The position numbers and the translations under genes are program-made. Shown here one piece after another: positions 1 through 61,159 of a stretch of DNA of 61,159 bases (position 1 is the first letter of the stretch; every line of letters begins with the position of its first letter). The notes below the pieces were generated by a model. The model saw nothing but the letters and a program-made list of their open reading frames with translations, was not told where the DNA came from and made no database searches. This stretch comes from Thermoplasmata archaeon (GTDB taxonomy: Archaea; Thermoplasmatota; Thermoplasmata; Halarchaeoplasmatales; Halarchaeoplasmataceae), in assembly GCA_003551065.1 (NCBI GenBank), contig PULU01000093.1, positions 1 to 61,159 on the forward strand, read 5' to 3'.

Positions 1-2
1 AA

Positions 3-365
3 GGTATCATCCAAGAGCCCCGATGTTTCTTCAGGAATCTATTCGTACCACCTGATTATAATCTTGTAGTATCTCTGATAGAGGTTAAGTCAAATGTTGA
101 TAGTGTAAAAAAGTATATCTCCAAAGACGAACACGTCCCAAGGGCTGTTGAGACTAGTACTGAAAGGTACAATTTTTTATTGTTCTCAGCCTTCCAAAAC
201 ATCGAAGATTTCTTCGAGTGGGGTGAGAGGTTGAATTTTAACTTTCCTGGAAGTATCGGTGCGATCTCGAATACTATCTTGTCATCAAAGATGATACATA
301 CTATCAAACCTCACAAGGTCTCTTTAGGTCTTATCGAGAGGCAGTTGTGGGAGATTGAACATTGA
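3..365 (+). CDS. 3' end of an unidentified protein-coding gene that runs off the left edge of the window
   Basis: Frame 3 is open from the first base to the TGA at 363-365 (about 120 codons), which is long for an AT-rich sequence. The track only reports the part after an internal TTG (180..365). No family was recognised. Confidence 0.35.
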   Translation, partial: GIIQEPRCFFRNLFVPPDYNLVVSLIEVKSNVDSVKKYISKDEHVPRAVETSTERYNFLLFSAFQNIEDFFEWGERLNFNFPGSIGAISNTILSSKMIHTIKPHKVSLGLIERQLWEIEH

Positions 366-588
366 AGTCCATACAATATGGAACTAGTTCTATTTTCTTT
401 TCCAGGATAAGATCTTACAGATTTGAAAACAGTATTTTTTAATCTGACTTACCTTTACTTAGCAAAAATGTTAAATCATATGTACCGATTTTAACCAAAG
501 TGTATAAAAAAAGTACGAGAAAGTGTAAAGCAGATATTTATACTCCTTGCCGTTTGGCTCAAATACCGGAAAAATAGGTGGCGAAAAT

Positions 589-1875
589 ATGGCAGAAGAA
601 GGGTTTAATGCGTTTAAGATGGCTCAGAAGCAGTTCGATAGGATAGCAGATAAACTTGACCTAGATGAAGGTACAAGAAAAATCCTAAGAAAACCGATAC
701 GAGAATATCACTTCAATATACCTGTGAAGATGGACGATGGCTCAACCCAGGTCTTTGAGGCTTTCAGGATCCAGCATAACGATGCTAGAGGACCTTGCAA
801 AGGAGGTATCAGGTTCCATCCGCAAGAGACAGTTGATACTGTAAGGGCTTTAGCGATGTGGATGACTTGGAAAACAGCAGTAGCAAATATCCCATTGGGT
901 GGAGGAAAAGGAGGAGTCATATGTGATCCTCACGATCTATCAGATAGAGAGCAGGAACGGATATGCAGAGGCTATGTAAGAGAAATATATGACGAATTAG
1001 GACCTGATAAAGACATACCCGCTCCGGACGTTATGACAACCGCACAGCATATGTTGTGGATGATGGATGAATATGAGAAGATCAACGGATCCAAGAATCC
1101 AGGTGTGATAACTGGTAAACCAGTTGATATGGGAGGTTCATTGGGACGTACAGAAGCTACCGGTTATGGTGTGATATACGTTCTGAGAGAAGTTCTAAAA
1201 GAGATGGATCTTGATATAAACGAGATGACAGCTTCAGTTCAAGGTTTCGGAAATGTTGCCCAGCATGCTGTTGAGTTGTTCATTGAATATGGCGGTACAG
1301 TTGTGTCTGTATCCTGCTGGGACCAAGAAGACAGCTGTGCTTACAGTTACTTTAGGGAAGATGGGATCGACCTGGAGGAACTCAGAGGGATAACTGACAG
1401 GTTCGGTTCTATAGATAAAAAGAAAGCTAAAGAGAAAGGGTACACCAGGAGATCTGGTGAAGATTGGATAAAGGACGATGTAGATATACTGATCCCAGCG
1501 GCTTTAGAGAACGCTATCACCGAGGATAACGTAGAAGATATCAAAGATAGTGTGAGGTTGATAATCTCTGGAGCGAACGGACCTATAACCCCCGAAGCTG
1601 ATGAAATGCTAGAAGAAATGGACATAGTTGTCATACCAGACTTCCTAGCCAATGCCGGCGGTGTTACTTGCAGTTACTTCGAACAGGTACAGAGCAATCA
1701 GAACTACTATTGGCCCAAGGAGGAAGTTCTGGGAAAATTGGATAACATGATGACCGATGCCTTCTACGAGGTATGGGAACTCGCTAAACGGAAAAATATC
1801 CGTGTTCGTGATGCAGCTTATATGATATCTATAGATAGAGTAGCTGAAGCCTGCAAAAAACGCGGTTGGGTATAG
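589..1875 (+). CDS. gdhA: Glutamate dehydrogenase
   Basis: GDH signatures are present: KGGIRFHP and the catalytic Lys loop PLGGGKGG, plus a Rossmann region (VQGFGNVAQH). I prefer the ATG at 589, preceded by AGGTG at 576-580, over the TTG at 547. Confidence 0.93.
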   Translation: MAEEGFNAFKMAQKQFDRIADKLDLDEGTRKILRKPIREYHFNIPVKMDDGSTQVFEAFRIQHNDARGPCKGGIRFHPQETVDTVRALAMWMTWKTAVANIPLGGGKGGVICDPHDLSDREQERICRGYVREIYDELGPDKDIPAPDVMTTAQHMLWMMDEYEKINGSKNPGVITGKPVDMGGSLGRTEATGYGVIYVLREVLKEMDLDINEMTASVQGFGNVAQHAVELFIEYGGTVVSVSCWDQEDSCAYSYFREDGIDLEELRGITDRFGSIDKKKAKEKGYTRRSGEDWIKDDVDILIPAALENAITEDNVEDIKDSVRLIISGANGPITPEADEMLEEMDIVVIPDFLANAGGVTCSYFEQVQSNQNYYWPKEEVLGKLDNMMTDAFYEVWELAKRKNIRVRDAAYMISIDRVAEACKKRGWV

Positions 1876-1884
1876 TGGAGATAG

Positions 1885-4872
1885 ATGAAGAATCGAGAAG
1901 ACGAGATAAAAAAAACTATCGAGGAGATAACCGGGATAACCCCAAAAACAGAGAAGGAAGATAAGGGAGATGAATACCTCAGGGCATCCTATGTAGAAAA
2001 TGTCCTGATCATTTCCCCTCCCTTCGATTATTTTTTATTCGAGGAAGAAGGTAGGTTAGAAGAACTTTTTGACGAAGTATTTGGAGGTAGGGAATTTGGT
2101 CCGATACCAAATGTGATCCATGTGGAAAATGGTGGTGAAGGAAAGGATGTCTTGGATGACACCAAGATAGACCTGATAATAGTTTTCAGTGAACCCATGG
2201 ATATGGAACTGTTGAAATTCTCTGGTCTGGTTAAGGATGATCATCCTGATATCCCCATAGTTTTGATCAGCAACGATACAGTAGAGATCAAAGAGATACT
2301 AAGAGAAGACAGTAAAGATACCATCGAAGAAGCTTTCACATGGTACGGGGACGGTAGGATAATCCTCAGTATTATCCAATATATCGAAGATAAGAAAAAT
2401 CTTAAAAACGAGGTACTTTCGAAAGATGGAAAGGCTATACTGCTGATAGAGGATTCTATCCAGTTCTATTCAAAATATCTGCCGTTGATTTATGAAGAGA
2501 TATGGCATTACACCGACTCTATAATCGAAGACGACCTACCAAAAAAGATCAAAAGTAAAAGATACTGGAGTAAACCTTTCCTTCTATTCGCTTCCGATAT
2601 ACGGAAGGGGAAGGAACTCTATAATAGATATCACGATAATTTGATATGTATAGTGACTGATAATCACTGTGGTTCAGACAACGAAGAACATCCGGGACTC
2701 GATTTTGCTCTACAAGTCGAGAAAGAGAGAGAAGACCTTTCTATTTTAGTTCAATCCTCGGAACCTATAGAAGGGTTCCCTGAAGATAGCGATATAGAAT
2801 TCATTTTAAAGGACTCTCCTGTACTCACTTCCAAGATCGGTGAGTTCGTTAGGAAAAATATAGGACCGTTAGAGCTAATTTTTAAAAATGAAGTCGGAAC
2901 TGAATTGGCGGTCGTAGATGGTCTTAAAGGACTCGAAGAAGCTTTATGGAATATCGATAACGAGATTTTAGAAAAGTATCTCATGGAAAGTCAGATAACT
3001 ACCTGGTTAAGAGCTAGATCTGAGTATGTCTTAGCTGAGGAGATAGAAAACCTCTCAAAGCGGGAAGAGAAAGAAGAGTTGAAGAGCCAGCTTATCAACA
3101 TCTTAGAAGAGCACAGATATAGATATCATCAAGGCACGATAACGAATTTCGAGAGAAGGAGGGAGAATCACTATAGCAAGATCAGCAGGATCGGAAAAGG
3201 TGCATTAGGTGGGAAAGCAAGAGGATTAGCTTTCATGGCTAAGATACTGTCAAAATATGTAACTGACGAGATGTTCGATGGCTTACGTATCACAGTCCCT
3301 AGGAGTGTAGTACTATCAACAGAGGTTTATGACAAATTTCTAGATAAAAATGATCTTATTAGTGAAAATATCGAGCAGACTTCTGATCAACGGATATCAT
3401 CTAAGTTCATAGATGGTTCTTTGCCAGCGACTGTTTTAGGTGATCTTAGATCCTTTGTTAGGAACACGAAAACACCTCTTATCGTTCGTTCATCTGGTTT
3501 ATTGGAAGATTCATTGATGCAGCCCTTTGCCGGTATCTATTCTTCAGTATTACTGCCTAATGACTCATGGGAAACGGATCTTAGGTTCAAAGAAGTCTGT
3601 AACGCCATCAAACATGTCTATGCATCGTCATTCTTCGAGAAAGCAAGGACTTACCTGATGTCAACACCTAAGAAATTAGGGGATGAAAAGATGGCGGTGA
3701 TGATCCAGGAAGTGGTCGGAAAAAAACATGGTAAATATTTTTATCCCGATATATCTGGTGTGGCTAAATCGTACAATCATTATCCATCCGGTCCATGCAG
3801 TTCTGAAGATGGTATAGTTTATCTTGCCCTAGGTCTTGGGAAAGCAGTGGTTGACGGGAGCAACACTTTCTGTTTCTGCCCAGAACATCCCAAAATTCCT
3901 TTATCGGGTACCCCAAAAGATTTTATGAAGTATTCTCAGACCGATTTGTATGCAGTTGATCTTGAATCCGTTTACAAACGGATAAAAAAGGATGAAGAAA
4001 CATCACTCGTTAAATTGAAACTAGACGAAGTAAAGAAACATGGTGTACTCGATAAGACTGTATCTACTTTTTCCCCGAGGAACGATAGGTTATATCCAGG
4101 TACTGCCCATGAGGGTCCCATGGTGGTCGATTTTGGTCCAATAGTGAAATATAATTCAGTACCTTTAGCAAAGGCTTTGAAGATGCTGTTAAAGGTAAGT
4201 AGGATAGCATTAGGTTATCCCGTAGAGATAGAATTTGCAGTCAATCTAAACAAAGGAAAAAATGAACATGCGGAACTAGTCATACTCCAGATTAGGAGTA
4301 TGATCACAACCGAGAGCTTTTTAGATATGGATATCGATGAATATAAGGAGGATGAACTAATCTGTAAAAGTCAGAACGCCATCGGATATGGAGTGATGGG
4401 GGATATAAAAGACATCATTTATATCAAATATGACGAGTTCGACTTCAAGGATTCTCAGAGCGTTGTTGAAAAACTTAGAAGATTAAACAAACGTTTGATG
4501 GATGATGATAGACCTTATATTTTGGTCGGTCCAGGGAGATGGGGATCTTCTGATGAATGGTTGGGTATCCCGGTCTTATGGAGTGATATTGCTGGGGCAA
4601 GGGTCATAGTAGAAACCACGACTGCAGGTAGGAACATCGATCCTTCCCAAGGTTCTCATTTCTTCCATGACATGATCTCTTCCCAAGCTGGATATATGAT
4701 AGCGGATTCAGAAAATATTGATTGGGACTGGTTGAGATCTCAACAGATAGTAGAAAAACTAGAAGATATTGTCCATGTCAGAACCAAAGAACCATTAGAA
4801 ATCATGATAGATGGAAAAGAGGGTAAAGGTGTCATCAAAAAGTCTAAAAAGAATGTTGAAGAAGATAATTGA
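1885..4872 (+). CDS. Receiver-like domains fused to a PPDK_N-type ATP-grasp domain; dikinase-like protein without a recognisable phosphohistidine domain
   Basis: The ATG lies 9 nt after the gdhA stop, with GGAG upstream. The N-terminal half has two CheY-like repeats; the second has LLIEDS ... IVTD ... ILVQSS. The C-terminal half has GGKARGLAFM, IVRSSGLLEDS and MAVMIQEVVGK, typical of the PEP-synthase/PPDK nucleotide-binding domain. The protein ends with a GPGRWGS...GSHFFHD module. I saw no TSHAA-type swivel motif. Confidence 0.8.
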   Translation: MKNREDEIKKTIEEITGITPKTEKEDKGDEYLRASYVENVLIISPPFDYFLFEEEGRLEELFDEVFGGREFGPIPNVIHVENGGEGKDVLDDTKIDLIIVFSEPMDMELLKFSGLVKDDHPDIPIVLISNDTVEIKEILREDSKDTIEEAFTWYGDGRIILSIIQYIEDKKNLKNEVLSKDGKAILLIEDSIQFYSKYLPLIYEEIWHYTDSIIEDDLPKKIKSKRYWSKPFLLFASDIRKGKELYNRYHDNLICIVTDNHCGSDNEEHPGLDFALQVEKEREDLSILVQSSEPIEGFPEDSDIEFILKDSPVLTSKIGEFVRKNIGPLELIFKNEVGTELAVVDGLKGLEEALWNIDNEILEKYLMESQITTWLRARSEYVLAEEIENLSKREEKEELKSQLINILEEHRYRYHQGTITNFERRRENHYSKISRIGKGALGGKARGLAFMAKILSKYVTDEMFDGLRITVPRSVVLSTEVYDKFLDKNDLISENIEQTSDQRISSKFIDGSLPATVLGDLRSFVRNTKTPLIVRSSGLLEDSLMQPFAGIYSSVLLPNDSWETDLRFKEVCNAIKHVYASSFFEKARTYLMSTPKKLGDEKMAVMIQEVVGKKHGKYFYPDISGVAKSYNHYPSGPCSSEDGIVYLALGLGKAVVDGSNTFCFCPEHPKIPLSGTPKDFMKYSQTDLYAVDLESVYKRIKKDEETSLVKLKLDEVKKHGVLDKTVSTFSPRNDRLYPGTAHEGPMVVDFGPIVKYNSVPLAKALKMLLKVSRIALGYPVEIEFAVNLNKGKNEHAELVILQIRSMITTESFLDMDIDEYKEDELICKSQNAIGYGVMGDIKDIIYIKYDEFDFKDSQSVVEKLRRLNKRLMDDDRPYILVGPGRWGSSDEWLGIPVLWSDIAGARVIVETTTAGRNIDPSQGSHFFHDMISSQAGYMIADSENIDWDWLRSQQIVEKLEDIVHVRTKEPLEIMIDGKEGKGVIKKSKKNVEEDN

Positions 4873-4932
4873 TGCAGTCTATAGAACAAAACTATTTAGC
4901 GAGGTTAGTCATAGATATATAAGGTAAATATC

Positions 4933-7900
4933 ATGGACGATGATGTCAACGTCGAAAATAGAATTGAAAAGGAAATCGAGGATAAGATAACCCCTAGGAA
5001 AGAATTGGATGAACTTCAAGAGCGTGTGAAAGAACTCAACTGTATTTATGGTATATCCGAGATAGTTAACGATTACAATTTATCATTAGGAGAGGCTTTA
5101 CAAGAGATAGTGGAACTACTTCCCCCATCTTGGCAGTATGAGGATATCGCTTGTGCTAGGATAAAATTGAACGGTGAAGAGTACAAGACTGATGATTTTC
5201 GAGAAACTGAGTGGAAACAGCAGAGTATAATAGAAGTCGGAGGAGAGTTGAAAGGGTCTTTAGAAGTATGCTATCTAGAGGAAAAACCCGAGATGGATGA
5301 AGGACCGTTTCTCATCGAAGAACGCAGACTTCTAAACACAGTTTCTGATCTTTTAGGAAGATTCGTAGAAGAAAGGAGGGTGAAGAAACAGATCTCAGAT
5401 GAAAAACAGGATTGGGAAGTTATCATAGACCTGTTGATGAGGACCGATCCCAAGACCCTTCTAAGGATGACCCGAAAGATGGTGTATTACCTTTACAGAC
5501 ATGAGAACGAACAGATCTCGATGCTTTTGAATGATGTATGTCCCATCGAACCCGATTCTGACACACCGAAATGGTGTGGGATAAATATGCCAAATCCCAA
5601 ACAGGATCTAGAGTCATTGAAAGAGATCCAGAGAGGTGTGTTTCAGATTGCAAAAGATAGTTTAGAACCGGAAGAGATATCTGAACTCTTTCATAGATGG
5701 TTGAAGGAAGATAAAGCTAGACCGTTACTGCTTGCATCTCAAAGGAAGGGTATACCTTTGGTTGAGATAACCGATGAGCTCAATCGTTTTTTCGATAAAG
5801 CCGATGCAAATACAGCTCTAGCTCCCGAGGATAAGATGGCTATCAGAACAGCCCTTATCCAAAGGTTTTTCACCGATAGATTGGAGTTCATCAACATAGC
5901 AAAAAATTACATCCAATTGGATGATTTTGTCTCTTTATTGAAACGGCTCATCGGCCCTGCACAGGGTGCTGGTAAAGTAGGTGGGAAAACCTCTGGGGCA
6001 TATCTCGCCTATAAGATCCTTCAAAGGGAGAAGGATAGACACACTGATCTCAAAGACATCAAGTTCCCCAAAAGTTGGTATCTTACGTCGGATTCTATGT
6101 TAGATCTGATACATTATAACGACTTGGATGAAGTTATACACATAAAATATCTCGATCCAGATAGGATAAGACAAGAACAGCCATTCCTCGAACAGATAAT
6201 GAAGAATGCTGTATTCACTTCAGAGATCGTTGAGGGATTTAAAAAGATCCTCCGGGATATAGACGATAATCCGATAATCGTAAGATCCTCTAGTCTCCTT
6301 GAAGATAACTTCGGAGCAGCCTTTTCAGGCAAATACAAGAGTCTCTTTTTATCAAACAAAGGGTCTGAAGAGGAAAGGTTGAATGCTCTCATGGAAGCAG
6401 TCGCTGAGGTGTATGCATCTACTTTTGGTCCGGATCCCATTGAGTATCGTCGAGAAAAAGGGATGTTAGATTTCAGTGAAGAGATGGGGATACTTATTCA
6501 AGAGGTCGTGGGTAAAAGGGTAGGTCCATATTATGTTCCAGCCTATGCTGGTGTCGCTTTCAGTAAGAACGAGTTCAGATGGTCACCTCGTATCAATAGA
6601 GATGATGGCATAATCAGATTAGTACCAGGATTGGGAACTAGAGCAGTTGATAGAGTGGGTAATGACTATCCTATCTTGGTTTCACCTAAAAGGCCTGAAC
6701 TCAGGGTGAATACACTGGTTGAAGAGAGGATAAAGTACTCTCCACGATACATGGATGTCATAAACCTTGAAACTGGAGCTATAGAAACAGTTGATGCCAT
6801 AGAAATATACAAGGAATATGGAGAGAAATTTCCGTTCCTTAACAAGATCGTGTCGGTGTATGAGGATGGTGAACTGAGGAAACCGAAAAGCTTTTTATTC
6901 GATCCTGAAGAAGAGGATATGATAGTAACCTTCGATAAGCTGTTCGAAGAGACTGACTTCTTACTTTTGATGTGTAAGATAATGGATATACTCGAAAGTA
7001 AGATAGAGACACCTGTCGATGTTGAATTCGCTCATGATGGAGATAATCTTTACATCCTTCAGTGTCGTCCTCAAAGCCAGACTCAACAGATAAAACGTAA
7101 ACCTATCCCCATGGACATAAAGAACAAGGATAAACTGTTTTCCAGTAAAAAATTCGTCACCACCGGTCACCTAGAGAACATTGAATATATAGTGTATGTT
7201 TCTCCAGAAGGATACGCCAGTCTCGATAGCGAACGTAAGATGAGAAAAGTAGCTGAGATAGTTGGAGAATTGAACAACTATCTCCCTGAGAAAAGGTTCA
7301 TTTTGATGGGGCCCGGGAGATGGGGAAGCCGGGGAGATATCACTCTTGGGGTACCGGTGAAGTACAGGGATATCAACAATACTTCATTGATAGTTGAGAT
7401 AGCTAAAGAAAAAGGTGGATATTTACCAGAATTATCATTTGGAACTCACTTTTTCCAGGATTTAGTTGAGGCCGATATAAAATATCTACCTCTTTATCCA
7501 GATGAGTCCGGAAACATCTTCAACGAAGAATTGTTGTACAGGTCCGAGAACCGACTGACGGAAATACTTCCTGGGCAGGAGGATTTCGAAGAAGTTATAC
7601 GGTTGGTCCGGGTCAGTGATATCAGTTCAGGTGGTTCCTTAGATGTGGTCATGGACGGCGAAGCCAACGAGGCTCTAGCTTATCTTAGGTCTCCAGACCA
7701 TTGGGAATGGAGGATGAATAAAGTGGAAACCATGGCAGATGAGTTGGACCCTGATATATACGGGATTAAAGGCCTATATATCGTTGGGAGCACAAAAGAA
7801 GGTACAGCTTGTTCTAGAAGCGACATAGATCTTATAGTCCATTATACAGGAGAGCAAGAAAAGAAGGAAAAGTTGGAGAACTGGTTCTATGAATGGGATA

Positions 7901-8070
7901 AAAAATTAGTTGAAGAAAATAAGAATAGGACGGGTATTGAAGTGGATAAAATATTAGACATCCATTTCATAACTGATGAGGATATAAAAGAAAATACCTC
8001 ATGGGCTTCACATATAAATTCTAGATATAGATCAGCCCGGGAGATCCCCTTGGATGGTAGTGATTCATGA
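4933..8070 (+). CDS. Coiled-coil/GAF-like sensor + PPDK_N-type ATP-grasp domain + C-terminal minimal nucleotidyltransferase domain
   Basis: This is a paralog of the preceding ORF: GGKTSGAYLA, IIVRSSSLLEDN, GILIQEVVGK, GPGRWGS...GTHFFQD. The N-terminus has KELNCIYGISE ... EGPFLIEERRLLNTV, a pattern common in sensor proteins. The C-terminus has a Pol-beta-type NTase motif (GSTKEGTACSRSDIDLIVHY). Confidence 0.8.
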   Translation: MDDDVNVENRIEKEIEDKITPRKELDELQERVKELNCIYGISEIVNDYNLSLGEALQEIVELLPPSWQYEDIACARIKLNGEEYKTDDFRETEWKQQSIIEVGGELKGSLEVCYLEEKPEMDEGPFLIEERRLLNTVSDLLGRFVEERRVKKQISDEKQDWEVIIDLLMRTDPKTLLRMTRKMVYYLYRHENEQISMLLNDVCPIEPDSDTPKWCGINMPNPKQDLESLKEIQRGVFQIAKDSLEPEEISELFHRWLKEDKARPLLLASQRKGIPLVEITDELNRFFDKADANTALAPEDKMAIRTALIQRFFTDRLEFINIAKNYIQLDDFVSLLKRLIGPAQGAGKVGGKTSGAYLAYKILQREKDRHTDLKDIKFPKSWYLTSDSMLDLIHYNDLDEVIHIKYLDPDRIRQEQPFLEQIMKNAVFTSEIVEGFKKILRDIDDNPIIVRSSSLLEDNFGAAFSGKYKSLFLSNKGSEEERLNALMEAVAEVYASTFGPDPIEYRREKGMLDFSEEMGILIQEVVGKRVGPYYVPAYAGVAFSKNEFRWSPRINRDDGIIRLVPGLGTRAVDRVGNDYPILVSPKRPELRVNTLVEERIKYSPRYMDVINLETGAIETVDAIEIYKEYGEKFPFLNKIVSVYEDGELRKPKSFLFDPEEEDMIVTFDKLFEETDFLLLMCKIMDILESKIETPVDVEFAHDGDNLYILQCRPQSQTQQIKRKPIPMDIKNKDKLFSSKKFVTTGHLENIEYIVYVSPEGYASLDSERKMRKVAEIVGELNNYLPEKRFILMGPGRWGSRGDITLGVPVKYRDINNTSLIVEIAKEKGGYLPELSFGTHFFQDLVEADIKYLPLYPDESGNIFNEELLYRSENRLTEILPGQEDFEEVIRLVRVSDISSGGSLDVVMDGEANEALAYLRSPDHWEWRMNKVETMADELDPDIYGIKGLYIVGSTKEGTACSRSDIDLIVHYTGEQEKKEKLENWFYEWDKKLVEENKNRTGIEVDKILDIHFITDEDIKENTSWASHINSRYRSAREIPLDGSDS

Positions 8071-8949
8071 ATCGACTACAGTTCTACGTGCATCCTTTAA
8101 GTTTTCTGTATCGAATATGACCAATGCAAGCCCATCTCCGGATGTTACGCCTGTAAAACTATAAGTATCGCCGATGCTGCATCTCCAATTTCCCGTCAAC
8201 TCGACTGTTTCATGAACATGACCATGCAGTGTGAGAAATGGCTGCTCTTTTTTTATAAAATTCCTGATAGATATACTTCCTACATGAACATCCAAGGGTA
8301 CATGGTCCACTTCCTTCCCGTCTAGATCAGCTCTATCCAGGTCGGTATCATATGGAGGTGCGTGGAAAAGATATATAGTATTTTTCGGATCTGATGCTCG
8401 TTTTATATCCTCTATATCTTTTTCGATCGTAGAGTAAGTGATCTCATTTTTATTTATCTTTACAGTTCTAGTTCCTTCCTCAGGAGCAACGACTCCTACA
8501 TCAATAAATCTTGAAACATCATATTTTTCCCAATCTTTAAGATGAAAAGGTGTGGGAGGTATAAAGCTGTACCCACATATATCATATCCCTTAAAGTCTA
8601 CACATCTCTGGTTGACATAATCTATGTGTCCTTTTTCGTCAAACCCATTTAATATATCTTCGAATATCCTTGGATCATCGTTACCCATGATCACAAAACA
8701 TCTCAACTCCTTATCTGACTCTTTTCGGATATTCTGGATGGGTTTGATGAGATTGTTTGATAAAAAATCCTTCACTCTTTTTTTATCTCTAATGAAGCTC
8801 GGTAGTAGATCACCACCAAGGAAAAGAGCATCGGGATCTATCTTATCTAGAACTTCTATCAAAAGTTTATATCTTTTTTCTTTACCATGTAGGTCTGAGG
8901 TAAATATACACTTCAAGTTCTCACCGTTCTTTGGCCACGGATACTGCAT
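8065..8949 (-). CDS. Calcineurin-like metallophosphoesterase
   Basis: The ordered motifs are FTSDLHG, GGDL, GNDD, FHAPP and GHVHE. The stop codon overlaps the stop of the convergent upstream gene within TCATGA. Confidence 0.8.
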   Translation of the reverse strand: MQYPWPKNGENLKCIFTSDLHGKEKRYKLLIEVLDKIDPDALFLGGDLLPSFIRDKKRVKDFLSNNLIKPIQNIRKESDKELRCFVIMGNDDPRIFEDILNGFDEKGHIDYVNQRCVDFKGYDICGYSFIPPTPFHLKDWEKYDVSRFIDVGVVAPEEGTRTVKINKNEITYSTIEKDIEDIKRASDPKNTIYLFHAPPYDTDLDRADLDGKEVDHVPLDVHVGSISIRNFIKKEQPFLTLHGHVHETVELTGNWRCSIGDTYSFTGVTSGDGLALVIFDTENLKDARRTVVDS

Positions 8950-9979
8950 ATTCTACATAGATATCAACGATATCTAAGAGATGTGAGAGTTCTATGTATT
9001 CATCAGGCTGGTGTGCTGAGTCAACTTCGCCTGGACCAAATATGAATGTGTTTTTGTTGTTCTCGACAAACCTGACCATCTCAGTCCCGTAGGGAACCGA
9101 CCATAACTCCGTGTCAGCTATCTCCAGTATCTTTTTTACACATTCCATGTTCTCATCTACTTTGACAGCGTCTAGATACTGGATAACATCCAGGTCGAAT
9201 TCTTCTTCGATGTCACCGAATAGATGCTCTTCGAGTTCTGACCTGGAAAAGCTCGGTGGGAACCTGACATCGACTTCCACTCTGCATCTTTTCGGAATCA
9301 CATTCGTAGCACTGCCTGATTCTATTACGTTTACGGAACAGGTCATCTCATCTTTAGTGGCTGGAACATGACCTTTAGAATCTAGATTCTTGATTATAGG
9401 AACCATCTTCATGATAGCGTTTTCCCCTTTTTCAGGCATACTAGCGTGGGCGTTGATCCCTTTGGTTTGTAATTCGAACTGGTACACTCCCTTTTCTTGT
9501 GTTACCACTAGTTTTGCAGTGGGTTCTGCTACGATTACAACTGGAGCTTCCGTTATTTCCGGTTCAGAAGCGGCTTCTAATGCACCGTTCATGGATATCT
9601 CTTCATCGGTGGTGAATATCAATGAGAAAGGTACGTCTTTTTCGATTAGTTTTTTAGCTGCAGCTATAACCGCTACGCAGGGTCCTTTCATATCTAAAGC
9701 ACCTCTGCCGAATATCTTTCCGTTTTCGATCTCACCCTCTTCATGTTCCCATCCATCTCCTACCGGAACGGTATCTAGATGACCAGAGAAGCAGACACCG
9801 CCCTTTCTGTGAGATGCTATTATGACCGGATTGAATTCATCGCCTTTCAATACACGACTTTTTAAACCTATATCATCCAGTAAAGAGGTGGTGAACTCGA
9901 TGATCTCATCCATATCACCCTTACTCTCACTGTCGATATCTATCATCTTCCTTAGGTTTTCAACTATAAATTCTTCCAT
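8921..9979 (-). CDS. M20-family metallopeptidase/deacylase (ArgE/DapE-like)
   Basis: Motifs GHLDTVPVGDGW, GRGALDMKG and FTTDEE fit the M20 metal-binding and catalytic pattern. Confidence 0.78.
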   Translation of the reverse strand: MEEFIVENLRKMIDIDSESKGDMDEIIEFTTSLLDDIGLKSRVLKGDEFNPVIIASHRKGGVCFSGHLDTVPVGDGWEHEEGEIENGKIFGRGALDMKGPCVAVIAAAKKLIEKDVPFSLIFTTDEEISMNGALEAASEPEITEAPVVIVAEPTAKLVVTQEKGVYQFELQTKGINAHASMPEKGENAIMKMVPIIKNLDSKGHVPATKDEMTCSVNVIESGSATNVIPKRCRVEVDVRFPPSFSRSELEEHLFGDIEEEFDLDVIQYLDAVKVDENMECVKKILEIADTELWSVPYGTEMVRFVENNKNTFIFGPGEVDSAHQPDEYIELSHLLDIVDIYVEYAVSVAKER

Positions 9980-9995
9980 ATCTGTTTCACATCCT

Positions 9996-10370
9996 TCAAG
10001 TAAATATTATCCACGCATAGATTACAGCCATTATGACTGCAATTATCAGACCGATATAAAGCATCGTTTTTGTTATACTCCGATCTTTCCCGATGACTAT
10101 CGGTATAGGACCTATAAATATGATACCGCCCCACTTTGATTCCCTTTGGATCTCTGTGGTTTTAGAGCCCTGTTGAGAGGAGGGGATAAAAAATAAAGAT
10201 GCAAAGGATAGGAATATCATAAGGATGCCTATCATCATGATAAATCCTGCACCATAGATCACTGGGAATATAATGAAGAGTGCTAGTTTAGATTCCCCTG
10301 TTATCACTGATAAGATTATGAGTGATATGCCGATAAGGAACAGTATCATAGGTATCAGCCTTCGTTTCAT
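9996..10370 (-). CDS. Small multi-pass membrane protein (resembles the archaeal DUF131/TIGR00304 family)
   Basis: Three hydrophobic helices and a GGIIFIGPIPIVIG segment. The family assignment is from memory only. Confidence 0.5.
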   Translation of the reverse strand: MKRRLIPMILFLIGISLIILSVITGESKLALFIIFPVIYGAGFIMMIGILMIFLSFASLFFIPSSQQGSKTTEIQRESKWGGIIFIGPIPIVIGKDRSITKTMLYIGLIIAVIMAVIYAWIIFT

Positions 10371-10643
10371 GTATAAACCATTGATTAGTAGAATTAAAAA
10401 GTTACTAAGAAAAAATAAATTTTAAACATATTTTCAATAATTTTATCTGATGTTTCATTTATTAATCGAGCTTTTCAAAAGTTTAGTGATTGCACAAACT
10501 TTTACAATCCATGGAAATTTGCTCAGTATATTATATGCCTCGATTGATTCTTATGAAATAATCAGATATCACTACAAACTTGACAGTCTCTATTAACCCC
10601 AATAGTTATATGTGTCTATTCGATATTAATGTAGGTGATTTAA

Positions 10644-10982
10644 ATGCTCGGAGATATACTGTTAATTATAGTGGGTTTGATTTTACTAACCGGTCTTTTG
10701 GGGGTTATCCCTGCCATGGGAAAGCATCTAGAGAAACTAGCAAAATGGTTAGGTTCTATCCAGGGGATCATCGGTATAATTGCCTTGATTTATGGTATAT
10801 GGAATTTTAGTATTCCTTCGGGACTGATGCTGATAATCGCCGGTATAATCCTTGCAGTTGGAATACTACAGATACTTCCTGCTGTAGGCGAAGAACTAAA
10901 AAAATTAGCAAAAACCCTGGGTAGCTTCCAGACTATCATCGGTATAATTGCACTAGTAATCGGTATCTGGGGTCTTCTGTAA
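10644..10982 (+). CDS. Small membrane protein made of two internal repeats
   Basis: AGGTGA lies 6 nt upstream of the ATG. The two halves repeat (GKHLEKLAKWLGSIQGIIGIIALIYGIW / GEELKKLAKTLGSFQTIIGIIALVIGIW), including an identical 17-mer in the DNA. Confidence 0.6.
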   Translation: MLGDILLIIVGLILLTGLLGVIPAMGKHLEKLAKWLGSIQGIIGIIALIYGIWNFSIPSGLMLIIAGIILAVGILQILPAVGEELKKLAKTLGSFQTIIGIIALVIGIWGLL

Positions 10983-11066
10983 AGGAGGAAAAATTCGTGA
11001 GAACTGATTTAAAACCTTTAGTTTATTTTTTATAAAATTTCTGAAGTAGATTAGAGTATGAGGGTT

Positions 11067-11086
11067 AATTTGTTTTAATTTGTTTT
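11067..11086 (+). repeat. Tandem decamer AATTTGTTTT x2 in the intergenic region upstream of the Dps-like gene
   Basis: Read directly: gggtTAATTTGTTTTAATTTGTTTTcac. It is related to the GGTAATTTGTTT copies at 35185 and 36234. Confidence 0.6.
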
Positions 11087-11194
11087 CACAAAAAAAGAAT
11101 TTATTGTCAGTAAAAAACCATTTTTATTAAACACAAGTTTTAAGTAAACATAACACCATAATAAATGCTGCAATAACGATGGAGGTTTGAAAAA

Positions 11195-11746
11195 TTGGCA
11201 AAAGTAACAAGACAGATGGTAGAAGACGCCGGCGTAGATGTGGATGAACTCGTTGATCTGTTGGTTAAGAACGCGGCAGCTGAATTGACAACGTTCTATT
11301 ACTATACGATCTTAAGAGTGAATCTAATAGATCTAGAAGGCGAGGGATTGAAAGAGATCGCTGAAACAGCTAGGATCGAAGATCGGAATCATTTCGAAGC
11401 GCTAGTACCGAGGATCTATGAATTGGGTGGAGAACTTCCCAAGGATATGAAGGATTTCCATGATATATCCGGATGTCCACCGGCGTATCTACCCGAGGAT
11501 ACTTCAGATGTGAAGAAGATCATGGAGGTTCTGGTCGAGGCTGAGAGATGTGCTGTTCGACAATATACTAATATCTGCAACATGACTGCAGGCAAGGATC
11601 ATCGTACGTATGACCTAGCTCAGGCTATACTGCATGAAGAGATACAGCACGAATCATGGTTTTCAGAGTTCTTAGGAGAAGGTCCTTCGGGACACTACCT
11701 GCGAAGGGGAGATACATCACCGTTCGTATCAAAGTTCCTAGAATGA
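11195..11746 (+). CDS. Dps-like ferritin-superfamily protein (archaeal DPSL type)
   Basis: The TTG start is preceded by GGAGGT. The ferritin-like four-helix pattern has E...E..H pairs (ARIEDRNHFE, LHEEIQHESW) and resembles Sulfolobus/Pyrococcus DPSL. Confidence 0.78.
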   Translation: MAKVTRQMVEDAGVDVDELVDLLVKNAAAELTTFYYYTILRVNLIDLEGEGLKEIAETARIEDRNHFEALVPRIYELGGELPKDMKDFHDISGCPPAYLPEDTSDVKKIMEVLVEAERCAVRQYTNICNMTAGKDHRTYDLAQAILHEEIQHESWFSEFLGEGPSGHYLRRGDTSPFVSKFLE

Positions 11747-11852
11747 GACACTTTTTGAAAGGGGGAACCCTCTTTTTTTTATTTTTTATAAACCTAGTTT
11801 TTTGTTCTAAATAGGGAAAAATATTATAATTTGATATTAAATATCTGTTAAC

Positions 11853-12620
11853 ATGGAGATCGGGACCGTAGGAATGGCATTTATATTGACTTTCCTAGCA
11901 GGTATATCGACGGGTATCGGTGGTTTGACACCTTATTTCATCAAAAAACCAAAGACGGTATACCTTTCTCTAGGTCTTGGTTTCGCCGGTGGAGTGATGA
12001 TCTATATCTCATTCATGGAACTGCTTCCAGAAGCTTTCGAAGATGCCGGTGAAGGTATCGCTGTTCTAGCATTTTTCTTAGGGATCGTTGTTCTAGGTGT
12101 CGTTGATATCCTCATCCCTGAAAAGGAAACTTACGATATATCATCTGTTACAGAGGAAGATAGAGAAGAAAAGAAATTACTCACAACGAGTAAACTCACC
12201 GCTTATGCAATAGCTGGACACAATTTCCCGGAAGGGATGGTCACATTTTTTACGGCCTTGGTTGATATACGACTAGGAGCTTTGATCGCCATGGCTATAG
12301 CCATACACAACATCCCTGAAGGAGTCGCTGTAGCAGTACCTTATTATTATGCCACAGGAGATAAACTCAAAGCATTCCTACATTCACTTGGAGCCGGGCT
12401 AGCTGAACCCATCGGGGCACTGGTAGCGTTCTTTATACTATGGCCATTTTTGACACAGGCCCTCATAGTCACGATGCTGGCTTTCGTGGCCGGTATAATG
12501 GTATATATCTCATTTGACGAACTGTTACCTCTAGCTCAGGACTACAATTCATCACATTCTGCGATCTTAGGCATCGTATTGGGTATGCTGGTGATGGCTG
12601 TTACTCTACTGATAGTGTGA
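11853..12620 (+). CDS. zupT: ZIP-family zinc/metal transporter
   Basis: Multi-pass membrane protein with ZIP signature helices HNFPEGM and IAIHNIPEG. Confidence 0.85.
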   Translation: MEIGTVGMAFILTFLAGISTGIGGLTPYFIKKPKTVYLSLGLGFAGGVMIYISFMELLPEAFEDAGEGIAVLAFFLGIVVLGVVDILIPEKETYDISSVTEEDREEKKLLTTSKLTAYAIAGHNFPEGMVTFFTALVDIRLGALIAMAIAIHNIPEGVAVAVPYYYATGDKLKAFLHSLGAGLAEPIGALVAFFILWPFLTQALIVTMLAFVAGIMVYISFDELLPLAQDYNSSHSAILGIVLGMLVMAVTLLIV

Positions 12621-12697
12621 TACTTATTCTTTAATATATAACAAATATAATAATATTCACAGTATATTCTAGAGCACCTATATATATACATATATAT

Positions 12698-13390
12698 ATG
12701 AGTGTCTCATTATATCTTTTCGAGAGTGGTAATATCTCCGGAAAGATCTCCGAAGAGAATAAAGTACGTGTGATGATACTCCCTATAATCGCCATGCTGG
12801 TGATAACGATGATCGTGGCCGGGTATCGGGATGAGAGAGAGCCGATCGAGGTGGATGAAAATCCAGGTGAACTTACCATTGAGTACCGAACAATTGAGGA
12901 TCAGGTTGGAGAGCCTGATGTCAAAGCAATCGGCTCTACGGTTGTGAATAATGATAGTCATTTGGAATTGGAAACAAATGTTACAAATATTTCTCCTGGT
13001 GGTGAATTTCAACGTATCTTTGTGCGGCTGAACGCAGAAGGAGCCTTCGAAAAGGAGTTACAAATAGACGCTTTCAAGTTTACAGCCTCAGAAACTGAGG
13101 AAAATGAACCACCTTTTAATGGAATAGATTTTGAAAGTAGTAAATCTAGAATCGAAGGAGGGGAGATCTGGCCTACTGAAAGACAACGCACCGGTGTTTT
13201 AACTTCTTCTCCTGAACATTACGCTTACGAGGGATACGATCTAGATTCAAATGATTTTACGGCGAATAGCATTTTGATGTGGTCGATTCCAACAGAAAAT
13301 GTCGGTGAAGAGTTCAGTTTAGAGATACAAGCTGTAGTTCATGGATTGTCCGAAGATGTTACCGCAACTGTTCAGGTCGATATTAGATGA
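12698..13390 (+). CDS. Hypothetical membrane-anchored, highly acidic protein
   Basis: The ATG sits directly after a TA-repeat TATA-like tract, so the transcript may be leaderless. One N-terminal TM (ILPIIAMLVITMIVAGY) is followed by an acidic domain. No family was recognised. Confidence 0.55.
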   Translation: MSVSLYLFESGNISGKISEENKVRVMILPIIAMLVITMIVAGYRDEREPIEVDENPGELTIEYRTIEDQVGEPDVKAIGSTVVNNDSHLELETNVTNISPGGEFQRIFVRLNAEGAFEKELQIDAFKFTASETEENEPPFNGIDFESSKSRIEGGEIWPTERQRTGVLTSSPEHYAYEGYDLDSNDFTANSILMWSIPTENVGEEFSLEIQAVVHGLSEDVTATVQVDIR

Positions 13391-14870
13391 GGTTTATGAA
13401 TATGGGATTAAAAACGCATTTACATGGATAGTTGCGTTCTTGCTCGTATTTGTTGTCTTTTCGGTAGTTTTTACAGATACAGTTGTGGCCAACGATGGAT
13501 TTGAGGATGAATTCGAATCTGACAATGGGAAAGCCCTTTATCTCCAAGATGGTCGTACCGAACCATATTATTATAACTATACCGATGTGGTGGTTGAAGA
13601 AGCTTTATACATACCTTATCCTGATGTAGGCAATTGGTTTTCCTATGATACGGAAACTACTCTTGATGTTCTAGCTACAACCGTGGACGGCGGAGGGGAG
13701 TATACTAGAGTATTTCTACATGTATCAGCTGCAGGAGGTTATTCGTATAATGAAACTGAAAGTGTTGAGCATCCCCATGATGATTTATCGCCTCCAGGAA
13801 TGGGACATATAGGTAACGCAGGACAAGTGATAGAGGCAGAAATAACAGATTATGATGGAAACCATATCCCATATCTTGATATAGAAAGATCAAAGAATAG
13901 TGGAACAACTAGCATTACAGATGGGGATGAAGGAGGGGACGGAGAAACCAGTGAAACCCAAAAGTTAGCTTTGCAAGGCGCTTTATTCGCTGCTCAAATA
14001 GGAGCTACTGCCGTCGATGTAAAAACTTTCGGGGCTATAAGTGCAGTCTCATTTGCATATACTCTCGCTACAAGGGGAAGCGATGATGAACCGAATCCAT
14101 TTCCAGAAAATAAAGATTATGACTTGGGAGAAGATGCCAATGTTAGACAAGTTTGGAAACACGATCCCGAAATGTCGGAGTGGAATGATACCTCCGGTCG
14201 AATGGAAAACCCTTTGGAAGATGTACATGGCACGTCAACAGTCTTATATTTAAGTCTAGATAACGACGACCTTCATGAAAGTGCAATTCTTGAAATATCT
14301 GCTCGTAATCTATTAGGTATTTCAGGTTATGATGACGACGAGTATTTTGAAAGCAGTATAACTGACGGTGCCGAAGCCACGATAGAGATTCCGATCAGGA
14401 AAGCCCGACCGGAACTATCCCTCGACACGGACAAAGATACATATTACAAAAGTGATTACATCACATCAGATGACGGACCTTATATAGTAAGTCCGAAATT
14501 TGATATCAGTTTAGATAACCCTGCAGGCGATAACACTCCAAAATACGATATTACCATGGATATAAAATTTGATGGTAGTAGTTATGAAACATTGACCTAC
14601 TTTTTTTACAGAGATATCGATGATGATATAAGCCAATATATCACTATCGAGGTACTAGATGGATACGACGGTTCCGTATCTATAAAATTCACCGTTGAGA
14701 CCCGTTATGAGAGATACGGGGGATGGATAGAGACATTTGAAATATCAGAATCATTTAATGTAGTGGAGGATGGCCGTGATGATAGCGATGACGGTGGCAG
14801 CGGAGGTGGTACTCCACCACCTGGAGGAGTGGTATCTACAGGGAATGAAACCCCCCTAGAAGGAGGTTAG
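13341..14870 (+). CDS. Hypothetical membrane-anchored, highly acidic secreted protein (start uncertain)
   Basis: Long open frame with an N-terminal TM (WIVAFLLVFVVFSVVF) and a Gly/Pro-rich tail. The annotated ATG overlaps the upstream gene by 50 nt. An alternative start needs a frame change at an A5 run (see findings). Confidence 0.6.
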   Translation: MDCPKMLPQLFRSILDEVYEYGIKNAFTWIVAFLLVFVVFSVVFTDTVVANDGFEDEFESDNGKALYLQDGRTEPYYYNYTDVVVEEALYIPYPDVGNWFSYDTETTLDVLATTVDGGGEYTRVFLHVSAAGGYSYNETESVEHPHDDLSPPGMGHIGNAGQVIEAEITDYDGNHIPYLDIERSKNSGTTSITDGDEGGDGETSETQKLALQGALFAAQIGATAVDVKTFGAISAVSFAYTLATRGSDDEPNPFPENKDYDLGEDANVRQVWKHDPEMSEWNDTSGRMENPLEDVHGTSTVLYLSLDNDDLHESAILEISARNLLGISGYDDDEYFESSITDGAEATIEIPIRKARPELSLDTDKDTYYKSDYITSDDGPYIVSPKFDISLDNPAGDNTPKYDITMDIKFDGSSYETLTYFFYRDIDDDISQYITIEVLDGYDGSVSIKFTVETRYERYGGWIETFEISESFNVVEDGRDDSDDGGSGGGTPPPGGVVSTGNETPLEGG

Positions 14871-15092
14871 TTCATCCCCTTACATAGTCTCTCTCACTTT
14901 ACCTTTTTTTAAACGTAAAAATTGATTTTCGAAAGAATTCTAGATACGTTGATTTGAGAGAATAGTTTGAATTCATTAGAATAATAGTATCAGGTCAAAA
15001 AGCGATTCAAAGGTTCCAATATCACAAAGAAGTTGAAACACTTAGAAAGCAAAATAATTATATCATATAAGATATATGTTAGATGGGGTAAG

Positions 15093-15932
15093 ATGTCAGG
15101 AATTCATTTCATGAAAACGGATGATTTGGAGAGAGTGAAAGATTTTTACACTAACAAGATAGGTATGCAGGAATGGGTTGATCAAGGTGAATGCATAATT
15201 TTAAAACACGGCAACATGCTGTTGGGTTTTTGTGAAGCAGACGGATCTGATACGGATGGTGTGATCACGTTCTTTTACAGAACTAAGGAACAGGTGGATA
15301 GGATGTACGAGACCTTCAAAGAAAGGGCTGAATCTGAACCAATAAAAAGGGAATCGTACAACATCTACAATTTCTTTGCAGAAGATATCGAAGGGCGAAC
15401 CATCGAATTTCAAACGTTCCTTCATCCTTTAAAACCCTACCTGGACAGCATAGAGCTCCTAGAAGGACGTAGGAGTGTCAGGGAATACGAAAACAGAGAG
15501 GTTCCAGAAGAAGTATTAGAAGATATCTTCGAAACGTGCAGGTATGCACCTACTTCGAAGAACTCGCAGTCATATTACTTCATACCGATAAAAGATAGAG
15601 ATACCATCGAATTCATGGCGGATAGAAGAGCTCCGAACAGCGGACCTATAGCCGAAGCACCCATGGCCGTAGCAGTATGTTGCGATCCCGATAATACCGG
15701 TAGGGTCCAACAAGACGGAGATATCGCCGCTTATCACTTCACTTTAACAGCATGGTCCCATGGTTTAGGTACATGCTGGATAGCCGCCATGGATAGAGAG
15801 GATGTAAAGGATAAACTGGGCATACCGCAAGATCATTACGTCGCAACGGTCACACCGTTAGGATATCCTGAGGAAATTCCGAAAACACCGGAGAGAAAAG
15901 AGGCAAAAGAGTTCGTTAGACGGATAGATTGA
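15093..15932 (+). CDS. Fusion of a glyoxalase/VOC-like N-domain with a nitroreductase-family C-domain
   Basis: The ATG at 15093 is preceded by GGGGT. The C-terminal half has the nitroreductase pattern (RRSVREY..., APTSKNSQ, GLGTCWI). The N-terminal ~120 aa look like a VOC beta-alpha-beta-beta-beta module. Confidence 0.72.
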   Translation: MSGIHFMKTDDLERVKDFYTNKIGMQEWVDQGECIILKHGNMLLGFCEADGSDTDGVITFFYRTKEQVDRMYETFKERAESEPIKRESYNIYNFFAEDIEGRTIEFQTFLHPLKPYLDSIELLEGRRSVREYENREVPEEVLEDIFETCRYAPTSKNSQSYYFIPIKDRDTIEFMADRRAPNSGPIAEAPMAVAVCCDPDNTGRVQQDGDIAAYHFTLTAWSHGLGTCWIAAMDREDVKDKLGIPQDHYVATVTPLGYPEEIPKTPERKEAKEFVRRID

Positions 15933-16128
15933 CCCACACATCTCCGGAAACGGCTAAGTTTCCTTGCTAGCATAACGGTTCGAGACAGCTATACTGATCA
16001 GGACTTTAGATCATGATTTTGGTAACCGAACCTCTTAGAAACCAATTAATTTCACTTATCGATCATTTTAAGAAGTCATCAGTGACTTTAGGAAAATATT
16101 TATCATCTTAGATTATATAGATATCATA

Positions 16129-16389
16129 ATGCAGATGGTGAATCTCTTTATACGAGGGAACGATGATACACATCCTATCGATGCAATTTACACCCGACTT
16201 GACTGTCTCGCTTTTTTGATGCTTATTATCTTGATCATCGTGGTATTGGCCTATATCTATTACAATCACAATTGGCGTCCTTTTAAGAAGTTATTTAAAG
16301 GTAGGAATACTTGTCCAGAGTGTGGGGAACCTTTGGATTTTAAAGGTGAGTCCTGTAAGAAATGTTGGACCATAATTCACAATGAATAA
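16129..16389 (+). CDS. Small TM protein with a C-terminal zinc ribbon
   Basis: One TM (LAFLMLIILIIVVLAYIYY) followed by CPECG...CKKC. Confidence 0.4.
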   Translation: MQMVNLFIRGNDDTHPIDAIYTRLDCLAFLMLIILIIVVLAYIYYNHNWRPFKKLFKGRNTCPECGEPLDFKGESCKKCWTIIHNE

Positions 16390-16422
16390 GGCGAGTCTAA
16401 AGATCAATTAAAAGGGAATATA

Positions 16423-16650
16423 TGGGGACGATCCAAGCGTATAGGTGGCCGTATTATAGTTTTTATCAAGATAGCCACTTTGATAATCCTTGCAGTCGTC
16501 TGGATAATGGCCTACACAGGGATACTCGGAATCGGCCGAACCGGTTTTTGGATCCTACTCGGTGCCACGGCTTTAATAATTATGCTCATATTGGGTTACG
16601 GTAAGGGTAATTTAAAGTATATCGATGATAGTTTTATGAGACATATATGA
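16423..16650 (+). pseudogene. Possible small two-TM membrane protein whose only ATG (16422) is one base out of frame at a G4 run
   Basis: The open frame reads (W)GRSKRIGGRIIVFIKIATLIILAVVWIMAYTGILGIGRTGFWILLGATALIIMLILGYGK... and ends at the TGA at 16648-16650. The track ORF 16422..16604 in the other frame is not protein-like. Confidence 0.3.
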
Positions 16651-16705
16651 AAATAAGATAACTGAAATCGAAGCAGCAAACCAGTAGAAGAGTACATCAA
16701 GACAC

Positions 16706-17356
16706 TCACTTGAAGATCTCTCCAGTTTCTCTGTACCAGAGAAGTAGATCCAAATGATTCATGGGGATACCTATTTCTTTGGAAAATCTCTTCATCTTTT
16801 TCTCTATATCTTTATATCTTTTTTCCGTTAAGCTTTTTGGAACCTCCTCTATAACTCCCGCCTCATTAAGGTTCTTTAAGATATGCCTATCTAGTATAGC
16901 CAGTTCATCACCTTTACCTATATTTCGGAGAAAATGACTCGCCTCTTTTAAACCAAGACCCTTGACGTTATCAACGATCCATCCTCTAGCTTCTTTTCCG
17001 TTAGAAAATGAATCTATCATCTCTTTCAATGATACACAGTCTTTCTCAGCGAACTTCTCCCTAGCCTCGACTAAATAACCGGCCTTGTTGAACCGGAATC
17101 TAACTCTTTTGATCTCTTTAGCGATCTCTTCTTCTTCAGCGGACAGCAGTTGATCCCTACCGTCCAGTTCTTTGACCGTATCCCAGCAAACTTTAGCTTT
17201 AGATTGAGGTGTGAAGATACAGAAGCACAGCTCACGGAATAATCTTTCATCACCTTCATCCCAAACCCTTTCAAATTCTTTCAATCTTTCATCTATGTCT
17301 GAACGAATCTTGATATAATCGGATTTCAATCCCTTAACCTTTTCCTCATCGTACAT
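16706..17356 (-). CDS. ogg: N-glycosylase/DNA lyase, archaeal Ogg2-type 8-oxoguanine glycosylase
   Basis: The HhH-GPD element VKGLGLKEASHFLRNIG...LAILDRHI carries the catalytic Lys and Asp. The size is about that of the M. jannaschii Ogg. Confidence 0.78.
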   Translation of the reverse strand: MYDEEKVKGLKSDYIKIRSDIDERLKEFERVWDEGDERLFRELCFCIFTPQSKAKVCWDTVKELDGRDQLLSAEEEEIAKEIKRVRFRFNKAGYLVEAREKFAEKDCVSLKEMIDSFSNGKEARGWIVDNVKGLGLKEASHFLRNIGKGDELAILDRHILKNLNEAGVIEEVPKSLTEKRYKDIEKKMKRFSKEIGIPMNHLDLLLWYRETGEIFK

Positions 17357-17364
17357 GATCCCAA

Positions 17365-17841
17365 CTACAGTATCTCAGCTACCTCTTCACATATGTCTTC
17401 GAGCAGTTTCTCATCCTCATCGGTGAACGGAGATTCTTCGTGTGAATCTATATCGAGTTCACCGACGACCTCTCCGTTTTTGAATATCGGAACCACTAAC
17501 TCAGATTTAACGTTAACACTGCAGGACAAATAATTGTCTTCTTTGGTGACATCCTGCACCCTGAACGTTTCTTCCATATCAGCGGCCTGACCGCATATCC
17601 CTTCGCCGAAACCTATGTCAGTATGTTCGGTAGGTTCACCTACGTATGGTCCAAGGACCAACCGCTCCTTTTTGACAAGGTAGAATCCGACCCAATCGTA
17701 ATGCTCGACATCATCCGCCAATAATTTACATATTTTTTTCAGCTTTCCATCTTTATCGATATCCTTCTTCAAAATTCCTTTAACTTTTTCAAATATATCC
17801 TCACTATCCATCTTTTTCACCTCTTCTCCATCTTGAGCCAT
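17365..17841 (-). CDS. GAF-domain protein (free methionine-R-sulfoxide reductase-like)
   Basis: The pattern WVGFYL...LVLGPYVG...GEGICGQAA...SELVVPI...GELDIDS is typical of the YebR/fRMsr GAF family. Confidence 0.75.
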   Translation of the reverse strand: MAQDGEEVKKMDSEDIFEKVKGILKKDIDKDGKLKKICKLLADDVEHYDWVGFYLVKKERLVLGPYVGEPTEHTDIGFGEGICGQAADMEETFRVQDVTKEDNYLSCSVNVKSELVVPIFKNGEVVGELDIDSHEESPFTDEDEKLLEDICEEVAEIL

Positions 17842-18149
17842 TTATCCACAGCTTTCCTCAGATGTGGTATCGTTATGGACCCACCTACCACCAAACCTAT
17901 AGATAAAGCTTCCTGAATCTCCTCGTCACTCACGTCCTCCTCGTAACATCTGTTCAGATGGTATTCGATACAATCGTCACAGCGAAGTACCAATGAAGAG
18001 ATCAGGCCGATCAGCTCTTTAGTTTTCTTCGATAACGCCCCGTCTTTGTAAACGTTAGTATCTAAGTTGAAAAACCGTTTGGTTTCAAGTGTTCCCTCTT
18101 CGAGTACGAGTTCGTTCAACTTCTCTCTTTCCTCTTCGAAATCTTTCAT
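17817..18149 (-). CDS. Carboxymuconolactone decarboxylase / AhpD-like family protein
   Basis: The CxxC..H motif (RCDDCIEYH) sits in a ~110-aa all-helical protein. Confidence 0.78.
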   Translation of the reverse strand: MKDFEEEREKLNELVLEEGTLETKRFFNLDTNVYKDGALSKKTKELIGLISSLVLRCDDCIEYHLNRCYEEDVSDEEIQEALSIGLVVGGSITIPHLRKAVDKWLKMEKR

Positions 18150-18193
18150 ACTTTCTAATAACGTTAAATCAAGTTTAAATTTTACTCAACGTT

Positions 18194-19609
18194 TCAGAAT
18201 ATATTCATCCTCAGGACTCCGAAAAGTATCGTTAGTAATATAACCCCTACGATGCTTATCACAGATCCATATTTTATCATGTCCTTGATGTTGATCATCT
18301 CTGTTCCGTAGGCTATAGCGTTCGGTGGAGTACTCACCGGTAAAGCCATGGCCATGGAACAAGCCAATGCTATAGAAGCCATGACCGGGATCGTAGAACC
18401 TAGGTCCATACCTATAAATATCATTATAGGCGCCAATAGTGCTGCTGTAGCGGTATTACTCATGAAGGTCGAGAGTATGATCGCCAAAGCCGAGAAAACC
18501 AGTACGACCATTATCATCCCCATAGGATACTGTTCTATAAGAGAGACTATCCAACCAGCCAGTCCGGTAGCGCCGATAGCGTTCCCTAGCGACATCCCTC
18601 CACCCATCAACAGAAGTACGTTCCAATTCAGATCTGCTAAGTCTTTCTTATCTAACAATCCTGAACTGAAAAAGACCACCGCCGGGATCAGAGCTATAAT
18701 ACCGGCGTGCTGGAATAAAGAACCTACGAGTTCGAAAGATGAACCCAACCACAGGACCACTGTTATAATGAATACCACTAACACGAACATCTGGTTCCGG
18801 GAGAAACCTTTACTTGTTTTATTTTCCAGATCGATATCAAGTTCTTTTATCGTAGGTTTGAAAGCATAAAACAAGAGGAAATAAGTGAACAGGAACATTA
18901 TTACGGTCAAAGGTAAAGCGATTATCATCCAGTCCAAGAAAGTAAGTGAGAATCCCTCACTACCTAACCTTTCTATTATTATGGCGTTGGGTGGAGTTCC
19001 TATAGGAGTAGCCATACCACCGATGTTGGCTGCGAAAGGTATTCCGAGTATCATGGCTTTTGAGAATGTTTCTTCTTTTGGGATCTGAGTGTAGATCGGT
19101 ACCGCCAGGGCGATCATCAAAGCCGTGGTAGCCGTGTTCGACATCCACATGGAAAGGAAGGCCGTTATGAACATCAAACCGAACATTATCATCTTTGGAG
19201 ATTTACCTACACTTTTAAGGATCAATTTAGCGAGTTTATCGTCCACGTTGTACTTGCTCAAAGCTGCTGCGAGTACGAACCCACCCAAGAACAGAGCTAT
19301 TATGGTGTTGAAGAACGGTGCCAAGATATCATTGGCTTCCAGTGTATCTTGGCTGATCATAACTACTTGTGAGATGATTATGATCATCGAAGTAGCGTAA
19401 AGTGGTATAGATTCGGTTATCCATAAAAGGGCTGCCAGTATGAGGATACCCAGAGCCGCTCTTTTATCGCTGGATAGTTCTTCAATTACAGGTATCGGTA
19501 GTGTGTATATCGCTATCAGCAACATAAAACCGATCAAAGTGATATATATCTGCCATTCATGCTGTTCAATGACCTGGGCTAGGGTTTTTTCATCCTCATT
19601 ACCTGTCAT
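18194..19609 (-). CDS. DASS/SLC13-type anion:sodium symporter
   Basis: Large polytopic protein with the duplicated hairpin motifs SNTAT...GTPPNAI and SNTATA...STPPNAI. I prefer the ATG at 19609 over the TTG at 19624. Confidence 0.8.
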   Translation of the reverse strand: MTGNEDEKTLAQVIEQHEWQIYITLIGFMLLIAIYTLPIPVIEELSSDKRAALGILILAALLWITESIPLYATSMIIIISQVVMISQDTLEANDILAPFFNTIIALFLGGFVLAAALSKYNVDDKLAKLILKSVGKSPKMIMFGLMFITAFLSMWMSNTATTALMIALAVPIYTQIPKEETFSKAMILGIPFAANIGGMATPIGTPPNAIIIERLGSEGFSLTFLDWMIIALPLTVIMFLFTYFLLFYAFKPTIKELDIDLENKTSKGFSRNQMFVLVVFIITVVLWLGSSFELVGSLFQHAGIIALIPAVVFFSSGLLDKKDLADLNWNVLLLMGGGMSLGNAIGATGLAGWIVSLIEQYPMGMIMVVLVFSALAIILSTFMSNTATAALLAPIMIFIGMDLGSTIPVMASIALACSMAMALPVSTPPNAIAYGTEMINIKDMIKYGSVISIVGVILLTILFGVLRMNIF

Positions 19610-19823
19610 ATCTGCACCTATCAAGTGGGCAGGTTGTATGAATCATATTTATAATTTTCCCGTGATTGTGTATATACTTTTTCTGGATCATTATTTTTTG
19701 GTACAACTCGTAGATTCTGAGCAGGTAAAGTAGGAGGTATAAAAAACGCCTTCAGCGCAGTTGTAAATACCATAGATGTCTAAAGCCAAGACATCTGCGT
19801 ATTCAGCAAAATCAAGCAAGCGT

Positions 19824-20128
19824 TTATCGTTTAGATAATATCGGTATATCTCTTTTTTCACCTATTATGAGAGTTCTCAGATCAGCCTTAGAGATAGTGA
19901 GAAATTTAGATTTCATTCTTTTTTCTTTGTAGATATCTATCTCATCATCTTTTAGATTAGTGATCTCGCACAATTCAAATATCTTCTCAGGGAAGTCAAA
20001 CCCTTCTTCTAGAGAAAATAAGAGTTCATCATAGACAGTTTCTGAGATTATAAATTTGTCTCCGGTGTCAGTTTGAACCTGACCCTACCATATTTCCTGT
20101 TCTTGGTTCTAGCCTGGATGTCGGTCAT
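19824..20128 (-). pseudogene. Possible frameshifted gene remnant (weakly PIN-like)
   Basis: On the minus strand, the ATG at 20128 opens a 26-codon frame. A different frame (20084..19824) is open for 87 codons (QTDTGDKFIISETVYDEL...ISKADLRTLIIGEKRDIPILSKR) but has no start codon. Confidence 0.25.
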
Positions 20129-20236
20129 CGGCCTAGTAGCATTACATCTTTGCCTTAAAAAAGCATTGAAAGACGGTAAATTGGAAAGGTATCGACCACC
20201 GAAAATTTAAAGTCTTAATATAAATTAGTAGCCACT

Positions 20237-22855
20237 ATGTCTCCCTCTGGAATCGATGAATTCATAGAAATAGAGAACAAATGGCTGGAGATATGGGATA
20301 ATAGCGATATTTACCGCTTCAACCCCGACTCAGATAAACCCATATTCTCCATAGACACACCTCCTCCGACGATCTCGGGTAGGATGCACATAGGCCACGC
20401 CTTTTCGTACACTCAGATGGATATGATCGCCAGGTACAAGAGGATGAAGGGTTACAACGTGTTCTACCCTTGGGGTTTCGATGATAACGGTATAGCCACT
20501 GAACTGTACGTAAAAAACGAGACAGGAGTGGACCCCAAAGATGTGGGAAGGGAGAAGTTCATAGATCTGTGTTTGAAGGAGAGTAAGAAGTTAGAAGACG
20601 ATCTAGAAAGAAAATGGAAAAGGGTCGGGACTTTCCCAGATTACGATATATTCTACCGTACCATCGATGAAGGTTCCAGGAAGACGTCACAGAGATCTTT
20701 CATTGAATTGTACAAGATGGGACGGGAGTACAGAAAGGAGGCTCCCACGTTATGGTGTCCACATTGTGAAACAGCTATATCTCAGGTGGAAACCGAAGAT
20801 CTAGAGAAGGGAGGTATGTTCAACGATATCACCTTCGATATAAAAGAAGGGGAAGATCTTACGATATCAACGACCAGACCCGAGCTGCTTCCTGCATGTG
20901 TAGCGGTTTTCGTTCACCCTGATGATAAAGAAAACTCTCATCTCATAGGAAAAACAGCTATCGTACCCCTTTTCGAACAGGAAGTACCGATATTAGAAGA
21001 CGACAAAGTCGATATGGAGACCGGGACCGGAGTAGTCATGTGCTGTACTTTCGGTGACCAAACCGATATCGATTGGTGGTACGCCCACGATCTACCCCTC
21101 AGGATCGCTATCGACGAGACCGGACATATGACAAAAAAGGCCGATGAGTATTCAGGTTTGGAAGTACACGAAGCTAGAAAAAGGATCTTAGAGGATCTAA
21201 AAAATTCTAGCAAATTAGGGAGACAATGGGAGATAACCCACGATGTGAACGTTCACGAAAGATGTGATACTCCTATCGAGTTCTTAGTCACTAAACAGTG
21301 GTTCATCAAGTACCTGGACCTCAGGGAAAAATACCTGGAAGTCGGAGAAGACTTGAACTGGTATCCGGAACATATGAAGGTCAGGTACGACAACTGGGTA
21401 AGATCGCTCAAATGGGATTGGTGTATCTCCCGACAAAGGTTCCACGGTATCCCTTTCCCTGTTTGGTACTGTAAAGCGTGCGGTGAGGTCAAACTGGCCA
21501 AAGATGAACAGCTGCCTGTCAACCCCCTGGCAGATGAACCCATAGGTGATTGTGAAGAATGTGGTGGAAACGAGTTCGAACCAGAAGAGGACGTTCTCGA
21601 TACCTGGGCCACATCATCTTTGACACCTTACATAGCTACCAGGTGGATAGAGGACTCAAAGCTTTTCGACAAAGTATTCCCGTTCACTCTCAGACCCCAG
21701 TCCCACGATATAATCAGTTTCTGGGCATTCAACACCATTGTCAAAAGTCTGTTCCATTCAGAAGAAAAACCCTGGGATGATATACTGATCCATGGATATC
21801 TCATGCTTCCTGGCGGTAAAGCTTTCTCATCTTCTAGGGGGATAATCATAGATCCGGAAGAGATCGCTGAAGAATACGGTGCCGATGCCATCCGATACCT
21901 CAGCGGTTCAAGCAGACCCGGTGAGGATGCCGAGTTCGAGAAGAAATGGTTGAAAAGAGGCCAGCGTATCAGGACCAAGTTCTGGAATCTGCAGAAATTT
22001 ATCCGCAGTTCCATCGATGATAAGATAGAAGATATGCCCAGTTTAAAAACCGTAGATAAGTGGCTTTTAACTAAGTTCAGTAGGGTTGTTGAAAAGACCA
22101 CTAGGTACATGGACGAGTACAGATACGATAAAGCCCTCAAAGAGGTCGAATACTTCCTATGGCACGTTCTAGCAGATCATTACATAGAGATGATAAAGCA
22201 CAGAATATATAACAAAGACGACAAAGCTGCAGAATTCACTTTGTATCAGGTCGGATCGGGCTTAACCAAGATGTTAGCTCCTATAATGTGTTTTATCACC
22301 GAGGAAGTTTACCATGAAAACTATAAAGAATTTGAAGGAAAAGAGAGCATCCATATCACCTCGTGGCCGAAAGAGATACTCATCGATGAAGAAGCTGAAA
22401 CCCAGGGTGAGATCATCAAGGATATCATCGCTGAAGTAAGGAATTGGAAGTCTGAAAAAGGCATACCATTGAACGAAGAGATAGGCGATTTAAAGATCAT
22501 AACTTCTGCATCCGGCATCAAAGAAAACGAAGAGGATATTCTGAACACGGTCAAAGCTAGGAAATTGAGTTTGATCGGATGGGATGAGGTCGAAGAAAAG
22601 GCAACTGAAGTGATCCCGGATTACTCGGTTATCGGCCCTAAGTTTAAAGACAAGGCCAACAAGATAGTTGAGGAATTAAGATCCTCAGATCCGGTCAAGG
22701 TTTCAGACTCGCTAGGATCCGACGGCTACGAAATATCTATAGACGGGGTAACTCACGTTATCACCAGCGAGGAAGTCGATATCAGAAGATCTAAAGTCCA
22801 TAAGGGAGAGGAAGTCGAAACCATCGAGATGGAAGACGTTGTGATCTTGCTGTAG
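20237..22855 (+). CDS. valS: Valyl-tRNA synthetase (archaeal type)
   Basis: Class I HIGH motif (PPPTISGRMHIGHAFSY), a Zn knuckle (WCPHCETAIS), the DWCISRQR-type motif (WDWCISRQRFHGIPFPVWYC), and a size of 872 aa. The KMSKS position is atypical (GKAFSSSRG). Confidence 0.82.
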   Translation: MSPSGIDEFIEIENKWLEIWDNSDIYRFNPDSDKPIFSIDTPPPTISGRMHIGHAFSYTQMDMIARYKRMKGYNVFYPWGFDDNGIATELYVKNETGVDPKDVGREKFIDLCLKESKKLEDDLERKWKRVGTFPDYDIFYRTIDEGSRKTSQRSFIELYKMGREYRKEAPTLWCPHCETAISQVETEDLEKGGMFNDITFDIKEGEDLTISTTRPELLPACVAVFVHPDDKENSHLIGKTAIVPLFEQEVPILEDDKVDMETGTGVVMCCTFGDQTDIDWWYAHDLPLRIAIDETGHMTKKADEYSGLEVHEARKRILEDLKNSSKLGRQWEITHDVNVHERCDTPIEFLVTKQWFIKYLDLREKYLEVGEDLNWYPEHMKVRYDNWVRSLKWDWCISRQRFHGIPFPVWYCKACGEVKLAKDEQLPVNPLADEPIGDCEECGGNEFEPEEDVLDTWATSSLTPYIATRWIEDSKLFDKVFPFTLRPQSHDIISFWAFNTIVKSLFHSEEKPWDDILIHGYLMLPGGKAFSSSRGIIIDPEEIAEEYGADAIRYLSGSSRPGEDAEFEKKWLKRGQRIRTKFWNLQKFIRSSIDDKIEDMPSLKTVDKWLLTKFSRVVEKTTRYMDEYRYDKALKEVEYFLWHVLADHYIEMIKHRIYNKDDKAAEFTLYQVGSGLTKMLAPIMCFITEEVYHENYKEFEGKESIHITSWPKEILIDEEAETQGEIIKDIIAEVRNWKSEKGIPLNEEIGDLKIITSASGIKENEEDILNTVKARKLSLIGWDEVEEKATEVIPDYSVIGPKFKDKANKIVEELRSSDPVKVSDSLGSDGYEISIDGVTHVITSEEVDIRRSKVHKGEEVETIEMEDVVILL

Positions 22856-22863
22856 AACTGATA

Positions 22864-23049
22864 TTAACGGTACACATCTCCCTCGTCATGTTCTACGTTC
22901 TTTTTCTCAGATAGCTCTTTCATCTTCCCCTTTCTGCAATGTGCACATGCCCCCTCAAATAGATGTTCGTCGCACGTGGACAGTCCACACATACTACAGG
23001 ACCTTTTAGTTGCTTTTTCACATATATGACATCCGCTCATCATCTCCAT
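22864..23049 (-). CDS. Small cysteine-rich metal-binding protein
   Basis: 61 aa containing CHIC-x7-CSMC-x4-C-x2-H-x7-C-x2-C. It resembles small archaeal Zn-binding proteins, but the family is uncertain. Confidence 0.5.
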   Translation of the reverse strand: MEMMSGCHICEKATKRSCSMCGLSTCDEHLFEGACAHCRKGKMKELSEKKNVEHDEGDVYR

Positions 23050-23183
23050 ATTTCACACCGTTTAAATATTCATAGAACATGGTTAAATACTTTTCTTCAA
23101 GATGGCTAAGTGACCGACAATTATTAAAGAAAGATAGCCATTATAGTTTAACATATCAAATATTCTCACATTGGGTGGCATAA

Positions 23184-23657
23184 ATGAATTGCGAATTGTG
23201 TGGAAAAACGGTCGGGAAGCCAAAGAAAGTTAGAGTGGAAGGTTCAACCCTTCAAGTTTGTGAACAATGTGCACGGCACGGCAAGGAGGTTTTTGAGGAT
23301 AAAAAAGCTGATACCGAAGAGATGGTGAAGAGGATCAACAAGAGTAAAACCAGGAGATCAAGGTCCAAAGGTTTCGGTGACGAAGGTAAAACCCTTGTCA
23401 TGGATTACCCAGATAAGATCCGTGAAGCTAGGCTCAAACAGAACCTTACCCAGGAAGAACTAGCAAAGAAACTCAATGAGAAAAAATCTGTCGTAGCAAA
23501 ACTAGAAAAGAAAGATATGAGACCTAGTGAAAGTCTCAGAAAGAAGTTAGAGAGAGCCTTGGATATCGATCTGATGGAAGAGATCGAGCAGTTCTCACAG
23601 ACAAGTGAACAAAAAGAGACAGGACTTACTATAGGTGATCTGATCAAAGAAGAATAG
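23184..23657 (+). CDS. mbf1: Archaeal multiprotein bridging factor 1 (Zn ribbon + XRE-type HTH)
   Basis: The N-terminus has CELCG...CEQC, and the C-terminus has an HTH (IREARLKQNLTQEELAKKLNEKKSVVAKLE). Confidence 0.85.
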   Translation: MNCELCGKTVGKPKKVRVEGSTLQVCEQCARHGKEVFEDKKADTEEMVKRINKSKTRRSRSKGFGDEGKTLVMDYPDKIREARLKQNLTQEELAKKLNEKKSVVAKLEKKDMRPSESLRKKLERALDIDLMEEIEQFSQTSEQKETGLTIGDLIKEE

Positions 23658-23676
23658 AAAGCCATTATTTACAAGA

Positions 23677-24597
23677 TCAATCATACGATTTAACGGTTTC
23701 TCGGATCCCGTCGATGGATACACTGTAATAGGCATCTTTCCTCTTCTTCACTAACCCTCTACTTACAAGACTCTTTAAACTATTCTGCGCCACTTTTTGC
23801 CCCATATTGAAATAATGTGCGACATCTGCTAGACTTAATTCGTCCGTATGAAATAGAGTTTCTAATATATTCTTTAATAGCTCAGATATATCTGATCTAG
23901 CCAATATCCTGTCTATATGCATGTAATCGATAGGTTCCCTATTTGCTTCCTTAGGCATGGAGATATGGTTCAAAGGATGAGATCTCTGTGCATCACCTAT
24001 AGTGTCGATTATATAAGCATATCTTTCATTTTTAGTGTATATGCACAGTCTCATCTCGAGAGGAAGAACACCTTTCCTGAAGTCTGACCACAATTCTTTA
24101 AGATTTTTTAGATCAGGGATATATTGGTCGGGTATATCTTGGGCATGGTGATACTGTGATTTGGTTTTGATCGATATAGGAACAAAATAATTGGTAAGAA
24201 AACCTCTCACCATCACCTTTTCTGTATTTATTTGGGATGCATTCTTCCACTTGTTGAATGAATAGGGATCATACTCCAAGGTCTTACAGATACCTTTACC
24301 ATCCTTTTCCATGATTTCTTTTGTAGGTTTGGAAAAGTGCCAATCACCGTCTAGATCTGGCTTTATAAATTTCAGTTTGATCTTCTTTAATTTGTCCAAC
24401 TTGTAGATCGCTTGGCTTAGAGACGTGAATTCTTTACCATTTACGAAGTAGTCGATGTTACAGAGGTAACCTGTTTTATCATTTTTCCAACTGAACAGCT
24501 TCTTTTTAAGTTGCTTTATAGCATACTGGTCTACTTCCTCATCAGGAGCAAATTCCAGTAAGTTCTCAAACCTCTCTTTCACAGAGTTCATCTTCAA
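23677..24597 (-). CDS. Hypothetical protein with a C-terminal winged-helix (MarR-like) DNA-binding domain
   Basis: 306-aa ORF. The C-terminus (LSLADVAHYFNMGQKVAQNSLKSLVSRGLVKKRKDAYYSVS) looks like a wHTH. The N-terminal 230 aa are unrecognised and Lys-rich, unlike the acidic neighbours. Confidence 0.6.
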   Translation of the reverse strand: MKMNSVKERFENLLEFAPDEEVDQYAIKQLKKKLFSWKNDKTGYLCNIDYFVNGKEFTSLSQAIYKLDKLKKIKLKFIKPDLDGDWHFSKPTKEIMEKDGKGICKTLEYDPYSFNKWKNASQINTEKVMVRGFLTNYFVPISIKTKSQYHHAQDIPDQYIPDLKNLKELWSDFRKGVLPLEMRLCIYTKNERYAYIIDTIGDAQRSHPLNHISMPKEANREPIDYMHIDRILARSDISELLKNILETLFHTDELSLADVAHYFNMGQKVAQNSLKSLVSRGLVKKRKDAYYSVSIDGIRETVKSYD

Positions 24598-24685
24598 ACA
24601 TCAATTGATATGTGTAACAAATAATTTTCTATCGTTATCTCTCTTTTCGAAAAAGATTTAATATTTCAAAGAATAGATGTGAGAT

Positions 24686-25147
24686 ATGTCACGAAATTTA
24701 CTCATGGGCGTCGGGAACGATATCCGTGGAGACGATGCAGTAGGCGAACTCGTCGCTAGGGAGTTCGATAAACCTGGATGGGATACCGTAGATTGTGGCT
24801 CGGTCCCAGAAAACCACATAGTAATGGTAGAAGAAGGAGATTACGATCTAGTTCTCATCGTCGATGCAGCTTCCATGGGACTTGAACCGGGTGAGATCAG
24901 GATAGTGCCTAGAAAATATCTAGGAGTGTTCACGATGAGTACTCATGCGTTACCGTTGTCCCTAATCATGGATTTTCTCGATGACAAGGTCGGAGAAGTG
25001 GTTTTGATAGGTATACAGCCGGAGGATATGAGTCTAAAAGAGGGTGTGACGGAAAGGGTGATAGATGCAAAAGATAGGTTACTCAAGTTGTTAGAAGAAG
25101 ATAGGTGGGAAGAGATACCAGAATTAAAGAAAAAGGAAAAGGATTGA
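24686..25147 (+). CDS. hycI: Hydrogenase maturation endopeptidase
   Basis: Motifs GVGNDIRGDDAVG, LIVDAA...G..PGEI and MSTHALPL match HycI/HyaD-family proteases. Confidence 0.85.
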   Translation: MSRNLLMGVGNDIRGDDAVGELVAREFDKPGWDTVDCGSVPENHIVMVEEGDYDLVLIVDAASMGLEPGEIRIVPRKYLGVFTMSTHALPLSLIMDFLDDKVGEVVLIGIQPEDMSLKEGVTERVIDAKDRLLKLLEEDRWEEIPELKKKEKD

Positions 25148-25148
25148 T

Positions 25149-25553
25149 CTAAGGTTCGTAGACTAGTTCATCTGAATATTTGTCGATACCCGCGATCAAG
25201 AATTCGTCTGAGAATTCGAAACAGCTTTTTGGACAGATATTAACACATTGGCCGCAGAAAGTACATCTAGCAACGTAGTGTTTCACCTTTCTCTTTTCAG
25301 CATCGAATATCAATGCCTCTGAAGGACATACCCTTGTGCATAGTTTGCATCCTATACAGCACTCCTTATCGTAGACCAATTTTCCCCTAAAATCAGATGG
25401 AATATCTATGGGGGGATTGATCTCGAGTTCTCCTTTCTCGATGAGATCCGCCGCGGCATGCATGTTTTTTGGTGTGTACTTCACAGGGAATGGATTGGTG
25501 GCTTTTTTAGTAACGAGCTGTTTGATCAGGGTAAATATAGTAGATGTTGGCAT
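25149..25553 (-). CDS. mbhN: Mbh subunit N, 2x[4Fe-4S] ferredoxin (NuoI-like)
   Basis: Two CxxCxxCxxxCP motifs (CIGCKLCTRVCP, CTFCGQCVNICP). It is the last gene of the cluster. Confidence 0.85.
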   Translation of the reverse strand: MPTSTIFTLIKQLVTKKATNPFPVKYTPKNMHAAADLIEKGELEINPPIDIPSDFRGKLVYDKECCIGCKLCTRVCPSEALIFDAEKRKVKHYVARCTFCGQCVNICPKSCFEFSDEFLIAGIDKYSDELVYEP

Positions 25554-25567
25554 ATCTTAATCACCTC

Positions 25568-26569
25568 TCATAATATCACTCCCTCTATCCAAACGAGGAG
25601 TGTTCCTAAAAGTCCGATGAGTGTCATGGGTACCCAGTAGAAGTAACTGGCTTTATCGATCTGGAATCTTGCTACGGCTACCCTGACTACGGATACGGAA
25701 ACGAATATCACTGCGAGCAATTTCAATAAGAAGAAAGCCACGTTGCCTACCAGGTCACCTATAATTATTCCGAATATCTCAGGTCCTCCTATGGTCACCC
25801 AATTAGTCAGATTTTGGGGGAAGAACAATGCTATCATCAAAGTACCAACGACCACCATCTTGACGGCCTCGGCTAGATAGAACAATCCCAAGTTCCTTCC
25901 AGAGTATTCTACAAATAATCCTTCGGCAAGCTCTGTTTCAGCTTCGGCTTGATCGAAGGGAACTCTTGACAATTCACCCGGTAAGACGGTGAACAATGCC
26001 AAAGCAACGAGGATCAATCCTAGTGTTCCCACGGGACCCACCAGCCACCAAACTGGCGTTGAGGATATCACTCCCAGGGAGAACGTTTCAAATCTCCAGG
26101 CGATGGTGACTGCAGCTATGGCTAGAGGGAATTCGTAACTCATCATCAAGACTAGCTCACGCTGGGCTCCCACTGTAGCATAAGGCGAGCCGGATGAAAG
26201 TCCACCCACGGCCATGGCAACTGCGGGTATGGCTAGAAGATAAAGGATGAGGATCAAGTCTCCGAAACCTTCCATGATAGGCCCTAACGGCCCTATAGGG
26301 AGGTAAGCCAGGGCTATCAATGGAGCTATCAAAGCTATGACCGGTGCTGCGTTGAATAACCACGGTACAGCTCCGTCGGGGATGATGGTCTCTTTCATGA
26401 ATAGCTTTCTGATATCCCTGAAGGGTTGACGCCAAGGGGGCCCTATACGAGACTGCATCATAGCTGTTATCTTACGATCAAAACCCTTGTAAAGCAGTCC
26501 TAAAAATATACCGATAAAAGGGATAATCAACACGTAAAATAATGATATGATCAGTTCTTCAAGATTCAT
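25568..26569 (-). CDS. mbhM: Mbh subunit M, NuoH/HycD-like membrane subunit
   Basis: Polytopic protein with NuoH-like motifs (RIGPPWRQPFRD, PFDQAEAETEL). Confidence 0.85.
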   Translation of the reverse strand: MNLEELIISLFYVLIIPFIGIFLGLLYKGFDRKITAMMQSRIGPPWRQPFRDIRKLFMKETIIPDGAVPWLFNAAPVIALIAPLIALAYLPIGPLGPIMEGFGDLILILYLLAIPAVAMAVGGLSSGSPYATVGAQRELVLMMSYEFPLAIAAVTIAWRFETFSLGVISSTPVWWLVGPVGTLGLILVALALFTVLPGELSRVPFDQAEAETELAEGLFVEYSGRNLGLFYLAEAVKMVVVGTLMIALFFPQNLTNWVTIGGPEIFGIIIGDLVGNVAFFLLKLLAVIFVSVSVVRVAVARFQIDKASYFYWVPMTLIGLLGTLLVWIEGVIL

Positions 26570-27840
26570 AGTTTATCACCCAAGATCTCTCTGGTTTTCC
26601 TTACACTCATCTCATGGAGTTCTTCGTGATCGTATGAGGTCTGTTCACCGGTATTGATATCTACTATCTCGGCTCTATCCATGCAACCTATACAGGGATC
26701 GATACACGCTGCTATTATCGGTATATCTGCGATCTGCTCGCCTAAAAACATGGGTGCATAAGTAGCCAAGTTGTTATAAGTCGAAGCCCTGACCTTCCAA
26801 TTATCTAGTTCTTCATGACCCTCTTTCAATCTTACATAATGTAGGGCCTCACCACGTGGAGCTTCGATACGACCGATACCTTCCCCATCGGCCTTTTTCA
26901 ATTTGTTCAATAATGCAGCCTTTTTTGGCTCGCTGTCGATATCCTCATCAGGCATCTTTTGCACACACTGTCGTATAAGATCTATTGATTGAAGGATCTC
27001 TTTCAACCTTACCAATGTTTTTGAAAATACATCACCGGTGTTTTCATATCCGTATCTAGAAGGAATAACATAATCTAGCTCTAGATCTCCATATGCCGCA
27101 TATGGTTGATCTATACGAACATCTTTCTTGACCCCGGATGCACGGACAGTAGGCCCAACACCACATAATTCAAGGGCTTCCTTTTCAGTCAATATACCTA
27201 TATTTTTGGTCCTCAGCCTTATGCTTGGGTCTCCCAAGAATATATCTTCGAGTTTACCATAAAGCTTTTCATAATACTCGAGAGTGTTTTGGATCTTGGG
27301 GTACATCTTCGGTGAGAAATCTCTACGATACATCTTTTTAGGGATATCCCTACGGACACCTCCTACGGTCCACATAGAATAGTTGACTCTATTGCCAGAT
27401 ATCTCTTCTAATAGGTCCATCACTTTCTCCCTGATCTTCCATGTGAAGTGGAGATGTGTGTCAAAACCGATCTCGTGGGCCGCGACTCCTGCCCAGAGAA
27501 CGTGAGAATGGATCCGCTCTAATTCACACATTATAGTCCTTATGTATCTAGCCCGATTTGTAGGTTCGATCCCAGCAGCATGTTCAACTGCCGTAGTGTA
27601 CATGTGCTGGTGAACTATAGAACAGATACCACATATACGTTCAGCTAAAGGTATCACTTTAAGGGGATTTCGATGCATACCCATGAATTCGATACCTCTG
27701 TGGTTCATACCCGGGTGCGGATCTGCATCCACTATGGTCTCTCCATCGAGTTTAAATTTTACCATAAAAGGCTCTTTTAATGCTGGATGTATAGGACCTA
27801 TAGGTACCTCATAAGTCGCGTCTTTACTCATCACTATCAC
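26566..27840 (-). CDS. mbhL: Mbh subunit L, [NiFe] hydrogenase large subunit (NuoD-like, group 4)
   Basis: All four Ni-Fe cysteine ligands are present (RICGICSIVH near the N-terminus, DPCIGCMDR near the C-terminus). A 35-aa tail follows the Arg. Confidence 0.9.
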   Translation of the reverse strand: MIVMSKDATYEVPIGPIHPALKEPFMVKFKLDGETIVDADPHPGMNHRGIEFMGMHRNPLKVIPLAERICGICSIVHQHMYTTAVEHAAGIEPTNRARYIRTIMCELERIHSHVLWAGVAAHEIGFDTHLHFTWKIREKVMDLLEEISGNRVNYSMWTVGGVRRDIPKKMYRRDFSPKMYPKIQNTLEYYEKLYGKLEDIFLGDPSIRLRTKNIGILTEKEALELCGVGPTVRASGVKKDVRIDQPYAAYGDLELDYVIPSRYGYENTGDVFSKTLVRLKEILQSIDLIRQCVQKMPDEDIDSEPKKAALLNKLKKADGEGIGRIEAPRGEALHYVRLKEGHEELDNWKVRASTYNNLATYAPMFLGEQIADIPIIAACIDPCIGCMDRAEIVDINTGEQTSYDHEELHEMSVRKTREILGDKL

Positions 27841-28417
27841 CTCCGCTCCTAGGATTTTTTACTATAGGTGGATCATTTGCCTCTTCCTCGTCATGGACAT
27901 ATCTTGATCGATCTTCCATACCCTTATCGTCCCAGCGCCACGGATATTTGTCTTCTGGAAATACTTCGTCCAGCCAAAGTCTCCTCGAGTCGGGTATATC
28001 TATTACTTCTACTCCGAGGAATTCCTGTTTTTCTCTTTCTGTGGTTATAGCCCCGGGTATGATATCTGTGATCGTGGATATCGTGGGATCCTCTTTAGGA
28101 AGATGGACTTTGAGGTTTATACTTATTTCATCTCCAGGATATCCATAATTTACAGCAAAATGATAGATCAGCTCGATATCATCACCGATATCGGAACCAG
28201 AAGTCACGGATAGATGAGGGACCTGTAATTCTGAGATCGTCTTGACTGCCTTCCTAAATTCATCTCTCTTTATTTTTAACCATATAAGTTTCATAGGAGT
28301 ATTATTAAGGCCTTTCTCGATCTCTTCTGTGTATATCTCGTCAACCCCATCCCCTATCTTCTGCTCCAGATATTCTTTCATCTCATCTAGTTCCAAAGGG
28401 AGTTGTATGTTATTCAT
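27824..28417 (-). CDS. mbhK: Mbh subunit K (NuoC-like)
   Basis: Assigned by its position between the NuoB-like and NuoD-like genes, its size, and NuoC-like sequence (ELIYHF...). Confidence 0.75.
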   Translation of the reverse strand: MNNIQLPLELDEMKEYLEQKIGDGVDEIYTEEIEKGLNNTPMKLIWLKIKRDEFRKAVKTISELQVPHLSVTSGSDIGDDIELIYHFAVNYGYPGDEISINLKVHLPKEDPTISTITDIIPGAITTEREKQEFLGVEVIDIPDSRRLWLDEVFPEDKYPWRWDDKGMEDRSRYVHDEEEANDPPIVKNPRSGGDSDE

Positions 28418-28866
28418 TTGTCATCACCTCTGATTTTCTCTAAATATAACCATGCCTCTTTGACTCCGTTGATAATGTTTTCTGGTCTTACAGGACATCC
28501 ATTAACATATAGTACATGTGCATCATCAGGGAGAAGTGAATCTATCGGCCCCTCTATCGCATAACTGTCGTAATAAACACCGGTCGTGCTTCCACAGTTC
28601 CCTATGATCATGACAACTTTTGGATCGGGTGTTTGTTCATAAACTCTTAATATCCGATCCTTCATCTTTTTTGTAACGGGACCTGTGAAAAGTAGAACAT
28701 CAGCATGTCTTGGTGACCCGACTAGTTTTATACCGAATCTTTCAGCATCGTACCTCGGTGTTATAGCTGCAACTATCTCTATATCACATGCGTTACAGGA
28801 ACCACTGTTCATGTGAAAGACCCAAAGCGCTTTATCGAACGTTTTTGATAACTTCATATTTAACAC
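28414..28866 (-). CDS. mbhJ: Mbh subunit J, hydrogenase small subunit (NuoB-like)
   Basis: The [4Fe-4S] ligand pattern is present: GSCNACDIE ... GNCG ... GCPVRPE. Confidence 0.88.
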   Translation of the reverse strand: MLNMKLSKTFDKALWVFHMNSGSCNACDIEIVAAITPRYDAERFGIKLVGSPRHADVLLFTGPVTKKMKDRILRVYEQTPDPKVVMIIGNCGSTTGVYYDSYAIEGPIDSLLPDDAHVLYVNGCPVRPENIINGVKEAWLYLEKIRGDDK

Positions 28867-28870
28867 CTGA

Positions 28871-29146
28871 TTATATGAGCAAATACAAGAACACCAGCAC
28901 GAAAGCCAGTGTTACAACGAACCAGTACACGTAATCATTAACTATACCCGTATGTCCTTCTACAAGAGGATCCAAATATTTTCTCAGAGCATGTGTGAAT
29001 CCCCAGTAGAGATTATCTCCACCTACGTGGATATCTCTTGGATCCTTAGAAGGTCTGTTACCTGATATGAACGGATCTCCTTTTAATCTTGTTTTCTTGT
29101 AACTAGATTCCCCCATCTGATAGAATAGATAAGCTACTAAAGCCAT
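28871..29146 (-). CDS. mbhI: Mbh subunit I, small membrane subunit
   Basis: Position matches P. furiosus mbhI (between H and J). It has a TM at each end. Confidence 0.65.
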   Translation of the reverse strand: MALVAYLFYQMGESSYKKTRLKGDPFISGNRPSKDPRDIHVGGDNLYWGFTHALRKYLDPLVEGHTGIVNDYVYWFVVTLAFVLVFLYLLI

Positions 29147-29205
29147 AAGCAGACCTACGATTATGAAGAGTATAGGACTCCATGCATCCCTTAGAACTAT
29201 ATCGA

Positions 29206-30723
29206 TCAGACTGCCACCCCCAGTGCTTCAATAGCAGGGGCTATGATCTCAGAAACTACATAATTCGGGAACAAACTGAATATCACGATGATCACCGTCA
29301 AAACGCCCATGCTCAAAATCATACTGCGGGGGATTTTCATACCGATCTTTTGATCTGGTCCTAGGAATGCATTGAAGAATATCTTGCCGATAAGAGCAAG
29401 TGTAACTATACTGACCACCAGAGCGATTATAGCTAATACCGGATTGTACAGGTAAACGGATTTATATATCAATAGTTTTGAACTGAAACCAGATAAAGGT
29501 GGTATCCCTGCGATAGAAAGCCCTCCGATTATAAAGAAAAAGGTAGTGAAAGGCATGCTGTGTGCCAGTCCCCCCAATCTGTTCAGATCTCTAGTGTCTG
29601 CAGCATAGATTATCCCTCCTACTGAAAGGAATAATAAAGCCTTGTAAACACCGTCGTTGATCATATGGAAAAATCCTCCTTCTACGGCATTCACCCCAAA
29701 TGCACCATAATCCGCAGTTCCTAATGTAGCAAATCCAACTCCCACTGCCATCATCATATATCCTATTTGAGAAACTGATAGATAGGCGATCAATCTTTTG
29801 ACATCACTCTGTTTGAGTGCCATACTGACACCTACGAACATGGATAGAACGCCTAGTATGATCAGCAAATTTCCTATAGACGAAGGTTCTACAGCTCCTC
29901 GGAAAACAAAAAAGATCAATCGGAACAAAACGAACAGAGATCCAAGAGATGTTATAGCTATGAAAGGAGTGATAGAGTCAGGAGCTTCTGAATATGCATC
30001 AGGAGCCCACATATGCATAGGAACACTGCTTGCCTTCATGGATAAGATCACCATGACTAAACCTATAGCAAGTATATCGATGAAAGCTCCATCCATAGAA
30101 TCTCTGATCAGGAAATAGTTCAGAACACCGTATTCTCCATAGAAGAATCCGATTGAGAAGAGTAGCAACAGTCCAGCGATGACACTTATTATCATATATT
30201 TCAAAGCAGCCTCGACACTCTCTCCTCTTTCATTGTGATAAGCGATAAGACCACACGAAGCTATAGAGGTCACCTCGAACCACACAAAAAGATTGAAAAG
30301 ATCAGATGTAAGAACCATCCCCATAACCCCTGCCAATGTGAGCAGGAACAGAGTGTAGAACTTGCCAAGATCGTCGAAATCTTTCATATTTCCGAAGGAA
30401 TATATCCCTACACCAACTGCGGTTATGATGATGGTCAAAGTAGCCAAAACAGCAAAACCATCGGCAAGAAAAGTGATCCTAAAGAAACTCACATCGGTAA
30501 TAGCAGTTGGATCTTCAGCTCCGAACACATATGTCCAACTGCCTATAGTATATACCTCATAGGCCATCAATGATACAAATAATGCTGTCAAAAGAAGACC
30601 TATGATAAAAACTGCATTCCTCAACTCTTTTGATACCTTATCAGCCAGTGGAGTCAAAAATGCGAATAAGAGTGGAATACCCAATATAAATACAGGGGAT
30701 TGGAGGAGAAGATCCACATTCAT
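29206..30723 (-). CDS. mbhH: Mbh subunit H, MrpD/NuoL-like antiporter subunit
   Basis: About 505-aa polytopic protein of the NuoL/M/N-MrpD family. The ATG at 30723 forms an ATGA overlap with the mbhG stop. Confidence 0.85.
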   Translation of the reverse strand: MNVDLLLQSPVFILGIPLLFAFLTPLADKVSKELRNAVFIIGLLLTALFVSLMAYEVYTIGSWTYVFGAEDPTAITDVSFFRITFLADGFAVLATLTIIITAVGVGIYSFGNMKDFDDLGKFYTLFLLTLAGVMGMVLTSDLFNLFVWFEVTSIASCGLIAYHNERGESVEAALKYMIISVIAGLLLLFSIGFFYGEYGVLNYFLIRDSMDGAFIDILAIGLVMVILSMKASSVPMHMWAPDAYSEAPDSITPFIAITSLGSLFVLFRLIFFVFRGAVEPSSIGNLLIILGVLSMFVGVSMALKQSDVKRLIAYLSVSQIGYMMMAVGVGFATLGTADYGAFGVNAVEGGFFHMINDGVYKALLFLSVGGIIYAADTRDLNRLGGLAHSMPFTTFFFIIGGLSIAGIPPLSGFSSKLLIYKSVYLYNPVLAIIALVVSIVTLALIGKIFFNAFLGPDQKIGMKIPRSMILSMGVLTVIIVIFSLFPNYVVSEIIAPAIEALGVAV

Positions 30724-31070
30724 TCCCTGCACCTCCTTGCATCGTCAGAATTTATGCTGCCATAATGTTTTTTCAACATGATGACGAATGATAACATCAG
30801 TGCAGTGGTAGCAACACCGATGACGATGCTGGTTAGAGTGAGTGCATGAGGTGTAGGTAAAACCATATCAGTAGCGGGTGCGCTGGTCCAGATCGGTGCG
30901 ACATATCCCTCTCTATATGCAAGGGAAACCAAGAAAAGATTAGCACCGTTCTGGATGATCGCTATCCCCATGATCATCTTTATCAGATTCTTTTTGAACA
31001 ATACTACATATAAACCCATTATCACGAGTGTTACGACCATGATAAGAGGGAAAAAGTTGAACCAGTTCAT
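30720..31070 (-). CDS. mbhG: Mbh subunit G (MrpC/NuoK-like)
   Basis: Three-TM protein of 116 aa in the expected operon position. Confidence 0.75.
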   Translation of the reverse strand: MNWFNFFPLIMVVTLVIMGLYVVLFKKNLIKMIMGIAIIQNGANLFLVSLAYREGYVAPIWTSAPATDMVLPTPHALTLTSIVIGVATTALMLSFVIMLKKHYGSINSDDARRCRE

Positions 31071-31531
31071 TTTTCCACCTCCAGTGATCCACTTCTTTTA
31101 GCCATCATCCATAGGATAAGGCTTAGCGCAGCTATCACTTCCATCCCAACAACTATGTTCATCAGCGGGATGGTACCTCCCGTATTGATGTAACCCGGAT
31201 TGATCCCACTAACAGTACCACCGAATATGCCTCCAGTACCGGCTAAAGAATTGTAGAACAGTGAAAAACCCATAATTAGACCCACCATAGCAAGTAGAAA
31301 GAAGAGTGTGAGTCCTGTAGATTCCATGTTGGACAAATCAGTTTTATTATCTTTCATAGCACCATGCGCTACGATCAGAAGAGCCGTAGAGGATGCCACG
31401 ACTGCCCCACCCTGGAATCCTCCTCCAGGAGTAAGGTGTCCATGAAGGATGAGATATATTCCAAAAACTACGATAGGTACGACCATAATATCTGCAACTG
31501 TACGTACTACCACAGACATCTTAACATTCAT
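31067..31531 (-). CDS. mbhF: Mbh subunit F (MrpB-like)
   Basis: Polytopic 154-aa protein with an MnhB-like GGGFQGG motif, in the expected operon position. Confidence 0.72.
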   Translation of the reverse strand: MNVKMSVVVRTVADIMVVPIVVFGIYLILHGHLTPGGGFQGGAVVASSTALLIVAHGAMKDNKTDLSNMESTGLTLFFLLAMVGLIMGFSLFYNSLAGTGGIFGGTVSGINPGYINTGGTIPLMNIVVGMEVIAALSLILWMMAKRSGSLEVEK

Positions 31532-31827
31532 TCTTCTCCCTCCTTGGAAGATATTGTTTTCCGAAGAACTGTTAGTACTCCACTGACTGCTGAGAACAAA
31601 ACAGTAGCTTCACCTAGAGTGTCTAAACCTCTATAGTCGAACAACACCGCAGTCACGACATTATTGACCTGATTATGATCCTGACTGTTCTCTAGAAAAT
31701 ATTCGTCCATCTCTGTTTCTACAGGGTTTCCAAAACCTCCACCGTCTTGGTTACGCATCTCAACAACACCCCCAAAAAGGAAGGCAGAGATCACTATCAG
31801 TGCTATCACGGCTATTATCTTTTTCAT
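31528..31827 (-). CDS. mbhE: Mbh subunit E
   Basis: 99 aa with two TM segments, an MnhB-like DYRGLDTLGE motif, and an ATGA overlap with its neighbours. Confidence 0.7.
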   Translation of the reverse strand: MKKIIAVIALIVISAFLFGGVVEMRNQDGGGFGNPVETEMDEYFLENSQDHNQVNNVVTAVLFDYRGLDTLGEATVLFSAVSGVLTVLRKTISSKEGEE

Positions 31828-32078
31828 TTGTACCCCTCCGTTCTATCAGTGGATTTGATCGCAAATATAAAAATCGCAGTTGTCAGAGCGGCTCCTACAG
31901 CCGCTTCCGCTATGGCCACATCCGGCGCTCTCAGAAGATAGAATTGTAAAGCAAGTATAAGACTGGACGCGCCAAGAGCGATGGCTGCGGATATAAGATC
32001 TTTGAACCAGATAACAGCCGCTGCAGTTGAAACCAATCCGATCAGAATCAATACCTGTAAAATATAGTACAACATCAT
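31824..32078 (-). CDS. mbhD: Mbh subunit D
   Basis: 84-aa membrane protein with the APDVAIAEAAVGA motif typical of MrpA C-terminal-like subunits, in the expected operon position. Confidence 0.7.
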   Translation of the reverse strand: MMLYYILQVLILIGLVSTAAAVIWFKDLISAAIALGASSLILALQFYLLRAPDVAIAEAAVGAALTTAIFIFAIKSTDRTEGYK

Positions 32079-32440
32079 TCTTTTTCCTCCTTATCGGCTA
32101 AATGATCCAAAACCGCTTTTTCAGGGTGAACTCCTACTCTGTGAGCCGCCCTAGCCAAGGCATGGGCACCGGTTGGATTCGTTACTAAAATCGCGATCAA
32201 TGCTACAAAAGTGTGTATCACCATATTTAAGTACTGTTCCTGTGCCGGATACCAGTAATACATCGCACCACCATATACCATGATTGTAAATGTCATGAAT
32301 ATAGTTCCAAAAGTTGTACATTTTGTAGCAGCATGTAATCTCGTGTAAACATCTGGGAATCTGTGAAGCCCGATTATCCCTAGACCGTTGAATATTATGG
32401 AAACTGCTAATAAGATATATAAGATCGTTAAAACTATCAT
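32075..32440 (-). CDS. mbhC: Mbh subunit C (MrpG/MnhG-like)
   Basis: The MnhG signature RFPDVYTRLHAATK is present. Confidence 0.8.
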   Translation of the reverse strand: MIVLTILYILLAVSIIFNGLGIIGLHRFPDVYTRLHAATKCTTFGTIFMTFTIMVYGGAMYYWYPAQEQYLNMVIHTFVALIAILVTNPTGAHALARAAHRVGVHPEKAVLDHLADKEEKE

Positions 32441-32709
32441 TTAGATCCCACTCCTTCTAGGTAGTTTGCTATGAATAATGTTGTTATATATGAGAGTACT
32501 GCGTAAACTATAGCGATATCTATGAAAAGGGTTTCCCATGTCGCTGCACCTAGTCCCACCATACTGGCCACCACCATTGTGTTTATCGTATCAAGTGCTA
32601 CGGCCCTATCTGGTGCCGTGGGACCTAAAAATATCCTAATGGCTGAAATTAGTATGTATATGAAAAATATGCCTACAGCTAAAAGCAGAGGATAAGAAAA
32701 GTCTATCAT
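32437..32709 (-). CDS. mbhB: Mbh subunit B (MrpF/MnhF-like)
   Basis: MnhF-like motif LGPTAPDRAVALD. The ATG at 32709 forms an ATGA overlap with the mbhA stop; the track start at 32730 is less likely. Confidence 0.78.
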   Translation of the reverse strand: MIDFSYPLLLAVGIFFIYILISAIRIFLGPTAPDRAVALDTINTMVVASMVGLGAATWETLFIDIAIVYAVLSYITTLFIANYLEGVGSK

Positions 32710-33260
32710 TCTGCAAACCTCCTTATCCATTTTGTGAACCTTCCAGATATCGTTTCAGTTGGATTCTTCCTGACTTTGATCCAATGGATGTAAAGTTCTT
32801 TTTTATCTTCATCTACATCTACAGTTAGAGTACCAGGTGTTAGTGTTATAGAATTTGCTAGTAACGTGATACTTAGATCCTTTTCCAGCCCAGGTTTGAT
32901 CCTGACTATACCCGGTCTGATGTTTCCAGTAATGACCCTATAGGCTACATCGAAGTTAGCTTTCACCATCTCTATGAAGAGCGGGATCAAATAGACCAGC
33001 ATTATCCCCCATCTAACAGGGTTCAACATCCTGAAATCGTCTTTACGGCATAGGATATGGCTGGTAACTGATGCAACGATCAGAGCTACAGAAAATGCCA
33101 AGACCAACTGTTCATAACCCCAGAGTGGTGTGCCTTCCACAATCGAGACACCTGCTGCAAATGTTAAAATTAGATAGGTGCCCAAAGCGAGTAGAAAAGT
33201 TGAAAAGAATCTTTTGAAATCATCCATATTTTTTCCTCCATTTATCACACAAATATCCAA
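32706..33260 (-). CDS. mbhA: Mbh subunit A (MrpE/MnhE-like)
   Basis: First gene of the cluster, with two N-terminal TMs plus an MnhE-like soluble part. The start may be the ATG at 33227 (MDDFKRF...). Confidence 0.72.
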   Translation of the reverse strand: MDICVINGGKNMDDFKRFFSTFLLALGTYLILTFAAGVSIVEGTPLWGYEQLVLAFSVALIVASVTSHILCRKDDFRMLNPVRWGIMLVYLIPLFIEMVKANFDVAYRVITGNIRPGIVRIKPGLEKDLSITLLANSITLTPGTLTVDVDEDKKELYIHWIKVRKNPTETISGRFTKWIRRFAE

Positions 33261-33400
33261 TAATCTTCGTTCCTATTTTATCGGATTTCATATTGCTTTT
33301 TGTGTAGAATGTCATGACAAAGATTCCAACAATTTTGTATATATAGTATTTTCGGGATGAGTCTTAGACGAATGCGACAACCTTATATATCATTCTATTT

Positions 33401-33586
33401 TTGAAATCGATGATCATAATGAAAGAAGACTATAACTGTACATCATGTGGTGTGACCTTAGTGGGATTAAAAAATACATCGTTCCCATGTCCCGAATGTG
33501 GGGATGTTCAGATAGGACGGTGTAAGAAATGTCGAGATCAGGGCGCTAGATATGAATGCCCAGAATGTGGATTCAGGGGGCCTTGA
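33401..33586 (+). CDS. Zn-ribbon protein conserved upstream of aEF-1beta (COG2888-like)
   Basis: Cysteine pattern CTSCG...CPECG...RCKKCR...[11 protein letters not shown]. The stop overlaps the start region of the EF-1beta gene. The real start is probably the ATG at 33410 or 33419, about 25 nt after the TTATATAT box. Confidence 0.68.
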
Positions 33587-33588
33587 TC

Positions 33589-33855
33589 ATGGGAGACGTA
33601 AGAATAGTTTATAAATTGATGCCAGAAGATCCAAAAAAGGACCTTGATGAGATCAAAGCAGAAGTCAAGAAGATCGCAGAAGAACATGGAGAATACAAAG
33701 GATCAAAGGAAGAAAAAGTAGCTTTCGGGCTTATGGCAGTTATATCGACTATCGAGATACCGGACGAAGGTGGGATAGTAGATGAGATGGAAGAGAAATT
33801 AAGATCCATCCCCGGTATCCAGAGTGCAGAAGCAGCTGATATGACTCTTGTATAA
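33589..33855 (+). CDS. ef1b: Translation elongation factor aEF-1 beta
   Basis: 88 aa starting MGDVRIVYKLMPEDP..., the typical size and N-terminus of archaeal EF-1beta. The ATG follows the upstream TGA by 2 nt. Confidence 0.85.
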   Translation: MGDVRIVYKLMPEDPKKDLDEIKAEVKKIAEEHGEYKGSKEEKVAFGLMAVISTIEIPDEGGIVDEMEEKLRSIPGIQSAEAADMTLV

Positions 33856-33861
33856 AGTCTA

Positions 33862-35094
33862 TCAGGTCCCTTCTTCCCAACCTTCCATATACTCTTTCTG
33901 TTCTTGAGATAATTTATCAATTTTTATTCCATCAGCTTCGAGTCGCAACCTTGCTACTTTTTCGTCTAGTTCCCTGGGGATGTTGTGTACTCCATCCTCT
34001 AAATCGTTATTTATAACGTGATCCGCTGCCAGCATCTGCAGTGCGAAACTCATGTCCATGATCTCAGCGGGATGTCCCTGACCTACAGCTAAGTTGACCA
34101 GTCTTCCATCCGCTAATAGATACAATTTTCTACCATCTTTCATAGAATATTCCATCACGTCTTCTCTTGCAGTTCTTGAAAATTCTGAATTATCTTCAAG
34201 GGCACTGATGTCTATCTCGTTGTTGAAATGTCCTGAATTAGCCATTATGCATCCGTCTTTAGCATTTTTTATCTCCTCATCTCCGATGACATGTTTGCAT
34301 CCCGTGGCAGTCACAACAAAATCCGCTCTCTTGATATTCTCCTTAGCTGGTCCAACATCGAATCCGTCCATCTTTGCCTCTACAGCCTTTATCGGGTCCA
34401 CCTCAGAAACCATGACATCGGCTCCCATACCTTTAGCTCTCATGGCGATACCCCTGCCACACCATCCGTATCCTCCTACCAAAAATTTCTTACCGCTCAG
34501 CTGGAGGTTGGTAGCTGTCATCAATCCATCGATCGTCGATTGTCCTGTTCCGTACCTGTTATCGAAAAGGTGTTTCATGAAAGCATCATTTACAGACATA
34601 ACAGGGAATTTTAGGGCTCCATCCTTTTCCATGGCCCGTAATCTAACTATGCCTGTCGTAGTCTCTTCACATCCCCCTTTTATACCTTCGATCAGATCCT
34701 TTCGTTCGGTATGGATCAACGATACGAGATCACCACCGTCATCTATGACCACATCGGGCTCGTGCTCCAGGATCCTGTTGAGGTTCTCGTAATACTCCTC
34801 CTCTGTCTCTCCCCTTTTTGCATAAACATCCATACCGTATTCTTCTCTCAGTGCTTCAGCTACAGAGTCATCCGTGGAGAGTGGATTACAGCTGGCCATC
34901 TTCACCTTGGCCCCGGCTTCCGCTAAAGATAACGCTAGAATACCTGTTTTCGCTTCTACATGTAATGCCATGGATATGTTCTTTCCTTCAAGGCTTCTGC
35001 TTTCTTTGATCTCTTCCCTTACTTTCTTCAATACTTTCATGTGTTCTCTAGCCCACTGTAATCGTTTTTTACCCTTCTCTATCAGTTCTCTCAT
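33862..35094 (-). CDS. ahcY: S-adenosyl-L-homocysteine hydrolase
   Basis: NAD-binding motif GYGWCGRGIA and conserved AHCY blocks (CNPLSTDD, NDAFMKHLFDNRYGTGQS). Confidence 0.93.
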   Translation of the reverse strand: MRELIEKGKKRLQWAREHMKVLKKVREEIKESRSLEGKNISMALHVEAKTGILALSLAEAGAKVKMASCNPLSTDDSVAEALREEYGMDVYAKRGETEEEYYENLNRILEHEPDVVIDDGGDLVSLIHTERKDLIEGIKGGCEETTTGIVRLRAMEKDGALKFPVMSVNDAFMKHLFDNRYGTGQSTIDGLMTATNLQLSGKKFLVGGYGWCGRGIAMRAKGMGADVMVSEVDPIKAVEAKMDGFDVGPAKENIKRADFVVTATGCKHVIGDEEIKNAKDGCIMANSGHFNNEIDISALEDNSEFSRTAREDVMEYSMKDGRKLYLLADGRLVNLAVGQGHPAEIMDMSFALQMLAADHVINNDLEDGVHNIPRELDEKVARLRLEADGIKIDKLSQEQKEYMEGWEEGT

Positions 35095-35297
35095 GGTATC
35101 GATTGTTCATCGAGAGACTTGTAATTGTCTTTTTCCCTCGGTTGTATATCCGATTTTTCATACTATGAGGTAGTTTTGATGATAGGTAATTTGTTTCTAT
35201 ATATCTCGATCACAGTTACCTCTAACGGATCGCTTAATTATCTTGGATCGTTCTTTTTAGACGCTTAATGTCGTAACCGATATGAATGATAGTAAAT

Positions 35298-36020
35298 TTA
35301 GAGTTCCTCTGATAGATCGAAAAGTCTTTGAGACATATATTTTAGAGTCCTGTTCAGATTTTTATGATTGCTGAAACCCTCTTCCAAAGGTTCTTGTTTG
35401 TTCATATTAGGTACGGCCCTGATGATGTTGTCCACTATGGTAACATCCGAGACCTGTGCAGTACGTGAAAGCGGATTTAGGTCTATTGTGATAACAGTTT
35501 TACCCATATCCGAGAGAGCTTTTGCTCTGTCTCCATCCTCCAGTGGAACTAAAACAACATCTGAGGAGTATATCCCCTCTTCAGAACATAAAGCTCTAGC
35601 ATGTTCAAGATCTGGTATCTTAGCGTCGGGTTCCGATCCAAGGACTTCCTCTGCACCGTTATCCTTCAATTTTTTTTCGATCAATTCCATCCTTTTATCA
35701 GTTCTATGGAACAAGTTGACTTCGAGCTTAGCATCTAAGTCCTGGCCTAATTTCACTATAGAATCTGGAACCAGAGCTGCAACGTTCCCGTTTATCGAGA
35801 TGACTGCATTATCCGCTTCTTTCATAAGCTTCAGAGCGTATCTCTCGGCTTTTTCAGCAAAGGGTGTCGTTTCCTCTCCTAGCAGGTAATCGAAGGCCTC
35901 TCCTCTACCATGGGCTATCAAACCCGCTTTAGATGTCATCCCCTCTTCGACTCCCTGGACCAACTTCTCTCTGGTTTTAAGCGATAGATATCTCGGATGT
36001 GATTCAGGTATATCTGTCAT
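35298..36020 (-). CDS. 4-phosphopantoate--beta-alanine ligase (archaeal phosphopantothenate synthetase)
   Basis: N-terminal HPRYLSLKTREKL...GLIAHGRGEAFDYLLGE matches my recollection of the archaeal PPS (COG1701) family. Confidence 0.68.
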   Translation of the reverse strand: MTDIPESHPRYLSLKTREKLVQGVEEGMTSKAGLIAHGRGEAFDYLLGEETTPFAEKAERYALKLMKEADNAVISINGNVAALVPDSIVKLGQDLDAKLEVNLFHRTDKRMELIEKKLKDNGAEEVLGSEPDAKIPDLEHARALCSEEGIYSSDVVLVPLEDGDRAKALSDMGKTVITIDLNPLSRTAQVSDVTIVDNIIRAVPNMNKQEPLEEGFSNHKNLNRTLKYMSQRLFDLSEEL

Positions 36021-36296
36021 AGTTTCCGATCATTCTATATCGGTTCCTACTTATTAAGGTTGTCAGAACATTGACATCCTCTCAATCCCGTACTCAGAGG
36101 GGGATGCTTCTTTCTCAAAGTTTCACTTACCATCAGAGGTCATCTACCTATTAATGCGTTCTAGCCAATTATGACGGATACGGTGGCATTTTGGCTGATT
36201 TATGTAATATAGTAAGGATAAAATCATTTTATGGGTAATTTGTTTTTTCTTGGAAAACAAACTACTAGGTGTGCCTAACTTCGGGAAAAACAAACT

Positions 36297-36303
36297 AAAA
36301 AAA
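36297..36303 (-). terminator. Oligo-T tract (T7 on the minus strand) 10 nt after the HEPN gene stop
   Basis: Archaeal intrinsic terminators are oligo-T runs. The A7 on the plus strand lies directly downstream of the minus-strand TA operon. Confidence 0.4.
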
Positions 36304-36312
36304 TTATTCATC

Positions 36313-36699
36313 TCACAAATAATCTTCTTTCTCTAAATGATGTATAATCTCATTAACAAATTTCTTGGCACTTTCATGCAAATCTTCAGCCTCGTGATCC
36401 GATATTACAAATGTATATTCATAATCACTTAGTTGTCTTTTACCAAAAGCTCTGTTCAATTCTCTACCCATCCATCTTGGGAAAATATCAGTCTTAACAA
36501 AATGCTTACCAAAACTAGAGATAACTCCTCTGTGAGATGAATAAGTTTTATCGAGAGTAAGGAGAACTGCTTCAGCCATGTAGAACATAGCGTAATAATC
36601 CCTTGAAACAGCAGATTCATAATCACCTGATTCATACAATAGTTTACTACTTTCAAGATACTTTTTTGCTCGTTCTACCAGGTTCTCTATTTCCTTCAT
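36313..36699 (-). CDS. HEPN-domain protein (toxin component of a HEPN-MNT pair)
   Basis: 128-aa helical protein with HEPN-like features (YYAMFYMAEAVLL, the RxxxxH-type region SSHRGVIS). It overlaps the MNT gene by 4 nt. Confidence 0.78.
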   Translation of the reverse strand: MKEIENLVERAKKYLESSKLLYESGDYESAVSRDYYAMFYMAEAVLLTLDKTYSSHRGVISSFGKHFVKTDIFPRWMGRELNRAFGKRQLSDYEYTFVISDHEAEDLHESAKKFVNEIIHHLEKEDYL

Positions 36700-37019
36700 G
36701 CCACAGCTCCCTCTCCCCTCATGTTTTTCAGTATGGGGCTGTTTAGATGTTCGTAATCATCCTTAGAAACGGGATATATGGAGATAAGCACATCGTATTT
36801 TAGATTTATATCTGTGATTATATCTATCATACGATCGATTTCCTCTCCTTTTTTTACATTGCCTGATAAAACCACAGCTATATCGATATCGGATTCGGCT
36901 GTTTCCTCTCCTCTAGCATAAGACCCATATAGTATAATCTTTTCAAGCCTATCTTCGTATAAATTTTTTAATTCGGTTTTTAGTTCTTTTATTACCTTTT
37001 CTATCCCAGACATGTCCAC
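36696..37019 (-). CDS. Minimal nucleotidyltransferase (MNT, antitoxin component)
   Basis: Pol-beta NTase signature LYGSYARGEETAESDIDIAVV. Confidence 0.85.
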   Translation of the reverse strand: MDMSGIEKVIKELKTELKNLYEDRLEKIILYGSYARGEETAESDIDIAVVLSGNVKKGEEIDRMIDIITDINLKYDVLISIYPVSKDDYEHLNSPILKNMRGEGAVA

Positions 37020-37036
37020 ATGGATATGAATGATAA

Positions 37037-37060
37037 TATAGATAAATGTTTTTATCTATA
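37037..37060. promoter_or_regulatory. Perfect 10-bp inverted repeat TATAGATAAA-tgtt-TTTATCTATA, 18-41 nt upstream of the MNT start codon
   Basis: Read directly. It overlaps the expected TATA-box position of the MNT-HEPN operon and is a plausible autoregulatory operator. Confidence 0.45.
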
Positions 37061-37272
37061 ACTAATAGATTTTCTAAAAAATCAATCCTAACCTACTTGA
37101 TATGGAATGCACTGATAGGGAAGGTTGATGAAAGTTGATATTAAAGAAGTGAGGAAAAAGATTTTTTATTGCAAGGAAGATGAAAGGGTATAAAAGGTAT
37201 CGATAACATCTAGTTAATCCTTCGTGGATTAGGTGCAGATAAGGTCAAAAACACATAGATGGAGATGAGAAG

Positions 37273-37920
37273 TTGAGTTTTGAGGAAGAAAGGGAAAAGA
37301 TGGTGAGTCGCCTAAGGCGGCGTGGTTACATAAGTAGTGATAAGGTCGAAAAAGCTATGCTTAGCGTCCCTAGGCATCTATTTGTTCCCGATTATGTGAG
37401 ATCAAGAGCTTATGTGGACAGTCCCCAGCCCATAGGTCATGATCAGACAATATCCGCCCCTCACATGGTAGCTATGATGGTTGAGGAATTAGATTTAAAA
37501 AAGGGCCATAAGGTCCTTGAGATCGGGGGAGGTCGAGGATACCATGCAGCTGTTATCTCGGAATTGGTCGGTACCGAGGGAAAAGTGATAAGCATGGAAT
37601 TACTGGAATCTTTAGCTAAGAAGGCTAAAGATTCATTAAAAAAAGCGGAGTACCTGAACGTAGAAGTCATCCAAGGCGATGGGTCCATAGGCTACGAACC
37701 CGGATCGCCTTATGATCGTATATCTGTAGCTTGCGGTGCTCCGTCTATTCCCCCTCCTTTACTTAGACAATTGAAGATAAAAGGGAAGATTTTGATACCG
37801 ATAGGAGGTAATTTTTATCAAAATCTAATATTGGCTGAAAAAACCGATAAGAACAAGATAAAAAAGAAAGATCTAGGAGGGGTTTTATTCGTTCCTCTCA
37901 AAGGTGAATATGGTTATTGA
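37273..37920 (+). CDS. pcm: Protein-L-isoaspartate O-methyltransferase
   Basis: Motifs QTISAPHMVA, VLEIGGGRGYHAA and IPIGG. TTG start preceded by GGAGA. Confidence 0.88.
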   Translation: MSFEEEREKMVSRLRRRGYISSDKVEKAMLSVPRHLFVPDYVRSRAYVDSPQPIGHDQTISAPHMVAMMVEELDLKKGHKVLEIGGGRGYHAAVISELVGTEGKVISMELLESLAKKAKDSLKKAEYLNVEVIQGDGSIGYEPGSPYDRISVACGAPSIPPPLLRQLKIKGKILIPIGGNFYQNLILAEKTDKNKIKKKDLGGVLFVPLKGEYGY

Positions 37921-37922
37921 CC

Positions 37923-39437
37923 TCACATTATAGGTACTAAATCGATGTGCGGAACCTTCTCCTCTTCACTGACTATAGCATAAAGTCCTGTTTTTGGTTT
38001 TATACCATATATACACGGTGTTTTATTTATACTGGCTATTACGAAATAATTGTCGGCCATGTTTTTGATCTCGCTTGAAACCTTCAATCCGTGTTTGACT
38101 AGACCTATGCCCAATTTGTTCGATGCTTTAGTATTGGCCACAGCTTCTAATAGTTCCTTTATGGCTATTTCGTTACCCATCAGATACTCCATAGTATCAA
38201 AACCAGTGTACTCTAGTATAGGTTTATTATCATCTCCCCTTATCTCTCCAATGTGTTTGGAGTATATCTTGCTGACTTCATCCCTGCTCTTTCCGCCTAA
38301 TGCCATCATATACGGCTTTTGGGTTTGAGGCGAAAAATAATCGACGATCCGGAATCTTTCATTGAACCTATCGGGATTTACGAATCGAACTAGATCCTCT
38401 CTAAGATTCTCTGGATGTGTACCTCCTGAAAGAACCGCTAATACACCACGATCTTGTGTCAAGAAATTCAAGAAGATCGGTCTAAGGACAGAGAAGTACT
38501 CTTCATTGCTAACATTCTCTTTTACTTCGAAGACATTGTAAGTCCCCTTGTCGAACCCACCGTTGAGTAGATCATCGAGGTCCTTTGATCCTGTGCTGTA
38601 TTTACCATCTAAGGTCTGTAAAGGTTCCCATTCCATTTCTCCTGCTTCGGGTATTTTATAGGGTTCGAAACATTTAAACTTACCCCCGCTGAGTGTCATA
38701 AGATAAGATGGTTGTTTTATACCTACGCCTCTTAATTTTATCAGGTGTATCTCTCGCACATTCCTTTTATCTAAATGATATCTATAGAGTTCAACTACGC
38801 CATCTACCAGGTATTCTAAAAACTTTGCATCCGCCTTCTCTAATACCATTATAAGATTTGTATTGGAATTTTCTGCAAGGTCTTTTTGAACCGTCATGAT
38901 GAAAGTTTCCTCATCTATTCCATATTTACTGGTGATACCCTCTACGCTGTCAATAACCAGGGTAGGTCGCTCAGGCAGTGTCTGATCGATCCTATCGTAT
39001 ATGTTCTCCAGGGAGGGTATCTTTTTATCTAGGTTGGAAAGGTGAGTCCTATCTACCTCTTCAGGAGGACCACTTTCTTCTATATTGTCTAAGAACTTTT
39101 TAGCAGATTCGATCTTCATCTTTTCCGATTCAGGTAATTCGTCTTCTTCCTCAAATTCTTCGTCTTCATATATCGTTTCTAAAAAAATCTTACTAGAATC
39201 CAGTACTCTGCTTTTCATCTCCTTTTCTTCGAGCCAAGGAAATTGTTGATATAAACTTTCATCAGATACTCTAGTAGATAAGTAAAAACTTTTATTAGGA
39301 TCACCCATCTCTTCGATCAGTTGTAGAGCGAGTGTGGTTTTACCTGTACCTGCAGACCCCTTAAGAAAAATAGAGGATCCTCCTTTTTTTTCCAGAAATT
39401 CAATTATCTCTTTAGGTATGCCTTCAACTTTCGTCAT
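37923..39437 (-). CDS. Two-domain RecA/KaiC-superfamily ATPase (GvpD-like architecture)
   Basis: Walker A is GSAGTGKTT and Walker B is PTLVIDSVEG. A second KaiC-like half (STGSKDLDDLLNGGFDKGT) has no P-loop. The GvpD likeness is from memory only. Confidence 0.65.
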   Translation of the reverse strand: MTKVEGIPKEIIEFLEKKGGSSIFLKGSAGTGKTTLALQLIEEMGDPNKSFYLSTRVSDESLYQQFPWLEEKEMKSRVLDSSKIFLETIYEDEEFEEEDELPESEKMKIESAKKFLDNIEESGPPEEVDRTHLSNLDKKIPSLENIYDRIDQTLPERPTLVIDSVEGITSKYGIDEETFIMTVQKDLAENSNTNLIMVLEKADAKFLEYLVDGVVELYRYHLDKRNVREIHLIKLRGVGIKQPSYLMTLSGGKFKCFEPYKIPEAGEMEWEPLQTLDGKYSTGSKDLDDLLNGGFDKGTYNVFEVKENVSNEEYFSVLRPIFLNFLTQDRGVLAVLSGGTHPENLREDLVRFVNPDRFNERFRIVDYFSPQTQKPYMMALGGKSRDEVSKIYSKHIGEIRGDDNKPILEYTGFDTMEYLMGNEIAIKELLEAVANTKASNKLGIGLVKHGLKVSSEIKNMADNYFVIASINKTPCIYGIKPKTGLYAIVSEEEKVPHIDLVPIM

Positions 39438-39823
39438 TTTTTCACCTCGATTTCTAGTGAACCTTCTCTTATTTCTTTCAGTTTTTTAGATATATCATCC
39501 ATTATTTCGATCAGTCTTTCTTCATCTTCTGATTTACCCATCATCGATAAAACAGAGTCTGAGGAGTTCTCTTGAATAAATAATATGGATTCGTCAGACC
39601 GTATTATAATATCTACCGGTTGTTTTTTTTCTAAGGCGGAAAATATCACTTCTGAAGCTCCTAATATGGTAGCTGAAAGGGTGCTAAAACTTTCGTGTTC
39701 ATCTTTCTTTTCAACATAACTTGCTATGGGTATACCATTTTTTGATGTTAAAGCAATAGCTTCGATATCGTTTTCTTTTACTGGTTCTTTGAATATCTCT
39801 TCGATCTGGCTTTTGATAGTCAT
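39434..39823 (-). CDS. Roadblock/LC7 (MglB-like) domain protein
   Basis: 129 aa with the Roadblock pattern (IEAIALTSKNGIPIASYV ... SATILGASEVIF ... ILFIQ). Its stop overlaps the ATPase start (ATGA). Confidence 0.68.
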   Translation of the reverse strand: MTIKSQIEEIFKEPVKENDIEAIALTSKNGIPIASYVEKKDEHESFSTLSATILGASEVIFSALEKKQPVDIIIRSDESILFIQENSSDSVLSMMGKSEDEERLIEIMDDISKKLKEIREGSLEIEVKK

Positions 39824-39932
39824 AATCTCAAACTCCGGTCAGGTTTGAAAGAATCATTTGGAACCTTATGTATTTAACCCTATATTAATTTTTCATCCTT
39901 TTTGGGTATGATGAATCTCCATATACTCACCC

Positions 39933-40157
39933 TCATAATTGATCTAAAAAATCGATATTTTTCCTTCCTTCCATCATCTTCTTCATATCTGAAACCAGTG
40001 ACTCATAATAATTTAAGTGATTTCTGACGGTCTCCAATTCCCTCTTCAGATTTTTTTCTTTTTCTTCGATTTCCTTTATCTCTTTCCTGACCTCTCTATA
40101 TCTTTCTTTGTAGTGGGATAAGATATTATTTAAATCTTCTAAACTAGTTTTATCCAC
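39933..40157 (-). CDS. Small coiled-coil protein, unknown function
   Basis: 74 aa with heptad-rich K/E sequence. It starts 6 nt after the preceding small gene. Confidence 0.5.
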   Translation of the reverse strand: MDKTSLEDLNNILSHYKERYREVRKEIKEIEEKEKNLKRELETVRNHLNYYESLVSDMKKMMEGRKNIDFLDQL

Positions 40158-40163
40158 TTAACA

Positions 40164-40403
40164 TCACCTTATTAAAAAATCATCGAATTTCTCTGAAATC
40201 CTAACTTTATCGAGTTCATCCCTTTTTGCAGCCCTCATCACATCTTCGATTTCTTTTATATTCTCTTTTAATTTTTTTGCTTTTTTCTGAAGATACTTCT
40301 TTCTTTTTTGGATTTTTTTGAGCCTTTTTAATATTTCTTTCTCTCTTTCCCTCCATTTTTCTCGTTCTTCGATAGCCATCAACGTTTTAGATACGCTGCT
40401 CAA
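40164..40403 (-). CDS. Small basic coiled-coil protein, unknown function
   Basis: 79 aa and extremely K/R/E-rich. It starts 14 nt after the csl4 stop. Confidence 0.5.
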   Translation of the reverse strand: MSSVSKTLMAIEEREKWREREKEILKRLKKIQKRKKYLQKKAKKLKENIKEIEDVMRAAKRDELDKVRISEKFDDFLIR

Positions 40404-40417
40404 TTTATAACCCCAAA

Positions 40418-40993
40418 TTAACGCTTTTTTAATTTTATTTTGCCATATGCTTTAGATATCTTTCTTTTATCGTAAAGATCGCAGTACTCACAATACAATT
40501 TATTTCGGCGTAGCTCCATATCCTTTCGACAATCTGTGCAGAACCCTTTTACTATTCCAAGATTCTTCTCTTTTGTCGTTACCTGTATTGATGGTTCCGT
40601 CTGAATGACCTTTGCCCTAACTATATCCCCTTTTTTGTAAGCAGTATCTACACTTTCTATATAATCCTCTGAGATCTTAGAAACGTGTAAAGAGCCTTCT
40701 AGGTCCATAGCTATCCCACGTGGTTCCCCTTCTACGAGTTCAATAGAAATCGATGCTATAGACCCTCTATTATTATTAATCTTACCATATACGATATCAC
40801 CATTTTCGACCAAAGAAACAGGATTAACGCCTTCTACACTTGCGACGAGATCTTCATCATCATATTTAACTTTACCAAATATAGAAGAATATACATAGCC
40901 TTCTTCTTCATACGTTCCTTCTCCTGGGAGCCACTCTTCACTCGCCCCTATTTTATCTCCAGGAGCCACTATATCATCTTCTGTTTTTTTCAT
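40418..40993 (-). CDS. csl4: Exosome complex RNA-binding protein Csl4
   Basis: N-terminal domain + S1 domain (GDIVRAKVI) + C-terminal Zn ribbon (CTDC...CEYC). Confidence 0.8.
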   Translation of the reverse strand: MKKTEDDIVAPGDKIGASEEWLPGEGTYEEEGYVYSSIFGKVKYDDEDLVASVEGVNPVSLVENGDIVYGKINNNRGSIASISIELVEGEPRGIAMDLEGSLHVSKISEDYIESVDTAYKKGDIVRAKVIQTEPSIQVTTKEKNLGIVKGFCTDCRKDMELRRNKLYCEYCDLYDKRKISKAYGKIKLKKR

Positions 40994-41014
40994 CTTATTA
41001 CCTCTTGTAGATAT

Positions 41015-41647
41015 TTATGATCTTGGATCTTCTAATCTTCCTAATACGAACAATATCACTTCTATGCTTTTCGAGTCATCTGTATGGAAATTAAAAATCC
41101 TATCTATTTCAAACATATATCTTTTTTCCCAAAAAATATGGAAATCCTTTTTTATCACATAATTTCTTATATATCCTTCTGTTTTTTTATTGTGCAGCGA
41201 GTATATCCTATCAGCACTTTCGAAAGCAACTTCCAGAAATGGGATGTCTGCTCCTTTCTTTTGGGCACCGAATGGTGGATTCATAAATATTGTATCTCCA
41301 TATCCTATAAATTCTTTTATATCGCAGATTTCAAAACTGATCTTATCCTGGAGTTCAAAATCTTCTACGACATCTTTAGCCACCTTAACAGCTGAACGAT
41401 CTATATCTACTCCTATGACTTTATCAGCACCTAGTAGGGCAGCACCTATTGAAAAGATCCCGGTACCACATCCAAGATCCAGAACCTTCTTTTCATAGAT
41501 ATCATCATTTACCAATGCATGAAATAATATGTCTGCAGCGATATGAGATGGCGTGGGATATTGTTCGAGGTGGGCTTTTGGTTCAGGATGTGAAGGAATC
41601 TTCTCTAATTCTATCTCGAGATGTTTTTTCTTCATAACCATGATCAT
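41015..41647 (-). CDS. METTL5-like SAM-dependent RNA methyltransferase (COG2263)
   Basis: LEQYPTP signature, SAM motif LDLGCGTG and catalytic NPPFG. It neighbours csl4 as in the archaeal exosome superoperon. Confidence 0.8.
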   Translation of the reverse strand: MIMVMKKKHLEIELEKIPSHPEPKAHLEQYPTPSHIAADILFHALVNDDIYEKKVLDLGCGTGIFSIGAALLGADKVIGVDIDRSAVKVAKDVVEDFELQDKISFEICDIKEFIGYGDTIFMNPPFGAQKKGADIPFLEVAFESADRIYSLHNKKTEGYIRNYVIKKDFHIFWEKRYMFEIDRIFNFHTDDSKSIEVILFVLGRLEDPRS

Positions 41648-42018
41648 TCATGTCTTTTCCATACCTCATCAGAGAGATCATCGTAAACGCTTTTATCCTC
41701 TGTTTTTTCTTTTTCCTTTTTCTCTGATAAGATCTTTTTGATTTTATCTTCTTTGATCTTCCAATAGTGGATCCTCCATTTTTTTCCACTAGGTAGATAA
41801 GCTGTTTCCTCCTCTGTGGTCAAAATATCATAATCTTCAAGCATGTAGAAAAGGTCCCTTTCCCTGGAAGACAATAAATTATCTGTGATGGATTTATCAT
41901 AACCAAACAGATTCATCACTTTTTCAGCTATAACTTCGGATTCTTCAGGTTCTATATCCCTATCTTTAAGAACTTTGATTACAGCCTTCTTGAACTCCTC
42001 TATCCTTACCCTAGCCAA
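41644..42018 (-). CDS. Conserved-looking hypothetical protein
   Basis: 124-aa ORF with a TTG start that overlaps the downstream methyltransferase gene by 4 nt. No family was recognised. Confidence 0.5.
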   Translation of the reverse strand: MARVRIEEFKKAVIKVLKDRDIEPEESEVIAEKVMNLFGYDKSITDNLLSSRERDLFYMLEDYDILTTEEETAYLPSGKKWRIHYWKIKEDKIKKILSEKKEKEKTEDKSVYDDLSDEVWKRHE

Positions 42019-42106
42019 ATGAACTCACCGGGGATTTAGAATATATTGATTATGTATAAAATTATCCCAACATTTTAAGGATTTTTCTATTAAGATTTTA
42101 AAAATG

Positions 42107-43075
42107 TCATGTTTCGATTGTTATCCCGATCTCCTCGGCGATCTCTTTGTATCTGTTACGGATAGTGACCTCGGTTACTCCTGCAACCTCCGCTATCGCT
42201 CTTTGTGTTCTAGGATCCCCTTCAAGGATGGATGATATATATATGGCTGCGGCAGCGATACCTGTAGGCCCCTTTCCAGAGGTCAATCCTAATTTGTTGG
42301 CCTGTTCTATGATATTTTCACCCTTATTTACAACATTTCTATCAAGATCGAGTTTGCTACAGAACCTCTTCAAATAATTTTCTGGCTTAGTAGGAAGTAA
42401 TTTCAATTGTAGTTCCCTAGATAAGAAACGGTACGCTCTACCGATCTGTTTTTCATCAGCCTGGGCAACATTGGATATCTCTGTAAGGGTACGAGGAACA
42501 TCACATTTTCTACAACCTGCATATAATGAAGAGGCTATCACGGTTTCTATACTCCTACCCCGGATGAGGTTCTTTTCGACCGCCTTCCGATATATCATAG
42601 CGGCGGTCTCTCTGATACTCCTAGGTAATCCCATCTTAGATGATAATCTGTCTAGTTCTCTTAGAGCAGTAGCTAGATTTCTCTCAGTAGCATTGGAAAC
42701 TCTTATCCTTCTATGCCATTTTCTCACACGATATATCTGCCCTCTGTTTTTATGGGGTATCGTTCTTCCGTAGGCATCTTTATTTTTCCAGGAGATCTGG
42801 GTTGATAGACCTTTATCATGACTTAGATAATTCATTGGAGCACCGGTTCTAGACCTTTTTTCCTTCTGTTTAGCATCGAAAGCCCTCCACTCTGGTCCAT
42901 CGTCTATGTATTGATCATCTATAACCAACCCACAATTTTCGCATAACAACTCTCCCCGATGATAATCTTTTGAAACATGTTCACTGGAACATTCGGGACA
43001 TTCTTGAATCTTTTCTATTTTTTTTTGTGGGTTTTCTTTTAATCTGTTCTCCATCTTAACATACCCAAGTTTCAA
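42107..43075 (-). CDS. tfb: Transcription initiation factor B (TFIIB homolog)
   Basis: N-terminal Zn ribbon CPECSS...CENCGLV followed by two cyclin-like repeats. The start is either the TTG at 43075 (GGAGA upstream) or the ATG at 43054. Confidence 0.9.
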
Positions 43076-43149
43076 TCTAATCTCCTAGCCGTTTATATAA
43101 AACTTCCGCCGGCTTCTATAAATAAAGAAATCCTACCAGCCTAAATATT

Positions 43150-43773
43150 TTACTTGTATGATATAGGTGTTTTTACCGTATGGATAAGTTTTTTAGCCCA
43201 ACGTAGTTTCTTTTTCTTGATACTGTCATCACCAATTTTTTTTGCTGGTCTATCAAAATCCCATCCGTTAAGGATTATATGTTCAGCACCGAAATGATCT
43301 GCTATAAAAACACATCGATCACCGTCGGTAAAACCTCCAAAATTGTAAACTGTGTTGATAGGTCTACATTGGCAAGTTGAGACAACTTTCCCTCTAAATC
43401 TTTGTCCCCATCTCTTGATAAGCTCTTGGTTATCCCCGTGAGCATGTATAAAAGTCGGTATTCCTTCGACGTTCTTATTCTTTTGTAGGGATGTATCTCC
43501 ATCTAAGTCTGTGACAAGAAAGAATTTGTTTCCCTCTATATCTTTGAATTTTGATATGGCCGAGCCAGCTATAAACACGTATTCTTCACAATAGTCCCCG
43601 GCATATGGCCCTAGTACTTCGACTCTCGAGCCATGGATCTGTTTTATAAAATCCAATCTGTCTGATCCCCTGATCTGATCTAGCAGCTTAGCTGCTTTGA
43701 TATCTTCTTGTTTCGAATAGTTAAAATCTTGGAGTATCTCTTCATATATAGGTTTCCAATCTTCGTAATCCAT
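43150..43773 (-). CDS. mptE: 6-hydroxymethyl-7,8-dihydropterin pyrophosphokinase, archaeal MptE type (DUF115)
   Basis: VTDLDGD and HAHGDN motifs and a size near 200 aa. Adjacency to tfb is common in archaea (from memory). Confidence 0.62.
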   Translation of the reverse strand: MDYEDWKPIYEEILQDFNYSKQEDIKAAKLLDQIRGSDRLDFIKQIHGSRVEVLGPYAGDYCEEYVFIAGSAISKFKDIEGNKFFLVTDLDGDTSLQKNKNVEGIPTFIHAHGDNQELIKRWGQRFRGKVVSTCQCRPINTVYNFGGFTDGDRCVFIADHFGAEHIILNGWDFDRPAKKIGDDSIKKKKLRWAKKLIHTVKTPISYK

Positions 43774-43797
43774 ATTATTTATCCCTACAGGGTCACT

Positions 43798-44946
43798 TTA
43801 TTCCTCTTCCTCATTTTCATCTTCATCCTCATCCTCTTCCTCATCTTCTTCCCCGAAGCTGGTATTAGTGATACCTCCGAGGATGCCTATCAATAATCCT
43901 AAAGTTATGTTTATCGCCACCATGGGAAGAACATTTGCCGCTTCCATCCCTACCATGACTCTTATGTATCCGAAAGCTCCCCAGAATATGAAAGTGAGTG
44001 CTAATAAAGAGAATAGTATAGCCCAGAATGATTTTTTGATTCTCCCCTTTTTCAGATAAGTATCTATCACCTGACCTAATTCATGTAAAAATATAGCTCC
44101 TATCCACCACCAGATGACATTACTTGCAAAGGCTAGGAAAGCTATGAAAAAGGAGGGATCCTCCAGTTCCATGATAGCATCCCATCCGATCTGGGTGCTG
44201 CCAAGAACTATCAATATCGCTACTATCGAGAAAGGTAGCCATACCGATGCTGTACTTATGGCTTTTTTGAGGTCAAAATAGGATTTAATTAACTTTCTAT
44301 CTAATTCGAATATTCTACCGATAACATAGATACCTAGAACAAATGATATGATACCTACGCCGAAGGATGAAAATCCACCGATGGCACCCCACCCCCTATA
44401 ATATATGTCTCCAATTAGAGAAAGTACTGTGAAAAAACCATAAACTAGCAGAGCAAGGGAGATAGGGAACAATACCTTTCTTTTCGTTTTTTCCTCCTGT
44501 AAACTTTTTACTACCATATAGTAGAAATTTTCAACACTTTTGATCTGTTTTACATGAACGTTCTTTACATGGGATATATCCACTTTTGAAGTGATTATAG
44601 GTGTGATGTATTCATCTTCAGCCCCATCTGAAACTATAATAGTAGTATCTGGTTTCACCTTTTTTAGTACCTTGTCCACTTCTGCGGCTAAGGCTTCATC
44701 AGATTTCCATCCTATCTGAGTAGAACCACATACTGCTGCTACCTCGACATCGTCACCTTTTTTTTTCATTTCATCGTAAGTAGAGATAGCAGAAAATATG
44801 GAATTTGTATCTGAATCTTCAGGATCTTTTAATCCCAGCTTTACAGCTGCATCTAGCATTTCCTTTCTTCCTATCAAGGGTGTATTCAATCCAGTTTTGG
44901 TACCTATATCATCATCCCTGTCTATACAGAGGATAAGTTTCCTCAT
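43798..44946 (-). CDS. Archaeal DUF373-family membrane protein with a poly-acidic C-terminal tail
   Basis: N-terminal soluble domain ILCIDRDDDIG...DPEDSDTN, then several TM helices, ending in EEDEEEDEDEDENEEEE. Confidence 0.68.
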   Translation of the reverse strand: MRKLILCIDRDDDIGTKTGLNTPLIGRKEMLDAAVKLGLKDPEDSDTNSIFSAISTYDEMKKKGDDVEVAAVCGSTQIGWKSDEALAAEVDKVLKKVKPDTTIIVSDGAEDEYITPIITSKVDISHVKNVHVKQIKSVENFYYMVVKSLQEEKTKRKVLFPISLALLVYGFFTVLSLIGDIYYRGWGAIGGFSSFGVGIISFVLGIYVIGRIFELDRKLIKSYFDLKKAISTASVWLPFSIVAILIVLGSTQIGWDAIMELEDPSFFIAFLAFASNVIWWWIGAIFLHELGQVIDTYLKKGRIKKSFWAILFSLLALTFIFWGAFGYIRVMVGMEAANVLPMVAINITLGLLIGILGGITNTSFGEEDEEEDEDEDENEEEE

Positions 44947-45086
44947 CTATCTTGCTCCTACCTTTTGAAAGTGATTTTGGGTATATCCTGAATCCTTAGC
45001 AAATTATTTAATTTTTTCCTGAGAAAACTCCTATAATTGTTCATCTGCCGAATCTTTTTTAACCGTAAAGGGAATACATCATCCGT

Positions 45087-46163
45087 ATGTCTACATTTCC
45101 CCTTAGAGATTTTCTTACAGAAAATCGCGAGGTCAGGTACGACCTAGCTAGCAGTAGTGTTAGAGAGATATCACATTCTGAATCATTGAGGCTTAAAAAA
45201 CAACCCGGCTTTGAATATACTGATGAGCTAGATAAAGAACTACGGATTAAAATATCTGCGATATATGGTATAAGTACTGACAGAGTTATACCCTTATCTG
45301 GAGCCCAAGTTTCCAACTCTTTGGTATTAATGACGTTGTTCAAACCCGGAGATGAGATCATAGTTGAATCTCCTAATTATCGACCTTTAGTTAATTTACC
45401 AAGGAGATTGGGTCTCCATGTAAAAACCATGAAAAGAAGCTTCGAAGACGATTTTCGGATAAAACTGGACGATCTAAAAGGTATAGTTAGTGACGATACA
45501 AAAGCAGTCATTCTCACGAACCCTCATAACCCTAGTGGCAAGTATCTTAATGAGGATGAACTTACAGACATCCAAAGATATCTCCAGGATAGAGAGATTC
45601 TTTTGATAGTCGACGAGATATTCAAGGATTTTATCGAGGATGATTTCTCAGCCATCGATCTAGGATATAATGTCATCATAACTTCGAGTCTATCCAAAGT
45701 TTTCGGTATGGGTGGTGTCAGAATAGGTTGGACTGCTTCAAGGAACAAATCGATTATGAAGAAAATAAATAGCATGAAATACGATCTCAACATATTGAAT
45801 TCGACTTACTCAGAAAGACTTGCAATCAATGTGATCGAAAAAAGAGAGGTATTTTTGAAAGAGGTCAGGGGATTAGCAAAAAGGAACCTTTCAATGGTCA
45901 CTGGCTGGGTTGAAGGTAACGAGTTTGTGGAATGGGTCCCTCCGACCGGCGGAATAATCTCATTTCCAAAACTGAGGATATCCACTGATTCTTTAAACTT
46001 ATCGAAGAAGGCCATCGAAGAAGGCGTATTGGTAGCCCCGGGAAATTTTTTCTCAGAAGAAGATACATGGGATGATCATATACGATTATGCTTCGGTCTG
46101 AAAACTGAAGATCTTGCATTAGGTTTGCAAAGATTATCCAGGGTGATAAACAGATGGGTCTAA
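45087..46163 (+). CDS. PLP-dependent aminotransferase, class I/II
   Basis: NPHNPSG and the PLP-lysine motif SLSKVFGMGGVRIGW. Confidence 0.8.
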   Translation: MSTFPLRDFLTENREVRYDLASSSVREISHSESLRLKKQPGFEYTDELDKELRIKISAIYGISTDRVIPLSGAQVSNSLVLMTLFKPGDEIIVESPNYRPLVNLPRRLGLHVKTMKRSFEDDFRIKLDDLKGIVSDDTKAVILTNPHNPSGKYLNEDELTDIQRYLQDREILLIVDEIFKDFIEDDFSAIDLGYNVIITSSLSKVFGMGGVRIGWTASRNKSIMKKINSMKYDLNILNSTYSERLAINVIEKREVFLKEVRGLAKRNLSMVTGWVEGNEFVEWVPPTGGIISFPKLRISTDSLNLSKKAIEEGVLVAPGNFFSEEDTWDDHIRLCFGLKTEDLALGLQRLSRVINRWV

Positions 46164-47068
46164 AATCTAGTTTTAGAGGTACCAAGGGCAAACTTCGCTT
46201 GGCCCTACTGATAAACATATCTCTTCTGCTTATAGCTTTACTTGGTTATCTTGTTTCTAATTCCTTGGCATTACTAGGGGATGCTGGACACGTGTTGACC
46301 GATATATTTGCCATAGCTACTTCTTTGACCGCAATAAATCTTGCAGCACGTTCCCCTCATGTAGAAGCCACCTTCGGTCATCATCGCGCTGAAGTGTTAG
46401 CTGCACTTTTCAACGCAGTGATCTTACTCTTCGTGAGTGGGTATATCTTTTATGAATCTTACCACCGTTTCATATCTCCCCAAGAAGTTGAATCCGTAGA
46501 GATGCTTATAGTTGCAGTCATAGGTTTATGTGGTAATCTTTATGCAACCCGTCTTTTACATGGACATAAGGACATCAACATAAGAGGAGTTTATCTTCAT
46601 CTTTTAGCGGATACACTCTCAAGTGGTGGAGTAGTAGTTGGTGCAGTCATCATCTATTTTACGGGGAATTATATCGTGGATCCTATTTTGAGTGTATTGA
46701 TAGCGTTATTGATAATCTCTGGGTCTGTTAAATTGTTAAGGGAATCAATAGGAGTTATAATGCAGTGGACACCGGAGCATCTAGATGTGAACGAGATCAT
46801 TGAAACCTTGAAAAGAGTCGAGGGAGTCAGGGGCGTCCATGATGTTCATCTTTGGACTCTATGTTCGAGTATACATTCCTTTTCTGTACATATTGTTATC
46901 GACGATATGAGCATGATTGAATCAGAACGTATAAAATCTATGATAAGGAAGTTGATGCACGAGGAATTCAATATATATCATTCGACTTTAGAGCTAGAAT
47001 GTGTCGAATGTGGTGATGAAACCGTTCAAAAGATATGTCACCCCGAGCACGGCACTGATAATCATTGA
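46154..47068 (+). CDS. Cation diffusion facilitator metal exporter (CzcD/ZitB-like)
   Basis: Six TMs with the HVLTD and HLLAD metal-site motifs, plus a C-terminal cytoplasmic domain (VHDVHLW). Confidence 0.85.
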   Translation: MGLKSSFRGTKGKLRLALLINISLLLIALLGYLVSNSLALLGDAGHVLTDIFAIATSLTAINLAARSPHVEATFGHHRAEVLAALFNAVILLFVSGYIFYESYHRFISPQEVESVEMLIVAVIGLCGNLYATRLLHGHKDINIRGVYLHLLADTLSSGGVVVGAVIIYFTGNYIVDPILSVLIALLIISGSVKLLRESIGVIMQWTPEHLDVNEIIETLKRVEGVRGVHDVHLWTLCSSIHSFSVHIVIDDMSMIESERIKSMIRKLMHEEFNIYHSTLELECVECGDETVQKICHPEHGTDNH

Positions 47069-47122
47069 CCATCGAATACATATTTATATCGTTATCTCTC
47101 TGGTATCATCTGATTGGAATCC

Positions 47123-47827
47123 ATGATAACTATAATAGGTACAGCCCACGTGTTCGATATATCGGAAGAACTCAGGGAAGAGATCATCCGTAGAGATCCC
47201 TCAGTGGTAGCCGTGGAGTTGGATAAACAGAGATACAATGCTTTGATGTCCGATGATAGATCTCAAAATGATGCTCCTCTTATGTACAGAGCCATGAGTA
47301 TGATCCAAAAGAAGATAGCTGACGATTTTGGAGTTAAAGTAGGCAGTGAGATGCTGGAAGCAATAGAAACTGCAAGAGACCTTGGTATAGGGGTAGCCTT
47401 CATCGATCTACCAGCAGGCCTGGTATTCCAAAAGATGATGAAAAGTATGAGTATCAAAGAGAAGATATATTTTGTCGTAGGATTAGTTGTGGGCCTATTT
47501 ACCAGTAAGGAAAAAGTCGAGAAGGAGATGGAGAGATACCAGGAAAATGAAGGTGATTATATGGACGTTTTAGCTGAAAACATGCCTTCTATATCCAAAG
47601 TCTTGATAGATGATAGAAACAAGTTCATGGCCGAGAACATCAAAGAACTTGAAAAAAGATACGATTCAGTCGTAGCTGTAGTAGGGGATGGGCACGTACC
47701 TGGGTTGTTAAAAGAATTGGAAGACAAAGATGTAGAAACCGTAAGATTAAAAGAATTAAGAGCTGAAAACAGGACAACATCTAACGCAGAAGTTAGTTAT
47801 AGTTTCACATACCAGAGGAAAAACTAG
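47123..47827 (+). CDS. TraB/PrgY-family protein
   Basis: N-terminal IIGTAHV...VAVELDKQR and C-terminal GDGHVPG are typical of the TraB family. Confidence 0.72.
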   Translation: MITIIGTAHVFDISEELREEIIRRDPSVVAVELDKQRYNALMSDDRSQNDAPLMYRAMSMIQKKIADDFGVKVGSEMLEAIETARDLGIGVAFIDLPAGLVFQKMMKSMSIKEKIYFVVGLVVGLFTSKEKVEKEMERYQENEGDYMDVLAENMPSISKVLIDDRNKFMAENIKELEKRYDSVVAVVGDGHVPGLLKELEDKDVETVRLKELRAENRTTSNAEVSYSFTYQRKN

Positions 47828-48783
47828 TAGTACTTTTTCTCATCATTTTCCTTTACATGGTCTGTTTCCTTATAATAAGCATTTTCATAGCCATGATATT
47901 CTTGTTTTTTATCATCTCTATTGGCTATAGTGATCACCCATGTCGTACCTACAGCGAATTGTCCGATCATTGCAGTATAAGTTAAGAGATTAGCGATGCT
48001 AAAAGGGTCATTCATGGTTCTTATCCTCTCTATATCTTCAAGGCAGAGTTCACAAAATTCAGTTGGTGGTGTTCTACCCATACCCGTGACATTTATCTCT
48101 ACCGATGCAGCCATGACACAATCTCCGGCTTCTAAATTACAATGGTGTCGATATTCTTCAGATTCGTGATCACTGTCATAATCTCTACCTACTAAACCTA
48201 TTAGGTGTCCCCATTCATGTATCAGTACAGATCTTTCGATATCCCCATAACTGAGACCTGGACTTCTATCAGCACTTCTCATGATGGTCTCTTTAAAGAT
48301 GACTATATTAGTTCCCCTATAAGATAATCCCAATACGTTCCCTTCTTTCCATAAGCCATCTAGATAAAGGACATAAATAACTAATGTATTTTCTTTTGTT
48401 TCAACATCCCGGTATTTATCTTCAAGATAAGATAGGTCATGCTGATCATAGACGGGCTTTGTATCGGGGAAGGATATTTCATCTCCTATCCTGTGTTCTA
48501 TGTTTTCTTTTTCTGTATGGTTTCGAAGCATATCGTCGAATGTTTGGATAGCTGTATAATTAGGTCTATAGTTTCGAACATAGTCGTATTCTATGATCAA
48601 CTCATCGTAATCGTCATTGGTTAGATGCCACTGTCCCTTTTCCCATGCTTCGTATAAGTTGCCTCTACCCTTGATATAACCAGGTAAAAAAGTCAGGGTC
48701 AATATCAGGGCAACTAGGGTAATAGCTATGACGACAGTGATAAGTCCAGCTTTTTTTATAGTATTCATAAAGATGCTATCCAA
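47824..48783 (-). CDS. Membrane-anchored zinc metalloprotease (HExxH)
   Basis: N-terminal TM and the zincin motif LIHEWGHLIGL. The subfamily is not resolved. Confidence 0.62.
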   Translation of the reverse strand: MDSIFMNTIKKAGLITVVIAITLVALILTLTFLPGYIKGRGNLYEAWEKGQWHLTNDDYDELIIEYDYVRNYRPNYTAIQTFDDMLRNHTEKENIEHRIGDEISFPDTKPVYDQHDLSYLEDKYRDVETKENTLVIYVLYLDGLWKEGNVLGLSYRGTNIVIFKETIMRSADRSPGLSYGDIERSVLIHEWGHLIGLVGRDYDSDHESEEYRHHCNLEAGDCVMAASVEINVTGMGRTPPTEFCELCLEDIERIRTMNDPFSIANLLTYTAMIGQFAVGTTWVITIANRDDKKQEYHGYENAYYKETDHVKENDEKKYY

Positions 48784-48820
48784 TTTTAAACCATGTATTC
48801 AAATCAAGATATATTCATCA

Positions 48821-49729
48821 TTATTCTTTAACTTTTTGTTCTTGTATCTCCTCGTAAGCTGAAGCAGCGGCTTCGGCACCTTGACCTGCAGCTGTGATCG
48901 CCTGTTTTAATGGTGAATCTATGATGTCACCAGCGGCAAAAACACCTTTTATGTTGGTTTTTCTTTCTTCGTTTGTGATTATATAACCCCCTTCGGTCAT
49001 ATCTATTCCCATGTCCTCAGCTATTTCATTATTTGGAATAGATCCGATCTCTATGAAAAGACCATCTAGGTCGATTTTACTCCCATCGTCTAACTTCACT
49101 GATGATAATTTTTCTTCTCCGATCAGATCTACTACATTTACGTTGAATATGCATTCTATATCCTCATTCTGTCCAACTTCTTCTACCCGGATCGGTTCTG
49201 GACGGAAGAATTCTCCTTTCCTATATAGTATATACACTTTATCTGCATATCGAGATAATAACAATGCTGATGCTAGTGCCGCATCACCTCCTCCAACGAC
49301 ACCGACGATTTTACCACCATAAAAAGCAGCATCACAGGTGGCACAATAACTGACTCCTTTACCTATCAGTTCTTTTTCTCTATCTAAACCCAGCTTTCGT
49401 CTTTCTTGACCAGTAGCCAGGATAACTTTTTTTGCCTTATATTCACCCCTGGAAGATTTTACTGTAAAGTTACCTTTTCCCTCATCGATATCCTCGACCT
49501 TATCATATACAACCTTTACTCCGAGATCTTTTATTTGTTCTTCCATCTTACTTGCTAGTTCCATACCACTTATACTCTTCCTTGAAGGGAAATTACAAAC
49601 ATCTGGTGCCTCAGAGATAAGTCCACCGGGCATCTCACCGATGATAATCGTTTCTAATTTGTATCTAGCGGTGTAAAGGGCAGCGGTATAACCTGCTGGG
49701 CCTGTACCCACAATAAGAACATCATACAT
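48821..49729 (-). CDS. trxB: Thioredoxin reductase
   Basis: FAD motif VGTGPAGYTAA, redox-active CATCDA and NADPH motif GGGDAA. I prefer the ATG at 49729 (MYDVLIVG). Confidence 0.88.
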   Translation of the reverse strand: MYDVLIVGTGPAGYTAALYTARYKLETIIIGEMPGGLISEAPDVCNFPSRKSISGMELASKMEEQIKDLGVKVVYDKVEDIDEGKGNFTVKSSRGEYKAKKVILATGQERRKLGLDREKELIGKGVSYCATCDAAFYGGKIVGVVGGGDAALASALLLSRYADKVYILYRKGEFFRPEPIRVEEVGQNEDIECIFNVNVVDLIGEEKLSSVKLDDGSKIDLDGLFIEIGSIPNNEIAEDMGIDMTEGGYIITNEERKTNIKGVFAAGDIIDSPLKQAITAAGQGAEAAASAYEEIQEQKVKE

Positions 49730-49984
49730 ATTATCAGAGCTTCTATTCAGCGATAGTATTTTAAACCTTTTCCTATGGTACATTTATACTTATACCCACA
49801 CTAGAAATTGAACTATACACTAAAAATATATATAACCTTAAACAGAATTGAATAAAGTCTAGTTGAGGAAATATGATACCCACAATCGATGGTTTAAATG
49901 GAACAACCGTCATCTTTGGTTGGTTCTACTAAACTTATGATGAATAGTTAAAGAAGGATTTGAGTACGATATAAAAGAGGAGCC

Positions 49985-52900
49985 ATGAAGGAAGCTATAG
50001 CCCGATTGAAAAGGATAAGGTCCATTGGAGAATTGACTGCTAAAACCCTGTATGAAAAAAAAGGGATTAATGGAATCGAAGGGATATTCGAAATTGGGAA
50101 AGATGGTCTAAAGGAAATCTCGGGCATCGGTGATAAAAAAGCCAAACAGATCTTGGAGAGTGCAGAAGAATTAAAAGATAAGTTAGAGAAGTGCAATATT
50201 TGTGGATATTATTCTAAAACGGATGATCCATGCCCCTATTGTGAAGATGATGTAGTTGAAGAAGAAAGTATAGTTGATACATTTATAAGTAAAAAAAATG
50301 AGTTGTCTCAGTCATTAGGTAAAAACAACATATATGATGGATTAGTCGAACTGATCGAAGAACCGCTGGAAGATGAGGTTCGACATGATAATATTGTCAC
50401 TACTTTCGTGGATTCAAAAAAAGTCAAGAAGAAACTTGATCACAGGTTCATGGTTATCAAATCAAAATTAAGGGAATTAGAAGATAGAAGATATGTATAT
50501 CAATCTCATATCCAGTCTTTTGAGATATTATTAACGAAAGTAAAAACACTCGAGGATGAAGGTAGATATAGAGTCTGTTTTGAAATACTTACCCGGTTGG
50601 ACAATAAGTTAGAAGAGATGGAATACGCTAGTGATGCCCTATCACGTTTAGATGAGATAAAGAAGTCCTTAGATAAGAGTCGACCATCTCTTGATTTTAA
50701 GACCCGTCTTGCATATCTGAGAAAGACTTATTCTCGTGGTGATTATGAGAAAACAAAAGAGTTAGTGGAAAAGACGATAGAAGCACTTGAAAATGAGCTT
50801 GAAAAGAAAAAGGCAAAAGGACCTATACCTCCATCTTCTCCTAAGATAGAAAGAGGTATGTTGAATGGATCAAAAGATTCGGGATCCCCCTCTGAGAAGG
50901 GTTTCATAAATGGTTTACAGAACGGGTCATTGGACAATACAAAGGATAAAACTGATATGGGTTTTATCAACGGTGTGAAGAAGCAGAGAAGATCTCTAGA
51001 AAAGAAGATAAGATGGAAAAAGACAGCAGTCACGGGTATGATATTTTTACTTATAATAGGGATGATCGCTGGAGCCTTCATATTTTTTGTTTATGAGGAG
51101 CCCGATGAAGGGGTAATAATAGATGGAGATTTCGATGATTGGCAGGATATCGACACCGTCTCTGTGGAAAGGGTTGGGTTATCACCGAGTGCGGCGATAA
51201 TAGAGTGTGCGGTAGAAAGGTCTAGGGATAGGCTAAATTATTATTTGAAAACAGAAGAAGATGCCTTCGTCGGTGGCTCGGATAGAAGGATGGATGCCCT
51301 TTACGTGTTCATACAGGATGGTAAAGGGGTAGAAGGCCGGTCCTATAGGACCGATGATCTCATGGCCCAGCATATGATAAAGATACAGGGGTGGCAAGAT
51401 GAGATATTCGGTAGGTTATACAGATACGAGGATGATGAAAAGGATAATAATTGGTTTGGATGGACCCATGTTGCTGGTATAGAGATAGAAAAAGAAGATG
51501 AAAAGGTCGAATTCTCCATACCTGATATGTACTTTGAGAATGATATAACCTCACAGTTGATCGTAAAGGATCATCAGGGCAGAGAAGCAGTAATAGAACA
51601 CCTTATAGATCCAGAGAAACCCTCACTGACGGTTTACCAGAGGGGTTTAGATAAAGATATCTTCCATGGGGATGGTGAACTGATGGAACTTGTTTTCAGG
51701 TCCGAAGGAGGTCCCGTTACAATAGAAAACTTAGATTTCAAAGGTAATGGAGATGGCCTGTCAGTTCAACTCGAACCATATATGGAGTTTCCTTTAGAGA
51801 TAGATAAAGGTGAAGAAAGAGAATTTACCGTTCATGGAGAATTCCAAGGGGATACGGGAGATACGATAAGCTTGGAGTTGGTAGGGATCACTTCTGATGC
51901 CGTTCACCGTATAGTTGGCTCAACGGTCCATTATCATCTTGACGATATCCCAGATGATGTGAGGATAGATGGGGCCTTCGGAGATTGGAAGGATTATAGT
52001 CGAGCTCCAGAAAAAGATGTACCTGAACGTATCGATATCCGGAACTACGGGGTCCATACAGATGGAGAAGATATCTATTTCATGTTGAGTACTAGAGGTA
52101 AAATACTCAAAGGTACAGCTATCCCCGAAGGTGTGGAGAGATTCGTGGACGACCGTATCGATTCCGACGGAGATGGCATACCCGATATATACGACCCCTA
52201 TCCGAATGATTTTACGAACGATGGTGTTCCAGATTCAGAGATGGTAACTGAAGAAGGTCTACCCGATGTTGATGGGGATGGTGTTGCGGATTGGCCATAC
52301 GGTCCTGACAGATGGTTGAACACCACGATACCTAGAGACCCAAGGATACCTGAAAGGTACTGGGGTAGAGAGGTCAGTAGATATATCGGTCCAAGACCAG
52401 ATCCAGTTCTGACAGGCGAGGATAAAGTCGAGGTTTACTTGGGTGATGAAGGAGGGCATGGTTACAGTATCATGGACCATAAGGCCGAATTTAAGATCGA
52501 GATCAAGGGTCAGTACGGAGAAGTGAATCAATTCGATGTCAAACGCTGGAGTGGTTCTGAGAACAGATGGGTCGAAAAGGATATAGGAACTGAGATAGCG
52601 GTATCTTTAGATTCCATGGAGTTCTTATGTCATGGATTGCCAGATTTATTCGACGGATATGAGGTAGTGTTCATGACCTCGGATTGGGATGTGAACCATG
52701 ATACTGCTGTTTACAGTTTACCTATCAACGATCCTGGCATGAGGTTGACAAGTCTTGAAACGGATCAGGATCTTTTTCTGCGGGATGATGATCTATTGTT
52801 GACATCGAAGGGAACTGACGAGTCAACGGTCACTTTATTGAACAGGGACGGAGAAAGAGATCATGAATGGACCTCCAACGATTTCGCAGGGGACTTTCAC

Positions 52901-55240
52901 ATCACCGATGATATCACAGCTCACCTATATTTAGATCCTAGAGTCGTAGGCGATAACAGACCCGGTCTTAATCTGACCTTATCGACAGGGTCTGGAGTTA
53001 TAGGTTATGGAGAAAGAGACGGTCTATCTTCAGAGGCGTGGTACAATATACCTATAGAGGTCGTAGCTCCGAATATCCTTGGGGACGAGTCTTTGACATT
53101 ATCCACTACCATAACCGGCCCTGAAGACACTGAATCACTGGAGGTCGAAATTGATTTCAATTCACATGAAAGAGATTCCCGGCTTAGGGTTCCAACCGAT
53201 ACTACTGTAGATATCGATTGGGTCGAGACCTATGATGAGGAGGGGGGATACCAGAGCACCTTCGAAGGCGGAGATACCGTTGAGGTCAGGGGTAATGTCA
53301 CCCATCCTATAGATGCAGACCTTGTCCAGGATGTCGAGGTAACAGTTACCTGCCCTGAAAACTCTCTCATCGTTCATGGAGAAGAGATGCCGCGATATGA
53401 GAACGATCCCCAGGAACCGCCTTTCTATTCGATATACAACTATTCGTTCACTTTAGATGAAGATCCGGTCAGTGGTAGTTATCAAGTCGATGTAACGGCA
53501 TGGGACGATCAAGACAACTCGGATGTAGGGACGACCTTCTTTTACGTACAAGATGATCCAGGTGTTACAGTTTATCCGAACGATGAGAAGGAAGGAGAAC
53601 CAGGGGACAGTATCGATTTTACCGTTAATGTAAAAAATATAGGGAATGTTGAAGATATATATAAACTCGGATCCGGAGAATCCAGTAGGGGATGGTCGAC
53701 CTATCTCTACCATGACGGGACATTGATCGCCGAGGATGTCGGGGGAGACGGTGAGTGGGATTGGGTCGATCCTTCGTGGGATTCGATGGGGGATGGGGAT
53801 CCCGATATAGAGCTAGAACAGAACCAGGAGAAACAATTCGTTGTTGAAAAGTTGGTCCCAGAAGATACTGAGGGTTTAACCGATGAGACCATTTTTGAAG
53901 CTGTCTCGATCAACTATGACGGTGTTTATGATAGCTGTGAACTTACCACTATCGTACCTATATCCGAGGAGATGAAAACATTTTATCTGAGGAATGAAGA
54001 TATCTTGAACACGTTCTTAGGTGATGAAGCTGTGGAAAACACGATAGAGGAGGATGAAAGTAATGTCTGGGTTCAGGATCCCCCTATGGCAGGAGAGTTC
54101 GAACTGATAGGTGAAGCAGAAGTCCATCTGTATATCGAACCGCATGATCACGGCGTCCATATCCCTGATGTGACCGTTTCTCTCCTTGAGGATGGTGAGA
54201 ACATCGGTTCGGATACTATCAACCAGATAGAAACAGAAGGATGGCACACATTCTCTTTTTCAACAGATCATGTTGTCTCCACGGATAGTTCTCTGGAACT
54301 GCAAGTTTCCACGGTAAACGCCGATATCACCGTCCACTATGATTCTGATGGATACGACTCACGATTGAACGTGATTACCGACACCTACGTCGAAGTCTTG
54401 GATATAGAGACGTTCGATAGTGAGGATGAATCGGATGAATTCTCAGCAGGAGATGAAGTCATCATCGAATCCACGATTGGTGATCCTATAGGTAGTTACG
54501 ATATCGCTGGGGCTGATGTATCTGTTTATAAACCAGATGGAACTGCTCTGTTCGAAGACGAGTCAATGGGTCTGGTTGAGGTCGATCCATCTTCTCCCTC
54601 ATATTGGGCACTTTTCGACCATACTTTTGAACTTTCTCAGGATGCTCAAGCAGGGGATTATGAGATCAAGGTCGAAGCCATCGAATCTAATGGGGTTACA
54701 TCATTCGGATTTGGAACATTCTCCGTCCCAGGAGAAGTCGATGTATATCCAGATCATAACGATACCGCTGATGCCGGTACGAATGTGAGTTATGACCATA
54801 CGATAGAGAATACGGGAGCTGGGAGAGATATATTCCACATGCATGTGCTGTCCTCTCAAGGCTTCAACGTCTCGTTGTATTCAGAACAAGGAGAATTGAT
54901 AGCCCAAGATATCGGTGGTGATAGGGAATGGGAATACGTGAATCCCGATTGGGATACCACAGAGGATGGAATACCTGATACGGGATGGATGAGCAGTGGA
55001 GAAACCCTGGAAATCACATTGGAGATCGAGATACCACCTGATACTGGGAATGTGACGGATGAAACCGTACTGCAGGTTGGATCATATCATCACGATGCAG
55101 ACGATGAGGCTACAGATGTTACTTCGATACCAGAATTCGATAACTGGGCACTCCCTGCATCTATGATATTCATACTGGTTTTAAATTTGTTTATATTTAG
55201 ATTTAAGGGGGATAAAAGATCCTTGAAGAACGATCTGTAG
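49985..55240 (+). CDS. Giant (1751 aa) two-TM envelope protein: cytoplasmic (HhH)2 + Zn ribbon + coiled coil, and a large acidic repetitive ectodomain
   Basis: HhH motifs IRSIGELTAKTL and ISGIGDKKAKQIL, Zn ribbon CNICG...CPYC, TM1 at about nt 51023-51091 preceded by KKQRRSLEKKIRWKK, and TM2 at about nt 55145-55204. The ectodomain has TSP3-like Asp repeats and duplicated modules. Confidence 0.8.
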   Translation: MKEAIARLKRIRSIGELTAKTLYEKKGINGIEGIFEIGKDGLKEISGIGDKKAKQILESAEELKDKLEKCNICGYYSKTDDPCPYCEDDVVEEESIVDTFISKKNELSQSLGKNNIYDGLVELIEEPLEDEVRHDNIVTTFVDSKKVKKKLDHRFMVIKSKLRELEDRRYVYQSHIQSFEILLTKVKTLEDEGRYRVCFEILTRLDNKLEEMEYASDALSRLDEIKKSLDKSRPSLDFKTRLAYLRKTYSRGDYEKTKELVEKTIEALENELEKKKAKGPIPPSSPKIERGMLNGSKDSGSPSEKGFINGLQNGSLDNTKDKTDMGFINGVKKQRRSLEKKIRWKKTAVTGMIFLLIIGMIAGAFIFFVYEEPDEGVIIDGDFDDWQDIDTVSVERVGLSPSAAIIECAVERSRDRLNYYLKTEEDAFVGGSDRRMDALYVFIQDGKGVEGRSYRTDDLMAQHMIKIQGWQDEIFGRLYRYEDDEKDNNWFGWTHVAGIEIEKEDEKVEFSIPDMYFENDITSQLIVKDHQGREAVIEHLIDPEKPSLTVYQRGLDKDIFHGDGELMELVFRSEGGPVTIENLDFKGNGDGLSVQLEPYMEFPLEIDKGEEREFTVHGEFQGDTGDTISLELVGITSDAVHRIVGSTVHYHLDDIPDDVRIDGAFGDWKDYSRAPEKDVPERIDIRNYGVHTDGEDIYFMLSTRGKILKGTAIPEGVERFVDDRIDSDGDGIPDIYDPYPNDFTNDGVPDSEMVTEEGLPDVDGDGVADWPYGPDRWLNTTIPRDPRIPERYWGREVSRYIGPRPDPVLTGEDKVEVYLGDEGGHGYSIMDHKAEFKIEIKGQYGEVNQFDVKRWSGSENRWVEKDIGTEIAVSLDSMEFLCHGLPDLFDGYEVVFMTSDWDVNHDTAVYSLPINDPGMRLTSLETDQDLFLRDDDLLLTSKGTDESTVTLLNRDGERDHEWTSNDFAGDFHITDDITAHLYLDPRVVGDNRPGLNLTLSTGSGVIGYGERDGLSSEAWYNIPIEVVAPNILGDESLTLSTTITGPEDTESLEVEIDFNSHERDSRLRVPTDTTVDIDWVETYDEEGGYQSTFEGGDTVEVRGNVTHPIDADLVQDVEVTVTCPENSLIVHGEEMPRYENDPQEPPFYSIYNYSFTLDEDPVSGSYQVDVTAWDDQDNSDVGTTFFYVQDDPGVTVYPNDEKEGEPGDSIDFTVNVKNIGNVEDIYKLGSGESSRGWSTYLYHDGTLIAEDVGGDGEWDWVDPSWDSMGDGDPDIELEQNQEKQFVVEKLVPEDTEGLTDETIFEAVSINYDGVYDSCELTTIVPISEEMKTFYLRNEDILNTFLGDEAVENTIEEDESNVWVQDPPMAGEFELIGEAEVHLYIEPHDHGVHIPDVTVSLLEDGENIGSDTINQIETEGWHTFSFSTDHVVSTDSSLELQVSTVNADITVHYDSDGYDSRLNVITDTYVEVLDIETFDSEDESDEFSAGDEVIIESTIGDPIGSYDIAGADVSVYKPDGTALFEDESMGLVEVDPSSPSYWALFDHTFELSQDAQAGDYEIKVEAIESNGVTSFGFGTFSVPGEVDVYPDHNDTADAGTNVSYDHTIENTGAGRDIFHMHVLSSQGFNVSLYSEQGELIAQDIGGDREWEYVNPDWDTTEDGIPDTGWMSSGETLEITLEIEIPPDTGNVTDETVLQVGSYHHDADDEATDVTSIPEFDNWALPASMIFILVLNLFIFRFKGDKRSLKNDL

Positions 55241-55310
55241 AACAGATCGAGATTCCATCGAATATACCATATCAATTAAATATCCATTCGATGTTTCATG
55301 TTTTGGTAAA

Positions 55311-55997
55311 ATGAAGGAAGAGATAGTGATATCCATCGGTGGGTCGATATTGTTGCCGGACGATGATAACGTTTCTTACATCCAAGAACTTGCTGAGATC
55401 CTAAAGTCTTTGAAAGAAGTATACAAACTATACCTGGTAGTGGGAGGAGGTAGTACCGCTAGAAAATACATCAAATGGGGAAGGTCCCTAGGTGCTGACG
55501 AAGCTACTCTAGATGAACTCGGGATATCCACATCTAAATTGAATGCGAGATTATTGATAATCGCCATGGGTAAGGACGTTTATCCGATACCCGCCGATAA
55601 CTTCGATGAAGCTATCTCTGCCGGGAACCATTATTCTGTGATCACCATGGGAGGGACACATCCGGGACATACCACCGATGCCGTCGCCGCCATGCTGGCT
55701 GAAAGACTCAACTCTGATAAATTGGTCAATGCAACATCTGTAGATGGTGTGTATACTTCGGATCCAAAAAAAGATAAGGATGCCAAAAAGATACCGGAAC
55801 TGGATTATGATAGGCTGTTGGAGATCGTTTCCAAAAGTGAGGGTGGGGCGGGACCGAACGTAGTATTCGATCCACTGGCTGCTAAGATCATCAAAAGAGC
55901 GAATATCGAAACATCCATCGTGGATGGACGTGATCTAGAATCTTTAAAAAATGCTGTCAGGGGTAAAGAGTTCACGGGGACTAGAGTTACAGGATGA
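55311..55997 (+). CDS. pyrH: Uridylate (UMP) kinase, archaeal type
   Basis: Amino-acid-kinase fold motifs ISIGGS, VVGGGSTAR and GGTHPGHTTDAVAA. Confidence 0.88.
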   Translation: MKEEIVISIGGSILLPDDDNVSYIQELAEILKSLKEVYKLYLVVGGGSTARKYIKWGRSLGADEATLDELGISTSKLNARLLIIAMGKDVYPIPADNFDEAISAGNHYSVITMGGTHPGHTTDAVAAMLAERLNSDKLVNATSVDGVYTSDPKKDKDAKKIPELDYDRLLEIVSKSEGGAGPNVVFDPLAAKIIKRANIETSIVDGRDLESLKNAVRGKEFTGTRVTG

Positions 55998-56105
55998 TCT
56001 AAACACATAAACACAATATTTTATATATTCACTATATAGACTACTTACTAAACTATATTTTATACAGATAAAGTATATATCCCTTATCTCTTTTTCATTT
56101 ATCCG

Positions 56106-56954
56106 ATGAAAATGCAAAAGAAAAGCAAGATGATGGTCATCGGCATGATCGGCATACTTTTAGTTGCCAGTGTTTTGATGACTGGTTGTATCGATGATGG
56201 AGACGAGGACGGAATGAGAAGAGTAACGATAACAGGTTCTTCAACAGTTCTACCTATCGCTGAAACTACTGCAGAGGAATTCAATAGGGAACACGATAAT
56301 ATACGAGTATCAGTCAGTGGTGGAGGTTCGGGATATGGTATAAATGCAATATTGGAAGGAACTGCTGATATAGGTATGGCAAGTAGGGATATCAGTCCTT
56401 CTGAGAAAGAGGACGTTCCCGATGTGGTGGAAACCACAATCGCTAAAGACGGTCTAGCTATAATTGTTAGTAAGACTGTTCATGATGCTGGAGTTCAAGC
56501 GCTGACCACAGAAGAAGTAATCGACATATACTCAGGAGAAATAACAAATTGGATTGATATTGGTGGTCCAGATGAAGACATTTATGTAGTCGAGAGAGCT
56601 GACACATCGGGAACTTATGGAACTTTCATGGAACTATTAGGACTCGAAGATACCGCTGCTCACTCTACACAATTAGAAAATTCCGACGTTAGAAGAACCG
56701 TCGCCACTGCCGATTATGCTATAGGTTATGTAGGTATGGGATACGTAGGTGGAGATGCCCCCTCTGTTAAACTAGATGGATACGAACCTACCATGCAGAA
56801 TGTATTGGAAGGAAATTATCCCTTACAGAGAGGACTACACTATTATACGAACGGTGAACCTTCAGGAGCTGTAAAGGAGTATATAGATTTCGTAATAAGT
56901 GAGAGGGGTCAAGAAATAGTCGAGGAGATCGGATTCATCCCGGTGGATGCGTAA
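56106..56954 (+). CDS. pstS: Phosphate ABC transporter substrate-binding lipoprotein
   Basis: Signal peptide with a lipobox-like LMTGC. PBP motifs GSSTVLP, GGGSGYG and RADTSGT. Confidence 0.85.
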   Translation: MKMQKKSKMMVIGMIGILLVASVLMTGCIDDGDEDGMRRVTITGSSTVLPIAETTAEEFNREHDNIRVSVSGGGSGYGINAILEGTADIGMASRDISPSEKEDVPDVVETTIAKDGLAIIVSKTVHDAGVQALTTEEVIDIYSGEITNWIDIGGPDEDIYVVERADTSGTYGTFMELLGLEDTAAHSTQLENSDVRRTVATADYAIGYVGMGYVGGDAPSVKLDGYEPTMQNVLEGNYPLQRGLHYYTNGEPSGAVKEYIDFVISERGQEIVEEIGFIPVDA

Positions 56955-56978
56955 TTAAGTATATGGGGGTACGAAAAC

Positions 56979-57860
56979 ATGATCTCGAGGAGCAGTAAAG
57001 ACAAGATAATCCGGTTTATTTTCTTCGGGATCGCTACTTTTTCTATCCTTATAATATCCTTTATTTTTTTATTTCTTTTCTCAAGAGCTTATCCAGCTAT
57101 CGAGGAATTTGGTACTGGACTTCTTTCCAACGATTGGAGTGTTGCAAGGAGAGAATTCGGATTATTTCCGGCATTATATGGGTCGGTCTTCGTTGCTGTA
57201 GGAGCACTTTTCGTATCGGTTCCGCTTGGGCTGGGTGCAGCTATTTACCTTTCAGAGATAGCTTCTAACAGAGTCAGAATGATCCTAAAACCTATGATAG
57301 AACTTTTAGCAGGTATACCCAGTATCGTTTATGGATTCATTGGAGCTATACTTTTAGGCCGTTTTCTTTACGACACGTATAATATGAGGGGAGTAAATTC
57401 GTTTTTTGCAGCTATGTTGGTATTGGGTGTCATGGCACTCCCGATTATAATAAGCTTATCAGACGATGCGATGAAGTCTGTTCCAAAAGATATGAAGGAT
57501 GCTAGTTTGGCTTTAGGTGCTACAAAATGGCAGACCATCCGCAACGTTACGATACCTGGAGCTATATCAGGTATTTCCAGTGCAGTTATAATGGGTATGG
57601 GTAGAGCCATAGGGGAAACCATGGCTGTAATGCTTATCATCGGGTCAGTGATGAGGATGCCGGTCCCATTCTTTGACATATTCGATACTGGTCATACACT
57701 GACTGCTCTTATAGCAGTCCAGATGGGAGAATCTCATGGTATCATAATAAATGTCTTGTTCACAGCTGGTGTCATGCTGTTCACCATTGTTGCTATCATG
57801 AGCATAATCTCAGATATACTTCAAACTAGAACAAAACAAAAATACGAGGGGAAAAGATGA
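56979..57860 (+). CDS. pstC: Phosphate ABC transporter permease PstC
   Basis: Six-TM permease with an EAA-like loop ([24 protein letters not shown]). Confidence 0.85.
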   Translation: MISRSSKDKIIRFIFFGIATFSILIISFIFLFLFSRAYPAIEEFGTGLLSNDWSVARREFGLFPALYGSVFVAVGALFVSVPLGLGAAIYLSEIASNRVRMILKPMIELLAGIPSIVYGFIGAILLGRFLYDTYNMRGVNSFFAAMLVLGVMALPIIISLSDDAMKSVPKDMKDASLALGATKWQTIRNVTIPGAISGISSAVIMGMGRAIGETMAVMLIIGSVMRMPVPFFDIFDTGHTLTALIAVQMGESHGIIINVLFTAGVMLFTIVAIMSIISDILQTRTKQKYEGKR

Positions 57861-59080
57861 GTTTAAGAAAGGTCTTGGCATTATGGATATTTATCATTTC
57901 GATAAGTGTGGCCATTTACGGATTTTGGAATATTTATAGTATTTCTGAAGTTGAGTACTGGACCATGGTAGCAAGCCTTTTTTTGATATCTTCAGCATGT
58001 TATGCATCTGGTATCCATCATCATATCATATCTAAAGGACAAAAAGGTTTGCCGATGCTGGTTTATGGAACACTTTTATTGTCAGTTGCTGCCTTCTCAA
58101 TGTATTTACCCACACCAATAGACCTAAGGCCATGGGATATATATGTTAGGATCCCAAACAGGTTCTTCTTTTCCCTTTTCATGTTGCTTTCGGGTCTTTT
58201 TGGAGCTTATTTGAGTTTTAGACCATATTATGATTATAAAAAAGAAGGAGCACAGGTAGGGGCCTATTACATATTTCATCTTACTTTATTATTCACCCTT
58301 CTCCCACTTTTTTTGGTCATATTCAATATTATAACAAGAGGGATAGGTGGTATAACATGGGAATTCTTAACAAAGGATATCGTCAGAATGGGTGAAGAAG
58401 GTGGAGTCTTTCCAGCAATTTTAGGTACATTAGCTATGGTTTCTCTCACAGCCGTTATAGTTCTACCATTGGGTGTGGGCACCGCCATATATCTTTCAGA
58501 ATATGCAAAGAAAGGATTAGCTGTTAGGGTTATACGTACTGCGGTCAATATCTTACAGGGAACGCCTTCTATTGTTCATGGATTATTTGGTTATGCCTTT
58601 TTTGTTCTGTTCTTATTCGATGGGAGAAAGTGTTTGTTGGCTGGATCTTTGACTTTAGCAATACTAACTTTACCTATCGTTACACGTTCAGCAGAGGAGG
58701 CTTTAAATGCGGTACCTAGTGAATTAAGGGATGCAAGCCTAGCATTAGGTGCCACTAAATGGGAGACCATAAAAAATGTAGTTTTACCACCTTCTTTACC
58801 AGGAATATTGACAGGGACAGTGCTGGGACTCGGGAGGGCTGCTGGTGAGACCGCACCGATCATGTTCACCGCAGTTTATTTCTCGGGAGCTGGAACGCCG
58901 AGTAGCTTATTCAGACCGATTCAGGCATTGCCTTACCATCTTCTTTCTTTATACAGATTGATTGGTTACAGGGATGTTGAGCAGCAGGCATGGGCTACCG
59001 CACTTCTTTTACTGCTGATAGTTCTAGGTATCAATTTCACTGCGATAATTGTTAGAGAAAAATATAGACAGAGGTTTTAG
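57857..59080 (+). CDS. pstA: Phosphate ABC transporter permease PstA with an extra N-terminal membrane extension
   Basis: EAA-like loop ([25 protein letters not shown]). About 130 additional N-terminal residues contain several TMs. The start overlaps the pstC stop by 4 nt. Confidence 0.85.
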
Positions 59081-59082
59081 AT

Positions 59083-59895
59083 ATGTTAGCAAAGATTCGA
59101 GAATTTATTAAAGATGAAACTAAATGTGAACGTATAGATCTACCTGAAAACACAAAGATGAGAGTCCAGGACTTTGATTTATGGTACGATGATACCCAAG
59201 CCTTGAAATCGGTAGATATGGATGTAGAAGAATACAAAGTAACTGCTATTATAGGTCCATCTGGGTGTGGAAAGTCCACTCTTATACGGAGTTTAAACAG
59301 GATGAATGATACTATACCATCAGTAAGAACAGAAGGTAAAGTTTGGCTGGACGGGTACAATGTTTATGATGAAGTTACAGATTGTGTTGATATAAGAAGA
59401 AAAGTAGGGATGGTGTTTCAGAAGCCGAATCCATTCCCCTTTTCTATAGAAGATAACGTGTTTTATGGTTGCGAAGTTAACGGTATGGACATGGATAAAG
59501 AAAAAAAAGTCAAAAAATGTTTGAAAGACGCCGCACTATGGGAAGAAGTCAATGATAGACTGGACGAAAATGCTCTTTCCCTTTCTGGAGGACAGCAGCA
59601 GCGTCTGTGCATTGCTAGGGCGTTAGCTACAGAACCAGAGGTGATCTTGATGGATGAACCCTGTTCTGCATTGGATCCTATAGCTACAGCAAAGATAGAA
59701 GATCTTATAGATGAATTAAAAAACCATTATACCGTTGTGATTGTTACACATAACATGCAGCAGGCCGCTAGAGTCAGTGATTATACCGCTTACATGTACT
59801 TAGGAGAATTGATCGAGTTCGGTGATACGACTCAAATATTTGAGAATCCGCAGGAAAACAGCACTGAGAAATATATCACAGGAAGGTTTGGGTGA
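59083..59895 (+). CDS. pstB: Phosphate ABC transporter ATP-binding protein
   Basis: Walker [13 protein letters not shown] signature [14 protein letters not shown], and Walker B ILMDEP. Confidence 0.93.
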
Positions 59896-59901
59896 ATAAA
59901 T

Positions 59902-60570
59902 ATGACGCCAGATGAAGTAAGAAAATCTTATCATGTAGAGCTCAAGGAACTGAAAAAAATGGTCGAGGAGATGGGAGACTTGTCATCTCAAGCTATTTCT
60001 CTAGCAATCGATAGTTTGGTAAGTCTTGATAATGATAAGATCGAAAAGGTAAAGGAACTGGATAAAAAGATATATGCTTATGATAGGCATATCGAGAAAA
60101 AGGGATTAAAATTGATAGCTTTACAGGCTCCTGTAGCTAAGGACCTAAGATTGATAGGGACTTGTCTTAAGATCATTACGGACCTTGATCGGATCGGACG
60201 GTACTCTGAAGATATCGTGAATGTTTCTAAAAGGATGTTGGGCAAGCAACATATGAAAAAACTTGTATCTATACCCCATATGGCAAACATCACCATAGAG
60301 ATGGTGGATATGGCTGTGGACTCTTTTATGGAAGAAGATGTTTCCTATCTAGATAAGATATATGAGAACGAAGAAAAAGTCGATGCCCTTTATGATGAGA
60401 TATTCAGAGAAGTACTTACCTACATGATGGAAGACAAGAGCACTATCACACAGGGTACTCAGTACATACTAGTTATACGGTATTTGGAAAGGATAGCGGA
60501 CCACGCCTGTAATATCGTTGACAGGGTTGTTTATATGGAAACCGGTGAGAGGATAGAACCAGAAACTTAA
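59902..60570 (+). CDS. phoU: Phosphate uptake regulator PhoU
   Basis: Two PhoU repeats with conserved E/D..D motifs (DLDRIGRYSEDI and LERIADHACNI). Confidence 0.88.
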   Translation: MTPDEVRKSYHVELKELKKMVEEMGDLSSQAISLAIDSLVSLDNDKIEKVKELDKKIYAYDRHIEKKGLKLIALQAPVAKDLRLIGTCLKIITDLDRIGRYSEDIVNVSKRMLGKQHMKKLVSIPHMANITIEMVDMAVDSFMEEDVSYLDKIYENEEKVDALYDEIFREVLTYMMEDKSTITQGTQYILVIRYLERIADHACNIVDRVVYMETGERIEPET

Positions 60571-60587
60571 AAGTTAAGAGGATAAAA

Positions 60588-61159
60588 ATGAAAGATATGA
60601 AAATACTCCTGATATCGGATGTACACGGTAATTACGAAGCTTTGAAGAAAGTGATAGAACTAGAGGACTATTCGATGATGTACTGTATGGGTGATATCGT
60701 AGATTACGGACCTTCCCCACAGGAATGTATTGATCTGATAAGAAAAGAGGCTGATATAGTCGTAAGAGGTAATCATGATAATGCAGTGGCCTTTGGAGTG
60801 GATTGTGGATGTGGATACGAACTGAAAGATCTCTCTCAAGAGGTGAGGGAGATAACCATCGAGGATATTGATGGAGAGTCTCTGGACTATCTTGGAGGAT
60901 TACCCATAGATGTGGAAACTGAGGATCACTTTATCACACACGCATCGAAAGGTGATATGTTCAAGTATTTGAAACCGAACACAGAAGAAAATGAGTTCAA
61001 AGAGTTCAACGGTGTTGAACAAGATCTAGTGTTTCTAGGTCACACCCATATACAGATGGACCGTGAGGTCGATGGTAAGAGATTCGTTAATCCTGGCAGT
61101 ATCGGGCAGCCTAGAGATGGTGATAACAGAGCTGCATATGCGGTAATTGAAGATGGGGA
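60588..61159 (+). CDS. YfcE/MJ0936-type metallophosphoesterase (3' end beyond the window)
   Basis: The open frame from the ATG at 60588 runs to the window end. Motifs are LISDVHGN, GDIVDYGP, RGNHD, GHTH and NPGSIGQPRDGD. Confidence 0.75.
   Translation, partial: MKDMKILLISDVHGNYEALKKVIELEDYSMMYCMGDIVDYGPSPQECIDLIRKEADIVVRGNHDNAVAFGVDCGCGYELKDLSQEVREITIEDIDGESLDYLGGLPIDVETEDHFITHASKGDMFKYLKPNTEENEFKEFNGVEQDLVFLGHTHIQMDREVDGKRFVNPGSIGQPRDGDNRAAYAVIEDG

Follow-up and report, generated by a model that had tools for sequence, protein, structure and literature searches.

The window, a 61,159-nt stretch of a Thermoplasmata archaeon contig, carries two adjacent same-strand open reading frames, ORF-A (1885-4872, forward strand, 995 aa) and ORF-B (4933-8070, forward strand, 1045 aa), located exactly as given in the preliminary description of this DNA. 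The two are paralogs, with a similarity far above what chance would give (28% identity over 536 aa by BLASTP, E = 2e-43). The alignment spans a PPDK_N ATP-grasp domain and a further C-terminal domain, in line with the paralogy claimed for the central and C-terminal parts. Upstream lies the first gene of the cluster, encoding a hexameric ELFV-type glutamate dehydrogenase (GDH; 590-1875, forward strand; Pfam ELFV_dehydrog_N E = 1e-56 and ELFV_dehydrog E = 2e-71; NCBIfam GdhA_Arch, 497 bits). The ORF finder placed its start at TTG 547; ATG 590, preceded by GGTGG, is the likely start, and a TATA-like element was found at about 536-545. The ORF-A start codon follows the GDH stop by 9 nt and has GGAG ahead of it. 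Downstream and convergent with ORF-B is a gene for a calcineurin-type metallophosphoesterase (MPE; 8065-8949, reverse strand; motifs DLHG, GGDL, GNDD, HAPP and GHVH), and the stop regions of the two genes share 6 nt. Its orthologs in two related loci (L001 and L004) matched Pfam Metallophos, and the NCBIfam matches of the MPE were weak and to LpxH/phosphodiesterase models.

ORF-A (all positions on the forward strand) is composed of a pseudo-receiver, a receiver, a linker, the PPDK_N ATP-grasp and a family-specific C-domain. The pseudo-receiver (residues 38-170; 1996-2394) aligned with CheY residues 31-89 at a probability of 48% (hhalign) and is without the phospho-acceptor Asp, having F or N across the family at the position of CheY D57. 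The receiver (residues 183-320; 2431-2844) has the canonical E189/D190, D259 (the acceptor, aligned with CheY D57), S291/S292 (S291 aligned with T87) and K309. Across 48 homologs no variation was seen at D259, S291, S292 or K309, and conservation of E189/D190 is 90% or more. The Response_reg assignment envisaged in the preliminary description did not hold for the window's own ORF-A, in which this Pfam model was not detected, but it did for 32 of the 48 family members, and the receiver residues are invariant or nearly so. The ATP-grasp domain (residues 440-810; 3202-4314; Pfam E = 2e-37) contains the quoted motifs GGKARGLAFM, IVRSSGLLEDS and MIQEVVGK, and its nucleotide- and Mg2+-binding residues (K444, R535, E541/D542, Q608, E781/E783, Q802 and R804) are invariant in the same 48 homologs. 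The C-domain (residues 815-990; 4327-4854) carries GPGRWGS (882-888) and SQGSHFFHD (921-929), the latter including the invariant His925 (nt 4657-4659).

ORF-B (also forward strand throughout) has a different input region, as had been stated, and belongs to a highly conserved family (column identity 72%). Its GAF-like sensor (residues 27-150; 5011-5382) was assigned by fold only: Pfam gave no match for this region, the AlphaFold model is alpha-beta(4-5)-alpha with a pLDDT of about 80-89, and Foldseek matched it to the NifA GAF domain 8jrc (probability 1.0, E = 0.12) and also to 8w26. The following all-helical domain (residues 160-345; 5410-5967) belongs to no known family and may bind a substrate or a partner. 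Its numerous invariant polar residues, as in the motifs WCGINMPNP (214-222) and RFFTDR (311-316), are more suggestive of a ligand or substrate site than of a surface for docking. The PPDK_N ATP-grasp (residues 348-729; 5974-7119; Pfam E = 6e-53) contains GGKTSGAYLA, IVRSSSLLEDN and LIQEVVGK as quoted earlier, its catalytic residues (K352, R451, E457/D458, Q523, D696/E698, Q710 and R712) are intact and invariant among homologs, and its best Foldseek matches were PEP synthase (2ols), rifampin phosphotransferase (5hv1/5hv3) and HpeI (9goj). The C-domain (residues 730-920; 7120-7692) has GPGRWGS at 793-799 and SFGTHFFQD at 835-843, with the invariant His839 (nt 7447-7449) at a helix N-terminus after a flexible loop. 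The extra nucleotidyltransferase (NTase) noticed in the second protein is real and lies at its end: a minimal MNT/Pol-beta type domain (residues 923-1040; 7699-8052) with an intact and invariant G952-S953...D964-x-D966 and D1009. Pfam NTP_transf_2 matched residues 943-990 (E = 7e-6, 26.8 bits against a cutoff of 21) and all 47 of 47 ORF-B homologs, and Foldseek matched the domain to the MNT antitoxins 8xeo/8xeh and to 2rff.

The preliminary description held that neither protein has a phosphohistidine swivel domain or a PEP/pyruvate TIM barrel, that neither can be a canonical PEP synthase or PPDK, and that automated annotation would nonetheless name them so. All three statements agree with our results. 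Searches of both proteins by Pfam (no PF00391 or PF02896 at E ≤ 1), NCBIfam, PDB sequence search, Foldseek and hhalign detected neither domain, and the NCBIfam equivalogs for PEP synthase, PPDK and rifampin phosphotransferase (RPH) scored 10-62 bits against cutoffs of 500-1700, on the ATP-grasp part only. Database relatives are named "pyruvate, phosphate dikinase", "phosphoenolpyruvate synthase" or "PEP/pyruvate-binding domain-containing protein".

The C-domain common to both proteins is an alpha/beta domain of ~190 aa directly behind the ATP-grasp. Its motifs GPGRWG and SxG(S/T)HFF are invariant in 230 A- and B-type sequences from Bacteria and Archaea, and a profile built for it matched 1925 representative proteins among 1.84 billion, with the domain directly after PPDK_N in every full-length match checked. 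It has no Pfam model, and profile searches of Pfam and the PDB were negative. In a Foldseek comparison of the isolated domain with the PDB, even the best match fell short of significance (E = 0.03, probability <0.3), the 50 matches listed included no swivel domain of PPDK, EI or PEP synthase, and hhalign against the swivel domain gave a probability of 0.2%. The predicted model places the invariant His at a helix N-terminus behind a low-confidence loop, and a helix N-terminus after a loop is the usual setting of a phospho-His. Given that similarity to the swivel domain is not detectable, it is this position and the invariance of the His that point to a possible role as phospho-carrier. The earlier claim that the rest of the dikinase machinery is lacking is correct for the swivel domain and TIM barrel, but may overstate the case, as this His could serve as a non-homologous phospho-carrier.

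The preliminary description proposed to check whether the pair is conserved across genomes. It is, in the cluster order GDH-(A)-B-MPE, which is conserved in Thermoplasmatota and more than 10 bacterial phyla (at least 598 confirmed matches among species genomes). Of 54 loci with sufficient flanking sequence, 47 had a GDH ortholog (58-77% identity) directly upstream of A/B, within 4.5 kb, as did 45 of the 48 loci whose B bears an NTase; the spacing is often 1-120 nt to B or 9 nt to A. Of the 59 loci with an NTase-bearing B, 38 had an MPE ortholog downstream of B, at most 2.5 kb away, versus none of 10 loci with an NTase-less B. The MPE was likewise found in 27 of 33 loci that have an A gene versus 1 of 13 that do not (Fisher p = 5e-6). 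These statistics ignore phylogeny and describe the 80 best-scoring loci, not a random sample. In some lineages A and B are fused (P0241, P0242, P0243 and L040 4101-9005), and some long A proteins carry the GAF-like sensor module of B N-terminally, in 1-4 copies. The bacterial A partner usually has no sensor domain, and short bacterial A proteins of ~570 aa consist of ATP-grasp and C-domain only. Five loci (L001, L008, L012, L071 and L078) have a second A-like paralog paired with a second GDH. The preliminary description had missed this cross-domain cluster with GDH and MPE, which is the decisive context of the pair. Its proposal of an undescribed system agrees with our literature search, which found no characterised relative or ortholog of ORF-A or ORF-B and no paper on one.

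We tentatively favor a reading in which ORF-A and ORF-B provide the two ATP-grasp subunits of an uncharacterised but conserved module that acts together with the GDH encoded immediately upstream. In line with the preliminary description, the pair is probably a signal-controlled phosphoryl- or nucleotidyl-transfer switch and not an enzyme of sugar metabolism, its putative transfer activity being suggested by the conserved catalytic residues. Our best guess is a sensor-gated phospho/nucleotidyl relay controlling GDH. The ATP-grasp would move a phosphoryl or pyrophosphoryl group from ATP onto a histidine, as in dikinases, and the acceptor would be the invariant C-domain His (His925 in A, His839 in B), a carrier in place of the missing swivel domain. 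Phosphorylation of A at D259 and binding of a ligand by the GAF-like domain of B may gate the reaction. The phosphoryl group, and/or an NMP from the B NTase, would then be placed on a protein target, most likely the co-transcribed GDH or the partner subunit, and the mark would be taken off by the MPE. MNT-type NTases are known to AMPylate proteins (MntA/HepT). The A-B fusions and the B sensor module on long A proteins are consistent with an interaction between A and B, and the co-occurrence of the MPE with A and with the NTase argues for a possible write/erase logic.

As a whole, this could amount to a GlnE/GlnD-style covalent switch for GDH made of dikinase parts. GlnE (the glutamine synthetase (GS) adenylyltransferase) and GlnD (the PII uridylyltransferase) are sensor-coupled NTases of the Pol-beta superfamily that reversibly modify proteins of nitrogen assimilation, and the A-B cluster likewise has an NTase and a removal enzyme beside a central enzyme of nitrogen metabolism. 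The analogy is functional, as only the NTase superfamily is related: GlnE and GlnD have no ATP-grasp and target GS and PII, whereas modification of GDH is putative here. The closest functional parallel, a dikinase that has become a regulator, is VadK (Rv1127c) of Mycobacterium tuberculosis. This PPDK derivative no longer has the TIM barrel, phosphorylates itself on a His and interacts with metabolic enzymes; it retains a canonical swivel domain (His422) and is linked to the methylcitrate cycle (bioRxiv 10.1101/2025.10.30.685616). In contrast to A and B, VadK has no sensor or NTase domains, and its context is not GDH. PEP synthase and PPDK (PF01326 + PF00391 + PF02896; 2ols and 1kbl among the best Foldseek matches) share the homologous N-terminal ATP-grasp, all ATP/Mg2+ residues of which are kept in A and B, but A and B have the new alpha/beta domain, sensors and, in B, the NTase instead of the swivel phospho-His and TIM barrel. 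RPH and PigC/RedH are similarly dikinase-type proteins in which the ATP-grasp was kept and the third domain was replaced by a different substrate site (Foldseek E = 1e-10 to 1e-9). RPH has a RIF-binding domain and retains a bona fide His swivel domain (PMC4844700); A and B have neither, and the RPH model of NCBIfam scored 20-33 bits against a cutoff of 999. In split dikinases (phenylphosphate synthase, AcvAB and HpeHI, PDB 9goj) the PPDK_N polypeptide is without a PEP/pyruvate domain, as are A and B, and the swivel His domain is on a partner subunit, as in AcvAB (bioRxiv 10.1101/2022.04.28.489975). No such partner was found in or near the A-B cluster.

A possible, if doubtful, alternative is that A and B form a small-molecule dikinase comparable to RPH, PigC or the phenylphosphate/AcvAB/HpeHI synthases, phosphorylating a metabolite that the B NTase perhaps nucleotidylates, with the B helical domain as the substrate site. 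The presence of GDH would then reflect that it produces or uses up the substrate, derived from glutamate or 2-oxoglutarate, and a small molecule originating from glutamate, 2-oxoglutarate or NAD(P)H would fit the GDH linkage equally well. The nearest ATP-grasp structures (2ols, 5hv1/5hv3 and 9goj) are small-molecule dikinases, the weak best NCBIfam matches were PEP synthase, PigC, RedH and RPH, the 185-aa helical domain has its many invariant polar residues, and a pathway would fit a tight operon with a metabolic enzyme. However, the short bacterial A proteins have no candidate substrate-binding domain, the receiver, the repeated GAF-like modules and the paired phosphoesterase are more typical of regulators, and no other pathway genes recurred in the neighborhood among the loci compared.

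The sequence GPGRWG can also be read as a GxGxxG loop for nucleotide binding, and this hints at another function of the C-domain. An unlikely reading is that this domain may be a nucleotide- or dinucleotide-binding mini-Rossmann domain, through which A and B would detect or alter NAD(P)(H) or adenine nucleotides and adjust the coenzyme supply or, allosterically, GDH activity. FILMGPGRWG would be a beta-strand plus GxGxxG, an invariant Glu (E822 in B) lies 24 residues on, where the next parallel strand ends, the only Foldseek matches were weak, generic Rossmann- or flavodoxin-like ones, and NAD(P)H enzymes of GltD-like and NuoF-like type are repeatedly found close to the cluster (11 and 7 loci, respectively). 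Yet the model has no helix behind the Gly-rich loop, as the Rossmann fold needs, those matches are all non-significant, and both the invariance of SxG(S/T)HFF and the obligate fusion to a dikinase-type ATP-grasp, the acceptor of which is to our knowledge always a His, are left unexplained.

More improbable is that the proteins are non-catalytic regulators, with the ATP-grasp only binding ATP/AMP as an energy sensor and A and B serving as scaffolds or allosteric effectors of GDH. The many sensor modules and the lack of a recognizable acceptor domain of a known family would fit, but pseudo-enzymes usually lose catalytic residues, whereas in bacteria and archaea alike there is no variation in the catalytic and Mg2+ residues of the ATP-grasp, in the GS/DxD/D triad of the NTase or in the metal motifs of the MPE. 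That A and B are ordinary PEP synthases or PPDKs, or ATP-binding subunits of a split dikinase with a swivel/PEP subunit nearby, is highly improbable: the database names and PPDK_N are set against the missing PF00391 and PF02896 and the low equivalog scores, no GG.TSH-type ORF was found in the window or any of 84 related loci, and no neighboring gene with a swivel or PEP domain recurred among the loci compared. Just as remote is a defense or toxin-antitoxin-type module around the MNT nucleotidyltransferase, since the B NTase shares its fold and GS...DxD with the MntA-type minimal NTases (type VII antitoxins; 8xeo and 8xeh) but is fused to a 920-aa sensor/ATP-grasp protein and has no HEPN toxin partner, the PADLOC PDC-S09/S10 matches are weak (15-26 bits, on generic NTase or MPE segments only), and strict synteny with a housekeeping GDH across phyla and high conservation are unlike defense islands.

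The window edge cuts a further gene upstream of GDH, of which the 3' part (3-362, forward strand) is homologous to a ~348-aa HTH-type protein. ORF clustering placed this protein upstream of GDH in Thermoplasmatota loci (L001 4463-5497, L003, L006, L007, L008 and L010), and the L001 homolog had faint HTH_11/MarR matches. It is possibly a transcription regulator of the cluster, of which it would be a loose member.

ORF-A (1885-4872, +; 995 aa) and ORF-B (4933-8070, +; 1045 aa), hereafter A and B, lie on the same strand with B beginning 60 nt past A, and every motif quoted in the preliminary description was found in their translations. The two had been called paralogs over their central and C-terminal parts, and an alignment bore this out (28% identity over 536 aa, E = 2e-43), extending past the PPDK_N domain into a common C-terminal region. 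Pfam placed PPDK_N (PF01326) at residues 440-810 of A (E = 2e-37) and 348-729 of B (E = 6e-53). In alignments of 48 A-type and 47 B-type homologs, the dikinase ATP/Mg2+ residues of this ATP-grasp domain were invariant in both families, i.e., the GGK Lys, the RSS Arg, the ED, the IQE adenine strand, and the Mg2+ ligands of E-F-A...L-Q-x-R.

The claim that both proteins lack the rest of the dikinase machinery also held. Neither the swivel phospho-His domain (PF00391) nor the PEP/pyruvate TIM barrel (PF02896) was matched in A or B by Pfam at E ≤ 1; the precomputed Pfam lists of the homologs contained not even a faint swivel match, the swivel motif GG-x-T-S/C-H was absent by regular expression, and NCBIfam likewise gave no barrel, for which (~300 aa) too little sequence remains at the C-terminal ends. 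The best NCBIfam equivalog scores were 55.8 bits for A (cutoff 883) and 62.5 bits for B (cutoff 598), and the models for PEP synthase, PPDK, PigC/RedH, and rifampin phosphotransferase (RPH) aligned to the ATP-grasp alone, with 10–62 bits against cutoffs of 500–1700. RPH itself consists of an ATP-grasp, a RIF-binding domain and a C-terminal His swivel, whereas A and B match only the first of these (~400 columns in Foldseek; NF041857 at 20–33 bits against a cutoff of 999). No split-dikinase partner turned up by motif in the window or in 84 related loci, and the PDB sequences included no homolog of A and only marginal ATP-grasp matches to B. An identity as canonical dikinases, to which the PPDK_N domain would point, is effectively excluded given the missing PF00391 and PF02896 matches, the sub-cutoff equivalog scores and the missing split partner; as far as their sequences tell, A and B cannot be PEP synthases or PPDKs. 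As had been predicted, their database relatives are nonetheless named as such. The closest named matches are annotated Candidatus Saliniplasma sp. (71–84% identity), a relative of the Thermoplasmatota MAG from which the window appears to derive, and a B homolog with 98% identity is also in the database.

In place of the swivel, the ATP-grasp of both proteins is followed by a ~190-aa alpha/beta domain (hereafter, C-domain; residues 815-990 of A and 730-920 of B), whose GPGRWG and SxG(S/T)HFF motifs do not vary across 230 A- and B-type sequences, bacterial and archaeal. A HMMER search of 1.84 billion representatives with the C-domain returned only 1925 proteins, and it lies directly after PPDK_N in every full-length match checked. 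The isolated model of B 728-880 (pLDDT 83.8) is a small parallel alpha/beta domain with the invariant His (His839 in B, His925 in A) at a helix N-terminus, after a low-confidence loop; the model ended at B 880, short of a beta-hairpin (B 902-919) possibly part of the same domain, and the fold test is to this extent not final. Foldseek detected no significant match to the C-domain in PDB and no swivel domain among the 50 matches listed, a profile search of PDB sequences was negative, and hhalign of the 230-sequence profile against the swivel domains of CsPPDK, EcPpsA, and EcPtsI gave a probability of 0.2%. With Pfam also negative, a divergent PF00391 swivel was rejected. By eye, the strand-helix order and the "G(T/S)H..." of the C-domain are like "GG.TSHAA", and full-length B was aligned by Foldseek over 600–735 columns to PPDK versus ~400 to ATP-grasp-only targets, which, coming without coordinates, is a hint only.

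To our knowledge, the sole acceptor of a dikinase-type ATP-grasp is histidine, and for this reason we infer, from its position and not from homology, that the invariant His of the C-domain is a phosphoryl carrier. The Gly-rich GPGRWG loop, equally invariant, could instead make the C-domain a nucleotide-binding domain, which we consider a lesser alternative.

AlphaFold (pLDDT 76.7) and Foldseek indicated that B comprises, in order, a GAF-like domain, an all-helical region, the ATP-grasp, the C-domain, and an MNT-type nucleotidyltransferase (NTase). Residues 27-150 matched the NifA GAF domain (8jrc) with a Foldseek probability of 1.0 but an E value of 0.12, and Pfam GAF was not matched in the N-terminal region of any of the 47 homologs. 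The all-helical region (residues 160-345) is rich in invariant polar positions and matched no known family; Pfam covers neither the N-terminal 345 residues nor the C-domain in any homolog. The ATP-grasp was most similar to PEP synthase (2ols), RPH (5hv1/5hv3), and the split-dikinase subunit HpeI (9goj). The extra NTase ascribed to B was recovered at its C-terminus (residues 923-1040), where Pfam NTP_transf_2 matched residues 943-990 above the gathering score (26.8 bits; cutoff 21), as well as all 47 B homologs. Its GS...DxD motif and third carboxylate are intact (G952-S953, D964-x-D966, and D1009, all invariant), and it resembles the MNT type in Foldseek (8xeo, 2rff).

A has a different input region, which the preliminary description had proposed to check against Pfam Response_reg (PF00072); 32 of the 48 A homologs were matched, the A of the window itself was not. 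Residues 183-320 form a receiver domain with E189/D190, D259, S291/S292, and K309 invariant or at least 90% conserved in the 48 homologs, D259 aligning with CheY D57 and S291 with T87. The preceding residues 38-170 aligned to CheY 31-89 (probability 48%) with F/N in the place of D57, and since the acceptor Asp is missing, this first domain reads as a pseudo-receiver.

In the window, A and B are flanked by a glutamate dehydrogenase gene (GDH; 590-1875, +), whose stop lies 9 nt before A, and by a calcineurin-type metallophosphoesterase gene (MPE; 8065-8949, −) convergent with B. The MPE translation shows the metal-binding motifs DLHG, GGDL, GNDD, HAPP, and GHVH; PF00149 was matched in its orthologs in two related loci (L001 and L004), whereas the MPE of the window did not reach the Pfam E threshold of 0.001. 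That the two paralogs might form a conserved pair was confirmed by three distant Thermoplasmatota contigs with the order GDH-A-B, two of them also with the phosphoesterase.

One genome per GTDB species was scanned for the C-domain motifs, with at least 600 matches, 598 of them confirmed, and neighborhoods were counted in the best 80 loci of these. Most of the 80 are from Bacteria, among them Acidobacteriota, Ignavibacteriota, Aminicenantes, Calditrichota, Myxococcota, Planctomycetota, Cloacimonadota, Bacteroidota, Bacillota/Syntrophomonadaceae, and the cultured Oligosphaera ethanolica (DSM 24202; locus L020). Among them, a GDH ortholog (58–77% identity) was located no more than 4.5 kb upstream in 47 of the 54 loci with enough flank. 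GDHs linked to the cluster and other GDHs fall into different subfamilies, and a comparison of the two groups gave about 90 discriminating positions, too many to single out a candidate modification site. The cluster takes two forms, GDH-B and GDH-A-B-MPE, and the bacterial A in the latter is usually ~570 aa with the ATP-grasp and C-domain only. In the same 80 loci, MPE lies beside 38 of 59 NTase-bearing B genes versus none of 10 NTase-less ones, and in 27 of 33 loci with an A gene versus 1 of 13 without (Fisher p = 5e-6, not corrected for phylogeny). A and B are fused in several lineages (~1520–1650 aa; proteins P0241, P0242, and P0243, and L040 4101-9005), and certain long A proteins carry one to four copies of the GAF-like sensor of B; the extra length of P0310, P0384, and P0335, candidates for GDH-A/B fusions, proved to be such sensor copies, with no GDH.

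Clustering of neighboring ORFs revealed no further widely recurrent gene family; an apparent one was traced to spurious antisense ORFs in stretches of high GC. The downstream flank has GltD/SudA-like genes (Fer4_20 + Pyr_redox_2) in 11 loci and NuoF/NuoE-like genes in 7 (e.g., L004 14086-18389 and L001 18545-20756; also L008, L009, L010, L012, L016, and L075). These encode NAD(P)H:ferredoxin-type oxidoreductases, a recurrence that the redox role of GDH might be enough to explain. Several loci contain a second module, in which a receiver-containing A-like paralog (32–38% identical to A; faint DUF5752 and Response_reg matches in L001) adjoins a second GDH type, 31–41% identical to that of the window (L001 14087-18457; L008 9967-14260; L012 9893-12721; L071 9902-14353; L078 41-2490); pairing of GDH genes with ATP-grasp/C-domain proteins thus occurs repeatedly within single genomes. 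An Ignavibacteriota MAG has its B gene broken into three ORFs (L018 5836-9008), probably by assembly frameshifts or as a pseudogene. The gene cut off at the window edge (3-362, +) is homologous to one for a protein of ~348 aa with weak HTH_11/MarR matches; in six further Thermoplasmatota loci that protein is encoded just before GDH, and it may therefore be a transcription regulator of the cluster. On the other side, an M20-family ArgE/DapE-type deacylase gene (8921-9979, −) shares the strand of MPE and overlaps its start by 29 nt; this neighbor is kept only in the closest relative (L005), not family-wide.

We tentatively favor a function of A and B as a sensor-gated regulator. The ATP-grasp would load the C-domain His, the B NTase would write and the phosphoesterase erase a nucleotidyl or phosphoryl mark, and the mark would be placed on the co-transcribed GDH or the partner subunit. 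This reading is suggested by the intact catalytic residues of all three enzyme types, the obligate coupling of ATP-grasp and C-domain, the strict GDH synteny, the A-B fusions, and the heavy sensor decoration. By analogy, VadK (Rv1127c of Mycobacterium tuberculosis) may serve as a precedent: it is a PPDK without the TIM barrel that autophosphorylates on His and binds metabolic enzymes (bioRxiv 10.1101/2025.10.30.685616), although it keeps the canonical swivel His domain that A and B lack. The main rival, for which the closest structural relatives of the ATP-grasp and the adjacent GDH could speak, is that A and B work as a small-molecule dikinase on some metabolite related to glutamate or 2-oxoglutarate, and this we consider unlikely. 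Non-catalytic sensors, as the sensor domains might suggest and the intact catalytic residues would not, are a lesser alternative. An anti-phage defense module is effectively excluded, as PADLOC defense models gave only 15–26 bit partial matches, to PDC-S09 and PDC-S10 over generic NTase/MPE segments.

The ATP-grasp, receiver, NTase, and phosphoesterase parts of the cluster are of known kinds. No paper on the A/B family or its GDH link was found in the searchable literature, and the C-domain, the A/B architecture, and the GDH-linked cluster spanning two domains of life seem not to have been described before. Thousands of database proteins called "pyruvate, phosphate dikinase" or "PEP synthase" would be incapable of those reactions, which distorts the reconstructed metabolism of Thermoplasmatota, Acidobacteriota, Ignavibacteriota, syntrophs, and other uncultured anaerobes. 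In these peptide degraders, the carbon and nitrogen pools of amino acids are connected chiefly through GDH, and we know of no dedicated covalent or sensor-driven control of this kind for a prokaryotic GDH; a cluster that joins sensor, ATP-grasp, NTase, and phosphoesterase genes to GDH in two domains of life is a concrete and testable candidate for GDH control. More speculatively, and with considerable doubt on our part, A, B, and MPE could together constitute a previously unknown post-translational control of GDH in many bacterial phyla and Thermoplasmatota, with a non-swivel phospho-His carrier, a covalent mark on GDH, and two-component and GAF-like signals as input. If so, they would do for GDH what the GlnE/GlnD nucleotidyltransferase system does for glutamine synthetase, and a dikinase ATP-grasp could use an acceptor domain without sequence relation to the swivel.

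The window contains no tRNA gene in its whole 61 kb according to ARAGORN. Two consecutive acidic ORFs of 230 and 509 aa (12698-14870, +) have N-terminal hydrophobic segments and may encode secreted or surface proteins; a Pfam scan of the 509-aa ORF gave no match. A stand-alone 158-aa GAF protein (17365-17841, −; Pfam GAF E = 3e-12) adjoins a small carboxymuconolactone-decarboxylase-like ORF and has no sequence relation to the GAF-like region of B. A GvpD-like/KaiC-like P-loop ATPase gene (37923-39437, −; GvpD_P-loop E = 4e-19, and GvpD_bR2), possibly a gas-vesicle regulatory gene or part of a gas-vesicle cluster, sits where the window is richest in AT (36–44 kb, GC 0.35–0.39). A 1751-aa ORF (49985-55240, +) matched only an N-terminal HHH_5 (helix-hairpin-helix) and, weakly, MG2. 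Finally, a run of complex-I/membrane-bound-hydrogenase-like genes (25568-30732, −) with Complex1_49kDa/NiFeSe_Hases and Proton_antipo_M matches suggests an Mbh/Mrp-type energy-converting module.
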